From assembly GCA_019423345.1 (NCBI GenBank), contig JAHZBN010000007.1, positions 46,911 through 110,910 on the forward strand: DNA of 64,000 bases, given 5' to 3'. Positions within the stretch are counted from its first letter, which is position 1; each line of letters starts with the position of its first letter. The stretch comes from Butyricimonas sp. Lineage in GTDB: Bacteria > Bacteroidota > Bacteroidia > Bacteroidales > Marinifilaceae. Shown here piece by piece: positions 1-64,000 of the stretch. A program made the position numbers and the translations under genes. The notes under the pieces were generated by a model. It made no database searches and was not told the DNA's origin. It was given only the letters and a program-made list of their open reading frames with translations.

Positions 1-2
1 AA

Positions 3-513
3 ATGCGTGAATTGACGGAGAAATTACCAAATTTTCTGCTTGGCAAAGAACCATATTATAAGACAGAAGCGAGTTCTTTCTTCACAACTTTTTATAATCT
101 GAATTGGAATGAGAATGACAGAATATCAGTTGAAGAAGTAGCCAACAGGGTAAATAATACTCTTGAAAAAGATCCCGTGAATAGAGAAAAGTTCGGAGAG
201 ATTGCAGGAAACTCGGTGAATATCTTTGGAGTAAACGACAAAAGTTCGGAGAGTCCCCTGAAAGTTCGGAGAGCAAGTTCGGAGAGACTGCGGATAAGCC
301 TAAAAACATAGGAAGAACAGCACAGAAGATTATCGATTTCGTCATTTCCGATCCTTCAATGTCAGCCGAAGCTATGGCTTATAAAATTGGTATAAGTGCT
401 CGTGCCGTAGAAAAGCAAATCGCAAAATTGCGTTCTATGGGCATTTTGTCTCGTGAAGGTGCAGACTTTGGTGGATATTGGCGTATTGTAATTAATCCTC
501 AAACCGAAAAATA
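3..513 (+). pseudogene. 3' part of a RecG-like/AlbA_2-type ATP-binding transcriptional regulator, apparently frameshifted
   Basis: ORF 3..311 stops at 309-311. A second frame is open 185..513 and encodes the expected wHTH tail (KFGETADKPKNIGRTAQKIIDFVISDPSMSAEAMAYKIGISARAVEKQIAKLRSMGILSREG). Four copies of aagttcggagag start at 189, 242, 262 and 275 in different phases. Confidence 0.5.
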
Positions 514-721
514 AGTATATAGGAATACCTTTCGAAATCATTTGGAGTCATAATAGCCACCCTGCTTATTAGGTTATATCTTTTCGCTAAATATAAAAAG
601 GCATAATAACCATGAATCCTACAATGTAAAATTGCAATTCATGGATATGTATGATAAAAAAATCACGTTTTCGCAGTAGTTTTTCCTATTTCGGTTTATA
701 TATGTATAAAAAAGCATAGAT

Positions 722-1753
722 ATGAAGACTGAAAAAGATATAGAAGAAATTCTGGATAACGTGAAAATCCCTTCGGATGAAGAAGTGGAGGCCGCGGGAA
801 TGCGGTTTGACCGTCGGATACGTCGCCTGAGGATGCGTCGTCGCGTGATGTGGGCAACGGGTTCCGTGGCGGCAGTCCTGTGTTGCGGGTTAGTGTTTAC
901 TTCTTTGTGGATGAATAGAGGGGTAAAAGAAAATCTCGGCGTGGTGGGAATACCTCGTGTCCTTACAACGGATCATCAAGTTGTCGTGCCGACATTGATT
1001 TTAGCGGATGGCAACAAGTTGAACCTGAAAGAGAGGGAAGCGGATTCTACCGCGGGGAAATCGAATATCCGGATTACAGACGACCGGGTGATCTACGATA
1101 CCGTGCCTGCCGTGCGAGAAATCGTGTACAACAGGTTAATCATTCCAACCGGGTTTACCTATAACGTCACCCTTGCCGACGGGACAGAGGTAACGCTGAA
1201 TGCCGGGAGTAGCTTGAAATACCCGGAAATATTCGTCGGGAAACAACGGGAAGTGGAATTGTCGGGTGAAGCCTATTTTAACGTGGCAAAATCGGATATT
1301 CCTTTCGAGATAAGTGTCGGCGGTTCGAAAATCCGGGTCTATGGCACCCGTTTCAACGTGAAAGAACGTCCTCAAAAGACCATCGAAACCGTTTTGATCG
1401 AGGGGAAGATCGGTTTTAAATCCCCCGGTCACAAGGAAGTCCGGGTCAGTCCAGGGGAATTAGTGTCTTATGATATGACATCGACAGGTATCAAGATACA
1501 ACCCGTGGATGTACAGTACGCCACGGCGTGGTTAGACGGTGTGTTCCGTTACCGGGACAAACCTTTGGATCTGGTGTTGGAAGACATTTCTACTTGGTAC
1601 GGGGTCTCTTTTGAATCCCGGGAAGGACTGGATAAAATAGAAGTCACTATGAATCTAAATAAAACGACACCGATAGATGAAGTTGTGTCGTTCCTTGAAA
1701 GAGTAACGAATCGAAAATTTATAAAAGAAAGGGGGTATTACACCGTGCAGTAA
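722..1753 (+). CDS. FecR-family anti-sigma factor (single TM, periplasmic FecR domain)
   Basis: 343 aa. Has a TM segment (VMWATGSVAAVLCCGLVFTSLW) and FecR-type motifs (TLADGTEVTLNAGSSLKYPE, EVELSGEAYFNV, VYGTRFNV). Sits directly upstream of an STN-bearing SusC. Confidence 0.85.
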   Translation: MKTEKDIEEILDNVKIPSDEEVEAAGMRFDRRIRRLRMRRRVMWATGSVAAVLCCGLVFTSLWMNRGVKENLGVVGIPRVLTTDHQVVVPTLILADGNKLNLKEREADSTAGKSNIRITDDRVIYDTVPAVREIVYNRLIIPTGFTYNVTLADGTEVTLNAGSSLKYPEIFVGKQREVELSGEAYFNVAKSDIPFEISVGGSKIRVYGTRFNVKERPQKTIETVLIEGKIGFKSPGHKEVRVSPGELVSYDMTSTGIKIQPVDVQYATAWLDGVFRYRDKPLDLVLEDISTWYGVSFESREGLDKIEVTMNLNKTTPIDEVVSFLERVTNRKFIKERGYYTVQ

Positions 1754-1895
1754 ACATCCTGAATCAAAAAAATTATCCCGCCAGGCAGGATAATTTCATG
1801 TGAAATCGCTATCGAATAAAATTGAGCCTTTATCATAGCGACCGTCAAACAGTAAATCGAATTTACTATTTAAAATTAATTAGTACGACAAATTT

Positions 1896-4800
1896 ATGCA
1901 AAAAAATCACATCGGCGGTATTCATATCGCTAAAAAAATCGCGTTGTGCATATTCTTGGTATCCGCGACGCTAAGTGCTTTGCCAGAGAGTACTTTCGGG
2001 GCCACATCCAGTGTGTTTCAGGTCATACAGAAGAAAGTAACGATTTCGATGAAAAATGCCACGCTGGAAACAATCCTTGCCGAAATCAATCGGCAGGCAG
2101 GACTTGATTATGGTTTCCAAAGTAACGGGGCGGTAGATAAAAACCGGAGATTCACCTTAGAAGTAACGGATGTTACCGTGGAAGAAGCTCTTAATACATT
2201 ATTGAAAGATAGTCCGTATGACTATGTCTTAGAGAAAAACCGGATCGTGATCATCATGCGGGAAAAGAAACCTGTGCAATTGATTGCCGTGACCGGACGA
2301 GTTGTGGATGAGAAAGGAAATCCTATTCCCGGGGCATCGGTACTTATTCAGGGAACCACTCAAGGGGTAGCCACGGATACAGATGGGAATTACACGATCA
2401 ACGTGCACCCGACAGATGCTTTACGGGTTTCTTTTATCGGTTATAAGACGGAAGTCGTGCCGCTCAAAGGAAAAACGAAATTAAATATTCGTTTAAATCC
2501 CACGGCAGAGAATATCGAGGAGGTGACTGTTGTTGCTTTCGGGGAACAAAAAAAGGAGAGCGTCGTTTCGGCCATTACCACCGTGGACGCGAGGACTTTG
2601 AAATCTTCAAGTAGTGATTTGACCACTCAATTTGCTGGAAAAATTTCTGGTATGATCGGCTGGCAGACGGGAGGGATTCCCGGGGCTTTGACAGAGGACG
2701 AAATGAACACGAAATTTTATATCCGGGGTATTACTTCTTTCCAGACGGATGCTAACATCGATCCTCTAATTCTTATTGATGGGGTAGAATCTTCCAAGTT
2801 GGATCTTTCCCGTATGGTACCGGAAGACATCGAAACGTTCAGCGTGATGAAAGATGCTTCGGCTACCGCCATGTACGGGGCCCGCGGGGCAAACGGGGTT
2901 ATCCTGATTACTACGAAAAAAGGAGAAGAAGGAAGTGTTTATACTTCCGTGCGTTACGAAGCGGTGTTAAGTATGCCGACAAGAGAGATCGAGGTGGTGG
3001 ACCCCGTGACTTACATGAAGATGTACAACCGGGCATTACTCTCTCGCGACCCGGCTGCGACGCCCCAATATAGCGTGGAGCGCATCGATCGTACGGGTTC
3101 CGACCTGTATCCTTCCTTTGTATACCCGGCTAATGATTGGTACGATATTCTGTTCAAAGATTATTCTATTAATCACCGTGCAGGATTGAATATTCGGGGC
3201 GGTACTCGTTTAGTGCAATATTATGCATCGGTGAATTATGCCCGGGACGAGGGAATGTTGAAAACCGACCGCTTGAATCAGTTTAAAGTAAATATTGAGA
3301 ATAATACATTCTCTTTCCGTACGAACTTGAACATCGACCTAAGTGCCGGAATTCGCTTGAATATTAATACTTCTGCCAATTTGGATAAATATCGGGGACC
3401 TAGAGCGAATGTGCAAGAGGCTTACTATATGGCCTTCAACGTGTCTCCGGTAGATTTTGCAGCTATTTATCCGGCTGATGACACTTATAATTGGCCACAC
3501 ATTCGTTTTGGTGCCACAAATACGAAACCGAATGCCAATCCTTACATGGAGATTCATAAGGGATACACCGACCGTCGCCGTTATTCTGCGGTAGCGCGGG
3601 CAGAGTATATACATAATCTGTCACCCATTCTCAAGGGATTGGAGTTGCGGGCTTCCGTATCTCTGAACCAAGTTGGTTACTATTCTAACACGTATAATAC
3701 CAGTCCTTATAAATATAACTTAAAAAATTATAATTTCGAAACAGGTAAACACCAACTGACAGCGATACAACCGGATGGTTCATATAGGACTCTATCTAGA
3801 GAGTCTCAGGCAGAAGAGCGTAGCCAAACCACACAGATGAGTTACGAGTTGAGAGGTTTGCACGTGGCGGCTTGGGGTGACCACCAAACCAGTTTAACAG
3901 CCGTGCTCAGCGGACAAGAAACTACGTATTCGGAAGTAAAGACAGTGCTGGATGGAATTCCCCAACGGAACTTAGGTTTGGCGATGCGCGGAACCTATGG
4001 GTTTAAGGACAAATATTTTCTAGAGGCGAGTTTCGGTTACAATGGTTCCGAACGTTTCGCTAAAAAACATCGTTTTGGCTTTTTCCCCGCGGTAGGAGGT
4101 GCTTGGATTGCATCGAAAGAACCTTTCCTTGCCAATCATACCTCTCATTGGCTTTCGTTCCTGAAATTCCGTCTTTCTTGGGGACAAGTCGGAAACGATG
4201 GTATTATTACGAAACCGCGTTTCGCCCATTTACCTATTTTGGGATCAACGAGTGTGGGGCACCCCGGTAATTCAGGGAATCCAGTGGAGAGAGTTGTTGT
4301 CGAATCTTATCCGAATGACAAAATCACGTGGGAGATTGCCGAACAGGTGAATCTTGGAATCGAAGCAAAATTCTTTAATGGAATCGTGGAAATCAATGCT
4401 GATATTTATCAAGAAATCCGCCACAATATCATTGATTACCGCTATACAATGCCGGAGACAACCGGTTTGGAATATTTGCAAATCGGTAACGTGGGTAAAA
4501 CCCGTTCTCGGGGTATTGATCTTGCAGGTAAAATCCAACACGCTTTCTCTCCCGATTTTTGGATGATTTTGAACGGTACTTTCACTTACAATAAAGCGAC
4601 TTACCTAGAAATCGAGCAGGCTACCAACACACCGGAATGGCAACGGAAAAAAGGCAAAGAAATATCACAGAGAATAGGTTACATTGCTGAAGGACTCTTC
4701 CGAGGACAGGCTGAAATCGACAATTCTCCGAATCAGGGGGGAACTGGAATGACGATGCCGGGAGATATTCGATATCGTGATATAAATGGAGATGGCACAA

Positions 4801-5354
4801 TCGATGTGAATGATGCCACGTATATTGGTTTTCCAACCACGCCTCGTGTAATTTACGGTTTTAGCGGTACTTTCCAATATAAAAACGTTGAATTTAATTT
4901 CTCTTTCCAAGGATCGGGTAAGCGTGCATTTTTTATGGACCCGATGAAAATCGGTCCGTTCGTGAACGATCGGGCGATGCTGAAAGCAATTTATGATGAC
5001 CACTGGAGTGAGGACAACATGAAAGAATGTCCTTTTTGGCCGCGCCTTTCTACGCAAGCCATTAATATGCATAATCCGCAAGAGAATTGGTATAGTAACA
5101 GTGCAGAACCTCGTTTTTCGACCTATTTTATGCGGAAATGCAGTTTCTTGCGTTGTACGGCTATCGAAGTGGGGTATAATCTCCCCCGGAAGGTACTTGA
5201 TAGATTAAAAATACAGAGCGTAAAGTTTTATACTCGTGTCAATAACCCCTTCCTAATTACTAATTTCAAGGTGTGGGACGTGGAGTTAGGTGACAACGGG
5301 TTCAATTACCCCATACAACGCACGTGGTCGGCCGGGTTGAATATCAGTTTCTAA
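1896..5354 (+). CDS. SusC/RagA-family TonB-dependent transducer (STN domain + carboxypeptidase-regulatory-like domain + plug + barrel)
   Basis: 1152 aa. STN-like VTISMKNATLETILAEINRQAGLDYGF; CarbopepD-like VTGRVVDEKGNPIPGASVLIQGT; plug with FSVMKDASATAMYGARGANGVILITTKKG; C-terminal aromatic residue (…GLNISF). Confidence 0.9.
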   Translation: MQKNHIGGIHIAKKIALCIFLVSATLSALPESTFGATSSVFQVIQKKVTISMKNATLETILAEINRQAGLDYGFQSNGAVDKNRRFTLEVTDVTVEEALNTLLKDSPYDYVLEKNRIVIIMREKKPVQLIAVTGRVVDEKGNPIPGASVLIQGTTQGVATDTDGNYTINVHPTDALRVSFIGYKTEVVPLKGKTKLNIRLNPTAENIEEVTVVAFGEQKKESVVSAITTVDARTLKSSSSDLTTQFAGKISGMIGWQTGGIPGALTEDEMNTKFYIRGITSFQTDANIDPLILIDGVESSKLDLSRMVPEDIETFSVMKDASATAMYGARGANGVILITTKKGEEGSVYTSVRYEAVLSMPTREIEVVDPVTYMKMYNRALLSRDPAATPQYSVERIDRTGSDLYPSFVYPANDWYDILFKDYSINHRAGLNIRGGTRLVQYYASVNYARDEGMLKTDRLNQFKVNIENNTFSFRTNLNIDLSAGIRLNINTSANLDKYRGPRANVQEAYYMAFNVSPVDFAAIYPADDTYNWPHIRFGATNTKPNANPYMEIHKGYTDRRRYSAVARAEYIHNLSPILKGLELRASVSLNQVGYYSNTYNTSPYKYNLKNYNFETGKHQLTAIQPDGSYRTLSRESQAEERSQTTQMSYELRGLHVAAWGDHQTSLTAVLSGQETTYSEVKTVLDGIPQRNLGLAMRGTYGFKDKYFLEASFGYNGSERFAKKHRFGFFPAVGGAWIASKEPFLANHTSHWLSFLKFRLSWGQVGNDGIITKPRFAHLPILGSTSVGHPGNSGNPVERVVVESYPNDKITWEIAEQVNLGIEAKFFNGIVEINADIYQEIRHNIIDYRYTMPETTGLEYLQIGNVGKTRSRGIDLAGKIQHAFSPDFWMILNGTFTYNKATYLEIEQATNTPEWQRKKGKEISQRIGYIAEGLFRGQAEIDNSPNQGGTGMTMPGDIRYRDINGDGTIDVNDATYIGFPTTPRVIYGFSGTFQYKNVEFNFSFQGSGKRAFFMDPMKIGPFVNDRAMLKAIYDDHWSEDNMKECPFWPRLSTQAINMHNPQENWYSNSAEPRFSTYFMRKCSFLRCTAIEVGYNLPRKVLDRLKIQSVKFYTRVNNPFLITNFKVWDVELGDNGFNYPIQRTWSAGLNISF

Positions 5355-5366
5355 ATTTAAATATAC

Positions 5367-7292
5367 ATGATGATGAAAAAATATTTATTATCTATACTTT
5401 GTGGCCTTTTTCTGTTGCCTGGGTGTAATTATCTCGATATGGTTCCGGAGAAAGACATTGAAACGATAGAATCGGTTTTTGAGCAACGAACGAAAGTGGA
5501 GAAATGGTGGTTGGGACTCTATTCGGATTTGATGACTGTAGTAACGAGTGCTAATAATCTCGCTTTCATGGGAGCCGATGAGTTTACGCCTAGTCCTGTT
5601 TTATACACTGCAAACTATGCAATGCCCGGTTTTTTAGTGGCAAACGGTCAGCAGATGTCACAAGAGCCTTACGGGAATATATGGCTGAGTATGTATCGAC
5701 TTATCCGAAGGGCTAATGTTTTTCTTGAGAATATCGACAACACGTACAATATGACGGAAGAGACTAAAGCCTGGTGGAAAGCAGACGTGAAGGCACTGAA
5801 GGCGTATATCTACTTTGAATTGCTTCGTACTTATGGCCCTATTTGCTTGATTCCGCAAAATATGCCTGTGGATTTGGAGGTGGAAGATTACCAATTGCCG
5901 AGGCAACCGGTGGATACCTGTTTCAAAGAGATTGTCCGGTTGCTAGACGAGGCCGAACCTGATATTCCGAGACACTCCCAACGGGATGCATTCTATGGGT
6001 TCTCTTTTACGAAAGAAGCTGTTGCTGCTTTGAGAGCCAAGGCGTTAGTTTATGCTGCTTCTCCACTTTTCAACGGGAATATATTTTATGCCAATTTTAA
6101 GAACAAGAACGGGGAATTGCTTTTTAATACTAAATATGACCGGGAAAAATGGAGGTTGGCCGCGGAAGCTGCCGACAAGGCGGCTGAAATTTGTGCGGAG
6201 GGAGACCGGGAGTTTCCGGCGAAAGGAAGCGGTAAGAAAACCACTCTTTTGAACCACATGGATGATATCGAGCAAAGCACGTACTCTATGTTCAATAATA
6301 AGGAATATCTTTTGGAGTGGAAAGGTGGAATGCCTAGAATATATACATATATTCTCCCGCGTTTGGAGGGTGATGACAATCATTTCGAATCTCTTGTATA
6401 TGGTTGTCTCTCTCCGTCCATGAAAATGGTGGAGATGTATTACACGGAAAACGGTTTACCTATAACCGCAGATGCTTACTGGAATTATGGTAACCGATAT
6501 AAATTAGGGTCAGAGAGTGCTCAGTCTTATGAGGGAGTGGTTCCATTGAATACCGATGTAATAAGACTTCATTTGCGTCGGGAACCCCGTTTTTATGCCT
6601 CCATTGCGGGAGACCGGATGTATTGGCAGCGAGGACTAAACACGCAGAACCGAGATAACAATTTGCTCGTGCAGGCACACAAGGGTGAAATACCTTGGGG
6701 GACCCAAAAAGACGTTATTGTCAGCAATGATTACCAGAACATCAGTGGTTACTGGTTGAAAAAATGGATTTATTCGTGGATTCCTACTAAAATGTATTAT
6801 CAAGGTATAACGAATGAGACTATGGCCGTTCTTCGCTTGTCAGAAGTGTATTTGATGCAAGCGGAAGCTTGGAACGAATACTTAGAGTCTCCGGATGAAG
6901 AACACGTGTACAAACCGTTGGATAAAGTACGTGTTCGGGCTGGAATTCTTCCGGTACAGGAAGCTTGGAAGAACTATTCACTGAATCCCGGAAAAGTGGA
7001 TACGAAAGAGGGGATGCGGGACATCATACGCCAAGAGTATAACATCGAGTTCGCTTTCGAAGGGCATCGCTACTGGAATATTCGTCGTTGGATGACCGCT
7101 CAGCAGGAGATGAACGGGAAAGCATACGGTTGGAATATTCTCGGAACAACGGCCAGTACATTCTATAATAACGAGAATGGACCGGTTGAGGTGGGACGTA
7201 GTTATAAATTTATTGCTCCCCGAGATTATTTTACACCTTTCAAAGCCGAGGAGATTTTGATCTCTGGAATGAAACAAAATCCGGGATGGTAA
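5367..7292 (+). CDS. SusD/RagB-family nutrient-binding outer membrane lipoprotein
   Basis: 641 aa. Lipobox (LLPGC), immediately follows SusC, SusD-type C-terminus (EFAFEGHRYWNIRRW … MKQNPGW). Confidence 0.85.
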   Translation: MMMKKYLLSILCGLFLLPGCNYLDMVPEKDIETIESVFEQRTKVEKWWLGLYSDLMTVVTSANNLAFMGADEFTPSPVLYTANYAMPGFLVANGQQMSQEPYGNIWLSMYRLIRRANVFLENIDNTYNMTEETKAWWKADVKALKAYIYFELLRTYGPICLIPQNMPVDLEVEDYQLPRQPVDTCFKEIVRLLDEAEPDIPRHSQRDAFYGFSFTKEAVAALRAKALVYAASPLFNGNIFYANFKNKNGELLFNTKYDREKWRLAAEAADKAAEICAEGDREFPAKGSGKKTTLLNHMDDIEQSTYSMFNNKEYLLEWKGGMPRIYTYILPRLEGDDNHFESLVYGCLSPSMKMVEMYYTENGLPITADAYWNYGNRYKLGSESAQSYEGVVPLNTDVIRLHLRREPRFYASIAGDRMYWQRGLNTQNRDNNLLVQAHKGEIPWGTQKDVIVSNDYQNISGYWLKKWIYSWIPTKMYYQGITNETMAVLRLSEVYLMQAEAWNEYLESPDEEHVYKPLDKVRVRAGILPVQEAWKNYSLNPGKVDTKEGMRDIIRQEYNIEFAFEGHRYWNIRRWMTAQQEMNGKAYGWNILGTTASTFYNNENGPVEVGRSYKFIAPRDYFTPFKAEEILISGMKQNPGW

Positions 7293-7359
7293 ATGAATTT
7301 ACGATTTATGATTGTAGATTTTGGATGTACGATTGTAAGAATTTAATTCTAAAAATAAG

Positions 7360-8715
7360 ATGATGAAGAATTCGATATGGATTTTATTATTGATGTTCGG
7401 TTTGTCGGCCTGCAACGATGATGACGTTGTTTTCACGCCGTTGACCGAAGGGTTGGAAATCAAATTTACACCCGTGGCAGGTGGTGCGATGATGTACTAT
7501 TCGCTGCCGAATGACAGGGATATATTTGCTATGAATGTTCGTTATAAAAACTGGCAAGGACGTGATGTGTTGAAAGTTTGTGATTACGGGAGCGATTCAC
7601 TCCTGCTGGATGGTTTTATGGAGAAGAAGGAGGTTGTTGCCCGAGTCTCTTTTGTCAATCACCGCCGCGAGGAGTCTGCATCGCAGGAGTATAATTTTTC
7701 TACACTTCCCAGTGCACCTTGGGCATTTTTCGAGGATCTTGAAGTGAGCTCAACTTGGAATGGTTTTCAGGTGGCCTATCAAACTTCTGGAGTAGCCACA
7801 GGGATGGCCCATGTTTTTTACTTGGGAGAAAATCCGTTGACTCATCGACCGGATACGATACCGGTTAGTAGTTTCCCAATTACTCAAGGGGGTGATACAG
7901 TTAAATTTGAACTGGATCGGAAATTAGAGAAGTATACGGTGGTTGTCCGCACGGAAGATTTCCAGGGATATCGGGTGAAACAGGAAATTTATCCTGACAT
8001 TGACGCTTTCCTAACCGAACAATGGACGGTAACGGCTGATGATTTCAATACCGGAGGGCTCTCCGTTGAGAATGAGAATGCGAAGACGGGCGTGAAATAC
8101 CTGTTCGATGGAGACTTGAAAGGAAAAGAACGTATGGATTATTTCCTTTCCGCATCGGGTCCCAATTTCCAGTTTACTGGTTATGACGTATATGGGACTT
8201 TTTTGGCGGGCCCCTATGCTTTTGACAAACCGATGGTGCTTGATTTGAAAGAGCAGAAAACTCCGGCTTGGGTTCGTCTGTACGCCCTTGTTCCCACGAA
8301 AGCTGGGCACGCTCAAGGTCCTGTGGAATTAGGCACGGTATGGCTTGGATGGTATGATGACAAATTACCCTGTAACCTATCGGTGTATGGCAACAGTACA
8401 ACAGCAGATCCGGATGCCGCGGGATGGGTATACTTGGGTGGTTTGAACCAGAATCCGAATGCTGAAACGGTTAATGACAAGTGGAGTTATCGTCATATAG
8501 AGAAAAACGTCAACCTTCCGAAAACGATGGAGGAATTCGATGATGCAGAGCCATTGTTCGTGGATGTTTTATTCCCTGTGGAGGATAATACGTATCGTTA
8601 TCTGAAAATAATAGTACATCAAACATTTGAAACAAAACCGTATCCGGTGGCAATGCCTAATACAAACAAGTATATTACTTTGCATGAGTTGGAGGTTTTT
8701 GTAAAAAAGAATTAA
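7360..8715 (+). CDS. surface lipoprotein of the DUF4959/DUF5126/DUF5000 type with a discoidin-like C-terminus (family call tentative)
   Basis: 451 aa. Lipobox LSAC. N-terminal pattern GGAMMYYSLPNDRDIFAMNVRY…DGF matches my memory of the DUF4959 family. Third position of a SusC/D locus. Paralogue at 27804. Confidence 0.55.
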   Translation: MMKNSIWILLLMFGLSACNDDDVVFTPLTEGLEIKFTPVAGGAMMYYSLPNDRDIFAMNVRYKNWQGRDVLKVCDYGSDSLLLDGFMEKKEVVARVSFVNHRREESASQEYNFSTLPSAPWAFFEDLEVSSTWNGFQVAYQTSGVATGMAHVFYLGENPLTHRPDTIPVSSFPITQGGDTVKFELDRKLEKYTVVVRTEDFQGYRVKQEIYPDIDAFLTEQWTVTADDFNTGGLSVENENAKTGVKYLFDGDLKGKERMDYFLSASGPNFQFTGYDVYGTFLAGPYAFDKPMVLDLKEQKTPAWVRLYALVPTKAGHAQGPVELGTVWLGWYDDKLPCNLSVYGNSTTADPDAAGWVYLGGLNQNPNAETVNDKWSYRHIEKNVNLPKTMEEFDDAEPLFVDVLFPVEDNTYRYLKIIVHQTFETKPYPVAMPNTNKYITLHELEVFVKKN

Positions 8716-8718
8716 GCT

Positions 8719-10287
8719 ATGAACAAGAGAAAATATATAATCAACTTATTATTGGCAATGGTAGCTTTGTTGGCGGGTTGTAACGAGAGTTTGGAGGATA
8801 CCTATAGCGACTATGCCGGTGATGGAAAAATTCGTTACGTGGCAAAATGCTCCGATTTAGATGTTGTTCCGGGATGGGAACGATTAATGCTCAGTTGGGT
8901 AAATGGTACAGATGCCACGATTGATAAAATAAAGGTGGCGTGGATGTTTGAAGGTCAAAGAGATTCGGTATATCTTCCGGGTACGGCTACATCTTACGAG
9001 TTGACAAACTTGGTGGATGGGACATACCAATTTTACGTGAGTGCCGTGGATAAATTTGGAAACGAATCTTTGGTGGAGACGTATTCCGGACGGCCTTATA
9101 CGCGGGATCATGAGTTGATGCGATCTTTCTCGAGAGGGATTCTCAAGTCCTTTTTCGTGAATGGGAAGATGATTTTCTTTTCTGACCAGTATAGTGCCAA
9201 TATTGTGGAAATAAAACTACAATATAAAAACTCCGGGGGAGAGACAAAATACTATGAATTCGAGAATCCGTCCAGTTACGATGCTTTAATCACCATAGAT
9301 GACGTGAGTATGAATCCGGCTGACTCGGTTTATATTCTTAGAAAAGGGACGTTGGAAAACTCTCCTGATACGGTTGTCCTTGATCCGGTGACGATTAATC
9401 GGAAGAAAAATTTCAGTGCCGGGTTCGTGCATGCTATCACGGCACGTTATGGTTATTCAACTGAAACACAAGAGAAAGAAGATGCATTTTTGGAATTTAT
9501 TGAAAATGTGGAGGAACTGGAATTGGATTATTCCATCGAATCCTTGGAAGATATACTTTTTTGTACCAATTTGAAGAAGCTTGTGGTGGGTAAGAATCGG
9601 CATTTTGTTTCTAAACAAGTTAATTCACAGGATAAAAGTCTGATACTTAAGTCTCCGGAAAAGAGTTACGCCATTCTGGAAAAAGCGGCTGAAGCGGATG
9701 TGTTGGGTTTGAAGGTTGATTACTATGGTCATAATACGGTTAGTACAATGCATTATTTCAATAAGGTGTATCCGTTTATGACGTATATGGGGTATTCTGC
9801 AGTTCCTGATGATTTAGAGATTATACCGGCGTCAGCCTTAAAGGAAAATGAGAATGGCGATAAGGTTTATTGTGACGTAGATGATGTTTACATGGATTGG
9901 GATGCTCTGGTAGATGGGAATGTAGCGACCGCGTGGTCAACTAGTACGCAACAAGAGATGCGAACTTATGAAATGTATATGGAATTAAAGGAGACAACTT
10001 CGATCAGGGGGATCAAGGTAACGCAGATTCAGACCGCAAGTGATAGAAGTGCACGGTATTTCATGCCGGAAATGATTGTTGCACAGACATCTGCTGATGG
10101 GGCAGTTTGGAAGGATGTAACCTTTTTGGAAACGAATGAATTGGGACGTGCCCTAGGTGAAGCAACCTTGTTGAAGATGCCTGAGGGCTCTCGAGATGTG
10201 AGGTATGTTCGGCTTACGTTGCGTGACGGTATTGATCTGAGTGGCAACTGGGCGTGCAGATTGGGAGATATTGTTCTTTACAAGTAA
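8719..10287 (+). CDS. surface lipoprotein, DUF4998-like N-terminus with a C-terminal F5/8 type C (discoidin)-like domain (tentative)
   Basis: 522 aa. Lipobox LAGC. N-terminal YAGDGKIRYVAKCSDLDVVPGWERLMLSW. C-terminal ATAWST…RYVRLTL pattern. Paralogue at 29150. Confidence 0.5.
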   Translation: MNKRKYIINLLLAMVALLAGCNESLEDTYSDYAGDGKIRYVAKCSDLDVVPGWERLMLSWVNGTDATIDKIKVAWMFEGQRDSVYLPGTATSYELTNLVDGTYQFYVSAVDKFGNESLVETYSGRPYTRDHELMRSFSRGILKSFFVNGKMIFFSDQYSANIVEIKLQYKNSGGETKYYEFENPSSYDALITIDDVSMNPADSVYILRKGTLENSPDTVVLDPVTINRKKNFSAGFVHAITARYGYSTETQEKEDAFLEFIENVEELELDYSIESLEDILFCTNLKKLVVGKNRHFVSKQVNSQDKSLILKSPEKSYAILEKAAEADVLGLKVDYYGHNTVSTMHYFNKVYPFMTYMGYSAVPDDLEIIPASALKENENGDKVYCDVDDVYMDWDALVDGNVATAWSTSTQQEMRTYEMYMELKETTSIRGIKVTQIQTASDRSARYFMPEMIVAQTSADGAVWKDVTFLETNELGRALGEATLLKMPEGSRDVRYVRLTLRDGIDLSGNWACRLGDIVLYK

Positions 10288-10293
10288 ATAGCC

Positions 10294-10321
10294 ATGGACG
10301 ATCGTTTTTACGGTCGTCCAT
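10294..10321 (+). other. intercistronic stem-loop (11-bp stem incl. one G-U, 6-nt loop), no U-tract
   Basis: atggacgatcg/ttttta/cggtcgtccat, between the stop at 10287 and the ATG at 10341. Confidence 0.45.
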
Positions 10322-10340
10322 CGAATACAACAAAGAAACT

Positions 10341-13300
10341 ATGTTAAAAATAAGTCATTTCATCAGACTCTTTTTTAGTGGGATATTGTTATTGAGTTTC
10401 TCCAATATATTCGGTCAAGAGCAAGAGGATAAACTCTTGCAATTGATGAAACAGGAATTGGAGTACAGCATGGAGGAGTTAAAGAAACAGGACAATATCC
10501 CCTATTACATGAATATGCGGGCGATGGACGATTATAATATGACGGTTATAAGTTCGTTCGGGGCTGTGACAACTGCCGATGAAAGCCGTATGAGAACGTT
10601 GGTACCGCAAATCCGGTTGGGAAGTCCGGAACTGGATAATTTTAAGTATAACGGGCAGGGAAGTGTTGTCGGACCTAACGCTCAAGGAGTGCGGGGAGTC
10701 GTTTTACCTCTGGATAATGATGCCCCGGATGCTATCCGGGAAGCCATCTGGCGGGAAACTTTACGACGTTACGAGTATGCCCGTAACGTATACGACCAAA
10801 CAAAGACCCGGGCAGCGGTGAGCGTGGAGGATGAAGATAAAGCACCGTGCTTTTCGGAGGCTCCGGTGGAACATTATTACGAGCCCCCCGTGGTTGTCAG
10901 TAACCGCAATACGGCGATGTTACAATCTTGGGAGCAACGGATGAACGAGGTTTCTGCCGTGTTCAAGAGTTGTCCGGAATTGCGTCAAGGATCAGCCAGT
11001 TTTAGTTATCAAGTGTTACGGACCTATTTTGTGAATAGCGAGGGGAGCGTGGTGGTGCAGAATCGTGTGTCTACCCGGATAATGTTAACGGCATCTTTGA
11101 AAGCGGCTGATGGGATGGATTTGCCGTTGAATATAAGTTATTTCGCTTACAAGCCGGAGGATTTACCGGATAATGGCCGGATCATTGCGGACGTGCAAGA
11201 CATGATTGAACGTTTATTGGCTTTACGGGATGCTCCGGTGGCCGATCCCTACACTGGTCCAGCAATTCTTTCGGGACCTGCGAGTGGTGTGTTTTTTCAC
11301 GAAATTTTCGGTCATCGTTTGGAGGGCCACCGTTTAAAATCAGGCGGTCAGACCTTCAAAAAAATGGTAGGGGAACAGGTTTTGCCCGAGGAGTTTCAAG
11401 TATATTGCGATCCGTTGCAAAAGCGTTATGCCAACACGGATTTGTACGGTCACTATGTGTATGATGACGAGGGCGTGAAAGCGCGTCGGGTGGATAACGT
11501 GGTGAATGGCGTGTTGAAAGAGTTCCTTATGAGCCGGGTTCCGTTGGACGGTTTCCCCGTGAGTAACGGTCACGGGCGTACTTCCGGAGGGGGTGATCCC
11601 GTGTCCCGGCAATCCAACTTGATTATCGAAACCAATCGTCCCTACACGGAAGATGAATTGCGTGCCATGCTGGTGGAAGAAGCCAAGAAACAAGGAAGAG
11701 AATACGGTTATTACTTTCGCTCGGTAACAAGCGGTTTCACCTACACGGGCGAGGGAGGAAGTTTGAACTCGTTTAACGTGACTCCCTTGGAAGTGTACCG
11801 GGTGTTCGTGGACGGTCGTCCGGACCAATTGGTGCGGGGTGTGGATTTGATTGGAACGCCGTTGTCAATGTTTTCCAATATTACAGCAGCCGGTGACGAG
11901 CCGAGCGTGTTTACGGGATCTTGTGGCGCGGAATCGGGTTGGGTGCCTGTAACGGCGATATCCCCCACGATATTCGTGAGCCAGATAGAGACTCAGCGGC
12001 GGGAACAAGCCCGGGATATTCCCCCGGTTTTACCTTCACCGAAACCGGAAAATAAAATTGTCAGGGACACGGATGAAACTATTTTTGCGGCTATGCGTGC
12101 CGAGTTGGACCGTAATAATGCTGCTTTGATGTTACCGAATAGTCCCAAGCCTTACTATATCTCGTACACGGTAGCCCGTTTCCGATATTTCTCGGTAGCC
12201 GGTTCGTTGGGAGGTATCCTGTTTTCGAGAGTTTCACCGTGGCAAATGAACGGGGGAGCGCGGATGATGCTAGGGGATTATCAACGTAATAATGATGTGC
12301 AGTATTCCGAACAGGTTGTTCCGGTCAAGTTACCGGCTGAGGTGGATTATGACGTGATTCGTCGCGGGTTTTGGGAATCGTCGGATATGATGTACAAATA
12401 TTCGTTGGGGATGATGGCGCAGAAAGCGAATTTCTTGCAACAGAATCCGCAATCGCCCGAGATGGCTGCTTTGCCGGAAATGCAGCAACTACCAGCCGTT
12501 ACCCGTATACAAGAACGGACAATGAAGTTCGAGATTGATCAGGCGGTTTTGGAACGGTTGGTAGCCGAAGCTTCGGCGGTATTTAAAGAGTATAAAGATA
12601 TTTATAACTCCAGCGTGGCGATTAGTGGAACAGAAATAGACCTTTATCGGTTAACCTCGGAAGGCGTGCAATTAAAGGAGCCGGGCGGACAGGTGACTTT
12701 GTCGATTATTGCGGAGGCCCGTGCTGATGACGGCTCGACTGTCGGCGATTCTTTCTCGCTCTCGTTATTGAACCCGGTAGAAATTCTCTCTATTGAAAAA
12801 ATGAAAGAACGGGTGAAAGCCTTTGCCGAAAGTTTGATGCAATTAAAGTCAGCTCCTCCGGTGGAAGAATATTACAACGGGCCGATTATGTTTGAGGGAG
12901 GAGCCGTGGCAACGATTTTGTCCGGTAATCTTCTGTATCGCGGAGGACTGATTGCGAACCGTTCGCTTGGTCCGTCTCGTGGTGGTTTGGAAGATCAGTT
13001 CGGTGGAAAGATTATAGATAGTCGATTGACTATTAAGAATTACACGACAATGAAAGAGTATAACGGAACCCCGTTATACGGGTATTACGAGATGGACGGG
13101 GATGGTGTTACTCCGGCAGCAGAGATGACGTTGGTTGAGAAAGGTGTATTTAAAAAGATGCTGAACGGACGGATTCCTGCGTTGAAAGCCCCGGAATCGA
13201 CAGGCAGTGCTCGCTTTATGTTTTCTCCGCAAAGTCCAACCATTGCGGTTGGCGTCGGGACGATTCATGTACAGGTGGATAAGGGGGATTCCCATGCGAA

Positions 13301-13646
13301 GATGAAGAAGATACTTATTAAAGCGGCAAAGGATGCCGGACAATCGTGTGCTTATATTGCGAGAGGAATTGCCGGGTCAGTTCCCGTGGTCTACCGCGTT
13401 GACCTTAAGGACGGAAAAGAAACCCGTGTCCGCACAGCCGGATTCCGTATGCCCGATTTAACGAAGTTACAGAAGATTGTGGCGATATCTTCGAAAGAAG
13501 AGGTGATGAATTTTATTCCGAATTACTATCCCGCCTCAATGATCTATCCCGCCGGAATGATTGTGGATGGTTTGGTTATCGAGAAAACTAGTCTGAAAAC
13601 AGAGAAAGAACCGGCGTTGAAAGTACCGAGACAACGGGAGGAGTGA
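10341..13646 (+). CDS. secreted double-module TldD/PmbA-family metallopeptidase
   Basis: ATG at 10341 gives a signal peptide (MLKISHFIRLFFSGILLLSFSNIFGQ). The track's 10254 start overlaps the upstream gene. TldD-type HExxxH site GVFFHEIFGHRLEGHRL. About twice the length of single TldD/PmbA proteins. Confidence 0.75.
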   Translation: MLKISHFIRLFFSGILLLSFSNIFGQEQEDKLLQLMKQELEYSMEELKKQDNIPYYMNMRAMDDYNMTVISSFGAVTTADESRMRTLVPQIRLGSPELDNFKYNGQGSVVGPNAQGVRGVVLPLDNDAPDAIREAIWRETLRRYEYARNVYDQTKTRAAVSVEDEDKAPCFSEAPVEHYYEPPVVVSNRNTAMLQSWEQRMNEVSAVFKSCPELRQGSASFSYQVLRTYFVNSEGSVVVQNRVSTRIMLTASLKAADGMDLPLNISYFAYKPEDLPDNGRIIADVQDMIERLLALRDAPVADPYTGPAILSGPASGVFFHEIFGHRLEGHRLKSGGQTFKKMVGEQVLPEEFQVYCDPLQKRYANTDLYGHYVYDDEGVKARRVDNVVNGVLKEFLMSRVPLDGFPVSNGHGRTSGGGDPVSRQSNLIIETNRPYTEDELRAMLVEEAKKQGREYGYYFRSVTSGFTYTGEGGSLNSFNVTPLEVYRVFVDGRPDQLVRGVDLIGTPLSMFSNITAAGDEPSVFTGSCGAESGWVPVTAISPTIFVSQIETQRREQARDIPPVLPSPKPENKIVRDTDETIFAAMRAELDRNNAALMLPNSPKPYYISYTVARFRYFSVAGSLGGILFSRVSPWQMNGGARMMLGDYQRNNDVQYSEQVVPVKLPAEVDYDVIRRGFWESSDMMYKYSLGMMAQKANFLQQNPQSPEMAALPEMQQLPAVTRIQERTMKFEIDQAVLERLVAEASAVFKEYKDIYNSSVAISGTEIDLYRLTSEGVQLKEPGGQVTLSIIAEARADDGSTVGDSFSLSLLNPVEILSIEKMKERVKAFAESLMQLKSAPPVEEYYNGPIMFEGGAVATILSGNLLYRGGLIANRSLGPSRGGLEDQFGGKIIDSRLTIKNYTTMKEYNGTPLYGYYEMDGDGVTPAAEMTLVEKGVFKKMLNGRIPALKAPESTGSARFMFSPQSPTIAVGVGTIHVQVDKGDSHAKMKKILIKAAKDAGQSCAYIARGIAGSVPVVYRVDLKDGKETRVRTAGFRMPDLTKLQKIVAISSKEEVMNFIPNYYPASMIYPAGMIVDGLVIEKTSLKTEKEPALKVPRQREE

Positions 13647-13689
13647 GTTTTAAATTTTAGATTTTAAATTTTGGATTAAAAATGACAAG

Positions 13690-14790
13690 ATGAAGAAGAT
13701 TTTAATTACGATATGCACGTTGTTTGCTTGTGTCATGTTATCCGTGGCACAAGGCGATAGTTACAGAATTACGGGCCAGGTGGGTAACTCCGTCAACGGG
13801 AAATTACTGTTGGTGGCTCTCACGGAAAAGGGCTTGATTGATATCGGAGAGGCGGTCATCACGAATGGAACTTTCGAGTTCACGGGCCGGATGTCGGAAA
13901 CGACGTTGGCTTACTTGATGCCGGTCCAGAGAAATGCGGCATTGGCAACCATTATGCTGGAGAATGCGAATTACACGATTACTGCGGGTACAAATGAATT
14001 GCTCGTGGAAGGCGGTGGGGAGGCTCAAAGAATATTGAAGGAGTTCAACGATTTGGAAAAATATCTGATACAAAGCGGACAACAATTGCAAGCACAAGCT
14101 AAGGCGAATCCTACACAAGCACAAAAACTGCGGGAAAATTTCAAAAAGATAATAACTCAAGTGGAGACTGAAGAATTGGCATTGTTGAACAAGTATAGCG
14201 ATACATACGTGGCCGCTTATGTTGTGTATGCCAAATTGTCACAATCCTTTGATGAAACGAAGTTGGAAGAACGCTATAATATCTTGGGAGAAAAGGCTAA
14301 AGCTACCATTTATGGCAAACAAATCGCTGCCGAACTGAAAAAGATTCAAAAATTAGCGATAGGAGCCATTGCTCCCGACTTTACGGCCCCGTTATCCGAT
14401 GGTGGTGTACTTTCTCTGCACGAGACAAAGGCTAAAGTAAAAGTTGTTGATTTCTGGGCATCTTGGTGTCAACCTTGCCGAGCAGAGAATGTGAACCTGA
14501 TAAAGATTTACAAACGCTTCCGCCCGAAGGGGTTGGAAATCATCAGCGTTTCACTCGATGACAACAAACACGCTTGGTTGGCTGCCATCGGGCAGGACGG
14601 TTGCAATTGGAAGTGTGTGTCTGATTTGAAAGGACAAAAATCAGAAATCGCCGCTGAATACCAAGTGAAAGGCATCCCTTGTACCTTTATCCTCGACGAG
14701 GAAAACCGCATCGTGGCTAAAAATCTCCGGGGTAGAGAACTAGAGAAAAAGATTGAGGAGATGTTGAAAAAGAAGAAGGATAAGGAGTAG
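13690..14790 (+). CDS. TlpA-family thiol:disulfide oxidoreductase with an N-terminal DUF4369-like domain
   Basis: 366 aa. Signal peptide. Thioredoxin CxxC site FWASWCQPCRAE. Pattern …GIPCTFILDEENRIVAKNLRG. Paralogue at 30691. Confidence 0.85.
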   Translation: MKKILITICTLFACVMLSVAQGDSYRITGQVGNSVNGKLLLVALTEKGLIDIGEAVITNGTFEFTGRMSETTLAYLMPVQRNAALATIMLENANYTITAGTNELLVEGGGEAQRILKEFNDLEKYLIQSGQQLQAQAKANPTQAQKLRENFKKIITQVETEELALLNKYSDTYVAAYVVYAKLSQSFDETKLEERYNILGEKAKATIYGKQIAAELKKIQKLAIGAIAPDFTAPLSDGGVLSLHETKAKVKVVDFWASWCQPCRAENVNLIKIYKRFRPKGLEIISVSLDDNKHAWLAAIGQDGCNWKCVSDLKGQKSEIAAEYQVKGIPCTFILDEENRIVAKNLRGRELEKKIEEMLKKKKDKE

Positions 14791-14806
14791 ATAAAACTCC
14801 TTCCCG

Positions 14807-14915
14807 GTTCTCCCCTAGGGCATGTTAGATGTAGAGATTTTAGATTTAACGATTCTTTCACTCATGGTCCTTTGTCATTTTGAATCCTAAATTCTAAATG
14901 TCCTTTGGGGAGAAC
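14807..14915. repeat. long imperfect palindrome built from tttagattt-type motifs
   Basis: Outer arms gttctcccc (14807-14815) and ggggagaac (14907-14915). Inner arms agattttagatttaacgattc and gaatcctaaattctaaat are imperfect reverse complements. Confidence 0.6.
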
Positions 14916-14949
14916 TAAATTACTTTAAAACAACTTCTAAATCAAGATT

Positions 14950-15228
14950 ATGAACAGGAGATTTAAATTAATTTTTGGGAGTGTCGCCTTTTTTGTAGGT
15001 GTGTTGTTAATGGTTTTCAGTCTATCGCATTTTATTTCAACACTGCTGATGCTTATCGGTGTGATTTTTATCCTTAACGTGTTGATTGAAAGAAAGAGTG
15101 TGTTTTTGGTGGTATCTATCATATTGACGCTACTGACGGTCTTCGTGTATGTTAATATATACGGTTTTAGGGGTATCGAACGTGTCGAACAGCGAGTAAA
15201 CAAAATAGAGTGTATTGAAAATGAATAG
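14950..15228 (+). CDS. small integral membrane protein (about 3 hydrophobic helices), unknown function
   Basis: 92 aa, dominated by hydrophobic segments (VAFFVGVLLMVFSL, LLMLIGVIFILNVLI, FLVVSIILTLLTVFVYV). AT-rich region. No family recognised. Confidence 0.4.
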   Translation: MNRRFKLIFGSVAFFVGVLLMVFSLSHFISTLLMLIGVIFILNVLIERKSVFLVVSIILTLLTVFVYVNIYGFRGIERVEQRVNKIECIENE

Positions 15229-15371
15229 TTAATAAACAAAATTCAATTTGCTCATTTTGTACACTAAAGTAATGTTTAACGATTATACATTTATTGCCTA
15301 TGGAATGATAAAAATAACTATATACCAAATAGATATGAATCATTAGTGACTAATGCCTAATTTCGAATATT

Positions 15372-15893
15372 ATGGGGGAAAAACTACTGTTATTTTTGGT
15401 GATAAGTACGCTGATCAGCCAATCGTCATGCGTTTCGGTGCATAAAAAATTGGCGAAACAGGAGAGGATAGATGCGATTTATGCGAAAATAGATAGTCGG
15501 GAGTATCGGATTGATATATACCCTCCATATAGGGTTGAAACGGATGGTCCCGTCATATATGTTCCGGAATATTTCCAAGTAAGTGGAGATTCTTTAATCT
15601 CTTGTATGCTCCAGGATAATCCTTTTTCGGGTTCGTTTCCTCCTAAAGGTTACGCGGAACAGATGAAAAGTTCGAAATATAAAATTTTTGATTATAAGCA
15701 AATCGTAACTCGTAGTGGTCGGCGGATTGTGAGTTTCTGGGTCAAAATAAAATATGTATGGGATGATATCTATTTCTTGACAAGATACGAAGATCAGTTT
15801 GTTCCTATTTATTACAAGCTTGAATTCGGGAAAACACTCAAGGTGCGAGTTCTTCAAAATGAATATCCGATGTCTGGAGTATTGTCGTTGTGA
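15372..15893 (+). CDS. hypothetical lipoprotein
   Basis: 173 aa. Signal/lipobox-like LISQSSC. No family recognised. Confidence 0.45.
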   Translation: MGEKLLLFLVISTLISQSSCVSVHKKLAKQERIDAIYAKIDSREYRIDIYPPYRVETDGPVIYVPEYFQVSGDSLISCMLQDNPFSGSFPPKGYAEQMKSSKYKIFDYKQIVTRSGRRIVSFWVKIKYVWDDIYFLTRYEDQFVPIYYKLEFGKTLKVRVLQNEYPMSGVLSL

Positions 15894-15937
15894 ATGTGGT
15901 AGCGAAAAATTTGGTATTAACCAATAATTTATGGATT

Positions 15938-16612
15938 ATGAAAAAAATAATTTTAACCTTATTTATATGCTTATCTTGCATCATAGTAGCAAACGCTAGA
16001 TTGTACCCACATGTCGTGGATACTTTGCTAAAGAGAGTAGTTAACGGCTTGGAAGTGATTCCGGTAAGAACAACCTATTATGATTCGGGAGAGATATATT
16101 GGGATTTGAGAGTCTCTGATTTTGAGAAATGTTTTCAGCGGTTCGAGAGTAAATGTCCGGGAGAAATTAATTACAAATTGAACTCTGATGAAGTGAACCA
16201 AGCTATTTATGATTGGCAGGATAAACTTTGGGAAATATATCCTCCGGAAATAAAAGCTTTAAAAGACTTTGATCTGGTACTTTTTATTGATAAAAATGGA
16301 CGTGTTTTTGCAGTGGAGTTTTCTATGCCCGATGAAGCGTTTCAGAAACTGGAAGAACTCCCGGAGAATACGTTGAAAAACTTTTACCAAAATTTGATAA
16401 AAAAGAAGTGTAAAGCTTTTAAAGAAATAGATTTCCATGTTTTGGATTCTAATAATGATTTCGATAGACCGGAATATACAACCATCTGGTTGAGAAAGGT
16501 TGGTTATGACATATTCGGTACATTTAACCCGTTGAATTTACCGAGAGAAGAGTTCAGAAGATTGATCGAAGAGGAAGAGGCAAGAATGAAAAGCCAGCAG
16601 AAAGAACAATAA
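15938..16612 (+). CDS. secreted hypothetical protein (shares a core motif with 31805 and 32461 products)
   Basis: ATG at 15938 gives the signal peptide MKKIILTLFICLSCIIVANA. The track's GTG at 15890 adds a non-hydrophobic extension. Core LVLFIDKNGRVFAVEFSMP. Confidence 0.5.
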   Translation: MKKIILTLFICLSCIIVANARLYPHVVDTLLKRVVNGLEVIPVRTTYYDSGEIYWDLRVSDFEKCFQRFESKCPGEINYKLNSDEVNQAIYDWQDKLWEIYPPEIKALKDFDLVLFIDKNGRVFAVEFSMPDEAFQKLEELPENTLKNFYQNLIKKKCKAFKEIDFHVLDSNNDFDRPEYTTIWLRKVGYDIFGTFNPLNLPREEFRRLIEEEEARMKSQQKEQ

Positions 16613-16633
16613 GTCTTCTTCCTTGTGAATACC

Positions 16634-16681
16634 CTTATTCCTTCATAATTACTATGATGAGAAGTAATTATGAAGAATAAG
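16634..16681 (+). terminator. strong stem-loop downstream of the 15938 gene (18-bp stem with one bulge)
   Basis: cttattccttcataattac / tatgatgagaa / gtaattatgaagaataag. No clear U-tract, so terminator function is uncertain. Confidence 0.4.
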
Positions 16682-16863
16682 TAGGCGAAAGATACATATA
16701 AAATGAGGATCGTTTCAGGGTTTGTCAAAAAGCGGTCCTCTTTTTAAATTTTTTGCCTGCTTGCAGAGAATGTTTGGCCTTTTGTTTTCCGGTTTTGTTT
16801 GCAAATATCAATAATCACTACAACCGCCGGGGCTGATTTTACGAGGTGTAAAATCAATAATCT

Positions 16864-17265
16864 ATGGAAAACAAAAAGACCAATACTTTGATACATTTGA
16901 ACGGCCTCCGTTATGGTGAGGGACATATATTTCTTTGGTGGGAGAATTATTGGCGGCGGCTTTTGTACGTTGACATTCTTTACATTGAGGGATCGGGCAG
17001 TTATTGTGAATTTCACGCGATCGACGGGAGTCGGATGACGATTTCTTATCGTTTGGGGGTGATGAAACACTCGTTACCGGACGACACGTTTATCCGGATA
17101 CACCAGAGTTTCATCTTGAACTGGCGTTACATCGATACATTTGTGGGCAATAGCGTGAAAATCGGTGACCGATGGTTTCCGGTAGGTCGGACTTATCGTC
17201 CCCACCTGCTGCAAGTGTTGCATTTCCCGAAACTTCCCCTGCAAAATAGTAAACAAGAGTTATAA
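16864..17265 (+). CDS. stand-alone LytTR-domain DNA-binding protein (no receiver domain)
   Basis: 133 aa. LytTR pattern ILYIEGSGSYCEFHAIDGSRMTISYRLGVMKHSLPDDTFIRIHQSFILNWRYI. Confidence 0.75.
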   Translation: MENKKTNTLIHLNGLRYGEGHIFLWWENYWRRLLYVDILYIEGSGSYCEFHAIDGSRMTISYRLGVMKHSLPDDTFIRIHQSFILNWRYIDTFVGNSVKIGDRWFPVGRTYRPHLLQVLHFPKLPLQNSKQEL

Positions 17266-17329
17266 TTATCATCTTTAATCACCAATCCGCCTGGAGAATC
17301 GGCCATCGGCGGCTTTTCCTGGGTGTTGG

Positions 17330-17640
17330 TATGTAATATGTCAATCACGGCTATAAGAGGGTAATAGATTTTTTTAGTCGCCAGAAACATGAAAAAAATG
17401 GGAGTTCCCTTAGATATGATAGTTTTAAACACAAGGCTAACAGGGGAAGAGATAGAACGGTTGTAACTTCAACGTGTAGAGAGATTGTGATCGCTAATTT
17501 TCTCATGCCATGTTTCAAAAATTCTCTCTCGGCTTTTATTTCTAGCGGAATGATATGTTGTTGATCTTGTAAAATATAATCGATTTTGGCATGACTGTTT
17601 TTACTTTCTTGTAACCAGTAGTTCAGTTGACGTTTGTAAT
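17330..17640 (-). pseudogene. remnant of the C-terminus of a DUF4143-type AAA ATPase gene
   Basis: The minus strand reads YKRQLNYWLQESKNSHAKIDYILQDQQHIIPLEIKAERE…. A stop lies 3 codons upstream. The expected tail (…IYYPLIAV) is in another frame (ORF 17193..17432). Confidence 0.35.
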
Positions 17641-17969
17641 TTTTTTATTCCTCAAGTTAATTTGCATTGAATCCAAGGTTGTCGATACTTGTTGTATTTA
17701 TTATACTAAATACCCGAACATCTTTCGTTGCGTGCAGGGTGTTCTTAGGGATTAAACACGTATCACTTTCGAATCAAAGACGTTTCAAAGACGTTCAGAA
17801 GTGTCTTTGATTCGGGAGAGAAAGGCTGTTGTTGCCTGTTTGTTGGAGATGCTTGTTGGTGATTCTTCGTTTTATTACATGAATTGTTTTGGGGACTTTT
17901 GTTGGAGCGGGTCCCTGTTTTTATGAATGAGAGAAATGTGGGACTTATCCTGAATATGTAGTGAAAAAT

Positions 17970-18001
17970 GTCGTTTGTGAAAAGATTCGGTCGTTTGTGA
18001 A
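17970..18001 (+). promoter_or_regulatory. exact 12-bp direct repeat gtcgtttgtgaa x2, 20 bp start-to-start (candidate LytTR-type binding site)
   Basis: Copies at 17970-17981 and 17990-18001, immediately upstream of a TAnnTTTG box. Confidence 0.4.
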
Positions 18002-18030
18002 TTAGAATTTTATACGGGGAATGCATGCCC

Positions 18031-18038
18031 TACCTTTG
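18031..18038 (+). promoter_or_regulatory. Bacteroidota -7 promoter box (TAnnTTTG)
   Basis: tacctttg, 39 nt upstream of the ATG at 18077. Confidence 0.4.
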
Positions 18039-18076
18039 CTTCAGAAAACAAAGAAAATTTTAAATATAAACGAGCG

Positions 18077-18700
18077 ATGGCAATAGTAGACGAAAATATT
18101 CGAGGAAAGATCGGGAATTCGGTTTTCTACCGGGTCGGGGTTGTAACACGGGTGAGGAGTGCGGCAACGAGTTACACGGATGCGAATACGACAAAACAAC
18201 AGGAAAGCCGTTCCCGTTTGAGGGTGGCGATACGTTTTTACCGACGTTTGGTGGAGATCGGGTTACAGGAGGCGTGGTATCTGGCGGCTAAAGGAACCGG
18301 AAAAAGTGGGTACAATTTCTTTTTGAAATTAAACATGATGGTTTTTAAGCCTAACGGGAAGATTGGAGATTTTGCCCGATTGCAGTTGACGATTGGAATG
18401 TTGCAGAAGGTAAATCATCTCATGGCACGTGTTGACGGGGAAGATACGGTTTCCTTGTCATGGGAGAAGGCAGAGTATCTTCCTTCAGCGGGGGCAGGGG
18501 ATGAGTTGGTGGTTGTCGTGCTTTATGCCGATCGTTCGTTTTCTCCGGAATTTGTTAAGACTAACGGGGAGACAAGAGGTGACGAGGAAGCCACTTTTCG
18601 TTTACAACGTAAACGGGGGACGGCGGCTCACTTGTACTGTTTCTTCCGGGGAAAGAACGGGGAAGCGTATTCTCCGAGCCAATATCTTGGGGTTTCATGA
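18077..18700 (+). CDS. unknown-function protein, paralogue A (resembles what I recall as the DUF6266 family)
   Basis: 207 aa. Shares blocks with the 20048 product: IRGKIGNSV / LLGKARKSV, TTKQQESRSRLRVAIRFYRRL / TPEVLAQRARMKALVQLSRQL, and C-terminal LYCFFRGKNGEAYSPSQ / LYCFATLKNGKGASDSQ. Confidence 0.5.
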   Translation: MAIVDENIRGKIGNSVFYRVGVVTRVRSAATSYTDANTTKQQESRSRLRVAIRFYRRLVEIGLQEAWYLAAKGTGKSGYNFFLKLNMMVFKPNGKIGDFARLQLTIGMLQKVNHLMARVDGEDTVSLSWEKAEYLPSAGAGDELVVVVLYADRSFSPEFVKTNGETRGDEEATFRLQRKRGTAAHLYCFFRGKNGEAYSPSQYLGVS

Positions 18701-18914
18701 TTTTAGATTTACGATTGGGTGATTAAGGTATTTCCGAATAGAAGATTACTTTATAAACCTTATAGATTAATAGAAGACGAGGCGTTTAATTGTTCCTGAC
18801 GTGTCGTTACGGGGGAGACTTGGGTGAGGGTAAAAGGGAACAGGTAATTTTAATACAGAGAAATATGGCAAAAAGAGAGACAAGTAAAAGAGAAGAAATG
18901 ACAGAGGTGAAGAA

Positions 18915-19313
18915 TTGTATCGTTACGGCTTTACGGCTTTGGAAGGAGTGAAAGGTGTGGTCGGGGCGGTTGGCAAGGTGATTGACCGCCTGACACTCCC
19001 GGCGAGGGAGAAGCGGCAATTGGAAGCGGAATTATTGGAATTGCTGGTTGAACACGAGAAGGAGATGGCCCGATCCCGCTCGACAGTGGTGGTGGAAGAG
19101 GCCCGGGGAAACTGGTTGCAGCGATCATGGAGGCCGTTGGTGATGTTGGTGTTTGCGTTGATCGTTCTCGTGGGAACGTTCACGACGTTGCCTATCCTTT
19201 CCGATACTTCTCGTTTTTGGGATTTATTGGAAATCGGCTTGGGTGGTTACGTGGTCGGACGGGGTGGAGAAAAAATGGCCGCAGCCATTTTTAGGTTAAA
19301 AGCTAAAAAGTAA
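18915..19313 (+). CDS. 3TM-type holin (the 'holin of 3TMs, for gene-transfer release' family)
   Basis: 132 aa (TTG start in track; exact start uncertain). Has GVVGAVGKVIDRL…EKRQLEAELLEL…GNWLQRSWRPLVMLVFALIVLVGTF, typical of this holin family. Confidence 0.65.
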   Translation: MYRYGFTALEGVKGVVGAVGKVIDRLTLPAREKRQLEAELLELLVEHEKEMARSRSTVVVEEARGNWLQRSWRPLVMLVFALIVLVGTFTTLPILSDTSRFWDLLEIGLGGYVVGRGGEKMAAAIFRLKAKK

Positions 19314-19353
19314 AAGTTAAAAACTTGGTTAACTAAATTTTTTATTTATGGCA

Positions 19354-19382
19354 TTTTCAATTTTCAATTCTTCATTTTCAAT
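19354..19382 (+). repeat. ttttcaa-type heptamer repeat tract
   Basis: ttttcaattttcaattcttcattttcaat. Translates to the artefactual FSIFNSSFSI at the head of track ORF 19348. Confidence 0.7.
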
Positions 19383-19398
19383 CGTGAACCATCGCTTG

Positions 19399-19956
19399 AT
19401 GGGAGACAGGGTGGTTCACTTGGTGAGCGCAAAGAATACCCGGCGTTTGGAGGGGCCGGACATGATCGTGTTACATTACACGGCGGGAACGAGTGCTGAA
19501 AGTTCTGCACTTTTCCTGACTCGTCCTGACGTGTCGGCTTCGGCTCATCTGGTGATTGGGCGGGATGGGGAGGTGTTTCAACTGGTGCCTTTCAACATTG
19601 AGGCATGGCACGCTGGGAAAAGTTGGTATGCCGGACGTGGCGGGTTGAATCATTATTCGATCGGAATAGAGCTGGATAACTTGGGGAAACTCCGCTTCTC
19701 GGGTGATTTGTTTATCGCGGAGTGTGGGCGTGTGGTGCCGCTTGATGAGGTTTACACGGATTGTTCCGGTGATAGCCCGACATACTGGCATCGCTACACG
19801 GCAAGACAGATCCGGGTGTTACGGGAAATCTGTACTCTACTGGAAGAGAACTACCCGATTCGTGACGTGGTGGGACACTCGCTAATCACGCCGAGAAAGA
19901 TCGATCCGGGCCCGGCGTTGGAATTCGCATTTAGCGAATTTCAAGATAAAAATTAA
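19399..19956 (+). CDS. N-acetylmuramoyl-L-alanine amidase (Amidase_2 / AmpD-PGRP type)
   Basis: MIVLHYTAGTS…ASAHLVIGRDGEVFQLVP…AWHAGKS…SIGIELDNLG…VVGHSLITPRKIDPGP. The ATG at 19399 avoids the repeat-encoded extension (alternative start 19348). Confidence 0.85.
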   Translation: MGDRVVHLVSAKNTRRLEGPDMIVLHYTAGTSAESSALFLTRPDVSASAHLVIGRDGEVFQLVPFNIEAWHAGKSWYAGRGGLNHYSIGIELDNLGKLRFSGDLFIAECGRVVPLDEVYTDCSGDSPTYWHRYTARQIRVLREICTLLEENYPIRDVVGHSLITPRKIDPGPALEFAFSEFQDKN

Positions 19957-20015
19957 AAGTTAGAAACTAAAAATATACCTTCTTGGGGCAGGGCCCGCCC
20001 CGGGAGTGTAGAGTT

Positions 20016-20044
20016 CATTTTCAATTCTTAATTTCAATTTTAAA
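20016..20044 (+). repeat. ttttcaa-type repeat tract
   Basis: cattttcaattcttaatttcaattttaaa, directly 5' of the ATG at 20048. Confidence 0.6.
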
Positions 20045-20047
20045 ATT

Positions 20048-20677
20048 ATGGCAGAATTTAATTCGTATTTATTAGGAAAAGCAAGGAAATCAGTAGGTAA
20101 CATCACATTGTGTTACACGAGAGGGAAAAACATTGCCAAGGCGAAGGTATTTTCTCGAAAGGATAACCCGACGCCGGAGGTACTGGCACAGCGGGCAAGG
20201 ATGAAAGCGTTAGTGCAATTATCCCGACAGTTGTTGCCGGTGATCCGGAAAGGTTTTGTCGGAATCGGCAAAGGCTCGGCGGCAAACGCTTTCACCTCGG
20301 TGAATATGTCTCGGGTTTCGGTGGACGAGCGGAATGTGGCAACCGTGGATTTTGACCGCTTACTTTGTGCTTCTGGAATGTTGTATCCACCGAAGGTGGA
20401 AGTGACTTACTCGGAAGAGAACAAGATGTATTCTTTCGTGCAAGAAATGCAGGACGAGGAGAACGGCTACGCTTTCAATGATGACGTGGTGTACGCCATG
20501 TTATACGAAACGGTACTTGGTCGTGCCCGTTTGGTAACGTTACGAGCTCGTGGCGAGAACGGTAACACTACTTATGCTCTCCCAGAGGAGTGGAGTAACG
20601 AGAATGTGAAACTATATTGTTTTGCCACGTTGAAGAACGGGAAGGGAGCTTCGGATAGCCAAGTGATGACGTTGTAA
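20048..20677 (+). CDS. unknown-function protein, paralogue B of the 18077 product
   Basis: 209 aa. Same block structure as the 18077 product (see there). Confidence 0.5.
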   Translation: MAEFNSYLLGKARKSVGNITLCYTRGKNIAKAKVFSRKDNPTPEVLAQRARMKALVQLSRQLLPVIRKGFVGIGKGSAANAFTSVNMSRVSVDERNVATVDFDRLLCASGMLYPPKVEVTYSEENKMYSFVQEMQDEENGYAFNDDVVYAMLYETVLGRARLVTLRARGENGNTTYALPEEWSNENVKLYCFATLKNGKGASDSQVMTL

Positions 20678-21051
20678 GCTGTGATTTGCGATTTTGAATT
20701 CGAGGATTCAAGAGTTTCAATGATCGAGTGATTTTAACGAGGATGAAGTTTCATGTTTCCGGTATGGAATTCCTGCCGGAGGCATGAGACTCATCGTTAT
20801 CGCAGATGGCGGATAACTTGTTGACGGGAGTTTTTTTAGTATTATTGGTGGAGTGATCAGTTCCCTTGCCGTGACTTGGGTGAAGCGATGGTAGGAGAGA
20901 AGGAGATAAGATGCTTGGGGGTAAAATTCGTTTTAAAACCTAAACGAGTTAAAATTTAACATTGTTAAATGTAATTTTTCCCCATTTTTTGAAGTAAAAA
21001 TGGATAGGTAAACATGATATATATAAAAGTGGATAAAAATTACGAAAAGAT

Positions 21052-22200
21052 ATGATAAGGAAGAACAAAATAAACATAGAAAGCGAAGATTGGGAAATGG
21101 CTGAAAGGGCGATAAAGCAGTCGGGGACGGTGAAAGAGAAGCTTACTAGCCAAGAGATTGGGAAAGAAACATTTTCGGGTAAAGTTGAAGAGTGGGTTGA
21201 GGCAGTTCATGGGGTTTCGAAAATAGATAAGAAAAAAGCAGTTGAAAAGATGTTGGCCGAGTTAAAGAAGCGAGATCGGAAAAAGAGGGCGGTTCGTGTG
21301 TGGTGGACAGCGGGAGGATCGGTGGCTGCGGCAATACTTGTGTTCTTTACCTTGACACAGTGGTTACAATGGGGAAAAGAGACATCGGACGAGGAGAAGA
21401 TTACGACTGTCGCTTTGACCGAGATAAAGGTACCGACTTTGATCACGATGGAGAGAGAACATGGTGTATTATCTCAAGAAATATTAGATCTGAAGAAAGC
21501 AAAAGAGGGATACCGTGTAAAGGGATCGGGAAAAAAGGAAGAAACGGATGTTGATACGAGTGAGCCGATTCGTTATAATCGAGTTGTAATTCCCGCGGGT
21601 TTCACTTATAAAGTAAGACTTGCCGATGGGTCTGTCGTGACGTTAAATGCTGGTAGTGAACTGAAGTTCCCGGAGGAGTTTCGAGATTCATTACGTGAGG
21701 TGGAGTTTACGGGAGAGGCATATTTTGAGGTGGAGAAATCAGATAAGCCTTTTATCGTGAAGGCCGGAGATTCACGAGTACAGGTTTATGGGACACGTTT
21801 CAATTTATTTTATAGTGAGAAACTTGCTTTGGCCGAGGCTGTTTTGGTTGAAGGAAGTATAGGTATGACGGCGAATGGTAAAGAAACTAAGATTATTCCC
21901 CATCAACGGGTATGGTATTCCATGAAGGATTCATTGATGCGTACTGAAAATGTCGATCCGGCAGATTACTTGACTTGGTTGGGTAATAGTTTTAAATATA
22001 ATAGGACCAGATTGGATAAAATTGTTTTTGATATAGCTCAATGGTACGGGGTAGAAATCAAGATTGCTCCGGGCTTGGAGAAACAGGCATATAGCTTGGA
22101 GTTTGATCGATCAGCCACTATTGATTGGGTGGTGCGTGCTTTAGGACTGATTATTGACAAACCGATTAAAACAGAGGGAGGTGCATATTATATAGAGTAA
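21052..22200 (+). CDS. FecR-family anti-sigma factor
   Basis: 382 aa. TM segment WWTAGGSVAAAILVFFTL. Motifs RLADGSVVTLNAGSELKFPE, EVEFTGEAYFEV, VYGTRFNL. Paralogue of 722..1753. Confidence 0.85.
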   Translation: MIRKNKINIESEDWEMAERAIKQSGTVKEKLTSQEIGKETFSGKVEEWVEAVHGVSKIDKKKAVEKMLAELKKRDRKKRAVRVWWTAGGSVAAAILVFFTLTQWLQWGKETSDEEKITTVALTEIKVPTLITMEREHGVLSQEILDLKKAKEGYRVKGSGKKEETDVDTSEPIRYNRVVIPAGFTYKVRLADGSVVTLNAGSELKFPEEFRDSLREVEFTGEAYFEVEKSDKPFIVKAGDSRVQVYGTRFNLFYSEKLALAEAVLVEGSIGMTANGKETKIIPHQRVWYSMKDSLMRTENVDPADYLTWLGNSFKYNRTRLDKIVFDIAQWYGVEIKIAPGLEKQAYSLEFDRSATIDWVVRALGLIIDKPIKTEGGAYYIE

Positions 22201-22350
22201 ATTCACATTTACCTAAAAAAGAGAACCTTCTCAGAGAAGATTCCCTTTTGAAACATAACTCAAAGGTTCGATTTCTCAGGTCTGACACCTTTGGTGGATG
22301 TTCATCATTACAACGTAAGTAAAACGTTACATTTAATTTCTCACAAATTT

Positions 22351-25300
22351 ATGAAAAAGAAAGTGGAAATCATTAAAACAAGGGCAAATAAAATTGCCGT
22401 CGGTATATTTTTGTTGTTTATTTCGACGTTGTATTGCCCCAAACAACTTTTTGCTTCTGAATTTATAGAAGTACAACAACAGCAAGATCAAAAGAAGGTT
22501 ACTTTAAATATGAAAGACAGGACGCTAGTAAATATCCTGTCGGAAATTAAAAGACAAACGGGTTTGGCTTATGGTTTTCGCGATAATCGGGATGCGACTT
22601 CGAATGAACGTTTCTCGATTCAAGTGAAAGAAGTAAGTGTCGATTCCGCTTTGAGCGTGTTGTTGAAAGAATCAAAATATTCTTATCAGATCGTGGGTGA
22701 TTTAATCTTGATCAGTACTAAAAAAGATACAACAACCGAAGACCAGAAGAATTTGATCATGGTAAAGGGAACGATTGTTGACGAGAATGGGAATCCGATT
22801 CCCGGGGCAACAATTCTTGTTCACGGGACGTCCCGGGGTATAGCTTCGGATATGGAAGGACGGTATTCCATCGAGGCAAAACCAGATGACGTGTTGAAAA
22901 TTACCTTTGTCGGTTATAAAGATGAAGTGATTCCGATCAAAGGGAAAACTAAAATCGATGTTCGTTTGAACCCGACGGTTGAAAATATTGAGGAGGTTGC
23001 CGTGGTGGCTTTCGGTACGCAGAAAAAGGAAAGTGTGGTTTCAGCTATTACGACGGTAGACGCTTCCATGTTAAAGTCTTCCAATAGTGATTTGACTTCC
23101 CAGTTTGCGGGGAAAATTGCCGGTATGATCGGGTGGCAGCAGGGAGGTATTCCCGGAGCCTTGACAGAAGAAGAGATGAATACTAAATTTTACATTCGTG
23201 GTATCACGTCTTTCCAATCCGGGGCAAATATTGATCCTTTGATCTTGTTGGATGGGGTGGAGGCTTCTAAGTTGGATTTGGCTCGTATTGATCCGGAGGA
23301 TATCGAAACATTCAGTGTGATGAAAGATGCTTCTGCCACGGCGATGTATGGAGCCAGAGGAGCGAATGGAGTGATTATCGTGACGACCAAGAAGGGACAG
23401 GAGGGTTCGGTTTATACTTCTGTTCGTTATGAGGCGATAGCGACTATGCCGACGGATGAGATTGATGTTGTGGATCCCGTCACGTGGATGGAGATGTATA
23501 ATCAAGCTCTTTTAAGCCGGGATCCTAATGCTACTCCTAAATACTCGGCCGAACGAATTGCCAGAACAGGAAGTAAGAAATATCCTGATTTCGTTTATCC
23601 GGCAAATGATTGGTATAATGTCTTGTTCAAGAATTTCTCGATAAACCATCATATGGGAATCAATATCCGGGGTGGGTCGAAAGTGATTCAATATTATGCT
23701 TCCGTTAATCATAACCGGGATCAAGGTATGTTGAAGACAGACCGATTGAATCAATTTAAGGTGAATATTAATAATAATAATACTTCTTTTCGTTTGAATT
23801 TGAATATCGATTTGAGTAAAGGTATTAAATTGGTTGTAAATTCTTTTACCACTCTCGATTCTTATCATGGTCCCCTGGAGGATGTAAGAACTGCTTATTC
23901 TTTGGCTTTTTACGCTAATCCGGTGGATTTTGCCCCGACTTACCCGGCAGATGACACCTATAATTGGCCGCATTTACGTTTTGGAAAGTCTCGTGATAGT
24001 GATAATCCTTATGCCTTGATTCAACGGGGATACGTGGATCGGAGTCGTTTCTCGACAATAAATCGGTTGGAATACATCCAGAATCTTTCTTTTCTGTTGA
24101 AAGGGCTTGAATTCCGGGGGGATGTTTCTTTTAGTCAAGCGGGTTATTATTCCAATCCGTACATGACAACACCTTTCTATTACAGCTTGTTGGATTATGA
24201 TCATGTTACCGGTAAACACACGTTAGAAGCATTAAATCCAGATGAAGGGAAAAGAACTTTATTGAAGGGAAGTGGAACGACAACTGGATCGAATCAGTTG
24301 GCATATAATATTAAGATTTTGCACACGGCTGCTTGGAAAGATCACACGACTTCTTATCTGGCCGTGTTGTCCGGACAGGAGTCTTTACAGTCAACTCCCA
24401 ATAGCGTGTTAGACGGTATTCGTCGGCGTAACCTGGGATTGTCGATGCGTCTTTCATACGGTTATAAAGAGCGTTATTATCTTGAAGGCAGTTTCGGTTA
24501 TAATGGTTCTGAACGTTTTGCAAAGGATCATCGGATGGGATTTTTCCCGTCGGTAGGAGGTGCTTGGGTGGTTTCCAAAGAACCGTTTTTATTAGGTTCC
24601 TCGAAGTGGTTATCATTCTTGAAATTAAGATTATCCTACGGGAAGGTCGGGAATGATGGTATCATTGATACTCCGCGTTTTGTTCATCTTCCGAGTATTG
24701 GGCAGGATCAACCGTCTGGCTCGTTCCGTCCGGGATTGGGACAGATTTCAAGGTATAGAATCACGGGTTACCAGAATAATGATGTAACTTGGGAGATTGC
24801 AGAACAGGCGAATTTGGGGCTTGAGACCAAGTTTTTTAATGGATTGTTTGAGGCTACGGTAGATATATATCAGCAGGTTCGTCATAACGTGCTGGCCAAT
24901 CGTACTGTTATTCCGGAGGCTATGGGATTGGGTTTGCAACCATTGGATAATATTGGTAAGGTAAGGTCTCGCGGGCTTGATTTTGCCGGTAAGATTCAAC
25001 ACGCGTTTAACTCGGATCTTTGGGTGATTTTGAATGGGACATTTACTTACAGTAAAGCAACTTATCTGAAAATCGAGGAAGCTGCCGATAAACCGGAATG
25101 GCAATGGAAAAAAGGACACGATATTTCACAACAGGTCGGTTATATCGCGGAAGGTTTGTTCCGAGACCAGATGGAAATTGATAATTCTCCCGTGCAGGGA
25201 GGGGATTTAATGCCGGGAGATATTCGTTATCGAGACATAAATGATGATGGCGTGATAGATGTGAAGGATGCCGTGCATATCGGTTTCCCGACGACTCCAC

Positions 25301-25806
25301 GTATCATTTATGGATTTAATGGTTTTATTAATTATAAAGGATTAGAGTTCAGTTTTGCATTCCAGGGATCCGGACAACGGGGATTCTTTATTAATCCGGC
25401 AGCAATTTCTCCTTTTTATGGGAATCATGCTTTGCTTACGGCGATTTATAAGGATCACTGGTCTGTGGATAATCAGGCGGAAAGACCGTTATGGCCCCGA
25501 TTGTCAACAAAAAGTATCACGGCTCACAATCCACAGGAAGATTATACAACAGATAAAGAAACTCGAATGAGTACCTATTTTTTGAAAGAGTGTCGTTTCT
25601 TGCGTTGTACTTCGTTGGAATTAGGATATAATCTTCCCAAAAAGTGGTCACGTAAACTGGCATTGAAAAACTTAAAGGTGTACGTGCGTGCCAATAACCC
25701 GTTCCTGATTTCGAATTTTGATCTTTGGGATGTGGAGTTAGGGGGAAATGGATTTAATTATCCGATACAAAAAACCTATTCGGTTGGTTTAAATGTAAAC
25801 TTTTAA
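22351..25806 (+). CDS. SusC/RagA-family TonB-dependent transducer with STN domain
   Basis: ATG at 22351 (MKKKVEIIKTRANK…); the track's TTG at 22291 is an unlikely extension. STN VTLNMKDRTLVNILSEIKRQTGLAYGF. Long runs identical to the 1896 product (e.g. FSVMKDASATAMYGARGANGV, NTKFYIRGITSFQ). Confidence 0.9.
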   Translation: MKKKVEIIKTRANKIAVGIFLLFISTLYCPKQLFASEFIEVQQQQDQKKVTLNMKDRTLVNILSEIKRQTGLAYGFRDNRDATSNERFSIQVKEVSVDSALSVLLKESKYSYQIVGDLILISTKKDTTTEDQKNLIMVKGTIVDENGNPIPGATILVHGTSRGIASDMEGRYSIEAKPDDVLKITFVGYKDEVIPIKGKTKIDVRLNPTVENIEEVAVVAFGTQKKESVVSAITTVDASMLKSSNSDLTSQFAGKIAGMIGWQQGGIPGALTEEEMNTKFYIRGITSFQSGANIDPLILLDGVEASKLDLARIDPEDIETFSVMKDASATAMYGARGANGVIIVTTKKGQEGSVYTSVRYEAIATMPTDEIDVVDPVTWMEMYNQALLSRDPNATPKYSAERIARTGSKKYPDFVYPANDWYNVLFKNFSINHHMGINIRGGSKVIQYYASVNHNRDQGMLKTDRLNQFKVNINNNNTSFRLNLNIDLSKGIKLVVNSFTTLDSYHGPLEDVRTAYSLAFYANPVDFAPTYPADDTYNWPHLRFGKSRDSDNPYALIQRGYVDRSRFSTINRLEYIQNLSFLLKGLEFRGDVSFSQAGYYSNPYMTTPFYYSLLDYDHVTGKHTLEALNPDEGKRTLLKGSGTTTGSNQLAYNIKILHTAAWKDHTTSYLAVLSGQESLQSTPNSVLDGIRRRNLGLSMRLSYGYKERYYLEGSFGYNGSERFAKDHRMGFFPSVGGAWVVSKEPFLLGSSKWLSFLKLRLSYGKVGNDGIIDTPRFVHLPSIGQDQPSGSFRPGLGQISRYRITGYQNNDVTWEIAEQANLGLETKFFNGLFEATVDIYQQVRHNVLANRTVIPEAMGLGLQPLDNIGKVRSRGLDFAGKIQHAFNSDLWVILNGTFTYSKATYLKIEEAADKPEWQWKKGHDISQQVGYIAEGLFRDQMEIDNSPVQGGDLMPGDIRYRDINDDGVIDVKDAVHIGFPTTPRIIYGFNGFINYKGLEFSFAFQGSGQRGFFINPAAISPFYGNHALLTAIYKDHWSVDNQAERPLWPRLSTKSITAHNPQEDYTTDKETRMSTYFLKECRFLRCTSLELGYNLPKKWSRKLALKNLKVYVRANNPFLISNFDLWDVELGGNGFNYPIQKTYSVGLNVNF

Positions 25807-25812
25807 TGTATC

Positions 25813-27750
25813 ATGATTATGAGAAAATATTTTATATCTGTTATTATAATTGTTGCATTGTCTTTTATGGCTTGTGGCGATTATCTGGATCAGGTGCCGG
25901 AAAAGGATGTGGAGACATTTGAATCCATTTTCGAACGTAGAGCGAGTGCTGATATTTGGTTAACGCAAGCTACGGAGTTTATGGCTGGTGTTTCTTTTTC
26001 GGGGTTTGGTAGTAATGCGGGAGTTGTGGGGGCGGATGAGTTTGTTACCGGAAATTATATTCGCGATAACAATACGGCTAAATTATTTAATATTGCGGAC
26101 GGTCTGCAAATGAGTCAGGATCCGTTAGGTAATATCTGGACAACAACTTATTATTCGATTCGGATGTTGAACACGTTTATTTCTAATATTGATAACGTGT
26201 ACGATTTGACGGCAGCAGAGAAGAGAAATTGGAAAGCCGAGGCAATTGCAGTGAAAGCTTTTTATTATTTTGAATTGGTGAGACGTTACGGACCCATTGT
26301 ATTAGTGCCGAAAAATATTGATGTGAATGCAGATTTGGCAGAAATGCAGATTCCTCGTTCACATGTGGATACTTGTTTTAACGAGATTGTTCGTTTGTTG
26401 GATGAAGCGATTCCGGATTTGTTATATGGTAAAGAAAGGTTGATTTCTCATAAACTCTTCTTGAGTAAGGAAGGAGCGATGGCATTGAAAGCTCGCGTGT
26501 TACTTTATCAAGCATCCCCTCTTTTCAACGGGAATGAGTATTACGTGAATTTTAAGGGGAAAAAGGGAGAATCTTTGTTTAGTGCTGAATATGATCCTGA
26601 AAAATGGAAACGGGCAGCCGAAGCTGCAGATGCCGCTGTGGAGATGTGTGAAAGCCAGGGATATAAATTAAAGACAGGTGAAGGAAATAAGGCAACCAAG
26701 TTGTTAAATCAGATGCGAGATATTGAAATGTCAATTTGGGAACCGAATTACGAGGGAGAGGAGGCTATTTTCTTGACCGGAAATGCAAATATAATGAATT
26801 CTTATGTCATGTTTACATTACCTCTTTTCCCCGAAGGTCATTCTGATCGATATGCGCTGTTGACCGGGTGTGTGGCTCCGAGTATGAAGATGGTTGAAAT
26901 GTTTTATACCAAAAATGGTCTTCCTTTGAACGTGGATAAGGAATGGGATTATGCAAATCGTTACAAATTGGGACGGGAAGTGAACAATGATTACCAGAAT
27001 GTTGTGGCTTTGAACGAGGATGTTTTGAATCTTCATCTTAAACGGGAACCCCGTTTCTATGCCAATGTGGCAGCTGATCGCTGTTATTGGCAACGCGGTC
27101 CCGCCGCGAACAAAAATATGCTTGTGCAGGCTTATCGGGGAGAGGCATTTGGAATCCACGAATCTTTTCTGCTGTATTCTCAACCACAAAATTTGTGTGG
27201 CTATTACGTGAAGAAATTCTCTCGTTCGGAGGTACAGACTTATCAATATACGAGTAATACCGGTAGTTTGGGAGATTGTCGGTGGCCAATGATCCGTTTG
27301 GCAGAACTTTATTTGATTCAGGCTGAGGCGTGGAATGAGTATTTGAGCAAACCGGATGATAAGGTGTATGAACCTTTAAATAAAGTACGCAGGCGTGCCG
27401 GTATTCCCGACGTGGAAGTTGCTTGGAAAGAATTTTCTACTCAACCGCAAAAGATAGAGTCAAAAGAAGGAATGAGAGAGATTATTCAGCAGGAAAATTT
27501 TGTGGAATTTGCTTTTGAAGGTCATCGCTTTTGGGATTTGCGACGTTGGAAATTGGCTCACTTGGAGTTGAATGATAAAATTTTGGGATGGAATGTTTTG
27601 GGAGAGAATGCCCGTACGTTTTATAATAATTTCGAAGGACCGGTGGTTGTATGGGATAAGACGAAGTTCGTGGCTCCGCGAGATTATCTCTTCCCGATAA
27701 AGGCGGAAGAGGCTATGATTGCCGGGTATGTGCAGAATCCCGGATGGTAA
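25813..27750 (+). CDS. SusD/RagB-family lipoprotein
   Basis: 645 aa. Lipobox FMAC. C-terminus EFAFEGHRFWDLRRW…VQNPGW. Paralogue of 5367. Confidence 0.85.
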   Translation: MIMRKYFISVIIIVALSFMACGDYLDQVPEKDVETFESIFERRASADIWLTQATEFMAGVSFSGFGSNAGVVGADEFVTGNYIRDNNTAKLFNIADGLQMSQDPLGNIWTTTYYSIRMLNTFISNIDNVYDLTAAEKRNWKAEAIAVKAFYYFELVRRYGPIVLVPKNIDVNADLAEMQIPRSHVDTCFNEIVRLLDEAIPDLLYGKERLISHKLFLSKEGAMALKARVLLYQASPLFNGNEYYVNFKGKKGESLFSAEYDPEKWKRAAEAADAAVEMCESQGYKLKTGEGNKATKLLNQMRDIEMSIWEPNYEGEEAIFLTGNANIMNSYVMFTLPLFPEGHSDRYALLTGCVAPSMKMVEMFYTKNGLPLNVDKEWDYANRYKLGREVNNDYQNVVALNEDVLNLHLKREPRFYANVAADRCYWQRGPAANKNMLVQAYRGEAFGIHESFLLYSQPQNLCGYYVKKFSRSEVQTYQYTSNTGSLGDCRWPMIRLAELYLIQAEAWNEYLSKPDDKVYEPLNKVRRRAGIPDVEVAWKEFSTQPQKIESKEGMREIIQQENFVEFAFEGHRFWDLRRWKLAHLELNDKILGWNVLGENARTFYNNFEGPVVVWDKTKFVAPRDYLFPIKAEEAMIAGYVQNPGW

Positions 27751-27803
27751 ACGAATTTTAGATTTACGATTTTGATTGTAGATTTTAATCTTTTAAAAAT
27801 AGA

Positions 27804-29135
27804 ATGATGAAAAATACAATTTTGATATTATTGTTGATATTCGGATTGTTTGCCTGTGAGGACAACGATTCCTACTTTGATGCTTCGATCCCCCAGGAAA
27901 ATGTTCGGTTCAAGGCCATTCCGGGAGGGGCTGTTATGCATTACACCTTACCTGAAAATACGGATATTTTTGCCGTTAAGGCAGAGTATGAAGATTACAA
28001 GGGAAAGAAAATGATCAAGATTGCCTCTTATGCTTATGATTCACTCGTGCTTGACGGGTTTAATGAAGCTCGAAATAACGTGCCGGTGCGGGTGTCATTG
28101 TTGAATCAAAGTAACGAGGCATCGAAAGCGATGGAGTTTACTTTCAATACACAGGATTCTGGTCCGGTGGCTTTCTTTAACGATATAGAGGTGTTACCTT
28201 ATTGGGATGGATTTCAGGTAAAATATAAGGTCCCCGGAGCTGCTACCGGACTTTGTAACGTGTTTTTTATCGGAACGAATCCCATGACTCGGGAGCTGGA
28301 TACTCTTTTATTGGAAACTTTCGCTATTGAGGCCGGGGAGAATGTGAAATATTTTTCTTTAGCTCAAAAAAGGGACGTGAATACTGTTGTCGTGAAAACG
28401 GAAGATTTTAGGGGGAATGTGGCCATGCAGAAAGTATACGAGGGAGTTGCTTCATATAACGTGGGGAAATTGGATCCATCGAATTTCGAGTGGCTGGATC
28501 CGTTCTCTTTGTCCGTGGAGAACGATAATCAAGGATTTATGGTCGGTTGGAAGTATCTTTTTGATGGTGATGTAAAAGGTTCTCGGAAATTGGCTTTTCA
28601 AGAATCTTGGGGTACAGCAATGCCTCCGGCGAATATGTATTCTTTTGTAACTGTTCCCTACGCAGTGAATAAGCCGGATGCCCCGAAATATTTTATTTTG
28701 GATATCAAGGAACCCAAGCAAGTTTCTAGTATTAGGATGTATGGAATGTTAAATCTGAATAGCCTGACAAAACCCTCTGTTTTCGTAACGTGTTACGGTA
28801 CGATGTTACCTAATGAGGTGACAATATATGCATCTAATAATAAAGATGATAATACTTCTTGGGTCAAGGTGGGTAATTTTTATCAGTCGTTGACAGCGGC
28901 GGTTCCATGGATACAACGTGCCGGTGATGTTGATGGTTCCACGAAAATAAAGACGACAAGTGAACTTGAAGCCGTGGAACCATGCTACCTTACGGTTAAT
29001 TTTTCTGTTGATAATCCTCCTTACAGGTATTTCAAGGTTGAATTTAACAGTGTTTTTAAAGAGATACCGAATCAATATTATAAAAATACCACGGAACGGG
29101 TGACTTTGCATGAGGTTGAAGTATACGGGAAATAA
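27804..29135 (+). CDS. DUF4959/DUF5000-type surface lipoprotein (tentative), paralogue of 7360
   Basis: 443 aa. Lipobox LFAC. GGAVMHYTLPENTDIFAVKAEY…DGF. C-terminal VTLHEVEVYGK. Confidence 0.55.
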   Translation: MMKNTILILLLIFGLFACEDNDSYFDASIPQENVRFKAIPGGAVMHYTLPENTDIFAVKAEYEDYKGKKMIKIASYAYDSLVLDGFNEARNNVPVRVSLLNQSNEASKAMEFTFNTQDSGPVAFFNDIEVLPYWDGFQVKYKVPGAATGLCNVFFIGTNPMTRELDTLLLETFAIEAGENVKYFSLAQKRDVNTVVVKTEDFRGNVAMQKVYEGVASYNVGKLDPSNFEWLDPFSLSVENDNQGFMVGWKYLFDGDVKGSRKLAFQESWGTAMPPANMYSFVTVPYAVNKPDAPKYFILDIKEPKQVSSIRMYGMLNLNSLTKPSVFVTCYGTMLPNEVTIYASNNKDDNTSWVKVGNFYQSLTAAVPWIQRAGDVDGSTKIKTTSELEAVEPCYLTVNFSVDNPPYRYFKVEFNSVFKEIPNQYYKNTTERVTLHEVEVYGK

Positions 29136-29149
29136 TAAATAGACGAATT

Positions 29150-30673
29150 ATGAAGAGAATATATATAGTCATTGTTTTGACGGCAATATTTGCCGGAATC
29201 TTTGCCGGGTGTGAGGACCAGGAAGATACGTGGGATGATTATGCGGGTAATGGTCGGATTCGTTACACGGGAAAATGTACGGATGTTTCTTTGGAATTGG
29301 GATGGGAGAGTGTGGTTGTTTCTTGGAAAAATACGTTGGATCCGAATCGGGAAAATATCTTGATAGAGTGGGTTGGTGGAGAGCAGACCGGAGATTCGCT
29401 TTTGACGAAGGATATGGAAAGTTGCACGATTAAAAATTTAGGTAACGTGACATACACGTTTCGTGTGTATGCTATGGATAAAGAAGGGAGGCGTTCTTTG
29501 GGTGCCGAGGCTTATGGGCGGCCTTTTTCCATGGCACATGAAGCGTTGAATGGGTTTACCCCGGTTGTAACGAAATGTTTTCCTTTGGGAGGGGATAAAC
29601 TGGTTCTCTATTTTGATCGCTGGCAAAATACTTTAGCGGAAGCAAGTCTTCGGTATTACAAAAAATCGAATCCGAACGAACTGATTACTTTGGAATTAAC
29701 AGATACGGATAGTATCCTGAAACAAAGGTATTACGTGGTGGAGGATATTGATGTAAACAAGGATGTAGTAGTGGAACGGAAAGGTCAATTACAAGAACTT
29801 CCCGGTGTGGATATTGTTTTTACCCCCCTGCCGTTGGATGTACATCAGCGAATATTTAATAGTGATTTTGTTCGGGAGATTCAAACTCATTACTTTATTG
29901 AAGAACTGGATGAGAATTTTATTAACACGGTAGAGGTGTTAGAGTTTGATTATGATTTGTCTACATTGGAAGACTTGTTGTATTTCCCGAATTTGAAAAA
30001 AGTGATATTAGGAAAGAATCGATACTTGTATGAGGCATATAAAGATGCCGTTAAGCAGAGTGTGTTAGCGGACACGGCGGCTAGTCGATTCGCCTTAGAG
30101 GTACTCCATGAATTGCAAGGAGTGGAAGTGGAGAGATATAACAAGCATTATTTCCCGAATCCATTGTCAGTGCTGAAAGAACAAGGACATTCTAAGGTCC
30201 CTACTACATTAAATTATCTGACGGCCACGGGAATAACGGTTTCGCCTTCCGATCAAACCGGGTATAATGCTCATCCTGAATTTTTATTAGATAATAATCA
30301 AGCGACGATATGGAATCCTCAGCAGATAAATACTTTCCGACAACATGAATTGCTTATCGATTTAGGTAAAGTGGAGTCCGTGTCCGGCTTTAAAGTGGTG
30401 CAAGATGCCACGAACCCGATTAGTAGTCCATGGGACACGAAACATAATTTCCGTCCGAGCTTGCTAAAAGTGTTAGTGTCAAAAGATCTAGCATCTTGGG
30501 AAGGGGCTACTTTTGATGAGGATAATGAGATCGGGAATACGGCAGGAGAGATCACGTTACTTCGTATGAAACTGCCTAAAGAAATCAGGTATGTCAAAAT
30601 AACCGTGAGTGATCAGGCTTATTACGCGAATTTTGGTGTGATCTTGGCTGATTTTGTCGCCTTTAGTGAATGA
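29150..30673 (+). CDS. DUF4998-like surface lipoprotein with discoidin-like C-terminus (tentative), paralogue of 8719
   Basis: 507 aa. Lipobox FAGC. YAGNGRIRYTGKCTDVSLELGWESVVVSW. Confidence 0.5.
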   Translation: MKRIYIVIVLTAIFAGIFAGCEDQEDTWDDYAGNGRIRYTGKCTDVSLELGWESVVVSWKNTLDPNRENILIEWVGGEQTGDSLLTKDMESCTIKNLGNVTYTFRVYAMDKEGRRSLGAEAYGRPFSMAHEALNGFTPVVTKCFPLGGDKLVLYFDRWQNTLAEASLRYYKKSNPNELITLELTDTDSILKQRYYVVEDIDVNKDVVVERKGQLQELPGVDIVFTPLPLDVHQRIFNSDFVREIQTHYFIEELDENFINTVEVLEFDYDLSTLEDLLYFPNLKKVILGKNRYLYEAYKDAVKQSVLADTAASRFALEVLHELQGVEVERYNKHYFPNPLSVLKEQGHSKVPTTLNYLTATGITVSPSDQTGYNAHPEFLLDNNQATIWNPQQINTFRQHELLIDLGKVESVSGFKVVQDATNPISSPWDTKHNFRPSLLKVLVSKDLASWEGATFDEDNEIGNTAGEITLLRMKLPKEIRYVKITVSDQAYYANFGVILADFVAFSE

Positions 30674-30690
30674 TGATTAATGAGGTTATC

Positions 30691-31782
30691 ATGAAAAGAA
30701 TCATGTTATTTATTGCTTGCATGGCCCTTTTGGGGCTATGCAATGCTCAAAGAGGTTACCGGATTACGGGTAATTTGGGGCAACTACAGCAGGATACTTT
30801 TTATTTGGTCGTTCCCAATCTGAACGGGACTGTAAATGTGTTGGGCGTATCAATACTCAAGGAGGGGAATCTTGAGTTTGCAGGACAAGTTCCAGAACCC
30901 GTGATGGCAACGATCATGACATCTGATCGGCAGGGAATGATCCCGTTAATGTTGGAAAATACCGATTATTCTGTACAGATTGGAACAGAGTCTATTGAAG
31001 TGAAGGGTGGAGTAGAACAGGCTGTTTTTAATCAGTTTAATACCTTACAGAGGGAAGCTAAAAAGCAACAGCAAAAGTTACAATCTGATATGAAGACTGC
31101 CTATGAGGATGCAAACCAGATGCGGGTTCAGGCTCTTTCCGGACAGGCACAAAAGTTTATGCAGGATATGCAAAAACGTCAAACAGAGATCGTGAAAGAG
31201 AATGCGAATACCAGTACCGCCGCATATATCGTATTGACTTGTGGTTTACAGGCTCCTGTTGAACAGTTGCAGGAATTGTATAACTTATTGGGCGAACGAG
31301 CTAAGAATTCTGTGTATGGGAGAATTATTGCTGCCCAGTTGTCGGAACTCGGACGTGTGGCTGTTGATAAAGTGGCACCGGATTTTACGGTGAATAGTCC
31401 GGAAGGGAAACCGATTTCGTTGCATGGAATTAAAGCTAAGGCGAAGTTAGTGGACTTTTGGGCATCATGGTGCGGTCCCTGTCGGGCAGAAAATCCTAAC
31501 GTGATCCGGTTGTACAAAAAGTATCGTGATAAAGGCCTGGAAGTGTTGGGGGTATCTTTGGATGACGACAAATCTAAGTGGGTGCAGGCGATCATGGAGG
31601 ATGGGTTGCCTTGGTTGAACGGTTCCGATTTGAAAGGACAGGCATCGGAGGTGGCTCGAGTATATGGTGTACGGAGTATCCCTTTCACGTTATTATTGGA
31701 CGAGAACAATCGAATTGTAGCTAAGAATCTTCGGGGGAAAGAGTTGGCGAAAAAGATAGAGGAACTACTAAAATCTAAATAA
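30691..31782 (+). CDS. TlpA-family thiol:disulfide oxidoreductase (DUF4369-like N-terminus)
   Basis: ATG at 30691 gives the signal peptide MKRIMLFIACMALLGLCNAQ. CxxC site FWASWCGPCRAE. Paralogue of 13690. Confidence 0.85.
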   Translation: MKRIMLFIACMALLGLCNAQRGYRITGNLGQLQQDTFYLVVPNLNGTVNVLGVSILKEGNLEFAGQVPEPVMATIMTSDRQGMIPLMLENTDYSVQIGTESIEVKGGVEQAVFNQFNTLQREAKKQQQKLQSDMKTAYEDANQMRVQALSGQAQKFMQDMQKRQTEIVKENANTSTAAYIVLTCGLQAPVEQLQELYNLLGERAKNSVYGRIIAAQLSELGRVAVDKVAPDFTVNSPEGKPISLHGIKAKAKLVDFWASWCGPCRAENPNVIRLYKKYRDKGLEVLGVSLDDDKSKWVQAIMEDGLPWLNGSDLKGQASEVARVYGVRSIPFTLLLDENNRIVAKNLRGKELAKKIEELLKSK

Positions 31783-31804
31783 TTGAAAATGTAAATTTCT
31801 AGTT

Positions 31805-32299
31805 ATGAAAAGAATTATAATGCTGTTAGGTATCTGTTTTTGTATTTCCGGCGTGTATGCGCAAAAGTTTGAGGCAACCCCTCTTGATGAACAAGGGGAC
31901 GTGTACGAGGTAAAAATCAGGCAGTTTAACAAGTTGTTCGGTAAATGGTTTACCGCAGAACGGGTTGCAGAACCAACAGATGGAGATGTGGCACAACGAT
32001 CGGCATGGAGGGATTCGTGTGCGGTAAAATTGCTAACCCCGGAATTGAAAGAAATCTTAAAGGAGGCAGCAGATAAGGGTGGAGGTAGTTTCTGGATAGC
32101 CTTTTATTGCGATTCAGATGGAAAAATTCAGACGGTGACATTCACGATGTCATCATCCGTGTACGTGAATTTACCTAACAAAATACTACAAGAACTTTAT
32201 CGGCGGGCAATGGATATCGTTATGAATCCGGGCTACTATAAATTCGACGGGGAACACGATTATGCGATTGATACAATAGAATTGATGCAACGAGTGTAA
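31805..32299 (+). CDS. secreted hypothetical protein ('W' of a W-X-Y cassette)
   Basis: 164 aa. Signal peptide MKRIIMLLGICFCISGVYAQ. Core FWIAFYCDSDGKIQTVTFTM. Its 3' end (…TIELMQRV*) recurs as a relic at 33188-33217. Confidence 0.45.
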   Translation: MKRIIMLLGICFCISGVYAQKFEATPLDEQGDVYEVKIRQFNKLFGKWFTAERVAEPTDGDVAQRSAWRDSCAVKLLTPELKEILKEAADKGGGSFWIAFYCDSDGKIQTVTFTMSSSVYVNLPNKILQELYRRAMDIVMNPGYYKFDGEHDYAIDTIELMQRV

Positions 32300-32304
32300 A
32301 ATTT

Positions 32305-32445
32305 ATGGTTAAGAAAGAGCGTTTGAAAAGAATTATATGGATTCTGTTGTTGGCAGTCTTTTTTATGTAAATTTTATGAGCGGGCTATTCTCCTAATGGT
32401 ACCCCGTCTTTAATTTTTAGCTTGTGGCCGTTTGTATGGTATTAA
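32305..32445 (+). pseudogene. internally deleted copy of the HExxH lipoprotein gene (X')
   Basis: The first ~20 codons (MVKKERLKRIIWILLLAVFF, stop at 32368-70) match the start of 33224. 32386-32445 matches the last ~20 codons and stop of 33224..34021. Confidence 0.6.
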
Positions 32446-32460
32446 TTAAATAAAAGAGAT

Positions 32461-33168
32461 ATGAGGAAAATATTTTTTTTGGTGATTGTTTTGTTTGCGA
32501 TGCAGCACCTTTCAGCCCAGAAATTTGTTTTGATGAAAGATACAGAGAGGATTGAAAGCAAAGATAGTTGTGTCTATCGAGTGGAAGGGTATGACCAATT
32601 GATCTCGAAAGAGAAATTCAGACATTATATTGTGATACGTTCGCGATCTTTGGAAAGTGCGTGGTTGGACTGGTTGAGTTGGTCGGTGCTTCCTCGAGAA
32701 ATTCGTCCGTTTATCAAAAAGTGTGAACCCGGTCTAGCGCGTCCCATGTTTGGGCCTCGTCGGCTTTTTAATACTTATAGAGGTTTGATGTTAGAGTTTG
32801 TTCTTGATGGGCATGGAAATATTATAACCGTATTTTTTTATGTCAGTAAAGAAATACGTGATAAGATAACGGAAAAGCATCTGAAAAAGATGTATAATGC
32901 TATAATGAAACACAAAATGCCCTTGCCAGTAGTGGAGGAAATCTTGGCTTTAAAAAAGGAATTTTATAAATGGAATGATCTGTCACCGGATTCGACTCGC
33001 ATACGGTGTCAGGTAGATATTGGCGAACAGATAGAATTTTTTGAAGAGTTGAAAAATTTCGATTGGCAGGAGTTGAAAGAGATATACAAAGAACGTGAGA
33101 AGAAGTGGAAAGAGTATCAAGAGAAGAAGTGGAAAGCACTAAAGGAAAGGGAGGGTTGTACTAATTGA
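32461..33168 (+). CDS. secreted hypothetical protein ('Y'), Lys/Glu-rich C-terminus
   Basis: 235 aa. Signal peptide MRKIFFLVIVLFAMQHLSAQ. Core LMLEFVLDGHGNIITVFFYV. Confidence 0.5.
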   Translation: MRKIFFLVIVLFAMQHLSAQKFVLMKDTERIESKDSCVYRVEGYDQLISKEKFRHYIVIRSRSLESAWLDWLSWSVLPREIRPFIKKCEPGLARPMFGPRRLFNTYRGLMLEFVLDGHGNIITVFFYVSKEIRDKITEKHLKKMYNAIMKHKMPLPVVEEILALKKEFYKWNDLSPDSTRIRCQVDIGEQIEFFEELKNFDWQELKEIYKEREKKWKEYQEKKWKALKEREGCTN

Positions 33169-33223
33169 TTAATAGGTATTGAGTGAGTATACGATTGAAT
33201 TGATGAAACGGGTATAAAACTTT

Positions 33224-34021
33224 ATGGTTACGAAAGAGTGTTTGAAAAGGATTATATGGATTCTATTGTCAGCAGTCTTCTTGGTGGGATGTTACGATGA
33301 CGGAAATTATATAACAGAAGAAGAAACGATTGAAAGCGAGAGCCTTTTCTATTACGAGTCGGAGGAAGTTTCGTTGAGTATGGTCTTGTCATTATTTGAT
33401 ATAATAAATAGTGATCCGGGCATACCGAAGGAGAATATCGTACGTATGTGTGAGAATATTTGCAATGCAGTTAATTTCGAATTTCCCCGGTTAAGAGATG
33501 TTATTCGCGCACTTGTGAATTTGAAAAACATAAGGATGAGGATAATTTTAGCTAAAACAGGGGAAATAAAAGAAGGATATGCAGATTGGGATGACAAGGT
33601 GATTAGGATAAAAGAAAAGTGGGTTTTGGGTGATCCTTCTATAATTATTCATGAAATGATACATCAGTTACAATTCAGTTTATGTGGCGGTTCGGCTTAT
33701 ATGCGATCGGATTTTGAACGTAATATTGAATTTGAAGCATACCTTATAATGGATATAAGTATGGCTGAAGCTTGGCTAAAACAGGGGATGATTCCTGATG
33801 CGAGTAAATTACATTTCCTGTATGGAGTGGATGATACGGTTCTCGTTATGGATTATATCAATTTTTTATGTAGGGTCTATGAACGGACCATTAGTAAGGA
33901 AGAGTTTGTATCAGAATTTAATCGTTTTGCTGAGAAATTTGAGGCTTACCTGGGGGCTGAATATTCTCCTAGTGGTACCCCGTCTTTAATTTTTAGCTTG
34001 TGGCCGTTTGTATGGTATTAA
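33224..34021 (+). CDS. lipoprotein with an HExxH zincin-like motif ('X')
   Basis: 265 aa. Lipobox FLVGC. IIIHEMIHQLQF motif. No specific family recognised. Confidence 0.55.
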   Translation: MVTKECLKRIIWILLSAVFLVGCYDDGNYITEEETIESESLFYYESEEVSLSMVLSLFDIINSDPGIPKENIVRMCENICNAVNFEFPRLRDVIRALVNLKNIRMRIILAKTGEIKEGYADWDDKVIRIKEKWVLGDPSIIIHEMIHQLQFSLCGGSAYMRSDFERNIEFEAYLIMDISMAEAWLKQGMIPDASKLHFLYGVDDTVLVMDYINFLCRVYERTISKEEFVSEFNRFAEKFEAYLGAEYSPSGTPSLIFSLWPFVWY

Positions 34022-34036
34022 TTAAATAAAAGAGAT

Positions 34037-34411
34037 ATGAGGAAAATATTTTTTTTGGTGATTGTTTTGTTTGCGATGCAGCACCTTTCAGCCCAGAAAT
34101 TTGTTTTGATGAAAGATACAGAGAGGATTGAAAGCAAAGATAGTTGTGTCTATCGAGTGGAAGGGTATGACCAATTGATCTCGAAAGAGAAATTCAGACA
34201 TCATATTGTGATACGTTCGCGATCTTTGGAGAGTGCGTGGTTGGATTGGTTGAGTTGGTCGGTTCTTCCTCGAGAAATTCGTCCGTTTATCAAAAAATGT
34301 AAGCCCGGTCTAGCGCGTCCAATGTTGGGAACTCGTCAGCTTTTTGATACTTATAGAGGTTTGATGTTAGAGTTTTTTCTTGATGGGCAAAGCAGGAGGT
34401 TTGGGCTATAA
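34037..34411 (+). pseudogene. internally deleted copy of Y (Y')
   Basis: The first 55 codons are nucleotide-identical to 32461. Identity runs to about codon 117, then joins sequence resembling the last codons and 3' flank of Y (…attgattaa[c/t]aggt…). Confidence 0.55.
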
Positions 34412-34535
34412 TTGATTAACAGGTGCTGAGAGTGTGTTTGGGGATATGGTTACTATATTTAGAAAATCTAAATGCCCATGAGTGGTCAGAAATGAAAGAG
34501 AAATATAATAATAATTGTAAGGTGTTTGAAAAATA

Positions 34536-35768
34536 ATGTTAAGTGGTAAAAATATGGGAAATAGGATGTCGGTAAAGAACTTAGGTTGGAGAAGTAAAAA
34601 ATGTAATAAATCTGTATTGTCATTTTTAATAGTGGTTTTATGCCCTTTGTTACTTGAGGCTGCGTCTGCTACGAGGGATAGTGCTGTGATCTCCTCGATC
34701 TTGAATTACAGAGATTCTCATGGTGTACCTGTTGTCAGCGTGTCCATAAATGGTAGAGGATATTCTTTCCTGTTTGACACAGGGGCGGGAATGACCTGTA
34801 TTTCGGATAAGGTGGTTAGCGAGGTGGGATTGTCTCTCCGTTTGACGAGTAACTATATCGTGGGGATGGATGGGAATGTGTCTTATGCCACGATTCCTTC
34901 GCTTGTTTTCGGTAGTGTGAAAGCGGATAGTCTTGAAGCCATTGTGTTGCCCGGGAATAATCTTAGTTTGAGGACACTCGGTATTGATGGGATTATCGGG
35001 GCTAACGCACTTACGGATTTTGTTGTGACGTTTGATGCTAAGTCGGGTACAATCACGCTTTTGCGTCATGTGCTTGACGAACAGGTGGATTGGATTCCGA
35101 TGAAATTATGGGATGGACTTCCCCTGCTAACGCTTAAATTGCGTGGAAAGGAAGAGTTGTATGATGTCCCGGGAGTGTTTGATAGTGGAAGTAGTATGGG
35201 AGCTTTCGGCTTGCCTTCGGTGAAAGGTTTTGAGGAGTGGATTGCTGCCGGACTTATTGATAGCGTGGAAGAGGGGCAGGGGACCACCACGCTTATGCTT
35301 GGCGGTAGAGTGGGGATGGATAAATTATATCGAGGTAAATTGCAAGAATGTCATATCGGGAGTGGAGTTTTTTCCGGAATCCCGGTATACACGGGAGGAA
35401 TCGACTATCTGTTACTTTGTTTCAAAATCACGGATCTCGGCAAGCTAACACTGGATTATCCGAACAAACGTTTCAGTTTTACTGCTTACGAGGATGCTAC
35501 CGTTTGGGAAGGGGATCGACGTCCCGTGACCACGGCAGCGATTAACGGGGAACTCAAGATTACGGCCGTGTGGGGAAAGGAGGCCCTTGAAAAGCTTGCA
35601 CCCGGTTACACGGTGATCGCTTTTGATGGCAAACCGACAAATAAAGTACCCATCGGGATTCCCAATATTGACCTGTTTATCGGGATGATTAAGGCCAAAA
35701 CGGTGACGGTGCGAGATGCGGAGGGAAAGGAACAAGTATTACCTGCGACCTTATTTTTGACAGAATAA
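34536..35768 (+). CDS. secreted twin retropepsin-like aspartic protease with a PDZ-like C-terminus
   Basis: 410 aa. Two catalytic-type motifs, FLFDTGAGMTCIS and GVFDSGSSMGAFG. Hydrophobic N-terminal segment. Start (34536, 34554 or 34566) is ambiguous. Confidence 0.6.
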   Translation: MLSGKNMGNRMSVKNLGWRSKKCNKSVLSFLIVVLCPLLLEAASATRDSAVISSILNYRDSHGVPVVSVSINGRGYSFLFDTGAGMTCISDKVVSEVGLSLRLTSNYIVGMDGNVSYATIPSLVFGSVKADSLEAIVLPGNNLSLRTLGIDGIIGANALTDFVVTFDAKSGTITLLRHVLDEQVDWIPMKLWDGLPLLTLKLRGKEELYDVPGVFDSGSSMGAFGLPSVKGFEEWIAAGLIDSVEEGQGTTTLMLGGRVGMDKLYRGKLQECHIGSGVFSGIPVYTGGIDYLLLCFKITDLGKLTLDYPNKRFSFTAYEDATVWEGDRRPVTTAAINGELKITAVWGKEALEKLAPGYTVIAFDGKPTNKVPIGIPNIDLFIGMIKAKTVTVRDAEGKEQVLPATLFLTE

Positions 35769-35972
35769 AAAAAGGTTCATTTGCGATTTTAGAAGGTATG
35801 TTTTTTATCCCTGTATGAGGTTGATTTTCACTCGCAAATGTATGACGTTGTTGTAAAATTTGAACGAGTTGATATTGAGTTTTGTATTTACATTATTACT
35901 TAATTTCCAGAGAAGGAGGAAATAATCAGAAATTTTTGTATAAATTCGCCTAAATAATCTTTTGGTTTATAC

Positions 35973-36521
35973 ATGGAAGTCTGCCGGAATGATGACGATC
36001 TAGGTTTTTTGTTAATGCGTTTTAATCAACGTGATACTTCTGCATTTGCAACGATTTATATGGATTTTTTTACAGAACTTCATGTTTATGCTAATCGCTT
36101 ATACTGTAATACATCTGAATCGGCAGCAGATGCCGTACAAGAGGCATTTTGTTATTTGTGGGAACGGCATGATGTAATTTTTGATAGTTTGACGAAGATA
36201 AAAGCATTTTTATTTGTTGCAATAAAGAATCGGTATAAGAATCACGTGAATCATTTGGGTGTGAGGCAGAAATATAAAGATGCGATGGAACGGGAAACTT
36301 CTTTTGTAGAGGATGTTTTAGATAGTGAGCTGGCAACCTCTTTGTTAGAATATGTGGAGTATATTCCGGATCCAGAGGGGAAAGTAATGAAACTTTATTT
36401 GGCAGGGTTAGATGCAGAGGAAATAGCGGATCATATGAAATTGAGTATTCGGACTGTCTATAATGCGAAATCAAGAGCTGTCGGTATGTTGAAAAAGTTC
36501 TTTTCATTGGGGAATCGATAA
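35973..36521 (+). CDS. ECF-type sigma-70 family RNA polymerase sigma factor
   Basis: 182 aa. Region 2 (AADAVQEAFCYLWERHD…AFLFVAIKNRYKNHV) and region 4 HTH (LYLAGLDAEEIADHMKLSIRTVYNAKSRAV). Confidence 0.8.
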   Translation: MEVCRNDDDLGFLLMRFNQRDTSAFATIYMDFFTELHVYANRLYCNTSESAADAVQEAFCYLWERHDVIFDSLTKIKAFLFVAIKNRYKNHVNHLGVRQKYKDAMERETSFVEDVLDSELATSLLEYVEYIPDPEGKVMKLYLAGLDAEEIADHMKLSIRTVYNAKSRAVGMLKKFFSLGNR

Positions 36522-36531
36522 TGTTTTAAAG

Positions 36532-37314
36532 ATGAAGGTATTTTATGTTACGTTGTATTTGTTATTCGTGTTGTCTTTGACAGCGAAAGCACAGGATTCG
36601 GTAAAGGTGGCTTTGGTACAGGCACATTTGGCATGGGGTGATGTGGATGCCAATTTGCGGGATTTTGATAAGCGTGTGCGTTCGTGTAAGGGATGTGACA
36701 TGATCGTGTTCCCGGAGCTTTTCACTTCCGGGTGTGAAATGAAGAAGCGAGATAAAGAGGAAGCGGTATGTTCAAAAGATGGGGTGGCTTCTTATTATCC
36801 GTTAGTGATCAAACGGATGAGGAAATGGGCGAAACGTTCGGGGGCGTTGGTTGTCGGTTCTACGATTTATAAAGAGGAGGGGAAATATTATAACCGGTTA
36901 TTGGCTGTTTATCCGGATGGGAAATACGAGTATTACGATAAACACAATTGTTTTAAAAAAGGTAGCTTCTCTCCCGGAGACCGTCATCTGGCGTTGGAAT
37001 GGAAAGGGATACGCTTCTCGACTTATATTTGTTATGACTTGCGCTTCCCGGAGTGGAGTCGGAATCATGGAGAGTATGATGTTGCAATTTATATTGCAAA
37101 TTGGCCGGAATCCCGACGAGACGACTGGAATCGACTTTTGCGGGAACGAGCTATCGAGAATGAGGCGTATGTCATTGCCGTTAACTGTGCTGGAGCGGAT
37201 TTAACGGGACTTATGTATCGAGGGGAGAGTTGCGTGATCGCTCCGGACGGGGAGGTAAGGGTGAAGTGCAGAGATTATAGGGATGACATCGTGGTTTATG
37301 AGGTTATGAAGTAG
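36532..37314 (+). CDS. carbon-nitrogen hydrolase (nitrilase superfamily, YafV/omega-amidase-like)
   Basis: 260 aa. Glu-Lys-Cys triad context (MIVFPELF, YDKHN, STYICYDLRFPEW). Unusual hydrophobic N-terminus MKVFYVTLYLLFVLSLTAKAQ. Confidence 0.8.
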   Translation: MKVFYVTLYLLFVLSLTAKAQDSVKVALVQAHLAWGDVDANLRDFDKRVRSCKGCDMIVFPELFTSGCEMKKRDKEEAVCSKDGVASYYPLVIKRMRKWAKRSGALVVGSTIYKEEGKYYNRLLAVYPDGKYEYYDKHNCFKKGSFSPGDRHLALEWKGIRFSTYICYDLRFPEWSRNHGEYDVAIYIANWPESRRDDWNRLLRERAIENEAYVIAVNCAGADLTGLMYRGESCVIAPDGEVRVKCRDYRDDIVVYEVMK

Positions 37315-37330
37315 CTTTAGAGATAAAATA

Positions 37331-37369
37331 TTATAAATAAAGCGTCCTTTCGGGACGCTTTATTTATAA
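37331..37369. terminator. bidirectional rho-independent terminator between convergent genes
   Basis: Perfect 17-bp stem ttataaataaagcgtcc / tttcg / ggacgctttatttataa, with A/T runs on both sides. Confidence 0.8.
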
Positions 37370-37384
37370 TATTTATGAACTAAC

Positions 37385-39172
37385 TTAGTCCAATTTCAGC
37401 ACCGCAAGGAACGCCTTCTGTGGAACTTCGACGTTACCGATTTGTTTCATTCGTTTCTTTCCTTTTTTCTGTTTTTCCAATAGTTTACGTTTACGGGAGA
37501 TATCACCACCGTAACATTTCGCAGTCACATCCTTGCGAACAGCCTTGATGGTTTCACGGGAAATAATCTTCGCACCGATTGCAGCTTGAATCGCAATATC
37601 GAATTGCTGACGGGGAATCAGTTCTTTCAACTTCTCGCAAATGCGTTTCCCGAAGGAATAAGCGTTATCAAAGTGGATCAAGGCAGACAGGGCGTCCACG
37701 GATTCACCATTCAGCAGTATATCCAATTTCACGAGGTTGGCTCTACGATAGCCAATTTGGAAATAGTCGAAAGAGGCATAGCCTTTTGTGATACTCTTCA
37801 GCTTGTCGTAGAAGTCAAACACGATTTCAGCCAGTGGCATCTCGTAGTTCAACTCGATCCGGTTTCCTGTCAGGTAGTGTTGCTTTATCAACACGCCTCG
37901 CTTGCCGAGACAAAGAGTCATAATTTGACCGATGTAGTCGGTGGGCGTGATGATTTGTGCTTTTATATAAGGCTCCTCGATATAGTCCAGCACGGTGGGG
38001 GCAGGCATATCGGAGGGGTTGTGCATTTCGAAAACTTCGCCTTTCGTGGTGTGGGCAATGTACATAACATTAGGGACCGTGGTAATCACGTTCATGTTGA
38101 ACTCCCGGTCCAAACGTTCCTGCACGATTTCCATGTGGAGCATCCCGAGGAACCCGCAACGGAATCCAAAGCCCAGGGCGGCTGAAGATTCAGGCTCGAA
38201 GGTCAGGGAAGCATCGTTTAGCTGTAATTTCTCGATGGAGGTACGCAGGTCCTCGTAATCCTCCGAATCAATCGGGTAGATTCCGGCAAAGACCATGGGT
38301 TTTACTTCCTCGAATCCCTCGATGGCGGCGGCGCATGGACGTTCCACGTGAGTGATGGTATCCCCGACTTTTACCTCGGATGAAGTTTTGATACCGGAAA
38401 TAATGTATCCTACATCCCCCGTTTTGAGTTCATTACGAGGTTCTTGTTCTAGGCGTAATACACCAATTTCATCTGCATCGTATTCTTTGCCCGTGCTCAC
38501 GAATTTCACGATATCACCTTTTTTCAAGCTACCGTTCATGATACGGCAATAGGTGATAATTCCGCGGAAAGAGTTGAATTCCGAGTCGAACACCAAAGCC
38601 TGAAGAGGAGCGTCGGGATCACCCGTGGGTGCGGGAATCCGTTCCACAACCGCTTCCAGTATTTTATCTACACCCAATCCGGTTTTTCCACTGGCTTCAA
38701 TAATATCGTCCCGGTCGCATCCGATCAGTTCTTCAATCTGGTCTTTCACTTCCTCCGGCATGGCATTGGGCATATCCATCTTGTTCAAGACGGGAATGAT
38801 CTCCAGGTTGTTGTCAATGGCAAGATAAAGGTTCGAGATGGTTTGTGCCTGAATTCCTTGCGTGGCATCGACAATCAGTAGCGCACCCTCGCAGGCTGCA
38901 ATGGAACGTGATACCTCGTACGAGAAGTCCACGTGTCCCGGGGTATCTATCAGGTTTAGAACATATTTCTCTCCCTTGTAATGATAATCCATCTGTATTG
39001 CGTGGCTCTTGATGGTGATACCTCGCTCTCGTTCCAGATCCATATCGTCAAGCACCTGTGCTTGTAAATCTTTCCCTACTACAGTTCCGGTCGTTTCCAG
39101 TAAACGGTCAGCAAGTGTACTCTTACCGTGGTCAATATGTGCGATTATACAGAAATTTCTAATGTTCTTCAT
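37385..39172 (-). CDS. lepA: elongation factor 4 (LepA)
   Basis: 595 aa. [34 protein letters not shown]-terminal LepA-specific region. Confidence 0.95.
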
Positions 39173-39196
39173 CTACGAAATTTTAGATTTAGGCTG

Positions 39197-39204
39197 CAAA
39201 GATA
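39197..39204 (-). promoter_or_regulatory. -7 promoter box (TAnnTTTG) for lepA
   Basis: The minus strand reads tatctttg, about 25 nt upstream of the lepA ATG. Confidence 0.4.
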
Positions 39205-39261
39205 ATGATTTTCCGGAATTATTCATTTAGTAACCACTTCCATAGGGGAATAATAGGATAA

Positions 39262-39294
39262 AAATAACACCTCTCGTACGAAAGGCGTTATTTT
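39262..39294 (-). terminator. candidate terminator after pstS
   Basis: Minus strand aataacgcc…ggtgttatt stem (one G-U) followed by a U-rich run. Confidence 0.4.
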
Positions 39295-39327
39295 GTTTTA
39301 TGGATAAAAATTGAAGTGTATGCTTGA

Positions 39328-40389
39328 TTATTTCAACACGGATTGCCCGTTGTAAGTGACTGATTTTAGTAATGCTTTTGCATTCTTTACTGCCTTTTCC
39401 GGGAGCGGGGAGTAGTTTACTTTCGTGGTTAAGGCTTGGGCCTCTGCGTCCAGCATCCAGTTCAATAGTTTCAATGTTTCTTCGGCTTGGGCTTGATTTC
39501 TATCGGCATAGGCTTGCTCCTTGTACAGGATGATCCATGTGAAACAACTGATCGGATAGGCATCCGGGGCTGCCGAGTTGGTGATCATTGTACGGGTATC
39601 GGCGGGCATATCTCCTTTCGCCGCGGCTGAGATGCTTTCAGTGTTTGGGGTAATAAAGTTTCCGGCCGCATTTCTCATCTGGGCGAATTGGATTTTCATG
39701 GCAAAAGCATATTCGGAACCCACGTAACCGATGGAACCTTCAGTTTGACTGATTACTCCGGCAACGCCCGGGTTACCTTTAGCGGCCATACCTACCGGCC
39801 ATTTTAATGATTTTCCGGTTCCAATCTTCTCGGCCCATTCCGGACTTACTTTGGTCATGTAGTCACTGAACACGAAAGTGGTTCCACTGCCATCTGAACG
39901 ATAGACTGGACTCATGGCTTTGTCGGGTAAGTTCACGCCGGGATTGATGGCTGCAATACGACTGTCGTTCCATTTCGTGATTTTACCCAAGTAAATATCG
40001 GCGATAATGTCCCCGGTTAGTTTCAAGTTGTCTACTCCCGGAAGGTTGTACGCCACCACCACGGCTCCCATGCACGTCGGGATGTGAACTACCGTTGCGG
40101 GCATTTCGTTCATTTCTTTGTCGGATAGATAGGCGTCGGACCCTCCAAAATCTACGATTTTGTCTTTCAGGCTACGAATACCACCACCACTACCTATGCC
40201 CCCGTAGGTGATGGAGTTACCTGTTTTATCTTGATAGGTTTTGAATGCAAGGTTATAGAAGGGAAGAGGGAAGGTTGCCCCTGCTCCAGAGATGGATACT
40301 TTTTTAGCGGGACCGTTCACGTCATTTGTTGCGTTGCTGCTAAAAATGACAGCTAACATAAGAACTGTGGTTAAAAGTAAGTTTTTCAT
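39328..40389 (-). CDS. pstS: PstS-family phosphate-binding protein (no adjacent pstCAB)
   Basis: 353 aa. Signal peptide. GAGATFPLPFYN…GGIGSGGGIRSL…YRSDGSGTT. Confidence 0.8.
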   Translation of the reverse strand: MKNLLLTTVLMLAVIFSSNATNDVNGPAKKVSISGAGATFPLPFYNLAFKTYQDKTGNSITYGGIGSGGGIRSLKDKIVDFGGSDAYLSDKEMNEMPATVVHIPTCMGAVVVAYNLPGVDNLKLTGDIIADIYLGKITKWNDSRIAAINPGVNLPDKAMSPVYRSDGSGTTFVFSDYMTKVSPEWAEKIGTGKSLKWPVGMAAKGNPGVAGVISQTEGSIGYVGSEYAFAMKIQFAQMRNAAGNFITPNTESISAAAKGDMPADTRTMITNSAAPDAYPISCFTWIILYKEQAYADRNQAQAEETLKLLNWMLDAEAQALTTKVNYSPLPEKAVKNAKALLKSVTYNGQSVLK

Positions 40390-40557
40390 TTTCTATTCAT
40401 TTAAATAAATTGTTTTCTTTCTTTTTTGCGACTGCAAGTTCCGCTGATTATGTGAATCTAATGTTTCGAAACGGTTATTTTTTTGTTACGCGGTAGGGTG
40501 TAAGGGAGTGGTGGATTTGTTGATCCACAAGAGATGAGTGACGTTTGGAAGCTTGTA

Positions 40558-41751
40558 TTATGCCTTGGATTCTTTTGTCGGTAATATCAAGTTTAAAATG
40601 ACACCCAATAAGGCGGCAAGACCTATGCCGGACATGGAGAAATTACCCCATTCGAAGGCAGCCCCTCCAATACCGAAGGTTAGGATGAGAGAGACGATAA
40701 TCATGTTGCGGGTGTTGGAAAGATCAACTTTGTTCTGGATTAGATTGCTCATTCCTAAAGAGGCGATTGTTCCGAACAGGAGTAACATGATTCCACCCAA
40801 AACAGATGCAGGGATGGATTTTAACAAGGCGCTGATTTTGCCAAAAACAGAAAAAACGATTCCCGTTACAGCGGCAATCCGAATTACGGCAGGGTTTGTG
40901 ACCTTTGTTAAAGACACGGCTCCGGTAACTTCGGAATACGTGGTTACGGGAGGTCCCCCCACTAATCCTGCGAAAACGCAGGCAAGACCATCACCTAGTA
41001 GTGTACGATGTAAGCCGGGTTTTTTCACGAAATCTTTACCGGCAACACTGTTCACCGCATAGACATCCCCGATGTGTTCGATCACGGGAGCGATGGCTAC
41101 AGGAACCATATAGATAATGGCTGCCCAAGAGAAATCGGGTGTCACGAACTGGGGAAGGGCAAACCAGGCGGCTTCTTTGATCGGGGCAGTGTCCACGTTA
41201 TAGAATAAAAGTGCCACGAGATATCCGACAATGATTCCGCAGAATATAGGGATTAATTTTAACAGTCCCCTGCCTTTCAGAGAGACGATGACAGCAGTGA
41301 TTAGGGAGATAAGGGCCAATACCCAGTTCTCGCTTGCCATTTTTACCCCGGAGCCTGCCAGGGAAAGCCCGATTAATATGATTACCGGACCGATGACGAT
41401 CGGGGGAAATAGTTTCTTGATAAAGTCGGTGCCTCGTAATTTTACCAACAGGCTCATAAGTCCGTAGACCGCACCCACGGCAACCATTCCGGAGAGGGCT
41501 CCGGCCATACCGTACAATTCACTGGCTTTGATGATTGGGGCGATGAATGCGAAACTACTTCCGAGGAAGATGGGAACGATGCCTTTCGTCACAAGATGGA
41601 AAATTAATGTTCCGATTCCTGCTGTCAGAAGTGCTGTCGATGGATCCAAGCCTACGAGTAGGGGGACGAGTACTGTTGAACCGAAAGCAACGAAAAGAAA
41701 TTGTACCCCGATAACTCCTTTTTGGAAGGCTGAAAGGTGATTCGCATCCAT
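40558..41751 (-). CDS. uraA: NCS2-family uracil/xanthine permease
   Basis: 397 aa. Close to the UraA pattern (QFLFVAFGSTVLVPLL…GIGTLIFHLVTKGIVPIFLGSSFAFIAPI…LFPPIVIGPVIILIGL). Confidence 0.75.
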   Translation of the reverse strand: MDANHLSAFQKGVIGVQFLFVAFGSTVLVPLLVGLDPSTALLTAGIGTLIFHLVTKGIVPIFLGSSFAFIAPIIKASELYGMAGALSGMVAVGAVYGLMSLLVKLRGTDFIKKLFPPIVIGPVIILIGLSLAGSGVKMASENWVLALISLITAVIVSLKGRGLLKLIPIFCGIIVGYLVALLFYNVDTAPIKEAAWFALPQFVTPDFSWAAIIYMVPVAIAPVIEHIGDVYAVNSVAGKDFVKKPGLHRTLLGDGLACVFAGLVGGPPVTTYSEVTGAVSLTKVTNPAVIRIAAVTGIVFSVFGKISALLKSIPASVLGGIMLLLFGTIASLGMSNLIQNKVDLSNTRNMIIVSLILTFGIGGAAFEWGNFSMSGIGLAALLGVILNLILPTKESKA

Positions 41752-41785
41752 GATTATGTATATTCAGATGATTTGACAAACTGAA

Positions 41786-41793
41786 CAAAGGTA
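41786..41793 (-). promoter_or_regulatory. -7 promoter box for the permease gene
   Basis: The minus strand reads tacctttg, about 35 nt upstream of the ATG at 41751. Confidence 0.4.
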
Positions 41794-41824
41794 GTTATTT
41801 GGCGGTGATTTTCAAAAAAAGCCT

Positions 41825-41832
41825 TACTTTTG
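41825..41832 (+). promoter_or_regulatory. -7 promoter box for yicC-gmk-nadD
   Basis: tacttttg, 32 nt upstream of the ATG at 41864. Confidence 0.4.
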
Positions 41833-41863
41833 TGGTTAAATGTTTGTATTTAAAACAAGAGCT

Positions 41864-42742
41864 ATGATAAAATCAATGACCGGTTTCGGTAAAGCAACAG
41901 TGGACTGCGGGACAAAGAAAGTGATCGTGGAGGTAAAAAGTCTGAATTCAAAACAATTGGATATTAATTTGAGAACTCCAAGTATTTACAAAGAGAAGGA
42001 TATTGAGATCCGGAATATGATAAAGAACGTTCTGGAGCGCGGGAAGGTGGACGTGTATATCTATTTTGATAACGCGGAGGACGAGAAGGATGTTGCCGTA
42101 AACCAATCGGTTGTGAAACAGTATTACCACCAGATGCTGGAAGTTGCCGGGTCACTGGGTGTAGAAATCAACAAGAGCGAGTTATTGCAGACGATCATGC
42201 GTTTCCCCGATACGATGCAAGCCAAGATGGAGGAGTTAGATGAAGAAGGTTGGAATTGCTTGAAAAGTGCTATCGAGAAAGCGTTGGCGGACGTTGACGC
42301 TTTCCGTATTCAAGAGGGTAAAGTTTTGATTGCAGATATTTTGAAACGGATCGAGTTGATCAAAAGTTTATCTGGTGAAGTACCCCAATTCGAGAAACAA
42401 CGAGTGGTTACCATCAAGCAACGCTTGCAAGACAAGATGAAGGAGTGGGGAGAGATCAAAAATATTGACGAGAACAGGTTAGAGCAGGAAATTATCTATT
42501 ATTTGGAAAAACTGGATATCACGGAAGAGAAAGTTCGTTTGGCAAATCATTGTAAATATTTTGTCGAGACCGTGGAGAAAGAAGAGGCCCCGGGACGTAA
42601 ACTCGGATTCATCGCCCAGGAAATCGGTCGCGAAATCAATACCATGGGTTCCAAAGCCAATGATCACGACATTCAAAAACTGGTTGTCCGCATGAAAGAC
42701 GAACTGGAAAAAATAAAGGAACAAAGCCTCAATGTTTTGTAA
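41864..42742 (+). CDS. yicC: YicC/YloC-family protein
   Basis: MIKSMTGFGKA start, C-terminal GRKLGFIAQEIGREINTMGSKAND. The track's 41840 start adds 8 unlikely residues. Confidence 0.85.
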   Translation: MIKSMTGFGKATVDCGTKKVIVEVKSLNSKQLDINLRTPSIYKEKDIEIRNMIKNVLERGKVDVYIYFDNAEDEKDVAVNQSVVKQYYHQMLEVAGSLGVEINKSELLQTIMRFPDTMQAKMEELDEEGWNCLKSAIEKALADVDAFRIQEGKVLIADILKRIELIKSLSGEVPQFEKQRVVTIKQRLQDKMKEWGEIKNIDENRLEQEIIYYLEKLDITEEKVRLANHCKYFVETVEKEEAPGRKLGFIAQEIGREINTMGSKANDHDIQKLVVRMKDELEKIKEQSLNVL

Positions 42743-42819
42743 CTTGTTACAAAACATTGAAACTAAAAGATAAAAGCTAATAACTAAAAGTTGAAAATTG
42801 GAAAGAGTATTCGGTCTCA

Positions 42820-42854
42820 TTTTCAATTTTCAATTTTCAATTTTCAATTTTCAA
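42820..42854 (+). repeat. (ttttcaa)x5 perfect tandem heptamer
   Basis: Five exact units ending 5 nt before the gmk ATG. Translates as FQFSIFNFQFS in track ORF 42791. Confidence 0.9.
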
Positions 42855-42859
42855 TTGTT

Positions 42860-43420
42860 ATGGGTAAGGTAATCATATTTTCAGCCCCTAGCGGATCGGG
42901 GAAAAGTACGATCGTGAATTACTTGTTGGCGAAGGATTTCGGGTTGGAGTTTTCTGTGTCGGCAACGTGCAGGGCTCCCCGGGGAGAAGAGAAACATGGG
43001 AAAGAGTATTATTTCTTTTCAACAGATGAATTTAAAGAGAGAATTGAGGCGGGGGATTTCCTAGAGTGGGAAGAGGTTTATCCGGGATGTTTCTACGGGA
43101 CGTTGAAAAGTGAATTGGAACGAATTTGGAAGGCTGGTCATGCCGTGGTATTTGACGTGGATGTCGTTGGCGGGGTGAATATCAAGAAAATATTCGGAGA
43201 TCAGGCGTTATCAGTCTTTATTAAAGCTCCTTCCGTAGAGGTTTTGCGGCAACGGTTGATCGGGCGAGGTACGGATTCGATGGAGAAAATCGAGCAACGT
43301 GTGGCGAAGGCAGAGTATGAAATGACATTTGCCGATAAATTTGACGTGGTCATCGTGAATGACAACTTGGATACGGCTTTAGTCGAAGCGGAAAAGGCAG
43401 TAAAAGATTTTTTGAAATAA
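42860..43420 (+). CDS. gmk: guanylate kinase
   Basis: MGKVIIFSAPSGSGKSTIV P-loop, …ATCRAPRGEEKHGKEYYF. Confidence 0.9.
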   Translation: MGKVIIFSAPSGSGKSTIVNYLLAKDFGLEFSVSATCRAPRGEEKHGKEYYFFSTDEFKERIEAGDFLEWEEVYPGCFYGTLKSELERIWKAGHAVVFDVDVVGGVNIKKIFGDQALSVFIKAPSVEVLRQRLIGRGTDSMEKIEQRVAKAEYEMTFADKFDVVIVNDNLDTALVEAEKAVKDFLK

Positions 43421-43424
43421 TCGT

Positions 43425-44015
43425 ATGATGCTGGGTAAAGAAGAGGATAGAAAACCTATCGGGCTTTTTTTCGGATCGTTTAACCCGATTCATAATGGGC
43501 ACGTGGGGATTGCTCGCTACTTGTTGGAAAAAAAGCTATGTGCGGAAGTGTGGTTTGTGGTCAGTCCCTGTAATCCGTTTAAAGTGGATCGTTTTCTTTT
43601 GCCGGAAACGGATCGTTTTGCGATCGTGAGTGCCGCTATCCGGGGAATTCCCGGGATGAAAGCTTGTGATGTGGAGTTTTCTATGTCTAAACCTTCTTAC
43701 ACGGTCGATACCTTGCGAGTCCTGTTTGATCGGTATCCCGGTCGGCAGTTTGCTTTGATCATCGGGGAAGATAACGTACCGGATTTCCCGAAATGGAAGG
43801 ATTATCATTGGATCGAGGCACATTGTTCCATCTTTGTTTATCCCCGTCCGGGAATGGTGACTTCTGAAGAATCTCCGAGTATGACGTTCATCGATGCGCC
43901 TTTGTTTCCCTTGTCTGCTACCGAGATCCGGGAAATGATTCGAAAAGGAAATGATATTTCAAGTTTGGTTCCAAATGAGGCTTTATCGTTGATCTGGAAG
44001 TTGTATTCAAAATAA
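43425..44015 (+). CDS. nadD: nicotinate-nucleotide adenylyltransferase
   Basis: 196 aa. GLFFGSFNPIHNGHVGIA (HxGH motif), …SATEIRE. Confidence 0.9.
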   Translation: MMLGKEEDRKPIGLFFGSFNPIHNGHVGIARYLLEKKLCAEVWFVVSPCNPFKVDRFLLPETDRFAIVSAAIRGIPGMKACDVEFSMSKPSYTVDTLRVLFDRYPGRQFALIIGEDNVPDFPKWKDYHWIEAHCSIFVYPRPGMVTSEESPSMTFIDAPLFPLSATEIREMIRKGNDISSLVPNEALSLIWKLYSK

Positions 44016-44149
44016 GTGAGTTTGTTATGCGATGTAAAACAAAATTGGCAGAGATATTCCACATCTCATAACGTGCTCACTTATTTCACAGAACAATGCT
44101 TGTTGGAAAATTTGGATAGAAGAAGATCATGTTACCATGATGAACATCT

Positions 44150-44345
44150 TGCCAGCTTCACTTCCCGAAAGCTACATAAACAGTTACGTCTTGGCAGGTT
44201 TTCTGACTTGTTTCCTTTTCGTCGCCTTCCCATCCATGTACAGACAGTGGCAGTAGAGACTAAAGTTTCGAAACTTACAGCTGCGGGTACAGTTCCCGAC
44301 TCTCACGGGATTCCCTCGTAATGTCACGAAGAACATTACCTCTCC
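44150..44345 (-). promoter_or_regulatory. cobalamin (B12) riboswitch, with no recognisable downstream CDS
   Basis: The minus strand reads GAGGGAAUCCCGUGAGAGUCGGGAACUGUACCCGCAGCUGUAAG … CUGCCACUG … GAUGGGAAGGCGAC … AAGUCAGAAAACCUGCCAAG (B12 box at 44193-44208). Confidence 0.85.
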
Positions 44346-44355
44346 AATACGTTTA

Positions 44356-44363
44356 CAAACATA
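44356..44363 (-). promoter_or_regulatory. -7 promoter box driving the riboswitch
   Basis: The minus strand reads tatgtttg, about 10-15 nt upstream of the first aptamer helix. Confidence 0.45.
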
Positions 44364-44366
44364 GGG

Positions 44367-44405
44367 AAAATAATTGAAAATTGGAAATTGAAGATTGAAA
44401 ATTAT
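44367..44405 (-). repeat. ttttcaa-type repeat tract (minus-strand orientation)
   Basis: The plus strand reads aaaataattgaaaattggaaattgaagattgaaaatt. Lies directly upstream of the riboswitch -7 box. Confidence 0.6.
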
Positions 44406-44554
44406 TCTTTTTCATGGGGTTCGTGTTTTTTCGAATAATTATGAGATGTGTTGTATAATTATGCATGAAAAATAAAATGTAACATTCATATTTTAAGATG
44501 ATTGCAATTAAATTTGAGAATTCGAAAACGTTGTAAAAAGTCGAAAACAAGTTG

Positions 44555-44562
44555 TACTTTTG
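44555..44562 (+). promoter_or_regulatory. -7 promoter box for the YitT-family gene
   Basis: tacttttg, 51 nt upstream of the ATG at 44613. Confidence 0.4.
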
Positions 44563-44612
44563 TGCGGTTAAAAATAAGCGAAATTAATAACTAAAATAAA
44601 ATAAGTTGTAGT

Positions 44613-45524
44613 ATGGGATTTGTAACTAAGGAGAAATTGTTCTCCAAGGATTTCTTTATCACCTACGGATGGCTGTTGGGTGGTTGTTTTGTGTTTGCAT
44701 TAGGGGCTGTATTATTTGCCGAGCCTTACGGTTTTGCTCCTGGGGGAACATATGGTCTGTCTATGGTATTTCATCATTTGTGGGGGTGGGAGACTGAAAT
44801 TGCGGCCCTTTGTATGGATGTGCCTTTGTTGTTGTTGGGCATCTATTTCTTGGGAGGAATGTTTGGTGTGAAAACCATTATCTGTACGTTTGCTATTCCG
44901 GCGTTCATGCGCTTGATCCACTACGTTTACGGTTATGATGCTTTGTTGGAGCCGGGAATTACAGACCGAACGATGTTGAATGAGCAGTTGCTGTCGGCTA
45001 TTTTCGGGGGTATTGTTTATGGTATCGGTATCGGTATGATTTTCAAAGCACGGGCGACTTCCGGGGGATCGGATATTATTTCCATGATTTTGAACAAGTA
45101 CACTCATATTTCTTTAGGAACATTGGTAATTATCGTGGATTGCACGATTACTTTGTCAACGGTTGTAGCCTTCGGAGACTGGCGTTTGCCCATGTATTCT
45201 TGGATTATCGTGTTCATTGAAGGTAAGGTGATCGACTTGATTGTTGAAGGTGCTTCTGTTCACAAGACGTTGATGATCGTGACCAAGGAGATGGATACCG
45301 TGAAAAATATAATTTTGAACGATATTAACCGCGGAGCTACAATTTTACCAGCTATCGGGGCTTATAAAGGAGAGTCGCGTGAGATGATCTACACGATATT
45401 AACCCGTCGCGAGATGATGGTTTTACGTCACAAGATTCGTGAAATCGACCCAGAGGCTTTTATAAATGTTATTGATTCCAGAGAAATATTAGGGAAAGGA
45501 TTTAAGTCACTGGATGCAGAATAA
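44613..45524 (+). CDS. YitT-family membrane protein (DUF2179 C-terminus)
   Basis: 303 aa. Multi-TM N-terminus with GGTYGLSMV, C-terminal …ILTRREMMVLRHKIREIDPEAFINV. Confidence 0.8.
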   Translation: MGFVTKEKLFSKDFFITYGWLLGGCFVFALGAVLFAEPYGFAPGGTYGLSMVFHHLWGWETEIAALCMDVPLLLLGIYFLGGMFGVKTIICTFAIPAFMRLIHYVYGYDALLEPGITDRTMLNEQLLSAIFGGIVYGIGIGMIFKARATSGGSDIISMILNKYTHISLGTLVIIVDCTITLSTVVAFGDWRLPMYSWIIVFIEGKVIDLIVEGASVHKTLMIVTKEMDTVKNIILNDINRGATILPAIGAYKGESREMIYTILTRREMMVLRHKIREIDPEAFINVIDSREILGKGFKSLDAE

Positions 45525-45547
45525 AAAAGAGGCGAAAGCCTCTTTTT
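45525..45547 (+). terminator. rho-independent terminator
   Basis: aaaagaggc/gaaa/gcctctttt plus T-run, immediately after the stop at 45524. Confidence 0.75.
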
Positions 45548-45565
45548 ACAATGAATATATACACT

Positions 45566-45592
45566 AAAAAAGAGCCGTATGGCTCTTTTTTT
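45566..45592 (-). terminator. rho-independent terminator for the RND operon
   Basis: aaaaaagagcc/gtat/ggctcttttttt, abutting the stop of the 45591..45884 gene. Confidence 0.7.
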
Positions 45593-45884
45593 AATACATA
45601 TCCGTAATATCCCAGACAAATGCTCGGATACCGTTCTCTTTATTCACCTCGTCAAGATTCTTGACATATTTCAAGATCAGAGGAACCATTTCATCTTCCA
45701 CGATCGTCATGGTGGCGGAATTCATCTCCGGCCAAGTATGAGTTCCCATTCTGGGTTCTCCATCCACGGTTCCCGCTCCGTTGACCAGAGGCCATTGTGT
45801 GAATCCTCGTATTTGTAATTGATCAAGGATAAAAGCAACCCGTTCTGTTAGGGCTTGGTTATATGATATAAATACTGCTTTCAT
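45591..45884 (-). CDS. small P-II-like transporter-associated protein (resembles the PG0541 family as I recall it)
   Basis: 97 aa. Last gene of the RND operon. No TM segments. Confidence 0.5.
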   Translation of the reverse strand: MKAVFISYNQALTERVAFILDQLQIRGFTQWPLVNGAGTVDGEPRMGTHTWPEMNSATMTIVEDEMVPLILKYVKNLDEVNKENGIRAFVWDITDMY

Positions 45885-45900
45885 AGTGTTTTAGATTTTA

Positions 45901-45940
45901 GATTTTAGATTTACGATTCTGAAATCGTAAATCTAAAATC
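45901..45940. repeat. perfect 18-bp stem / 4-nt loop hairpin made of the tttagatttacgatt motif
   Basis: gattttagatttacgatt ctga aatcgtaaatctaaaatc. Two further tttagatt units lie at 45889-45903. Confidence 0.85.
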
Positions 45941-45949
45941 AAATATTAC

Positions 45950-48900
45950 TTATTTCTTTTTCGGAAGATCTCTTTCCGGGTTAAAATCAGCCATGAACTT
46001 GAATTGTTTGCTGAGGATCTTTTTCTTGTCACGGCTACCACTCTTGTCCATGGCAGCGTAAACAGCCGGAACAATAATCATCGTGATAATCGTGGAGAAG
46101 ACCATACCACCGATTACGGCGATACCCATCGGTCTCCAAGTTTCAGAACCCTCACCAGCACTAATTGCCATCGGCACCATACCTAAGATGGTGGTTAACG
46201 AGGTCATCAATACCGGACGCAAACGAGAACGACAAGCCATCGCAATCGCGTCGTACAAGCGGATACCCCGTTCACGCATCAGGTTGATGAAATCGATCAG
46301 CACAATACCGTTCTTCGTAACGATACCAACCAGCATGACGGCTCCTAAAGCAGCAACGATACTTAATGTCGTGTTCGTGAGTAATAATGCCAAAATTACA
46401 CCGGTGAATGCAAACGGGATTGCCAACATAATGATGAACGGCATCTTGAATGATTCGAACTGGGCTGCCATCACGATGTATACTAACATCAAGGACAAAA
46501 GTAATAACATGGTCAATGAACCGAAAGATTCCTGTTGATCTTCGAAACTACCACCAATGTACATCGTCACGTCTTGTGGAATATCTTCCATGTTATCGAT
46601 AAGAGCCTGGGCAGCACCTGCGATCTCTCCCAATGCGACACCTGCTGCGGGAGTAATCGAAACCTTTAGGATACGTTGTTTACTCTTACGTTCAATATTT
46701 GGCGGGGAGAAATATTCTTTGATTTCTCCAAGTTCTTTCAGACGTACTTTTTCTCCTTTACCATCGGTGATTAGAATATTTTCTACGTCAGTAATAGAGG
46801 AGCGATATTTCTCATCAAGACGAACGATAATATCATATTCTTCACCATCTTCTTTGAATTTACTATTACGATACCCGTAAATACGATTACGTAAATAACT
46901 TCCTACATCTGATGTACTTAGTCCGTGGCGAGCTAATTTATCTTGATCGAGAACAATCTGTAATTCAGACTTATCTTCATCCCGACTGATCTTGATGTCT
47001 TCTGCTCCCGGAATCTTTCTAGCTTGTTCTGCAATCGCATGAGCTAGGTTCGTGGTTGTATTGAAATCATGCCCCATGATCTCGATGTCAACATTGTTAC
47101 CACTCATTGAACCTCCACTTGATGTGGTTACCGTGTACTGGAGAATATCAGGAAAACGTTTTAAAATTCCGCGAACTTGGTCGGCTATCTCAAAAACACT
47201 GCGGCTACGTTCTTTTAAGTCGAGAGTTCTCAAACGCATATTCAAGATATTATTACCAGTACTGTTCATCATAGAAGCGAAAGAAGCTTCCTCTTCGCTA
47301 CCATATGACAAGTTGATCAATGTGATTTCCGGGATTTCAGCACGAATGATGGAGTCAATGTCTAAAGCTACCTTTTTCGTAACCTCAACTCGTTGTCCTG
47401 ATTGCATCTTGGCATATACACTCATGTAGTTCTGGTCATTCTGAGGCATGAAGTCCGTTTTGATCAACTTTGCAAGGGTTAATGATGCAAAGAACAAAGC
47501 GAACATAGAAACAATTGTAACCGTTTTGTGACGAAGAACCCAACGAATGAGTTTTTCATATGCGGAATCAAGTTTATCCAGCATTCTGGACACAAAACGA
47601 TAGAAACTGAATTTACCTGTATCTGTGTTATCTTGGATTTTCATCAACTGGGATGAAAGCATTGGTGTTAACGAGATAGCGGTTATCGTAGAGGTACATA
47701 CCGTGATACAAACGATCCAACCTAATTGCTTGAACAGAATACCGGTCATTCCGGTTACTAATGTTAATGGGAAGAACACGGCAACTGTTACAAGGGTTGT
47801 TACAATTACAGATAACCAAACTTCGTTTGTACCATATTTGGCGGCTTCCCGTGGGCGGCTTCCTCGGTCAATATGTTTTGTGATATTTTCAAGTACCACA
47901 ATAGCATCATCCACTACCATACCGATCGCAATGGAGAGAGAGGATAATGAAATCACGTTGAGTGATTCTCCCGTTGCGAACAGGTAGATAAAGGCAACAA
48001 TCAAAGAGATCGGAATGGTTAAGGCAATAATGAATGTTGCTCTCCATCGTCCTAGGAATAGGAATACGACTAAGACCACGAAGATCAAAGCGTACATTAA
48101 GGATTCCTGTAGGTTATTGATAGATTTCACAATAAAATCGGAGTTATCCGAAATGATTTGAAATTTGATATCCGAAGGCAATTCTTTCATTGCTTTCTCG
48201 ATCTCTTTTTTAGCTTGATTAGCCACGGCCACAGCATTGGCATCAGTTTGTTTGGTTACCATCAAAACACCACCATTTCCTCTATTAATGGTTTGCTCCA
48301 GTGTGATATCTTTCAAGGTATCACGGACAGTTGCAACATCATGTAAATAGATCGTCTTGTTGTTTTGTGTTCCCAACACGAGGTTTTTGATTTGATCACT
48401 TTCATCAAATTCACCTTCAACACGTAGCGTGTAGTCCATGTCTCCCATCTTCACGTTACCGGAAGAGATATCCTGATTTTCGGTCAAAATTTTATTCCCG
48501 ATTTGTTCCAATGTTAAGTTGTAAGCATCCAGTTTATTCGGATCAAGGTCTACATACACCACGCGTACAGGAGAACCGGCAATGTTCACGGATGCAACCC
48601 CATCTACCCGGTTCAAACGAGTGATTAATTTATCGTCTAGGATCTTGTCAATACCAGGATAGGATTCTTTAGCTGTTACAGCATAAATAAGGATAGGCAT
48701 CATGGAGGTATTGAAACGCATGATGGTCGGACGGTCAATATCGTCCGGAAGATTATTCATCGCTTTATCCACGGCATCCCGTACGTCATTTGAAGCTTCG
48801 TCCAAATTTACTTCCCATTCGAACTCTAGTGAAATTACCGCCAAATTATCATAAGACGTGGAGGTCATTTCTTTTAAGTCGTCTACCGAGTTTAATTGAT

Positions 48901-49105
48901 CCTCTAGGATCTTTGCTACGTTCTCTTCAATATCGGCAGCGTTGGCTCCAGGATAGGTCGCCATGACCGTAATGTAAGGTGGGTCCATTTTTGGATACTG
49001 GTCCACTGGCAATTGTATATAGGAGGCAACACCCAATACCATGATGGCAAGGAAAACCATTAAGGTTGAAATGGGTTTGTTGACCGCTGTATTATATATA
49101 CTCAT
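45950..49105 (-). CDS. RND efflux transporter permease (AcrB/HAE1-like)
   Basis: 1051 aa, 12-TM/two-loop RND architecture, typical N-terminus MSIYNTAVNKPISTLMVFLAIMVLG. Confidence 0.95.
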   Translation of the reverse strand: MSIYNTAVNKPISTLMVFLAIMVLGVASYIQLPVDQYPKMDPPYITVMATYPGANAADIEENVAKILEDQLNSVDDLKEMTSTSYDNLAVISLEFEWEVNLDEASNDVRDAVDKAMNNLPDDIDRPTIMRFNTSMMPILIYAVTAKESYPGIDKILDDKLITRLNRVDGVASVNIAGSPVRVVYVDLDPNKLDAYNLTLEQIGNKILTENQDISSGNVKMGDMDYTLRVEGEFDESDQIKNLVLGTQNNKTIYLHDVATVRDTLKDITLEQTINRGNGGVLMVTKQTDANAVAVANQAKKEIEKAMKELPSDIKFQIISDNSDFIVKSINNLQESLMYALIFVVLVVFLFLGRWRATFIIALTIPISLIVAFIYLFATGESLNVISLSSLSIAIGMVVDDAIVVLENITKHIDRGSRPREAAKYGTNEVWLSVIVTTLVTVAVFFPLTLVTGMTGILFKQLGWIVCITVCTSTITAISLTPMLSSQLMKIQDNTDTGKFSFYRFVSRMLDKLDSAYEKLIRWVLRHKTVTIVSMFALFFASLTLAKLIKTDFMPQNDQNYMSVYAKMQSGQRVEVTKKVALDIDSIIRAEIPEITLINLSYGSEEEASFASMMNSTGNNILNMRLRTLDLKERSRSVFEIADQVRGILKRFPDILQYTVTTSSGGSMSGNNVDIEIMGHDFNTTTNLAHAIAEQARKIPGAEDIKISRDEDKSELQIVLDQDKLARHGLSTSDVGSYLRNRIYGYRNSKFKEDGEEYDIIVRLDEKYRSSITDVENILITDGKGEKVRLKELGEIKEYFSPPNIERKSKQRILKVSITPAAGVALGEIAGAAQALIDNMEDIPQDVTMYIGGSFEDQQESFGSLTMLLLLSLMLVYIVMAAQFESFKMPFIIMLAIPFAFTGVILALLLTNTTLSIVAALGAVMLVGIVTKNGIVLIDFINLMRERGIRLYDAIAMACRSRLRPVLMTSLTTILGMVPMAISAGEGSETWRPMGIAVIGGMVFSTIITMIIVPAVYAAMDKSGSRDKKKILSKQFKFMADFNPERDLPKKK

Positions 49106-49165
49106 ATTTTAAGTTTTAAATTTTGAATTTTAGATTTCAGGCGTATCAATCCGTGAATTAAATGT

Positions 49166-50203
49166 TTACTTGTTAATCGAAAGTGGTGAGCCATCAACCA
49201 AACGTCCTTGTCCGACAACAATTAGTTCGTCACCCTCATGAATTTCGTTACTGATTAATTCAACCTTATCATCAAAACGTTTACCGAGTTTTACTCCAAC
49301 GCGTTTCGCCTTACCATTTTTATTCAAGAATACATAACGATCGTTAGAACCTTGTAATTTCAATACGGCAATAGCCGGAGCAACTACGGTTTCGGTATTA
49401 CCGATGAAGAAATTGATTGTACCGTACATACCCGGTCTTAAAGCTTCGTTTTTGTTTGGAATCTTGACTTCAACGGTAAAGGTTCTAGATGCCGGATCTA
49501 TACTCGGATAGACGATACTTACTTTTCCTTCGAACACTTGGTCTGGATAAATGTTACTTTTTAATTCAACTTTTGTTCCGGGTTTCACCGTTAAGTAATA
49601 TTGCTCGGATAAATTTACATAAGCTTTTACCGGATCTATTTTTTCAATGGCAATAATAGAGGGTTTGGTTGCTCCACCGAAAGAAGTTCCCGTGTAGAGT
49701 TCTTTATCTTCAAAATATTTTCCGGTAACAACTCCATCAAAAGGAGCAAGCATTTTTGTGTTCTCTTTCAAGAACTCCACGTTTGCCTTGGCCACTTCAT
49801 ATTGTGTTACAGCTGCGTCGTAAGCTTGTTTAGAAATACTTCCCGTTTTATTTAATTGAATGGCGCGATTATATTCTGTTTCCAAGTTTTTTAGTTGAAC
49901 TTCAGCTTGTACGAGTTGAGTTTTATCCATTTCTACGAGTACTTGCCCTTTTTTGATCTGATCTCCAACTTCCACGTGTATTTTTTCAATTCTTCCTGTG
50001 GCAGCAGGAGCGTAAAAGACTTGTTTATCAGCATTTAGGTTTGCAGCATACTCCAAAGTTCTGGCAATATCCGTTTTCTCTAGTTTTTGTACTTTAACGG
50101 GAATTGCTTCCACGACATCACCCTCTGTCGTCTTATCTTTTTTGCCTGAGCAACTGGCAAGGATAGCTATCGCTATAATCGATAAAATGAAATTCTTTAC
50201 CAT
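49166..50203 (-). CDS. RND efflux periplasmic adaptor (MFP) lipoprotein
   Basis: 345 aa. Lipobox LASC. Coiled-coil plus barrel pattern. Confidence 0.9.
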   Translation of the reverse strand: MVKNFILSIIAIAILASCSGKKDKTTEGDVVEAIPVKVQKLEKTDIARTLEYAANLNADKQVFYAPAATGRIEKIHVEVGDQIKKGQVLVEMDKTQLVQAEVQLKNLETEYNRAIQLNKTGSISKQAYDAAVTQYEVAKANVEFLKENTKMLAPFDGVVTGKYFEDKELYTGTSFGGATKPSIIAIEKIDPVKAYVNLSEQYYLTVKPGTKVELKSNIYPDQVFEGKVSIVYPSIDPASRTFTVEVKIPNKNEALRPGMYGTINFFIGNTETVVAPAIAVLKLQGSNDRYVFLNKNGKAKRVGVKLGKRFDDKVELISNEIHEGDELIVVGQGRLVDGSPLSINK

Positions 50204-50238
50204 TGTATTTCTTTTTTTGTTTTATTATTCAAGTTGTT

Positions 50239-51525
50239 TTATCGAGGAAGTTGATTATACAGTTTTTCCAAACTTACTTGTGCTTGTAGCAAGCTTAGAA
50301 TTGCTTCCGTGTAATTTGTTTCTGCTTGCAGGTAGTTATTATTTGCTTGTGTCAAATCCAAACTGGAAACAGCTCCCAGCTCGTATTTTCTCTGGTAATT
50401 CTTTAATACCCGCGTGGCAACATCGATATTCTCTTTTTGCAGGTTGTAATTTTCCATGGCGTTTTTCAAGTTGAATTTCAACTGTTCGTCCTGCACGTTC
50501 AACTGGTCTTGCAACAAACTTTTCTGTATATAAGATTGTTCCAATGTGATTTTGGCTTGTTTAACCTTGGAGTCCCGTTGCAAACCGGAGAAAATTGGAA
50601 TGTTCATCGTGAGGCCGGCCGTGTGTTTCGGGCTCATATCCAATTCTGGTTTCAAAATCTTGTAATTGAAGTTGTAATTACCGGAGATCGTGGGAGCATA
50701 ACTCCATTTTTCCAATCCCAACATCTTTTTATTCAACTCGGTTTGCGTGGTAATCAATTGGTAGCTCACGTTGTTATTGATGTCAAATTTTTCAACATAC
50801 AAGCGAGAGGATTTATCGTTTTCCAGGAACATATCCAAGGCATCCGTGAGTTTGATCGGGGTTCCTGCTTCCAATCCCAGTTGGAGACGCAATAAGTTAT
50901 AATTTACGGCAACCGTTCTTTCCATAGATAGTAAGCTGTTTTTCAGTTGTCCCACGTTAATGCGGATTTGGTCCACGTCCGTCTCTTCAACTGTTCCGGC
51001 CTTGTACATGTTATCGGTGTGCTTGTAGATTTTATTCATATTCTCTAGGTTCTGACGCAGAATGTCGAGCATTCTCTCGGAGACCAACACCGTGTAGTAT
51101 GAATTATAAATATTCTCAATAATGTCCAGTTCCGTGGATTCAACTTCTTGCTCGGTCAAACGTACAGCGATTTTACTGGTTTGTAAGCCAAGGATCCATT
51201 GTCCGCTGAACAATAATTGTTGCAAACCTACCGTAAGGTTAGACTGGTCTTTCATTTTTATCGCTTGATTGCCGAAATTCATCTTGTAATTGAAATTCGT
51301 GGAATACGTTACAGTTCCATTAACTTGTGGCAACCCTTGCGACACGGATTCCCGTACCTTCTGGCGATACAAATCAATATTCATCTGCGAAGATTGCAGT
51401 TCCTTGTTGTGCTTGATGGCAAACTCCACTGCTTGTTGCAGCGATATCGTTTGCGGCGCTTCCTGTGCGCAAAGCATCCATGGCACGAAAAACATCAGGA
51501 GGAAAAGAGTCATTCCTTGTTTCAT
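50239..51525 (-). CDS. TolC-family outer membrane efflux protein
   Basis: 428 aa. Signal peptide. Duplicated OEP repeats (…LSLQQAVEFAIKHNKELQ…). Confidence 0.9.
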   Translation of the reverse strand: MKQGMTLFLLMFFVPWMLCAQEAPQTISLQQAVEFAIKHNKELQSSQMNIDLYRQKVRESVSQGLPQVNGTVTYSTNFNYKMNFGNQAIKMKDQSNLTVGLQQLLFSGQWILGLQTSKIAVRLTEQEVESTELDIIENIYNSYYTVLVSERMLDILRQNLENMNKIYKHTDNMYKAGTVEETDVDQIRINVGQLKNSLLSMERTVAVNYNLLRLQLGLEAGTPIKLTDALDMFLENDKSSRLYVEKFDINNNVSYQLITTQTELNKKMLGLEKWSYAPTISGNYNFNYKILKPELDMSPKHTAGLTMNIPIFSGLQRDSKVKQAKITLEQSYIQKSLLQDQLNVQDEQLKFNLKNAMENYNLQKENIDVATRVLKNYQRKYELGAVSSLDLTQANNNYLQAETNYTEAILSLLQAQVSLEKLYNQLPR

Positions 51526-51613
51526 AGATTATAGATTTAATTATTTATTTTTTCCGGGAAATTTCTCAAGTGTTTTTTCTCTCGTAACAAAACTTGTACC
51601 AAAAAAAAATCGA

Positions 51614-52249
51614 TCACCCGTCTTTTGGTTGTTTTGCCGTGTCCCTTAGGCGTTCAAATTCTTTTAGACCTTTTTCTGTGGATATAGCGTAAATGAAATT
51701 GATAAAGATCGTTGAAATAATTACCGAAATCGGATATTCAAGCTTACTGGTGATTTCAGGATCTTTCAGAAAGTGCAATTGTTTACCTAACAGGTACAAT
51801 TGTAATTCTTTGTCAATATCCTTCCGGAAGAGTTCTTGTTTTATACCGTTATCCAGTAATGCCACGAGAAATTTCTTCGTTGACTCCTCTTCTTGCTTGG
51901 CTACTCTTTCGTACACGGCCGGGTGGTATTTCCTTAAATCAAAATGATTGGCAGGTAAGCGGCTACCCAAGTCACTCACCATGAAATCCCGAATTTCGCT
52001 CATGACCACGATCGGGTTTTTCTTGGCTAGTTGATTAACATCCGTGTTTTTTATTTTTTCATCTCTCCTGTACAACATCACTTGCTCCACCACGTCGTCT
52101 TTATTGGCAAACTGTTGGTAGAGTGTTTTTTTCGAAATTTTCAAGTGATTCGCTATATCATCCATGGAGGTACTTCTTAATCCGAATCTCAAAAAAAGAT
52201 CTGAGATAGCGGCTATAAGTTCCCTTTTTTGTTTTATATTTTCTTCCAT
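51614..52249 (-). CDS. TetR/AcrR-family transcriptional regulator
   Basis: 211 aa. N-terminal HTH FLRFGLRSTSMDDIANHLKISKKTLYQQF. Confidence 0.85.
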   Translation of the reverse strand: MEENIKQKRELIAAISDLFLRFGLRSTSMDDIANHLKISKKTLYQQFANKDDVVEQVMLYRRDEKIKNTDVNQLAKKNPIVVMSEIRDFMVSDLGSRLPANHFDLRKYHPAVYERVAKQEEESTKKFLVALLDNGIKQELFRKDIDKELQLYLLGKQLHFLKDPEITSKLEYPISVIISTIFINFIYAISTEKGLKEFERLRDTAKQPKDG

Positions 52250-52274
52250 AGCTGATGCCTTAGTGTTTGTACTT

Positions 52275-52302
52275 GGAAACGAAACGTGATTAAAACGTTT
52301 CC
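52275..52302. promoter_or_regulatory. candidate TetR operator palindrome
   Basis: ggaaacg-N14-cgtttcc, between the -7 box (52308-52315) and the TetR ATG (52249). Confidence 0.35.
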
Positions 52303-52307
52303 ATGTG

Positions 52308-52315
52308 CAAAAGTA
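52308..52315 (-). promoter_or_regulatory. -7 promoter box for the TetR-efflux operon
   Basis: The minus strand reads tacttttg. Confidence 0.4.
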
Positions 52316-52410
52316 TATAAATATTGTTCCACTAATACGGCATGTGTGTTAAAGTATTGTTAAAACTCTTATTGGGCGCAACTTTTCAATGATTTTAATC
52401 TTATTACATC

Positions 52411-52442
52411 ATTTTCAATTTTCAATTCTCCATTTTCAATTC
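52411..52442 (+). repeat. ttttcaa-type repeat tract
   Basis: attttcaattttcaattctccattttcaattc, directly upstream of the dnaG -7 box. Confidence 0.65.
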
Positions 52443-52450
52443 CATTATTC

Positions 52451-52458
52451 TATCTTTG
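52451..52458 (+). promoter_or_regulatory. -7 promoter box for dnaG, ending 4 nt before the ATG
   Basis: tatctttg at 52451-52458; ATG at 52463. Confidence 0.35.
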
Positions 52459-52462
52459 TGTC

Positions 52463-54388
52463 ATGATTGATCAGGCTACCATACAGAAAATTTTTGATGC
52501 GGCGGATATATACGAGGTGGTTTCCGATTTCGTGAGTTTAAAAAAGCGAGGAGTGAACTATCTCGGGTTGTGTCCGTTTCATAACGAGAAGACAGGTTCG
52601 TTCACCGTTTCCCCGGCAAAAGGCATATATAAATGTTTCGGTTGCGGGAAAGGGGGAAATGCCGTGAATTTTATCATGGAACATGAGCAGATGTCTTACG
52701 TGGAGGCATTGAAATATCTGGCCGAGAAATATCATATCCCGGTTGAGGAAAAGGAATTAACAGAGGAACAGAAGAAGGAGAAGACGGAACGGGAGAGTAT
52801 GTTAATTGTCTCTTCATATGCGAACGAGTATTTTCAATATCAACTGTGGAACACGGACGAGGGGCGTTCCGTGGGATTGGGGTACTTGCGTCAACGAGGT
52901 ATCAGTGACGAGATGATTCGCAAATTCGGTTTGGGCTATAACCCGGAAGGTTGGGGGGCGTTCACGAAAACGGCTCAAGAAAAGGGCTACAAGAAAGAGT
53001 TTCTCGTGAAGACGGGATTGACCATCGAGAACGAGAAAGGACTTTTCGACCGATTCCGCGCCCGGGTGATGTTTCCCGTGCTTGATTTGGCGGGTAAGGT
53101 GATTGCTTTCGGGGGACGAACGATGACTGCTGATAAAAAGATTTCAAAATACCTGAATTCCCCGGAGTCCGAAATATATCACAAGAGCAAGACCCTTTAC
53201 GGAATATTCTTTGCCAAGAAATCGATCGTACAGCAAGATCGTTGTATCTTGGTGGAAGGCTACACGGACGTAATCTCTTTTCACGCGAAAGGAATTGAGA
53301 ACGTGGTGGCTTCTTCGGGAACCTCTTTGACGATCGATCAGATCCGATTGATTCGTCGGCTGACTCCGAACGTGACAATTATTTATGATGGGGATGCTGC
53401 CGGGATTAAGGCCTCTTTGCGGGGAATCGATCTCGTGCTGGAAGAGGGATTGAACGTGAGGGTGCTTTTACTGCCGGACGGGGAGGATCCGGATTCTTTT
53501 GCCCGGAGTCATACACCGCAAGATTTGGCGGACTTTATCGCGAATAACGAGACGGATTTTATAAATTTCAAGACTAAATTATTGCTGGGTTCTGCGGGGG
53601 ATGATCCGGTTGAACGGGCTCGCCTGATCACGGACATCGTGCGAAGTATTGCCAAGATTCCAGATAACATCGTGCGTTCTGTCTATGTGCGGGAAACTGC
53701 TCACCAGTTGGACGTTGAGGAACGGGTTTTATATACCGAGATTGCTAAGGTCCGCTTGAAGAACGAAGAACAACCTTCCAAGTCTCCTGTTATGACTCCA
53801 GAATTGAAAGTAACAACCCCGACACGAGGAGCGACTCCTTGTGACATCGAGGAAAGTGTGTTGATTCGTTACCTGCTTTTATTCGGGGATAGCGAGTTGT
53901 ACGAGGAGGAACGTAACGGATATATGCGAAGTGTGAGTGTCGGGGAATTCATTATCCGGGAACTTGGGGAAGATGATTTGGAATTGTTGAATCCCGTGTT
54001 CCGTACAATGCAACAGGAATATCAGCGTCAGTATGAGTCTCCGTCGTTTATACCGGCCCGTTATTTTATTTCTTATCCAGATATAAAAGTGAGTACTATG
54101 GCTGCTAATATCCTGAGTGAACCTTACGAGTTAAGCAAAATTTGGTATAAGATGGATAGTTTTGTCGAGACGGAACAAATGAAACTCGGTGAACTTTTAC
54201 CTAAAATACTAGACAATTACAAGATGCGAAGAGTAGAAATGCTTTCCCGGGATATAGATAATCGCATTCTTGAATTACAAAATAGTAAAGATCCTTCACA
54301 GATTGTGGAACTCCTCAAGCGCAAAAATGCCATCAATGTTATTCGTCGTAAACTAAATGAGAAATTGGGGCGTACAGGGATCCATTAA
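52463..54388 (+). CDS. dnaG: DNA primase
   Basis: 641 aa. Zinc ribbon CPFHNEKTGSFTVSPAKGIYKCFGCGKGG. TOPRIM (ILVEGYTDVI…IYDGDAAG). Confidence 0.95.
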   Translation: MIDQATIQKIFDAADIYEVVSDFVSLKKRGVNYLGLCPFHNEKTGSFTVSPAKGIYKCFGCGKGGNAVNFIMEHEQMSYVEALKYLAEKYHIPVEEKELTEEQKKEKTERESMLIVSSYANEYFQYQLWNTDEGRSVGLGYLRQRGISDEMIRKFGLGYNPEGWGAFTKTAQEKGYKKEFLVKTGLTIENEKGLFDRFRARVMFPVLDLAGKVIAFGGRTMTADKKISKYLNSPESEIYHKSKTLYGIFFAKKSIVQQDRCILVEGYTDVISFHAKGIENVVASSGTSLTIDQIRLIRRLTPNVTIIYDGDAAGIKASLRGIDLVLEEGLNVRVLLLPDGEDPDSFARSHTPQDLADFIANNETDFINFKTKLLLGSAGDDPVERARLITDIVRSIAKIPDNIVRSVYVRETAHQLDVEERVLYTEIAKVRLKNEEQPSKSPVMTPELKVTTPTRGATPCDIEESVLIRYLLLFGDSELYEEERNGYMRSVSVGEFIIRELGEDDLELLNPVFRTMQQEYQRQYESPSFIPARYFISYPDIKVSTMAANILSEPYELSKIWYKMDSFVETEQMKLGELLPKILDNYKMRRVEMLSRDIDNRILELQNSKDPSQIVELLKRKNAINVIRRKLNEKLGRTGIH

Positions 54389-54396
54389 ACAGAAAT

Positions 54397-54422
54397 TTCC
54401 CCGGTTTTCAAAAGCCGGGGAA
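54397..54422. terminator. bidirectional terminator between convergent dnaG and the lipoprotein gene
   Basis: ttccccgg/ttttcaaaag/ccggggaa, flanked by aaattt/aaatttt. Confidence 0.65.
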
Positions 54423-54432
54423 GGAAATTTTA

Positions 54433-55428
54433 CTAAAAATTGTATAACGCATGTAACTGGAAGAATAATTCTGTTCCGTCTTGGAATATACATTTGCAAC
54501 GAGGGGAAAGACGTTCTAGTTTCACGAATTCCCATTCTCCGATTTTCTCATCTTTATCCGTGAAAACAATAACACTTTCTCGCATATTTTTTTGAATAAG
54601 TTCTGTGGCCAATTCTTCATAACGTCCTTCATTCGTGTAATATATTTCCTTTATTAGTGCTTGAATGCTACTAAATTGTTCAACCGTTGAGCGAATCCGG
54701 ATGTTATTGAATTCTGTTACTAAATATAAATTCCCATTTTCAATATTCATGGAAAGGTTGTAGTGATCTCCTCCTTCTTTTAGTAGTGTAATTTCTCTTA
54801 GCATTCTCTTTGCGATAAGTCCGGAGACCATGTCATCATCATTTATATTCATTTTGATCGTTGCGCTGTAAGGAGGATATTCTTCTACTTGTATAGCCTC
54901 AGAGGTTTCTTTGTTGTATTGTTGTACTTGGCGAAATAAAACTTTTTCCTCGTTATAAACTTTAGTTTCAAGGTAAACATTGGTACTATAATTAATTGTT
55001 GCAATGAAATGAAGATCATTTTTAGACTGGTCCGTCTTGGAGGAAGGAAAGAAGATTTCCATGAATCCGGCAGCATTGATTGTGGTGTCGAAGTCCTGTT
55101 TGTCTTTATTCCAAACTAGTTTCATTCCGGTAAACGTGTTCTCTTTGCTTGGGTCTGAACTACGAGAGTTTATAAAATCGAGAATATTAAAATCAAAGTT
55201 TATATGGTAATAATTCATTATATCGAATATAGAATTATTTTTTCCCATTTCGTTAAACTCTTTAGCCAAGGTTACGCATGAGTTGATATTGTCTTCGATT
55301 AAAGTTCTTAATTCGGAAGAGGGCAACTTCGTGTATGGCTTGTCGTAATCGGTAATAATTTTGTCATCGTCATCGCTACATGCTACAAGAGTCGTAAGCA
55401 GACATAATACATACAAGATTTTTTTCAT
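54433..55428 (-). CDS. hypothetical lipoprotein, last gene of the HK-RR operon
   Basis: 331 aa. Lipobox LVACSDDDD. No family recognised. Confidence 0.5.
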   Translation of the reverse strand: MKKILYVLCLLTTLVACSDDDDKIITDYDKPYTKLPSSELRTLIEDNINSCVTLAKEFNEMGKNNSIFDIMNYYHINFDFNILDFINSRSSDPSKENTFTGMKLVWNKDKQDFDTTINAAGFMEIFFPSSKTDQSKNDLHFIATINYSTNVYLETKVYNEEKVLFRQVQQYNKETSEAIQVEEYPPYSATIKMNINDDDMVSGLIAKRMLREITLLKEGGDHYNLSMNIENGNLYLVTEFNNIRIRSTVEQFSSIQALIKEIYYTNEGRYEELATELIQKNMRESVIVFTDKDEKIGEWEFVKLERLSPRCKCIFQDGTELFFQLHALYNF

Positions 55429-55633
55429 TTCTTTATTTTTATGGTGATAATTTCCGCGAAAATATAAAAAATGACATAGTTTACATAGGGCGTTGAAATT
55501 ATTCTTGCGGGAATTTAATTTATTCTTATTTTCTATTTTTAGAAAGTCATTTTCATACGATTATGTCGCATGATGGGTGAATTGTGTTGTATATTTGCTA
55601 TATATTATGGTCGAGTGATTGGTGAAGGTAGGT

Positions 55634-56344
55634 TTAGCTTGGTGAAGGGGCGGTAATTAGCATATATCCTTCTTCGTAATCATTTCCGATGTACTCGATC
55701 TTGATGGATGGATCCTTTTTTAATGGTTGCCTGATTCGACACACGTATTCCTTTATCCTTTTTCTTTTGCCAATGGTGGCATCTTTCCAAATTCCCTTCA
55801 TGATGTAATCCATGTTGGCAATTTGATTGCTTTTGACGCATAGTAATTGTAGAAGGCGTGCTTCGCTGGAACTTAGCAGGGTTGCTTCTCCTTGGATGGT
55901 TACCGTGCGTGTAACAACATTAAATGTTGTGATGGGAGAGAGTTCATACACGTGTGGGACGTTTAAGCATGTAATCATTTTATGGCGAAGGGCTTTCAAA
56001 TGGGCGATCAAAACATCCGGAGTACGGTTTTTGGGAATGAATTCATCTGCCCCGGCATCCAGTGCGGCGATTTCTTTTTCCGGTTCTCCGTGGGAAGTAT
56101 AGATGATAATACGTGTTAGCGGGTCTTTCTTCCGGATCAATCGGGTTACTTCGATCCCGTCTTTCTGAGGCATGTTGAGATCGAGTAGTAGAATATCGGG
56201 CTTTTGACGATTGTAGGCATCCCATGCTTTTTCCCCGTCTGCGGCGATGTCGACTATGAATTCGTTTTCTTCTAGGATGATTTTTGTTAATTCAGCTTCG
56301 AGTTCATAGTCTTCTGCATAAAGAATCCTCATCTTGTTTCCCAT
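55634..56344 (-). CDS. OmpR/PhoB-type response regulator (receiver + winged helix)
   Basis: Receiver: ILYAEDY…PDILLLDLNMPQKDG…AGADEFIPK. C-terminal winged-helix LSSSEARLLQLL…YVCRIRQPL. The start may be the inner ATG (MRILYAED). Confidence 0.85.
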   Translation of the reverse strand: MGNKMRILYAEDYELEAELTKIILEENEFIVDIAADGEKAWDAYNRQKPDILLLDLNMPQKDGIEVTRLIRKKDPLTRIIIYTSHGEPEKEIAALDAGADEFIPKNRTPDVLIAHLKALRHKMITCLNVPHVYELSPITTFNVVTRTVTIQGEATLLSSSEARLLQLLCVKSNQIANMDYIMKGIWKDATIGKRKRIKEYVCRIRQPLKKDPSIKIEYIGNDYEEGYMLITAPSPS

Positions 56345-56353
56345 CTTGTTGTT

Positions 56354-57682
56354 TTATTTTATAGGTAATATCACGGTAAAGGTTGTGCCTGTTCCTACCA
56401 CGCTTTCCGCTGTAATCGATCCCCCGTGTGCCCGAACAACCATTCGTGCGAAATACAGACCTTGCCCGTGGCCATTGATTTTCGTGTCGTTTTGGTGATC
56501 ACCCCTGTGGTAGCGCTTGAAGATATGTTTCAAGGCTTCGGGGGTGATACCCGTACCGTTGTCTTTCACCTCGATGCGAATAGCGTTTGGGTTGATGTCT
56601 TTACACGTGATTCGGATATGTACTTTTTCTCCGGCATATTTTAAAGCGTTATCGATTAAATTTAGGAATACCGGTTGTAAAAAATTAGGGTCTCCGGCTA
56701 TCACGTGTCGATCGGAAAGGTATTGGAGTTGAATATCGGCCTGTTTCTCTTTTACTATATTCCATGAGTCCGAACAACTTAGTTCATCCAACATTTCATA
56801 CAGGTTAAAATCTTTAATTTTCAAGCGCAAACCATGGGCATCCGTGGATTGAAGTAATATCCGGCTGATGGATTGTAATACGTTATTCAATTCGGTTGTA
56901 CTCTTTCCCAGTAAGATTTTTTGTTCGGGAGGAAGAGTTTTGTAAAGTATGTAGTGAAGTTTAAGTTCGGTTTCAATGGGGCGTTTCAAGTCATGTACGA
57001 TATTATGCACGAAAATCTCTCGGTATTTTCCGGCTCTTTTCTCCCAATGAAGCGTGTGAAAAAGCGAAATAACACAGAAAATAAGTAGCAGGGAAATGAA
57101 AAAAACTAATGAGATATGTCCGGAAGCCAAGTCTAAAAATAGTGTGAGAGGGTAATTATAAGAGGCGTATAACGTGTCTTTGGCAAGAAAACCTAACGGA
57201 ATCTTTAATTCACACTCTTGGGAAGAGTTTCGATGGGGTGGATAGGAATCTTTGATTTGATGGATACTATCCTCGATGGCAAAATGAATGGCAAAATTTT
57301 TGATGACATGGGTATCTCGTTTTGCTTGCAAGTAGGAGTGAAAGTGTTGCAAGGTCCAACGGGAGGTATCCTGTATGTCGTAATCACTTTGTTCGATAAT
57401 TTGATATATTTTGTCTTCTGGTTTTAATTGAAAACGGAAAATCTGATCGTTTATGACATAGGTTAATCGGTTATTCTTTGGATTGAAACTGACGGTTTGT
57501 TTCGGATCTGCCATTTTCATGTTAAAATCATAAATCGTGTTGGTGATCCATTCATTTTGCTGATTGATGTATATTGTTTTTTCATGTCGGTATAATTGTT
57601 CTATGTAAATTAATTGATTAAATAGAATAATTATCCCGGCAAGAATGGCAATAAACCAGTAATATCTTAAACTCCGATCCAT
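56354..57682 (-). CDS. sensor histidine kinase (2 TM, ~170-aa periplasmic loop, HisKA + HATPase_c)
   Basis: The start at 57682 (MDRSLRYYWFIAILAG…) is preferred. The track's 57955 start overlaps the divergent peptide gene. H-box FVHNIVHDLKRPI. G-boxes DNGTGI, GHGQGL, GTGTTF. Confidence 0.85.
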   Translation of the reverse strand: MDRSLRYYWFIAILAGIIILFNQLIYIEQLYRHEKTIYINQQNEWITNTIYDFNMKMADPKQTVSFNPKNNRLTYVINDQIFRFQLKPEDKIYQIIEQSDYDIQDTSRWTLQHFHSYLQAKRDTHVIKNFAIHFAIEDSIHQIKDSYPPHRNSSQECELKIPLGFLAKDTLYASYNYPLTLFLDLASGHISLVFFISLLLIFCVISLFHTLHWEKRAGKYREIFVHNIVHDLKRPIETELKLHYILYKTLPPEQKILLGKSTTELNNVLQSISRILLQSTDAHGLRLKIKDFNLYEMLDELSCSDSWNIVKEKQADIQLQYLSDRHVIAGDPNFLQPVFLNLIDNALKYAGEKVHIRITCKDINPNAIRIEVKDNGTGITPEALKHIFKRYHRGDHQNDTKINGHGQGLYFARMVVRAHGGSITAESVVGTGTTFTVILPIK

Positions 57683-57705
57683 TTTCGGTATTCTTTCCGT
57701 TTTGT

Positions 57706-57713
57706 CAAAGATA
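57706..57713 (-). promoter_or_regulatory. -7 promoter box for the HK-RR operon
   Basis: The minus strand reads tatctttg, about 24 nt upstream of the HK ATG. Confidence 0.4.
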
Positions 57714-57720
57714 TTGATTT

Positions 57721-57738
57721 TGCAACCCACGTGCAACC
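57721..57738. promoter_or_regulatory. direct repeat TGCAACC-N4-TGCAACC (11-bp phasing), candidate OmpR-type response-regulator site
   Basis: tgcaacccacgtgcaacc in the 112-bp divergent intergenic region between the HK and peptide genes. Confidence 0.3.
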
Positions 57739-57794
57739 GTTTTCTTCGAAAATTAAGCTTTAAAGGTCTATTTTTATCACAAAAATTTACGATT

Positions 57795-58031
57795 ATGAAG
57801 AAAAAGTGGTACGTGTTAATAATTTTAATGTTTATGGCCTGTGCGATCATGTTGAACTTGGATTTGAGTATCCAAGGGAATAGTAATAACAATTCCACGT
57901 TAACCTTAGAAAATATTGAAGCTTTGGGATCCCCGGAATCCGGGGGAGGCTTCAAATATTGTATTCAAGCGGGGGGATATTGTTTTGAGAATGGGATTAA
58001 AGTTAAAGGTATATCAATGAAGGACGAATGA
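57795..58031 (+). CDS. NVEALA-family-like small membrane-anchored/secreted peptide
   Basis: 78 aa from the ATG at 57795: MKKKWYVLIILMFMACAIMLNL…TLENIEALGSPESGGGFKYCIQAGGYCFENGIKVKGISMKDE. The NIEALG motif is in the place of NVEALA. ATGA overlap with the next gene. Confidence 0.6.
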   Translation: MKKKWYVLIILMFMACAIMLNLDLSIQGNSNNNSTLTLENIEALGSPESGGGFKYCIQAGGYCFENGIKVKGISMKDE

Positions 58032-59068
58032 AACATTTGGTATTATATTGTTTGTTAGGAAGTCTCTCTCTAGGATGCACGGAGCATGGCATGGAGAGTG
58101 ATAGTTTGAAAGTTATAAAAAGTGAACGGGTAATTACCACTCGTTTGGTCGACATGTCACGTTGGGGGATACATGAGGTAAACGGGTTCGTGAAACAGGG
58201 AGATCGGATTGTAGTGGAAACGGGAGGCGAATACGGAGAGATCAAGACCATTGATTTGGATGGTCCGGGGACGTTGGATTTGACCGGTCGAGGAGAATCT
58301 TTAAATGATCGTTTCCGGAGTTTGAGCTCGTTCAACTCGTTTGACGGGAAGACCGTGACGGCCTTGGATTTCAGGAAGGGAGAGCTGATTGTGAAGTCGA
58401 TCTCTTCTCTCGCTCGTTCTGGCAACTCGGAGACCGTAGTCCAGCTTCCCTCGGGTGAACAACATTTGATTGCGGCACAGGTCGGGGATCGAGTGATCGC
58501 CACGGGCTTGTATGAAAAGGGACGCTACTTGCTATATTCCTTACCGGATCAGTCGGCACGTTATTCTCTTTCTTACCCGGATCATCCCGTTTATCCCGGC
58601 TTGCAGGAAAAGACAAAAGCGATGCTTTACGCTAGCAACGTGTTGCGTGTTCGTCCGGATGGAGGAGCGTTTGTTTGTGCCGACATGTATAGCGGGGTTA
58701 TAGACTTTTGCCGGGTGACGGCTGATTCTATCGAGCGGGTACGATTGGTTCGATTACATTACCCGGAAGTCGAGGTATCGGAAATCCCTTCTTCACGAGT
58801 GACTTATTGCCAGGGGAACCGTTTCGGTTTTCTGGATGTTGCGGTAACAGAAGATAAGGTGTATGCCCTTTATTCCGGGAAAACCTACAAGATGGATCGG
58901 GGCAGGGCTTTTGAATCTAACTGCCTGCTCGTGTATGATTGGGAAGGGAACCTGATCCGGACACTTTATTTTGGTGATGCCTTGACGGGGATTAGCTATG
59001 ACCGGGAAGAGGGGATGTTGTACGGGATTACGGAAGACGGGAGTTTGATACGTGTGAATTGTCTATGA
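58028..59068 (+). CDS. 6-bladed beta-propeller lipoprotein (TolB-like / BF3164-family-like)
   Basis: 346 aa. Lipobox SLSLGC. C-terminal pattern VYALYSG…LLVYDWEGNLIRTLYFGDALTGISYDREEGMLYGITEDGSLIRV. Confidence 0.6.
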   Translation: MKHLVLYCLLGSLSLGCTEHGMESDSLKVIKSERVITTRLVDMSRWGIHEVNGFVKQGDRIVVETGGEYGEIKTIDLDGPGTLDLTGRGESLNDRFRSLSSFNSFDGKTVTALDFRKGELIVKSISSLARSGNSETVVQLPSGEQHLIAAQVGDRVIATGLYEKGRYLLYSLPDQSARYSLSYPDHPVYPGLQEKTKAMLYASNVLRVRPDGGAFVCADMYSGVIDFCRVTADSIERVRLVRLHYPEVEVSEIPSSRVTYCQGNRFGFLDVAVTEDKVYALYSGKTYKMDRGRAFESNCLLVYDWEGNLIRTLYFGDALTGISYDREEGMLYGITEDGSLIRVNCL

Positions 59069-59080
59069 AAATGTAAGATT

Positions 59081-60808
59081 ATGTTAGCGATAAAAAGTAT
59101 TCCAATATATTTTATTTTACTATTGGCCCCGGTGTTATGGCACTTGGATCATTCGTTACCGGGAATAACAGCGGGTTTTGTAGGAGTATTATTACTGGTC
59201 ATTTGTTCTGTCTTGTTCTTTAAACATCGCGGTTGCCGTTTTAATTTGGTAGATTTATTGTTCGTGTTGTTCGTGGTCTGGTACGTGGGGCGAACAGTTG
59301 GAACGGTGTCTTCCATGTATACTTGGAAGTTATTGTTAGGGAGTGCAGCCATTATTTTGTACGCTTATGTTAGAAATATCGAGCTGAAAGCGATCTACTT
59401 TAACGTGCTTTTTATTGCAGGAATTTTTCAGGCGATATGGTTTTTTGTCCAGTTACTAGGTTTGTTTCCCTCGTATAACTATTTATACCCGGGGACAGGA
59501 GGATTTATGAATCCTGCTATTCTTGCTGTTTTTCTCGCTATAGCTTGTTTAGCCGGGGTGGTTGGTTTTTATTATAAAGAGAGGGTGTATGTGCGTGTAC
59601 TCCGGGGGGCGGGAGTAATATTACTACTTGTCACGTTAGGATGGCTAGCATCTCGTGCGGCTTGGGTTGGTTTAATGCTAGGCATTTTATGGATCGTGCT
59701 GGTCGGAAGGCGATGGAGATTTACCCGTTTCTTGGAAAATATGTTCAAACAATATCGTTTTGGGAAGTATATTCTATTCTTGCTTGTGATTGCCATCTCT
59801 GCAAGCGTGATTTATATTCTTTATTTGTTGCATCCGGCTTCCGTGCAGGGACGTTTTTTAATCTGGCAAGTTGCCGGGAGAATGTTCCTAGATGCTCCAT
59901 GTTTTGGTGGTGGTTCTTTCGCCGCGTTGTATATGCCTGCGCAAGGAGCGTGGCTCGAAGCGCATCCCGGGTCTTCCTTCGCGATGGTTGCAGGGAATAA
60001 TGAACATGTCTTTAATGAATTTCTACGAGTGGCTTGTGAAACCGGGATTGTGGGGTTACTTCTTTTCGTGGGGTTAGTCGTGACGTGTTTTTATTTTGCT
60101 GCAAAAGGGAATCGAATTTCTCGCTTTACCGGGGGTATTTTAGTCGTGATTTTGGCATTCGGTTTGTTTAGTTATCCTCTTTCCGTCGAGGTTGTAGGTG
60201 CCATTGCTATTATTTCTTTAGCTGTTATATCTCGTGATGCACGTCACGCGAGAGAATGGGTTGTTAGTTTGGATAATAGTTTCACTTTTATACTAAGGAT
60301 AGCCGTGGTCTTGTTCGTTTTTGTGTTGACTATCGAGTATTATCACGAGAAAAAGGCGGATGTTCTCTTGACAAAGACACGAGGAACGGAACCTGTGAAT
60401 TGGAACGAGCTAAAGACATGTTACGAGCGTTTGGGGGGTAATCCTGATTTTGTCCTGTGTTACGGGCGAACTTTGTTTACCCGTGGCGAATTTTCGAACG
60501 CTTTACCCGTTCTTGAAAGAGGTTTTTTGTTAAGACCGACTTCCGAACTTGTTTGCGATCTGGGTAGATGCTACATGTACCGGGGACAGTGGAAGGAGGC
60601 AGAACAAAAATATCGTCTTGCAGCCAATATGGTTCCCGCGTATATCACGCCCCGTCATCTCTTGTTTAAATTGTATGATATGCAAGGAATGTCACGAGAG
60701 GCAGGGCAAGAGGCAGAGTACATGCTGACAATGCCCGTGAAGATTGTAAACTCTTCCGTGATTAGAGCCCGTGGACAAGCAAGGGAATTTTTGAAAAGTA
60801 AAGAGTGA
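59081..60808 (+). CDS. O-antigen ligase/polymerase-like (Wzy_C) polytopic membrane protein with a C-terminal TPR region
   Basis: 575 aa, about 10+ TM segments. Wzy_C-type loop NEHVFNEFLRVACETGIVGLLLF. TPR-like tail (…RGQWKEAEQKYRLAANMVP…). Confidence 0.75.
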   Translation: MLAIKSIPIYFILLLAPVLWHLDHSLPGITAGFVGVLLLVICSVLFFKHRGCRFNLVDLLFVLFVVWYVGRTVGTVSSMYTWKLLLGSAAIILYAYVRNIELKAIYFNVLFIAGIFQAIWFFVQLLGLFPSYNYLYPGTGGFMNPAILAVFLAIACLAGVVGFYYKERVYVRVLRGAGVILLLVTLGWLASRAAWVGLMLGILWIVLVGRRWRFTRFLENMFKQYRFGKYILFLLVIAISASVIYILYLLHPASVQGRFLIWQVAGRMFLDAPCFGGGSFAALYMPAQGAWLEAHPGSSFAMVAGNNEHVFNEFLRVACETGIVGLLLFVGLVVTCFYFAAKGNRISRFTGGILVVILAFGLFSYPLSVEVVGAIAIISLAVISRDARHAREWVVSLDNSFTFILRIAVVLFVFVLTIEYYHEKKADVLLTKTRGTEPVNWNELKTCYERLGGNPDFVLCYGRTLFTRGEFSNALPVLERGFLLRPTSELVCDLGRCYMYRGQWKEAEQKYRLAANMVPAYITPRHLLFKLYDMQGMSREAGQEAEYMLTMPVKIVNSSVIRARGQAREFLKSKE

Positions 60809-60883
60809 ATGTCATGACACCAAATATATTTTTTGCAAAAAAGAGTTTTTGAACCTATTGTATGAATTATTAAAAAGTTGATT

Positions 60884-62158
60884 ATGAAAAAAACGAAGTT
60901 TTGGTTTTTGGGAATAATCTTAGCCTTGATTTATTCCTGTTCAGACGACTTTGATGCCGTCGAGGAATCCCCTCAAGATTTTGGGATTTCGGAAGCACAG
61001 TCTTATTTTGAGACGAATGCGACGGATTTAGCTCCGCTTATGTTCTCGAATCCTCTCGCGAGGTCGACTAATTTGGTGATGCCGGAATTGATCCCGGAGT
61101 GGGATAAGGCAATAGAAAGTATTGAAGATGATTACCAAATAACGGAGATACCTCTTTGGTCCCAGCCGAATGTAATTTGCGTGGAAAGTATCATTAAAGA
61201 TTATGAATTCTTTGCTGAAAATAGCATATCTTGTGGACGTCGCTTGGTGATAGCACGAGGAAGTGATGGGAAGACGGATATGTTTGTGGCCACGTTGATC
61301 CCTGATGAGAAATATTCAAAAAATCCTGAGGGAGCTTTTACTGGGCGTGTACTTTATTCGGAACTCAATGGTAAGTTTAGAAAAGCCGTGAGGTATAAAA
61401 ATGGAGAATTAGAAGGGGACTTGTTAATAGTAGGAGCTTATGGTTTTGCAATACAGACAGAGAAAGATGTCCCCACGGGTTATTCTAAACTTACTTTCAT
61501 GGAAGGAAATCCCGTTTTACGAGCCGCAACATATTCTAATAGTGAAAGTGGGGGAGGAAGCTGGGGAGGCGGTGGCGGCGGAGGTGGAATTGGCGGAGGC
61601 GGAATTGGTGGCGGTGGTAGCGGAACTGGAGGAAGTGGAGGTGGAACTGGAGGTGGATATGATCCAGATTATGACCTAGGAGTTGCTGCTCGAGAAAAAA
61701 TAATATCAGATTTGAATTATGGTAAGACGCAGATGGTATACGTGCAGCCGAGAAGTATTGGGGGATATAATTTACTTGATGGAGCTGGACTTGTAACAAA
61801 TACGTATGGTATAGCCACGTCATGTTTCAATTTTTTAAATGAAATGACGCGGAAGCAACTTCAGCTATTTGGTAATTCTGTAGGATATTTGGGAGTAGGG
61901 ATAAGTTTTGCTCAAACAATTATCGCATTTACTGATGGTGATATTACGGGTAACGACATTTTAGGAGCTGTTTCTACGGCACTCGGTGCTGCTAGTTATG
62001 CTTTTGCTGCTGCTGGATTGTTTCCTGTTGCTGGAGTGGTTGGCATTGTTTCTACAATGATAAATTTAGCAGGACAATCTTTGTTAATTCAAGTTCCTTT
62101 AGAAGATGGTCATAATGTTTATGTATACATATCACCGAATATGACATCATTTGCTTAA
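60884..62158 (+). CDS. lipoprotein with N-terminal globular domain, ~36-aa poly-Gly linker and a glycine-zipper-rich hydrophobic C-terminal domain (candidate membrane-active toxin)
   Basis: ATG at 60884. Lipobox LIYSC. Linker GGGSWGGGGGGGGIGGGGIGGGGSGTGGSGGGTGGG. C-terminus VGYLGVGISFAQTIIAF … ILGAVSTALGAASYAFAAAGLFPVAGVVGIVSTMINLAG. Confidence 0.6.
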   Translation: MKKTKFWFLGIILALIYSCSDDFDAVEESPQDFGISEAQSYFETNATDLAPLMFSNPLARSTNLVMPELIPEWDKAIESIEDDYQITEIPLWSQPNVICVESIIKDYEFFAENSISCGRRLVIARGSDGKTDMFVATLIPDEKYSKNPEGAFTGRVLYSELNGKFRKAVRYKNGELEGDLLIVGAYGFAIQTEKDVPTGYSKLTFMEGNPVLRAATYSNSESGGGSWGGGGGGGGIGGGGIGGGGSGTGGSGGGTGGGYDPDYDLGVAAREKIISDLNYGKTQMVYVQPRSIGGYNLLDGAGLVTNTYGIATSCFNFLNEMTRKQLQLFGNSVGYLGVGISFAQTIIAFTDGDITGNDILGAVSTALGAASYAFAAAGLFPVAGVVGIVSTMINLAGQSLLIQVPLEDGHNVYVYISPNMTSFA

Positions 62159-62256
62159 TTTTGTTGTGAACTAACGTTTTTGTTAATAGCATTATTCTGA
62201 GTAGCTTGATATTTTTTATATTAGGCTACTTGGAATAATGTAAAATATTAAAGTTA

Positions 62257-62730
62257 ATGAAAAAATATCGTCGTTCTTTTTGGGCAGCATCCTGTGTAAA
62301 TTCAATGATAATACCATGGATAGTAGCGTTTGTATTCAGTTATTTATCAGTTAAAGATAGAATAGATATTTCGAGAGTACTTTCTTTTTATGGATTGATA
62401 TTTGGGGGTATTCCAACTTTAGTCATTTTGGCTTATTTCTTCGTGTCGGAGTTTTATGTTATCTTGTCAGATGATGCGTTGATCTTAAAGAATGCGATTT
62501 GTCCGTTTTGGAAGAAGAAAGTGTATTATAATGACATGGTGAAAGTAAAGATAATTTACTATGGAGGTGGTCCTTCAATTCCTTTCATGAAAATAGCTAC
62601 CACCAAGGCACAACGATCGGGGCGTTATTATCTGGATCGTGTTCGTCTTAAAGATTTTCCAGAGATAATAGATTTTTTGAGGGAGAAGGGGATTGAAGTT
62701 TATGTAAAGGGGATGGAATGTTTTAAATGA
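62257..62730 (+). CDS. two-TM protein with soluble C-terminal domain, array member A1
   Basis: 157 aa. TM1 IIPWIVAFVFSYL, TM2 GLIFGGIPTLVILAYFFV. Also LILKNAICPFWKKKVYY … RYYLDRVRLKDFPEIIDFLREKGIEV. Confidence 0.6.
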   Translation: MKKYRRSFWAASCVNSMIIPWIVAFVFSYLSVKDRIDISRVLSFYGLIFGGIPTLVILAYFFVSEFYVILSDDALILKNAICPFWKKKVYYNDMVKVKIIYYGGGPSIPFMKIATTKAQRSGRYYLDRVRLKDFPEIIDFLREKGIEVYVKGMECFK

Positions 62731-62781
62731 AACATAGTAGAGAACAAGAACTATAGATAATTTTGTAAGAAACAATAACAA

Positions 62782-63237
62782 ATGAAAACCTTCCGTCGTT
62801 CTTTTGGGAAAACAACAACATTTAAACATATGTTCATGCCGTTTTTAATACCCTTATTGTTGTTTTTTATTTTTTACGATTATAATCTTAATTCAGTAGC
62901 ATGGTGTTATTTACTTTTAGTAGTATTAATATTTTTAATCGCTCTTATTTTTCAATTATTTTATATAGTATTGGAAGATAATTTTTTTGTTATAAAGAAT
63001 GGAATTTGTCCATTTTTGTATGAAAAACATTTTTATAAGAATGTAGAAAAAGTAAATATCAAACGTCCTGGAGGAATGACCCCTCCCTATATTCAAGTTA
63101 TTACGAAGAAAAATAGAAAACATGCGTGGAAATATATTATAGATTTAGTAGCTCCAAAAGAATATGACAAATTAGTTGAGGCTATTAAGTCAAAAGGTGT
63201 TATTGTTGATAACGAGAATCTTGTAAATTGGAATTAA
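62782..63237 (+). CDS. two-TM protein, array member B1 (divergent subtype)
   Basis: 151 aa. MKTFRRSFG…, FVIKNGICPFLYEKHFY, …YDKLVEAIKSKGV. Confidence 0.6.
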   Translation: MKTFRRSFGKTTTFKHMFMPFLIPLLLFFIFYDYNLNSVAWCYLLLVVLIFLIALIFQLFYIVLEDNFFVIKNGICPFLYEKHFYKNVEKVNIKRPGGMTPPYIQVITKKNRKHAWKYIIDLVAPKEYDKLVEAIKSKGVIVDNENLVNWN

Positions 63238-63314
63238 TGTATAAGATTGAATTAGAAAATGTGAATTTTTAACAGGTAAGAGCATTAGAGAATTGATAAT
63301 GAATATTATATTTT

Positions 63315-63782
63315 ATGAAAACATTCCGTAATTCTTTTTGGTCGGGTCGATGGGTACAATCAATATTTATACCATGGACGGTAGCGAATGTATTATGTGT
63401 TTTGATTGTAATGAATAATGTTGATTTTACGAAATTATTCTCATGGTATGGATTGATAATACTTTTACCGAACTTGTTATTTTATGGCATAGTATTCTTA
63501 TCAGAATTTTATATTATATTCTCGAATGACGCTTTAATCCTAAAAAATGCCATTTGTCCGTTTTGGACGAAAAAGGTTTTTTATGGAGATCCGGTAAAAT
63601 TAAAGATTATTTATTTTAGTGGCTATACAATACCTTACATACAAATCATAAGAGGTGCAAGAAAATTTGCTTGGCGTTATTATCTAGATCGTGTTCGTCT
63701 TAAAGATTTTCCCGCAATAATAGATTATTTGAGAGAGAAAGGGATTGAAGTTCATGTCAATGGAATGGAATATTTTAAATGA
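63315..63782 (+). CDS. two-TM protein, array member A2
   Basis: 155 aa. LILKNAICPFWTKKVFY … RYYLDRVRLKDFPAIIDYLREKGIEV. Closest to A1. Confidence 0.6.
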   Translation: MKTFRNSFWSGRWVQSIFIPWTVANVLCVLIVMNNVDFTKLFSWYGLIILLPNLLFYGIVFLSEFYIIFSNDALILKNAICPFWTKKVFYGDPVKLKIIYFSGYTIPYIQIIRGARKFAWRYYLDRVRLKDFPAIIDYLREKGIEVHVNGMEYFK

Positions 63783-63832
63783 AACATAGTAGAGAACAAG
63801 AACTATAGATAATTTTGTAAAAACAATAACAA

Positions 63833-64000
63833 ATGAAAACATTCCGTCGTTCTTTTTGGCAAGCAACTACCTCTAAATGGTATATCACGTTTACGGTAAT
63901 AGTGGCGATTTTAATCACGCCTTTCGTTTATTTTGCAACTCATTCTTTGGGAGCTTGTTTACTATTGTTATTAATATGGAGCCTCGTGTGTTTTCCCATA
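63833..64000 (+). CDS. two-TM protein, array member B2 (5' partial, runs off the window)
   Basis: ATG at 63833 after an intergenic spacer nearly identical to 62731-62781. Reads MKTFRRSFWQATTSKWYITFTVIVAILITPF…; open to the window end. Confidence 0.5.
   Translation, partial: MKTFRRSFWQATTSKWYITFTVIVAILITPFVYFATHSLGACLLLLLIWSLVCFPI

Follow-up and report, generated by a model that had tools for sequence, protein, structure and literature searches.

Genomic organization of the locus

We examined a 64,000-nt window from a human-gut Butyricimonas, in which a two-component system (TCS) lies back to back with an operon that opens with a gene for a small exported peptide. The minus strand encodes an OmpR/PhoB-type response regulator (RR; 55634..56344) with receiver and winged-helix domains (Pfam Response_reg, E=3.5e-26; Trans_reg_C, E=8.3e-10), whose nearest NCBIfam model, RprY, scores well under its cut-off, and a sensor histidine kinase (HK; 56354..57682; annotated as 442 aa in public assemblies) that matches HATPase_c (E=2.8e-28) and carries two transmembrane (TM) segments (residues 9-27 and 190-208) bounding a 162-aa periplasmic loop. 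After a 112-bp gap, the plus strand encodes a 78-aa NVEALA-family exported peptide (57795..58031), a 346-aa beta-propeller lipoprotein (58028..59068) whose ORF overlaps that of the peptide by ATGA, and, beginning 12 nt later, a 575-aa Wzy_C-superfamily membrane protein with a TPR tail (59081..60808; hereafter Wzy_C-TPR). All ORFs, the overlap, and the spacing given in a preliminary description of this DNA were reproduced from the sequence; whereas that description ended at 60808, the same operon continues through 60884-63782 into toxin and immunity genes. These encode a 424-aa lipoprotein that is a putative polymorphic toxin (60884..62158) and three tandem immunity-like paralogues with two TM segments each (62257..63782; individually 62257-62730, 62782-63237, and 63315-63782). 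The genes downstream of the propeller are all on its strand, the plus-strand gaps from the propeller onward measure 12, 75, 98, 51, and 77 nt, and a search for terminator-like sites between the plus-strand genes found none that was intergenic.

On the far side of the TCS, the minus strand also encodes a 331-aa putative lipoprotein (54433..55428) with an N-terminal lipobox-like sequence (LVAC followed by S). It had no match in Pfam or NCBIfam and no homologue in the B. muris locus (L014) or the other related loci, and is lineage-specific and probably outside the conserved system.

The peptide, propeller, and ligase-like protein had been assigned to families in the preliminary description, and hidden Markov model (HMM) searches placed all three above Pfam cut-offs; NCBIfam had no model for any of them. 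The peptide passes the NVEALA threshold marginally (PF14055; 28.8 bits, cut-off 27) and matches an NVEALA family HMM that we built ourselves with E=1e-28. The propeller matches TolB_like (PF15869; 44.8 bits, cut-off 29.2), its lipobox Cys17 is invariant across 31 homologues, and its AF2 model is an all-beta propeller (pLDDT 85.6), in agreement with the earlier call of a propeller lipoprotein. One public source names its homologues "BF3164 family lipoprotein", and Foldseek searches with the propeller gave no enzyme-like or receptor-like match. Wzy_C-TPR matches Wzy_C (PF04932; 52.5 bits, cut-off 31.7) and has ~13 TM helices, with a C-terminal tail that would face the periplasm and whose TPR matches all fall under their cut-offs.

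A candidate operator between the divergent genes

The intergenic region contains a direct repeat, TGCAACC-N4-TGCAACC (57721..57738), which lies 74 bp ahead of the start codon of the peptide gene, has a period of 11 bp, and is the sole match to this pattern in the window even when two mismatches are allowed. Of 33 distinct upstream regions, 29 contain an exact repeat of at least 6 nt at period 11, compared with a mean of 1.3 and a maximum of 6 in shuffled sequences. The repeats are always located at -72 to -95, and while their position is fixed, the repeated word differs by lineage (GCAACC, TGCCACC, TTATACAA, or AGGACAA). A winged-helix RR and a direct repeat spaced at about one helical turn, both features of OmpR/PhoB-type regulation, are thus present, and the repeat is likely to be the RR operator. 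The conservation of this 11-bp-period repeat between the divergent genes supports the earlier suggestion that the operon is under TCS control.

An invariant module with variable cargo

Minus-strand RR and HK genes followed by plus-strand NVEALA and propeller genes form a single invariant arrangement in 69 loci, which comprise 13 lineages (clusters at 85% identity), and in all of these the HK gene adjoins the peptide gene in divergent orientation. The HK/RR pair, the 11-bp-period repeat, the two-Cys peptide, and its coupled propeller constitute one invariant four-gene module, in which the propeller ranks first among the proteins for conservation in 8 of 9 comparisons. Every NVEALA gene is paired 1:1 and translationally coupled with its own propeller, including where pairs are repeated within one locus.

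The features of the peptide family were drawn from 67 distinct peptides. The window peptide has one hydrophobic segment (residues 8-26), which would act as a signal or anchor, followed by an N-I-E-A-L-G-S-P-E junction, GGG, and a C-x6-C tail; among the 67 peptides, NIEALG is a frequent form of the NVEALA motif. The Cys count is even in 59 of 64 tails, and the loop is C-x6-C in 36 of 39 two-Cys peptides. For the peptide adjacent to the TCS, tail conservation is no lower than leader conservation in 8 of 9 comparisons (45% for the tail versus 31% for the leader at the 59% propeller level), which, together with the high conservation of the propeller, fits a conserved signalling role. Downstream "second" peptides have near-identical leaders and hypervariable cores with 4-6 Cys, a pattern that fits effectors. 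For disulfide formation and processing, sister loci carry MauE, thioredoxin-like, DUF1573, and signal peptidase S26 genes; S26, MauE, and thioredoxin-like genes were sought in the window locus and none was found, which leaves both a cleavage site and a disulfide putative for the window peptide.

What follows the propeller varies between lineages but comes from a recurring repertoire of cargo genes. Here the cargo consists of Wzy_C-TPR, the toxin, and four immunity paralogues, the fourth of which lies just past the window end (seen in L001), and the gene for a ~610-aa papain/transglutaminase-like lipoprotein (TGL) lies 4.6 kb beyond the window. The preliminary description held that the peptide, propeller, and Wzy_C families co-occur, and this was borne out: of the 11 lineages with enough flanking sequence, 6 have Wzy_C-TPR no more than 10 kb downstream of the module, and the other five lack it in that interval. 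The co-linked loci include L035, L036, and L116, in which the propeller is only 37-41% identical; in L038 (propeller 25% identical) there is no HK/RR pair, yet a Wzy_C protein is encoded 5.6 kb downstream. The L108/L109 lineage has just the TCS and two peptide/propeller pairs within 10 kb downstream, indicating that the module needs neither Wzy_C nor TGL close by. Seen from the other side, NVEALA and propeller genes were present in only three (L014, L021, and L029) of the ~21 lineages fetched via Wzy_C. The usual neighbours of Wzy_C-TPR are instead TGL (17 of 27 lineages, often with overlapping start and stop codons) and a polymorphic toxin (13 of 27), which argues against the peptide as the privileged partner of the ligase-like protein. 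The region is therefore composed of two modules, HK/RR/NVEALA/propeller and Wzy_C-TPR, whose linkage is recurrent and not obligate.

Wzy_C-TPR, the putative toxin, and TGL

The Wzy_C-TPR family profile matches the O-antigen ligase WaaL (7TPG; E=3e-7), and both Und-PP-binding arginines of WaaL are kept in the alignment, with R258 corresponding to R265. Among 139 family representatives, R192, S254, R258, Q288, N312, and G322 are conserved in all, and 132 have a C-terminal tail of at least 100 aa. The proposed catalytic His of WaaL, the H of an H-N-D/E motif that we numbered H313 of 7TPG by counting along the family-profile alignment, corresponds to F311, a position occupied by Phe in 116, Tyr in 20, His in 2, and Leu in 1 of the 139 representatives. 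This His has been structurally equated with H324 of PglS, and the H324A variant is inactive (PMC12800693). Judged through the WaaL alignment, the features of PglL, PglS, and PilO are thus present as regards the arginines and absent as regards the His. The protein lacks the marks of a WaaL-type O-antigen ligase: F311 stands at the His position, and no linkage to LPS core or O-antigen synthesis genes was seen in the window locus or among the Pfam-labelled or ORF-mapped neighbours in related loci.

The putative toxin consists of a ~220-aa N-domain, a junction ending in SNSESGGG, a poly-Gly linker, and a hydrophobic, Gly/Ala-rich C-terminal domain that includes a hydrophobic segment (residues 375-393) and had no family match. 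It is 40% identical to a 535-aa Odoribacter protein over the N-domain only, and the Odoribacter C-terminus is different. The N-domain recurs in a family of 28 whose C-termini differ; among those elsewhere are an M23 peptidase and an HExxH-type domain. The immunity-like paralogues are 27-57% identical to one another and have 30% GC, and in related loci the same toxin type is followed by arrays of 2-9 such copies. A common N-domain, unrelated C-termini, and adjacent immunity-like genes are features of polymorphic toxins, and the architecture suggests that the 424-aa lipoprotein is one of them.

In TGL, C223, H256, and D312 are invariant across 58 sequences (Cys-His-Asp); in the AF2 model (pLDDT 90.3), C223 starts a helix (223-236) and H256 and D312 lie on strands (256-261 and 310-312). 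Matches to Pfam Transglut_core score 18.6-21.3, under the cut-off of 23, the C-terminal part has weak CBM/discoidin-like matches, and Foldseek returned nothing useful.

A proposed peptide-sensing antagonism locus and its alternatives

We propose, with a probability of roughly 0.5, that the region forms the leading part of a peptide-sensing, TCS-regulated interbacterial-antagonism locus. In its favour are the invariance of the module, the positionally fixed repeat, the conserved tail of the TCS-adjacent peptide, the hypervariable second peptides, the even Cys counts, the disulfide and processing genes of sister loci, the toxin architecture, the operon structure, the pairing of Wzy_C-TPR with TGL, and the bacteriocin setting of a Wzy_C-TPR homologue in Draconibacterium. 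Counting against it are the periplasmic sensor domain of the kinase, the Sec-type signal of the peptide, the lack of S26, MauE, and thioredoxin-like genes in the window locus, the pared-down L108/L109 lineage, the uninformative Foldseek results for the propeller and TGL, and a toxin C-terminal domain that matches no family. The RR would bind the repeat and drive the whole plus-strand operon, and the peptide would be a Sec substrate freed at the A-L-G / x-x-E-(GGG) junction. By analogy with peptide-induced circuits, and from its conservation pattern, the peptide, together with the propeller, may serve the kinase as a signal or co-sensor outside the cytoplasm. Wzy_C-TPR and TGL would then be periplasmic maturation factors for exported effectors, namely the toxin here and the hypervariable Cys-rich peptides with NVEALA leaders in sister loci. 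The role of Wzy_C-TPR is the least supported part of this scheme, and the idea that it loads either the effector or the producer's own envelope with an Und-PP-linked group is only a guess. No paper describing the system was found in the searchable literature, nor any function for these families, as the preliminary description had stated; we would be dealing with an apparent bacterial warfare locus built mostly from unstudied families.

The alternative that survives best, which we nonetheless regard as unlikely, is that the peptide is itself a bacteriocin, with the propeller as its lipoprotein immunity protein or chaperone (cf. LanI-type), and that the TCS merely switches the weapon on. The strict 1:1 coupling of NVEALA genes and propellers, the Cys-stapled tails, and the hypervariable cores of the second class of peptides are consistent with such a pair, as is the neighbourhood of a Draconibacterium Wzy_C-TPR homologue, where two DUF5128 propellers occur in a classical bacteriocin cluster with a GG-leader Cys peptide, a C39-ABC exporter, and a VKOR-thioredoxin fusion. 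However, the tail of the TCS-adjacent peptide is conserved and not diversifying, and the propeller, which is conserved more strongly than the rest of the module, matched no known immunity protein. The marks of a GG-leader class II bacteriocin or bacteroidetocin are missing, as the peptide has a hydrophobic N-terminal signal and the locus has no C39 or ABC gene.

Improbable in our assessment is the idea put forward in the preliminary description, that Wzy_C-TPR is a PglL/PilO-like transferase that glycosylates or lipid-links the NVEALA peptide with the propeller as a partner. The contiguity of the three genes, their joint recurrence in 6 of 11 propeller lineages, distant ones included, the retained arginines, and the ~13 TM helices with an inferred periplasmic C-terminal domain, as in PglS (PMC12800693), all speak for it. 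Yet five of the 11 peptide/propeller lineages have no Wzy_C-TPR within 10 kb, most lineages fetched via Wzy_C carry TGL and toxins instead of NVEALA and propeller genes, and all but three of the 139 representatives have Phe or Tyr in place of the proposed catalytic His. The substrate side argues against it as well: Ser/Thr in the peptide loop is not conserved (23 of 39), and the window peptide lacks the Bacteroidetes O-glycosylation sequon, as do 64 of 65 tails.

Lastly, we consider it highly unlikely that the modules are unrelated neighbours and that Wzy_C-TPR is an LPS/EPS envelope glycan ligase or polymerase, for example one that protects the producer by remodelling its surface, and that it acts on neither peptide nor toxin: although either module is found alone in some genomes, the Pfam match of the protein is to the O-antigen ligase superfamily, and the Comstock laboratory has reportedly found Bacteroides BSAP toxin genes inherited together with LPS-glycan genes that eliminate what the toxin targets, no glycosyltransferase, Wzx/flippase, or Wzz/chain-length gene was found in the window locus or among the Pfam-labelled or ORF-mapped neighbours in related loci, the adjacency recurs in several gene orders at 25-41% propeller identity, the 12-nt gap has no terminator, and the TPR tail and tight coupling to the Cys-His-Asp lipoprotein point to a protein substrate.

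Relation to known systems

Class II bacteriocin loci combine an induction peptide with an HK and RR (PlnABCD, SppIP/K/R), and NisRK-type autoinduction is comparable. The peptide-sensing antagonism locus proposed here resembles these circuits in locking a small exported peptide gene to HK/RR genes, in its candidate direct-repeat operator, and in its downstream putative antibacterial effectors and immunity genes. It differs in having a Sec-type signal and NVEALA junction in place of a GG leader and C39-ABC exporter, an obligate co-translated propeller lipoprotein, a Gram-negative Bacteroidota host, and a sensor with a 162-aa periplasmic domain in place of the polytopic pheromone sensor of Gram-positive systems.

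Wzy_C-TPR shares with WaaL (7TPG/7TPJ), PglL, PglS, and PilO the Wzy_C superfamily and invariant Und-PP-binding arginines, and its helix number and presumed periplasmic C-terminal domain are like those of PglS as described in PMC12800693. Unlike WaaL and PglS, it has Phe or Tyr at the His position in 98% of the family; unlike all four, its C-terminal domain is TPR, and it is coupled to TGL and to toxin or peptide genes and not to LPS or pilin genes.

Bacteroidetocins (class IIf; Coyne et al. 2019, PMC6671954) are likewise short Cys-containing secreted peptides of gut Bacteroidales with dedicated thiol oxidoreductases, which in our case are found in sister loci; the need for dedicated enzymes is explained by the absence of general disulfide-forming machinery in Bacteroides (PMC6671954). 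Unlike the NVEALA system, they use a GG leader, a C39-ABC exporter, and a 5-TM protein, and the main text of that study contains none of the terms "propeller", "O-antigen", "histidine kinase", or "two-component".

A survey of polymorphic toxins (Zhang, Aravind et al. 2012, PMC3482391) does not contain the term "O-antigen" in the 300,000 characters covered, and a link to Wzy_C-type proteins is not treated there. Our locus resembles the systems described there in its conserved N-terminal domain, which would serve in trafficking, its swappable C-terminal domains, and its immunity arrays, and differs from them in its unannotated lipoprotein N-domain, which ends in T-Y-x-x-x-E-(S)-G-G-G.

Gene content of the locus

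From gene anatomy and context, we favour a reading of this locus in which the two-component system (TCS), the NVEALA peptide and the propeller form a regulatory module that drives an antagonism operon, with the Wzy_C-TPR protein and a papain/transglutaminase-like lipoprotein (TGL) as putative maturation factors. The open reading frame positions of the preliminary description matched the sequence exactly, as did the spacing it reported: the ATGA at 58028-58031 is common to the peptide stop codon and the propeller start codon, the Wzy_C start codon lies 12 nt past the propeller stop, and 112 bp separate the kinase start (57682, the 442-aa call of public assemblies) from the peptide ATG. Its domain calls were also right, as all three exceeded their cut-offs in a Pfam HMM check: NVEALA in the 78-aa peptide (28.8 bits, cut-off 27), TolB_like in the 346-aa propeller lipoprotein (44.8 bits, cut-off 29.2), and Wzy_C in the 575-aa membrane protein (52.5 bits, cut-off 31.7), which additionally had TPR matches that were every one below their cut-offs. 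Pfam identified HATPase_c in the kinase and an OmpR-type response regulator beside it; NCBIfam holds a model for none of the three plus-strand proteins. Transmembrane (TM) segments span residues 9-27 and 190-208 of the kinase, and a single one spans residues 8-26 of the peptide. Among named homologues of the Wzy_C protein, the nearest is from Butyricimonas (71% identical), and the Wzy_C protein itself was found unchanged in HMP and human-gut-type metagenome assemblies.

A probable regulatory module with exchangeable cargo

Using homologues of the propeller together with a metagenome scan of 80 loci, we recovered 69 loci with the order response regulator and kinase (both minus strand), NVEALA peptide and propeller, which formed 13 clusters at 85% identity. 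The cargo 3′ of this module varies. The window type comprises Wzy_C, toxin, immunity genes and TGL; related loci carry either TGL, a second NVEALA, a propeller, a thioredoxin-like gene and signal peptidase S26, or two DUF1573 genes, NVEALA, a propeller, Wzy_C, a thioredoxin-like gene and S26; and in one lineage the first peptide/propeller pair is followed merely by a second. In the 11 lineages for which 8 kb or more of downstream sequence was available, Wzy_C-TPR was present in 6, TGL in 8, and one or the other in 10. The best description of the region is an invariant regulatory front end whose cargo can be exchanged.

This front end includes a candidate operator. The repeat TGCAACC-CACG-TGCAACC at 57721-57738 is the sole match in the 64 kb with two mismatches allowed, and in 29 of 33 distinct upstream regions a word of 6 nt or longer recurs exactly at an 11-bp period, 72-95 bp 5′ of the peptide ATG. 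Shuffled sequences contained such repeats in 1.3 regions on average and in at most 6, and no repeat of period 10 or 12 was found. The four regions without the repeat come from lineages in which the winged helix of the response regulator has diverged and scores below the Pfam cut-off. The repeat word changes with lineage (GCAACC; TGCCACC in B. synergistica; TTATACAA; AGGACAA), a pattern that would be expected of co-evolving OmpR-type regulators and operators. Because the gaps between the plus-strand genes are short (12-98 nt) and no terminator-like site lies between them, transcription of the toxin and immunity genes probably also starts from the promoter under the TGCAACC repeat.

Two classes of NVEALA peptide

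The 67 distinct NVEALA peptides have a common layout: a start rich in K/R, a hydrophobic segment and a spacer of ~15 aa, followed by N-[VI]-E-A-L-[TAG]-x-x-E, often GG(G), and then a tail (median, 35 aa); the number of cysteines is even in 59 of 64. Judged by its residues, the A-L-[TAG] of this junction would fit the -3/-1 rule of signal peptidase I. The window peptide (tail, SPESGGGFKYCIQAGGYCFENGIKVKGISMKDE) belongs to the TCS-adjacent class, in which 36 of 39 peptides have a C-x6-C loop and the tail was at least as conserved as the leader in 8 of 9 comparisons. Peptides of the downstream class have almost identical leaders and hypervariable cores with 4-6 Cys, a pattern like conotoxin-style diversification. 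In loci of the L058-L088 type (for example, L067 13188-13460), the leader of this second class is nearly identical over 44 aa (MKKVKILVASVLFCAMGYVGY...NIEALT), and the hypervariable cores with 4-6 Cys behind it are 40-80 aa long.

Sister loci further encode MauE (66 bits), DUF1573, S26 (103 bits) and a thioredoxin-like protein with a marginal AhpC-TSA match (25.6 bits, cut-off 26), none of which is found within the window. Bacteroides are without general disulfide-forming machinery (Coyne et al., PMC6671954), which would explain the dedicated oxidoreductases in sister loci.

Two candidate modifications of the window peptide were discarded. The sequences of its orthologues do not keep the signal Cys, which argues against a lipoprotein, and the D-(S/T)-(A/I/L/V/M/T) sequon is absent, which argues against general O-glycosylation. 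This Bacteroidetes sequon is likewise absent from the window toxin, and it has two matches in the propeller (58028-59068), DSL at residues 25-27 and DSI at 233-235.

The Wzy_C-TPR protein and known ligases

An exhaustive search for the Wzy_C-TPR family returned 1,785 clusters (50% identity) at E<=1e-10, from which 139 representatives were aligned. Residues R192, S254, R258, Q288, N312 and G322 do not vary; at position 311 there are 116 F, 20 Y, 2 H and 1 L, and the C-terminal tail is at least 100 aa long in 132 of the 139. Hydrophobicity and the positive-inside rule predict that the R258 loop and the TPR tail, which would follow the thirteenth TM helix, are periplasmic. In searches of the PDB, the single Wzy_C sequence gave no match and TPR proteins dominated the results of a full-length profile; when the profile was restricted to the membrane part, the sole match was C. 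metallidurans WaaL (7TPG, E=3e-7), with R258 aligned to R265 and F311 to the His of A-H-N-D. An ordinary LPS ligase is unlikely given this missing His and the gene context.

The O-oligosaccharyltransferase PglS is described as a protein of 13 TM helices whose C-terminal domain is periplasmic; its H324A variant is inactive, and its arginines are proposed ligands of Und-PP (PMC12800693). The PglS-like predicted topology, the retained arginines and the F or Y at position 311 therefore point to a protein that shares the architecture and phosphate-binding arginines of O-oligosaccharyltransferases but lacks their proposed base.

Genomic neighbours of Wzy_C-TPR

Sampling from Wzy_C, by homologue contexts and 19 loci from a genome scan, showed that a peptide or propeller is usually not upstream of the Wzy_C-TPR gene. 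Across 27 Wzy_C lineages, which like the 13 propeller lineages are biased towards Odoribacteraceae because the locus scans used narrow alignments, TGL was near Wzy_C in 17, toxin in 13 and NVEALA in 10. Most of these NVEALA cases were loci fetched via the propeller; in lineages fetched via Wzy_C itself, NVEALA and propeller were present in three only (L014 of B. muris, L021 and L029). Counts from both starting points thus indicate that the co-occurrence of the three plus-strand families, as put forward in the preliminary description, is real but not obligate (6/11 propeller lineages and few Wzy_C-fetched ones).

In most other genomes the gene immediately 3′ of Wzy_C-TPR, often with overlapping stop and start codons, is TGL, a 500-700-aa lipoprotein with no Pfam domain. 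Also frequent there are lipoproteins whose C-termini are unrelated but which share a conserved N-domain of ~220 aa, with tandem small genes behind them, and this arrangement recurs in the window, where a putative 424-aa lipoprotein toxin (60884-62158, plus strand) precedes three paralogous 2-TM immunity-like genes (62257-63782, plus strand). A fourth paralogue lies just past the window end (14753-15229 of L001, the same locus in a longer public assembly); the four tandem paralogues are about 155 aa each with 30% GC, and in related species, such as B. muris L014, genes for this type of toxin are followed by arrays of 2-9 such paralogues. A Fic-domain gene and the 610-aa TGL follow on the minus strand (L001 15413-18213, about 1.4-4.6 kb past the window end).

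By architecture, the 424-aa protein belongs to an unannotated polymorphic-toxin family, one member of which has an M23 peptidase as its C-terminal domain. It has an acidic stretch past the lipobox Cys (C/SDDFD) and a shared N-domain ending in ...TYSxSE(S)GGG; a poly-Gly linker of 40 residues then leads to a C-terminal domain that is hydrophobic and rich in Gly/Ala. Family-wide, the N-domain ends in T-Y-x-x-x-E-(S)-G-G-G, which resembles the S-P-E-S-G-G-G junction of the peptide; we treat this likeness as no more than suggestive of shared processing, because many peptides are without the GG.

A word-index protein search (90%-identity clusters) gave 893 TGL matches at E<=1e-5, and among the 120 matches listed there was no Pfam domain bar one weak F5/8 match. 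Residues C223, H256 and D312 are invariant and, in a confident model (pLDDT 90.3), are positioned at a helix N-terminus and on strands; the C-terminal part has weak CBM6 and discoidin-type matches. Foldseek against the PDB returned only multi-domain beta-sandwich noise for the TGL model, with transglutaminases at E ~0.03, and only generic WD40-type propellers (TM-score <=0.5) for the propeller model. A PDB sequence search with the propeller gave no match.

In Draconibacterium mangrovi (L026 9713-19916), the Wzy_C-TPR homologue adjoins a complete GG-leader bacteriocin-type cluster, comprising a LanC-like fragment, a C39-like/VKOR/thioredoxin fusion, two DUF5128 propellers, a C39-ABC exporter and an 80-aa GG-leader Cys peptide (...LVNLKGG/YNGGTC...), and in a KSB1 MAG the homologue adjoins MauE, a DUF5128 propeller and an M23 peptidase. 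These contexts suggest that propellers and Wzy_C-TPR are recurrent accessories of loci for Cys-rich secreted peptides.

Interpretation and other genes of the window

The earlier proposal that the ligase-like protein modifies the peptide is not the best-supported reading, as the ligase neighbours are mostly TGL and toxin, the proposed base is absent and the peptide has no sequon. A broader possibility, which we consider unlikely, is that Wzy_C-TPR and TGL constitute an unrecognised periplasmic protein-maturation machine of Bacteroidota and relatives, in which a His-less O-oligosaccharyltransferase relative would use its TPR domain to bind lipoprotein toxins and bacteriocin-like peptides exported by Sec, and would then conjugate them to an Und-PP-linked glycan or lipid or use it in their processing; TGL would cut the E-(S)-GGG junction. 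Such a machine, if real, would parallel glycocin maturation, but in the extracytoplasmic space of Gram-negative bacteria and under a peptide-sensing TCS. Should the ligase-like protein act on proteins, it would represent a new branch of the O-oligosaccharyltransferase family used for bioconjugate vaccines, and would bear on protein glycosylation in Bacteroidetes, for which the general O-oligosaccharyltransferase was reported as still unknown in 2022 (PMC8729774).

The favoured regulatory module and antagonism operon join large families without an assigned function (NVEALA, BF3164/TolB-like propellers, TGL and Wzy_C-TPR) in one regulated system. Interbacterial antagonism shapes the gut Bacteroidales community, and known weapons account for only part of it. 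Experimental handles offered by the locus are the candidate operator, a synthesisable candidate signal peptide, a toxin/immunity pair and a ligase-like enzyme without the canonical histidine. Full-text literature searches turned up nothing relevant on NVEALA (PF14055), BF3164/TolB_like (PF15869) or DUF5128; none of these components is mentioned in a Bacteroidales RiPP-mining paper or in the bacteroidetocin paper (PMC6671954), and the available part of a polymorphic-toxin survey (PMC3482391) does not mention O-antigen.

A TetR regulator and an OMP/MFP/AcrB-type RND efflux pump adjoin dnaG on the minus strand (45950-52249), and RND pumps also flank the Wzy_C-TPR gene in the homologous loci L024, L025 and L038, either by chance or perhaps as an export route. 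Elsewhere, the window encodes a 1130-aa PmbA/TldD-like protein (10254-13646) and two SusC/SusD-like pairs (1896-7292 and 22291-27750, plus strand), the SusC proteins of which have the N-terminal domains STN and CarboxypepD_reg.

Follow-up and report, generated by a model that had tools for sequence, protein, structure and literature searches.

The gene at positions 60884..62158 (+) of the window, by which we mean the whole analysed stretch of 64,000 nucleotides of Butyricimonas sp. DNA, probably (at roughly 70% in our estimate) encodes an uncharacterised polymorphic surface-lipoprotein bacteriocin of Butyricimonas, with a tip that is swapped together with its immunity gene and a hydrophobic warhead that is membrane-directed. 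Comparison of homologous loci demonstrates that a species-conserved N-terminal lipoprotein domain is the carrier of alternative putative warheads, and that recombination at the point where linker and C-terminus meet swaps these along with the next gene downstream. The first-pass annotation had read the locus as encoding a secreted toxin of modular build, with a C-terminal warhead aimed at membranes and immunity genes downstream, a reading that comparative genomics supports.

Layout of the gene and its product

The open reading frame spans 60878..62158 (+), and its ATG at 60884 gives a protein of 424 amino acids plus stop, comprising an N-domain, a Gly linker and a C-terminal module of the type termed A below. 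Judged by its conservation the gene is real, since about 30 full-length homologues in Butyricimonas (37–99% identity) have all kept this architecture. The layout previously proposed, a lipoprotein with N-domain, linker and hydrophobic C-terminal part, was confirmed from the reading frame. The spacing of 75 nt after a ligase-like gene is also correct: a gene for a Wzy_C (O-antigen-ligase-like) and TPR membrane protein, assigned by Pfam (59081..60808, +), ends at 60808, and the toxin gene starts 75 nt on.

The protein begins with a lipoprotein signal, MKKTKFWFLGIILALIYS|C, read from the sequence as a signal peptide with lipobox in residues 1–19 (...LIYS|C19; 60884..60940, +), and Cys19 is invariant in a family alignment of 25 sequences (A6). 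The SPII signal and C19 are followed by SDDFDAVEE (60941..60967, +), an acidic stretch with several D/E residues that resembles the Bacteroidota lipoprotein export signal (LES) in the definition used here for comparison (PMC12632263). At least two D/E residues occur within six residues after the Cys in 18 of the 25 family members. By analogy, this LES-like motif may confer surface exposure on the lipoprotein.

Residues 20–216 (60941..61531, +) form a predicted beta-rich carrier domain that is common to unrelated C-termini. A full-length AF2 model based on a 24-sequence alignment had a mean pLDDT of 44.5 and was discarded; an alignment of 86 rows rescued the model of the N-domain (pLDDT 85–95 over residues ~31–180), not that of the hydrophobic C-terminus. 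A Foldseek search of the model against PDB and BFVD returned nothing at E <= 1e-3, and the N-domain, which lacks a Pfam or fold match, belongs to a different family from the known lipobox N-domains. It is delimited by the boundary motif R213-A-A-T216-Y217-S-N-S-E221 (61520..61546, +), in which R213, T216, Y217 and E221 are nearly invariant (alignment A3); in divergent family members the N-domain ends in T[RK]S[GF]GE[DG]. The motif is a candidate Arg-specific processing site, and cleavage near R213 may be suggested by analogy with systems discussed below.

The Gly-rich linker covers residues 222–258 (61547..61657, +). It has 28 Gly in 37 amino acids (76%), so that its earlier description as Gly-rich is appropriate and "almost pure Gly" slightly overstated. 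Its DNA consists of imperfect 15- and 21-bp tandem repeats with 65.8% GC, and its length differs among homologues.

The C-terminal warhead module, delimited by profile search, comprises the 166 amino acids of residues 259–424 (61658..62155, +), with a helical head, an amphipathic helix, a conserved TDGD loop, a hydrophobic segment of ~41 amino acids and a beta tail. Both hydrophobic strings quoted in the first-pass annotation are found in it verbatim. The stretch 329–349 has a mean Kyte-Doolittle (KD) hydropathy of 1.21, below transmembrane grade. Residues 358–398 (61955..62077, +) form a transmembrane-grade core with the length of a helical hairpin (mean KD 1.36, maximum of the 19-residue window 1.96). 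At this position a 19-residue window with KD >= 1.6 occurs in 96% of 84 family sequences, the family-mean KD maximum is 1.86 at residue ~380, and G387 is invariant; across the family of ~165-aa modules the conserved, transmembrane-grade hydrophobic segment measures 40–48 amino acids. Repeated G/A/S-xxx-G/A/S spacing, which had been reported for this region, was not borne out: 12 instances were counted versus 10.9 +/- 2.0 in shuffles that kept the amino-acid composition (P = 0.39), and the intact relative P0002 showed no enrichment either (11 versus 11.5). Hence, the region is rich in small residues, and classification as a glycine-zipper membrane toxin was rejected, as the periodicity does not exceed composition and only the small-residue content of the core (46% G/A/S) stands out.

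The statement that no characterised family can be recognised holds. The toxin protein has no Pfam match at E <= 0.1 and no NCBIfam family; searches of PDB with the toxin sequence and with profiles of its C-terminus and of the immunity family yielded only noise or artificial Gly linkers; and Pfam, NCBIfam, PDB and the literature hold no match for any of the three families discussed here (N-domain, C-terminal module, and the 2-TM family encoded downstream). Remote homology and structure prediction, proposed earlier as a check of the C-terminal domain, gave no PDB match and an AF2 model of mixed helices and beta hairpins at low confidence, below 50 in the hydrophobic part. A reading as phage-lysis or anti-phage-defence protein was dropped because PHROGs and PADLOC yielded no matches.

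Exchange of C-termini together with the downstream gene

Five B. virosa homologues have N-domains 87–98% identical to that of the window protein and C-termini only 36–44% identical. At the DNA level, an identity of 90–97% to the loci L020, L021 and L022 stops at 61654–61681, which places a recombination breakpoint at the junction of linker and C-terminus (GGG-YDPDY-LG; 61654..61681, +). The N-domain family resides in the gut Bacteroidales lineages Odoribacteraceae and Rikenellaceae, and in Odoribacter and other Bacteroidales the N-domain also bears C39-like or HExxH peptidase C-termini. The C39-like tip occurs in P0033 and L013 (PDB 9jdd/9jg8, E = 5e-13; Pfam Peptidase_C39_2 at 28 bits versus a cutoff of 24), the HExxH type in P0034, L011, L015 and L016, and each of these peptidase-tipped loci has a different signal-peptide gene downstream. 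A literature search on PDB 9JG8/9JDD, C39-like effectors, NVEALA, Butyricimonas bacteriocins and Bacteroidota lipoprotein toxin domains returned nothing relevant.

The array of small membrane proteins previously noted downstream is present, as three complete paralogues and the start of a fourth, each with two hydrophobic segments. Array gene 1 (62257..62730, +) encodes 157 amino acids with two TM segments and a soluble domain, and is the candidate cognate immunity gene for type A. Array gene 2 (62782..63237, +; 151 amino acids) shares 91% identity with the gene directly behind type-B toxins (L020) and is a candidate orphan immunity gene. Array gene 3 (63315..63782, +; 155 amino acids) belongs to the same 2-TM family and has no matching toxin type in the sample. 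Array gene 4 (63833..64000, +) is cut by the window end; it corresponds to a tandem two-unit fusion of 324 amino acids in L007 and shares 65% identity with the gene directly behind type-D toxins. The array of the window lineage includes counterparts of the genes that accompany toxins of type B (91%), type C (95%) and type D (65%), and the genes behind the toxin look like a stockpile of antidotes to the versions of sister strains. The immunity-candidate family has only sub-threshold matches to EbsA and bPH_4, and a PH-like assignment is therefore a lead, not a result.

Across the compared loci, the first downstream gene and the C-terminal type covary. Where the C-terminal type is the same (>= 68%), the first downstream gene is the same (>= 60%), even at 62–65% N-domain identity; where it is different, the first downstream gene is at most 45% identical. 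Ranked over all 28 pairs of loci, first-gene identity follows C-terminus identity only weakly and not significantly (rho = 0.21, P = 0.28), since the values for unrelated types level off at 26–45%. The covariation rests on the categorical pattern, which is clean but drawn from a handful of independent lineages, and on cassette evidence at the DNA level: L022 contains an orphan (displaced) type-A toxin tip followed by a gene of the window's gene-1 type, with 91% DNA identity over 757 bp. An orphan C-terminal fragment is also present in L011; within the window itself no orphan C-terminus was found.

The C-terminal module reaches beyond this carrier. An exhaustive profile search located it in 108 representative clusters, C-terminal in every case and on at least four scaffold types; a word-index search with the C-terminus only retrieved close fragments, and the other scaffolds are visible only by the exhaustive search. 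In L025 the module sits on a different lipoprotein N-terminus, and two genes behind it encode proteins of the 2-TM family (E = 2e-19 and 5e-16). In L023 a leader-type carrier of the module is flanked by genes for a Peptidase_C39-ABC transporter and an OEP, with two tandem multi-TM proteins downstream, and further relatives (P0121 and others) have a GG-type leader and an adjacent C39-ABC transporter. By sequence comparison, then, the module is also cargo of a C39-peptidase ABC (PCAT) bacteriocin transporter in other bacteria. The window protein itself was rejected as a double-glycine-leader (PCAT-exported) bacteriocin, as it has a lipoprotein signal instead.

Taken together, the family displays the features of a polymorphic toxin system: a conserved N-terminal trafficking region with alternative unrelated C-termini, a directly downstream gene that covaries with the C-terminus in the categorical sense given above and would have a protective function, and orphan cassettes (L022, L011) with a demarcated recombination junction.

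Competing readings and known systems

The window copy may have decayed within a species that otherwise has the toxin system. Compared with nearly all relatives, it has a deletion of 21 bp (7 amino acids, VGIAGCV) at 62038..62039 (+), seen by BLASTN against L007 and in alignment A2, which takes from the last hydrophobic helix a conserved Cys and a Gly present in at least 90% of sequences. The allele may therefore be inactive or impaired, with a disabled membrane hairpin, which would leave the strain an immunity-only carrier. The deletion was seen only in the window, P0001 and P0037; the remaining 15 sequences in alignment A2 all retain the segment. Function has also been lost independently in a second, widespread allele, a nonsense pseudogene with TAG at codon 217. 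However, the reading frame of the window copy is intact, the deletion lies between direct repeats in a repetitive G-x-x-G-[IV] region, a hydrophobic segment of 41 amino acids with a KD maximum of 1.96 remains, and some family members have shorter segments at this point. We regard decay of the window copy as a possibility to be entertained tentatively.

It is rather unlikely, in our view, that the pair is a toxin and immunity protein in which the hydrophobic module does not form a pore and instead docks on one particular component of the target's membrane, a protein or a lipid carrier, and blocks or hijacks it, with the 2-TM proteins shielding the docked target. Such targets exist elsewhere: class II bacteriocins use Man-PTS, and the ionophore CdiA-CT(EC93) depends on a membrane protein of the target cell. 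The TDGD loop, Q344-T345 and S364 are highly conserved and non-hydrophobic, beyond the needs of simple membrane partitioning; the first hydrophobic stretch stays below transmembrane grade; and the strong diversification of the C-terminus and its partner gene fits specific protein-protein recognition. On the other hand, no target can be named, and the conserved hydrophobic segment of 40–48 amino acids and the membrane-embedded partners fit direct insertion equally well.

A non-toxin function, as a structural lipoprotein of the cell surface or outer membrane (an adhesin or a factor related to glycans) that works with the Wzy_C/TPR gene, uses its hydrophobic C-terminus as membrane anchor and precedes unrelated membrane protein genes, would agree with the adjacent O-antigen-ligase-like gene in several lineages, with the lack of a toxin domain recognisable by Pfam or NCBIfam and with an N-domain without known fold, but is very improbable given the peptidase tips with their own downstream genes, the unexpected swapping of C-terminus with partner gene and the orphan cassette, the module as cargo of PCAT bacteriocin exporters, and nonsense alleles that are common while the array is retained.

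The preferred reading as a polymorphic lipoprotein bacteriocin can be compared with known systems, although toxins of known mechanism have no homology to the window protein in Pfam, NCBIfam and PDB searches. Fab1/RFab1 is the fragipain-activated bacteriocin system of Bacteroides fragilis, in which an N-terminal part of ~200 amino acids is removed at R200|A201 and the C-terminal fragment is active (PMC8406203); Fab1/RFab1 and BcpT/BcpI have in common an activation by Arg-specific cleavage. The comparison of Fab1 with the window protein was made by description, not by sequence. Similar are a protoxin of ~45–50 kDa without recognisable domains, an immunity gene directly downstream, strains with the immunity gene alone, and the R200-A201 site, to which the conserved R213-A214 (putatively cleaved) would correspond. 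Polymorphic C-termini, a Gly linker, a hydrophobic warhead and immunity arrays are absent from the descriptions of Fab1 consulted here. A broad word-index search with the N-domain returned no B. fragilis member and no named proteins; it was swamped by close relatives and therefore neither supports nor excludes a link to Fab1.

Polymorphic toxin systems with lineage-specific lipobox N-domains, APD1/APD2 and MAFB-N (Zhang et al. 2012, PMC3482391), and the lipoprotein toxins SitA/SitI of Myxococcus (PMC5562445) resemble the proposed system in having an N-terminal trafficking domain after the lipobox, variable toxin C-termini, immunity genes immediately downstream, orphan cassettes of C-terminus and immunity gene, and immunity arrays. 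The present system differs in its undescribed N-domain family, its gut Bacteroidales hosts and its recurrent Wzy_C/TPR partner. We know of no outer-membrane-exchange machinery in the host lineage, and delivery would therefore presumably proceed by LES-dependent surface exposure or vesicles.

The earlier claim of colicin-like modularity needs qualifying: the modular logic is that of polymorphic toxins, a Colicin-domain match is lacking, and in place of colicin receptor and translocation domains the N-terminus has a domain for lipoprotein trafficking. The proposed toxin shares with the pore-forming colicins (A, E1, Ia, N) modularity, a low-complexity Gly-rich region, an adjacent gene for an integral-membrane immunity protein and a C-terminal killing domain with a hydrophobic segment of ~40 amino acids, the length of a helical hairpin. 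Unlike in colicins, the predicted warhead has ~165 amino acids with beta elements and is no 10-helix bundle, the protein is a lipoprotein, the Gly-rich part links two domains instead of forming a translocation domain at the N-terminus, and the chromosomal locus has no lysis gene. Membership in the colicin family was rejected (no PF01024 match in Pfam at E <= 0.1, no PDB sequence or profile match). Colicin translocation and receptor domains and a soluble form were likewise dismissed, given a lipobox with invariant Cys19 and a beta-rich N-domain without fold match.

BSAPs are antibacterial surface lipoproteins of Bacteroidales that require LES-dependent surface exposure for killing (PMC12853789), and like the proposed system they are strain- or species-specific surface-lipoprotein toxins. 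They differ by their MACPF domain, which is lacking here, where putative cognate downstream genes are present; BSAP membership was rejected, as Pfam gives no PF01823 match in the window protein. BSAP producers are protected by receptor replacement and are not known to use an immunity protein. Tse5-CT, CdiA-CT(EC93) and CdzC/D are hydrophobic, small-residue-rich C-terminal toxins that act on the inner membrane, have membrane immunity proteins and are delivered either on the ends of polymorphic proteins or through type I-like exporters. The present module resembles them in its hydrophobic, small-residue-rich C-terminal part and its membrane immunity candidates, and differs in delivery machinery and in having no significant glycine-zipper periodicity; no sequence relationship with them was detected.

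Proposed mechanism and meaning for gut Bacteroidales

From these comparisons we infer that the protein is toxic, acts on membranes, is exposed at the surface and is set free by proteolysis, and the route of entry into target cells is likewise proposed by analogy. The precursor would be lipidated at Cys19 and flipped to the cell surface by means of SDDFD, its acidic LES-like motif; it might also be loaded into outer membrane vesicles. As in Fab1 and BcpT, a cut close to the conserved R213 would release or activate the C-terminal fragment, the hydrophobic hairpin of which would insert in the cytoplasmic membrane of related target cells and dissipate membrane integrity or potential. In the membrane of the producer, the first downstream 2-TM protein (157 amino acids) would neutralise the cognate warhead, and the other array genes would guard against warheads of types B, C and D from sister strains.

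The Wzy_C/TPR gene adjoins toxin-family genes in distant lineages too (L015, L018, L019, L003), and its product is possibly an accessory factor of the toxin family. It would go considerably further, and we advance it as speculation that is more likely wrong than right, to suppose that the N-domain and the Wzy_C (WaaL/PglL-like)/TPR protein constitute a dedicated toxin-presentation pathway in gut Bacteroidales, with a warhead family that can move to PCAT export. The ligase-like enzyme could modify the toxin covalently, for instance by glycosylation of the Gly linker, which contains Ser/Thr, or by its attachment to a glycan; alternatively, it could remodel a surface glycan receptor of the producer for self-protection. 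If true, such a pathway would be previously unrecognised. The linked Wzy_C/TPR gene may also bear on the open question of the route that takes LES lipoproteins and their toxins to the surface or leads to their release (PMC12632263).

Butyricimonas and Odoribacter are prevalent gut Bacteroidales for which no described antagonism systems were found in the literature searched, and a 2025 review of diffusible toxins of Bacteroidales lists only BSAP, BfUbb, bacteroidetocins, BcpT, Fab1 and CDCL (PMC11901371). If the bacteriocin reading is true, the locus would add three novelties: a domain that carries lipoprotein toxins, a family of membrane-directed warheads (108 representative clusters) common to lipoprotein and PCAT export, and a family of 2-TM immunity proteins encoded in strain-specific arrays. 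The predicted pairs of toxin type and immunity protein (A with the 157-aa, B with a 151-aa and C with a 153-aa protein, D with a fusion of 317 or 324 aa) would form a cross-immunity matrix that bears on strain exclusion in the gut and is directly testable.

The putative toxin and its layout

The toxin gene was found where the first-pass annotation had placed it: the ORF (60878..62158 (+)) opens with TTG, and translation from the ATG at 60884 yields a 424-aa product. It begins 75 nt after the gene of a 575-aa Wzy_C and TPR protein (59081-60808). A lipoprotein signal, MKKTKFWFLGIILALIYS|C, forms the N-terminus, and its lipobox Cys (C19) is invariant across a 25-sequence alignment that includes very divergent relatives. 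In the window toxin C19 precedes the stretch SDDFDAVEE, and at least two acidic residues within six positions after the Cys are present in 18 of the 25 family members. The N-terminal domain (N-domain, the carrier) ends at a nearly invariant boundary, R213-A214...T216-Y217...E221-GGG, which divergent members finish with T[RK]S[GF]GE[DG]. The linker, described before as almost pure glycine, comprises 37 residues (222-258) and is Gly-rich rather than pure (28 Gly, 76%); it is encoded by imperfect 15- and 21-bp repeats. The C-terminal module has a lower GC content (37.5%) than the N-domain (41.5%).

Both hydrophobic stretches reported earlier are located inside the last 166 residues. Residues 329-349 are of moderate hydrophobicity only (mean Kyte-Doolittle (KD) 1.21), and residues 358-398 are of transmembrane grade (19-residue window maximum 1.96, 46% G/A/S). 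The family-mean hydropathy reaches its maximum of 1.86 near residue ~380, and a 19-residue window with KD >=1.6 is present in 96% of 84 related modules; predicted transmembrane-grade hydrophobicity is a property of the module family. The repeated G/A/S-xxx-G/A/S spacing did not survive scrutiny: 12 pairs were counted, and shuffles that preserve the composition give 10.9 +/- 2.0 (P = 0.39); for the intact relative P0002 the figures are 11 pairs and 11.5 in shuffles. The region is rich in small residues, and zipper periodicity beyond composition is not demonstrated.

AF2 modelling (86-row alignment) predicts one helix and about 11 strands for the N-domain, with pLDDT 85-95 over residues ~31-180. 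The head of the module (helix 261-278, helix 323-336) is modelled with moderate confidence, and linker and hydrophobic core stay below 50 pLDDT; such low confidence is compatible with, and no proof of, a hydrophobic segment that folds only in the membrane. Foldseek searches of PDB and BFVD gave no match (best E = 0.017, TM <= 0.13), so the N-domain has no recognisable solved relative.

Pfam and NCBIfam assign no family to the toxin or to the downstream genes, a PDB sequence search with the toxin matches artificial Gly linkers only, and PHROGs and PADLOC returned zero matches. About 30 full-length homologues exist; those that carry a name all come from Butyricimonas and are all annotated 'hypothetical protein' (B. 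virosa 93%, B. hominis 47%), which assigns the window to B. virosa or a near relation. A literature search found no account of this toxin family, and a 2025 review of Bacteroidales diffusible toxins names BSAP, BfUbb, bacteroidetocins, BcpT, Fab1 and CDCL only (PMC11901371). The earlier impression that no characterised family is recognisable is upheld by these searches.

Exchange of the C-terminal module and the downstream array

Five Butyricimonas homologues (P0011-13, P0015, P0016) are 87-98% identical to the window protein in the N-domain and only 36-44% in the C-terminal module. In DNA, three other loci (L020, L021, L022) share 90-97% identity with the window from 57001 to 61654-61681, an endpoint falling exactly at the GGG-YDPDY-LG junction where the module starts; past it homology is lost, to reappear only as rearranged pieces of the downstream array. 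Four module types were distinguished: A (that of the window), B, C and D. The window locus matches L020, L021 and L022 with 94-98% identity in the N-domain, 37-42% in the C-terminus and 26-38% in the first downstream gene (gene 1, 62257-62730 in the window). The corresponding values are 65%, 70% and 71% for L021 versus L003, and 62%, 68% and 60% for L022 versus L005 (the last over 316 aa, both genes being tandem two-unit fusions). The first downstream gene tracks the module type and not the N-domain, in a categorical pattern that is clean and drawn from few independent lineages. Taken globally, C-terminus identity and first-gene identity show no significant rank correlation (rho = 0.21), since the values for unrelated types level off at low identity.

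The strongest single evidence is found in L022. Its primary toxin is of type D and has a type-D partner gene; further down lies an orphan toxin tip of the window's type A, ending in AGCVVGIVSTMINLAGQSMLIQVPLEDGHNVYVYISPNMILFA and a stop, and the gene after it is 86% identical to window gene 1. At the DNA level this stretch is 91% identical over 757 bp to window 62027-62776, and it most probably represents a displaced C-terminal-tip/immunity cassette. Displaced cassettes of this kind define the orphan modules of CDI and Rhs systems.

The array of small membrane proteins proposed in the first-pass annotation is confirmed, comprising three complete paralogues (157, 151 and 155 aa) and a fourth that is cut by the window end. 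All of its genes belong to one family, each encoding a soluble domain of ~90 aa behind two hydrophobic segments, and genes of ~320 aa are tandem fusions of two units. The complete array of the window lineage was read in L007. Its first gene (157 aa, 62257) is the toxin's own type-A partner. Three others correspond to the gene that stands first downstream of another toxin type: the second (151 aa, 62782) to that of type B (91% identity), the fourth, a 324-aa fusion starting at 63833, to that of type D (65%), and the fifth (153 aa), beyond the window, to that of type C (95%). The third (155 aa, 63315) has no counterpart among the loci sampled. Orphan immunity genes that accumulate would be expected to show such a pattern, and the array is a putative repertoire. 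The array (62159-64000) is AT-rich, with genes of 26-35% GC and an intergenic region (62159-62256) of 23.5%, versus 41.9% for the window. The family has sub-threshold matches to PH-type families only (EbsA in 4/18 members, bPH_4 in 3/18), and an architecture of two TM segments plus a bacterial PH-like domain is a lead only. A Fic-domain gene stands at the distal array end in B. virosa loci (L007 10833-11642 (-); L020 10263-10994 (-)).

The window allele is without 21 bp, in-frame, between 62038 and 62039 and between direct repeats GTTGGCATTG. The deletion, otherwise found only in P0001 and P0037, takes out seven residues of the conserved hydrophobic core (VGIAGCV), including a Gly found in at least 90% of modules and a conserved Cys; judging from this change, the toxin copy in the window may be attenuated. 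In B. virosa, an allele with TAT->TAG at codon 217 (window 61532-61534; L007 6152-7447, also L008 and L009) is very common, and its products, 'fragment' proteins of 216 aa and 148 aa, were seen in at least 175 collection blocks. In this lineage the TolB-like and Wzy_C genes are split too, and the array is intact. Loss of toxin with retention of immunity is expected for toxin/immunity systems.

Alternative tips and alternative scaffolds

Four weaker matches (P0033-P0036) align over residues 1-225 only (33-41% identity) and continue with a Cys-rich insert, a Gly-rich linker of their own and unrelated C-termini. The C-terminus of P0033 shows homology to a 'Peptidase C39-like' domain of solved structure (9jdd/9jg8, E = 5e-13), which is also C-terminal in its 617-aa protein, and P0034 has a HELLH motif with weak matches to metallopeptidase families. 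A scan with the N-domain alignment pattern, using one genome per species, gave ten loci, distributed over Butyricimonas, Odoribacter, a Rikenellaceae MAG and other Bacteroidales. HExxH-type tips occur in L011, L015, L016 and L017 and papain/C39-like tips in L013, L017 and L018, one of the latter above the Pfam Peptidase_C39_2 threshold (28 bits vs 24). Downstream of each peptidase-type tip lies a small gene with a Sec signal peptide, which varies with tip type; L011 has two extra copies of it together with a 77-aa orphan toxin-tip fragment. L014 carries two toxins in tandem, and one MAG holds at least four paralogous toxin loci. An insert of 60-90 aa between N-domain and linker, with many CxxC pairs (zinc-ribbon-like) and a PDPDPNP stretch, is present in non-Butyricimonas toxins (L011, L012, L013, L015-L018; P0033-P0035) and missing from Butyricimonas proteins. 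The principle of a lineage-specific N-domain placed behind a lipobox has been described for APD1/2 and MAFB-N, the present N-domain family not being included (Zhang et al. 2012; PMC3482391). On sequence grounds, an N-domain with alternative tips corresponds to the architecture defined for polymorphic toxin systems.

An exhaustive profile search built from 16 diverse C-terminal modules found the module in 108 representative clusters (69 at E <= 1e-10), at the extreme C-terminus in every one. It is carried by N-domain lipoproteins of 420-570 aa, a good many of which are divergent; by lipoproteins in which no N-domain is detectable (P0071, P0078); by Cys-rich proteins with a Sec signal; by proteins with two CxxCxxCxxxCP motifs; and by ~240-aa proteins whose N-termini resemble double-glycine leaders ('..LPKVSDKxLxxxGKG' or GG end), continuing with an 'LPE[IV]xVTP[DE]G' motif and an acidic/Trp/Gly-rich linker. 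Ten leader-type carriers (P0114, P0120, P0121, P0124, P0133, P0138, P0141, P0143, P0152, P0055) share a conserved 'LPE[IV]x[VI]TP[DE]G' just past the putative GG/GKG cleavage site, and acidic/Trp-rich low-complexity linkers come after it. In P0069, P0070 and P0074, which have no obvious signal peptide, the two CxxCxxCxxxCP motifs are 4Fe-4S ferredoxin-like.

Next downstream of P0071 (L025) are two genes of the same 2-TM family (E = 2e-19, 5e-16). Immediately upstream of the leader-type P0121 (L023/L024) are a 416-aa gene and a transporter (Peptidase_C39 + ABC_membrane + ABC_tran); an OEP gene comes after P0121, and two tandem multi-TM proteins are encoded downstream. By gene content, this neighbourhood is a canonical bacteriocin export locus. 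From these two contexts, which serve as independent tests, the module would be exported cargo in an unrelated secretion context with its membrane-protein partners kept, and we regard the warhead as a probable mobile bacteriocin module.

Neighbouring genes, proposed mechanism and class

The Wzy_C (O-antigen-ligase-like) and TPR membrane protein adjoins N-domain toxin cassettes in independent lineages (window 59081-60808; L003 2557-4317 and 5208-6947; L015 8267-10201; L018 8118-9926; L019 6565-8358). In Butyricimonas its gene precedes that of the toxin; in a distant MAG it follows, and there each of three separate toxin loci is accompanied by a paralogue of its own. The protein may have an accessory role, modifying the toxin or remodelling a receptor glycan.

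Further upstream, a 79-aa NVEALA-family peptide (57792-58031) has a hydrophobic N-terminus, '...LENIEALGSPESGGG' and a two-Cys core. Its gene overlaps the start of that of a TolB-like six-blade propeller lipoprotein (58028-59068), and a histidine kinase/response regulator pair (55634-57955 (-)) is divergent from both. This gene group is present in every Butyricimonas locus and resembles a separate peptide or bacteriocin-like module; a literature search on NVEALA found nothing. Between dnaG and the two-component system, a 331-aa lipoprotein (54433-55428 (-)) without Pfam or NCBIfam match has a very strong LES-like 'CSDDDDK' (LES, lipoprotein export signal). A ~610-aa lipoprotein ending '...GIEERIFT..IRFW', with a weak F5/8 type C match only, recurs beside toxin-family loci in Butyricimonas and Odoribacter (L007 11804-13636 (-); L005 12833-14680 (-); L011 4091-5938; L013 3800-5917; upstream genes in L001 and L002).

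We hypothesize that the toxin would be lipidated at C19 and surface-exposed via the LES-like SDDFDAVEE. In Bacteroidota, D/E residues behind the Cys make up the LES, and the lipoproteins that have it arrive at the surface and in vesicles (PMC12632263); BSAP killing requires this signal (PMC12853789). Release or activation may take place at the conserved R213-A214 boundary, with precedents in Fab1, cleaved at R200|A201 by fragipain (PMC8406203), and BcpT, cleaved at R65 and R199 by doripain. The hydrophobic segment of 41-48 aa would then insert as a hairpin into the target cytoplasmic membrane, and the cognate 2-TM protein would neutralise the warhead within the membrane.

A glycine-zipper toxin, one of the likenesses drawn earlier, is not demonstrated, the small-xxx-small spacing not exceeding composition. 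The other, a colicin, is contradicted by the lack of a pore domain and of translocation and receptor-binding domains, and by the predicted lipidation of the protein. A BSAP is dismissed as there is no MACPF domain. By architecture, compared by description, the nearest described analogue is Fab1/RFab1.

Comparison of the loci reveals a modular carrier with exchangeable tip, a recombination junction, covariation of the partner gene, orphan cassettes and immunity-type arrays. It likewise reveals PCAT-exported relatives (PCAT, C39-peptidase ABC bacteriocin transporter), a conserved hydrophobic core of predicted transmembrane grade and partner proteins predicted to be membrane-embedded. In silico, the locus has the defining features of the polymorphic toxin/bacteriocin class. 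Carrier domain, warhead and immunity protein are three undescribed families in a well-known conceptual class, and the trafficking context of this toxin system is plausibly new.
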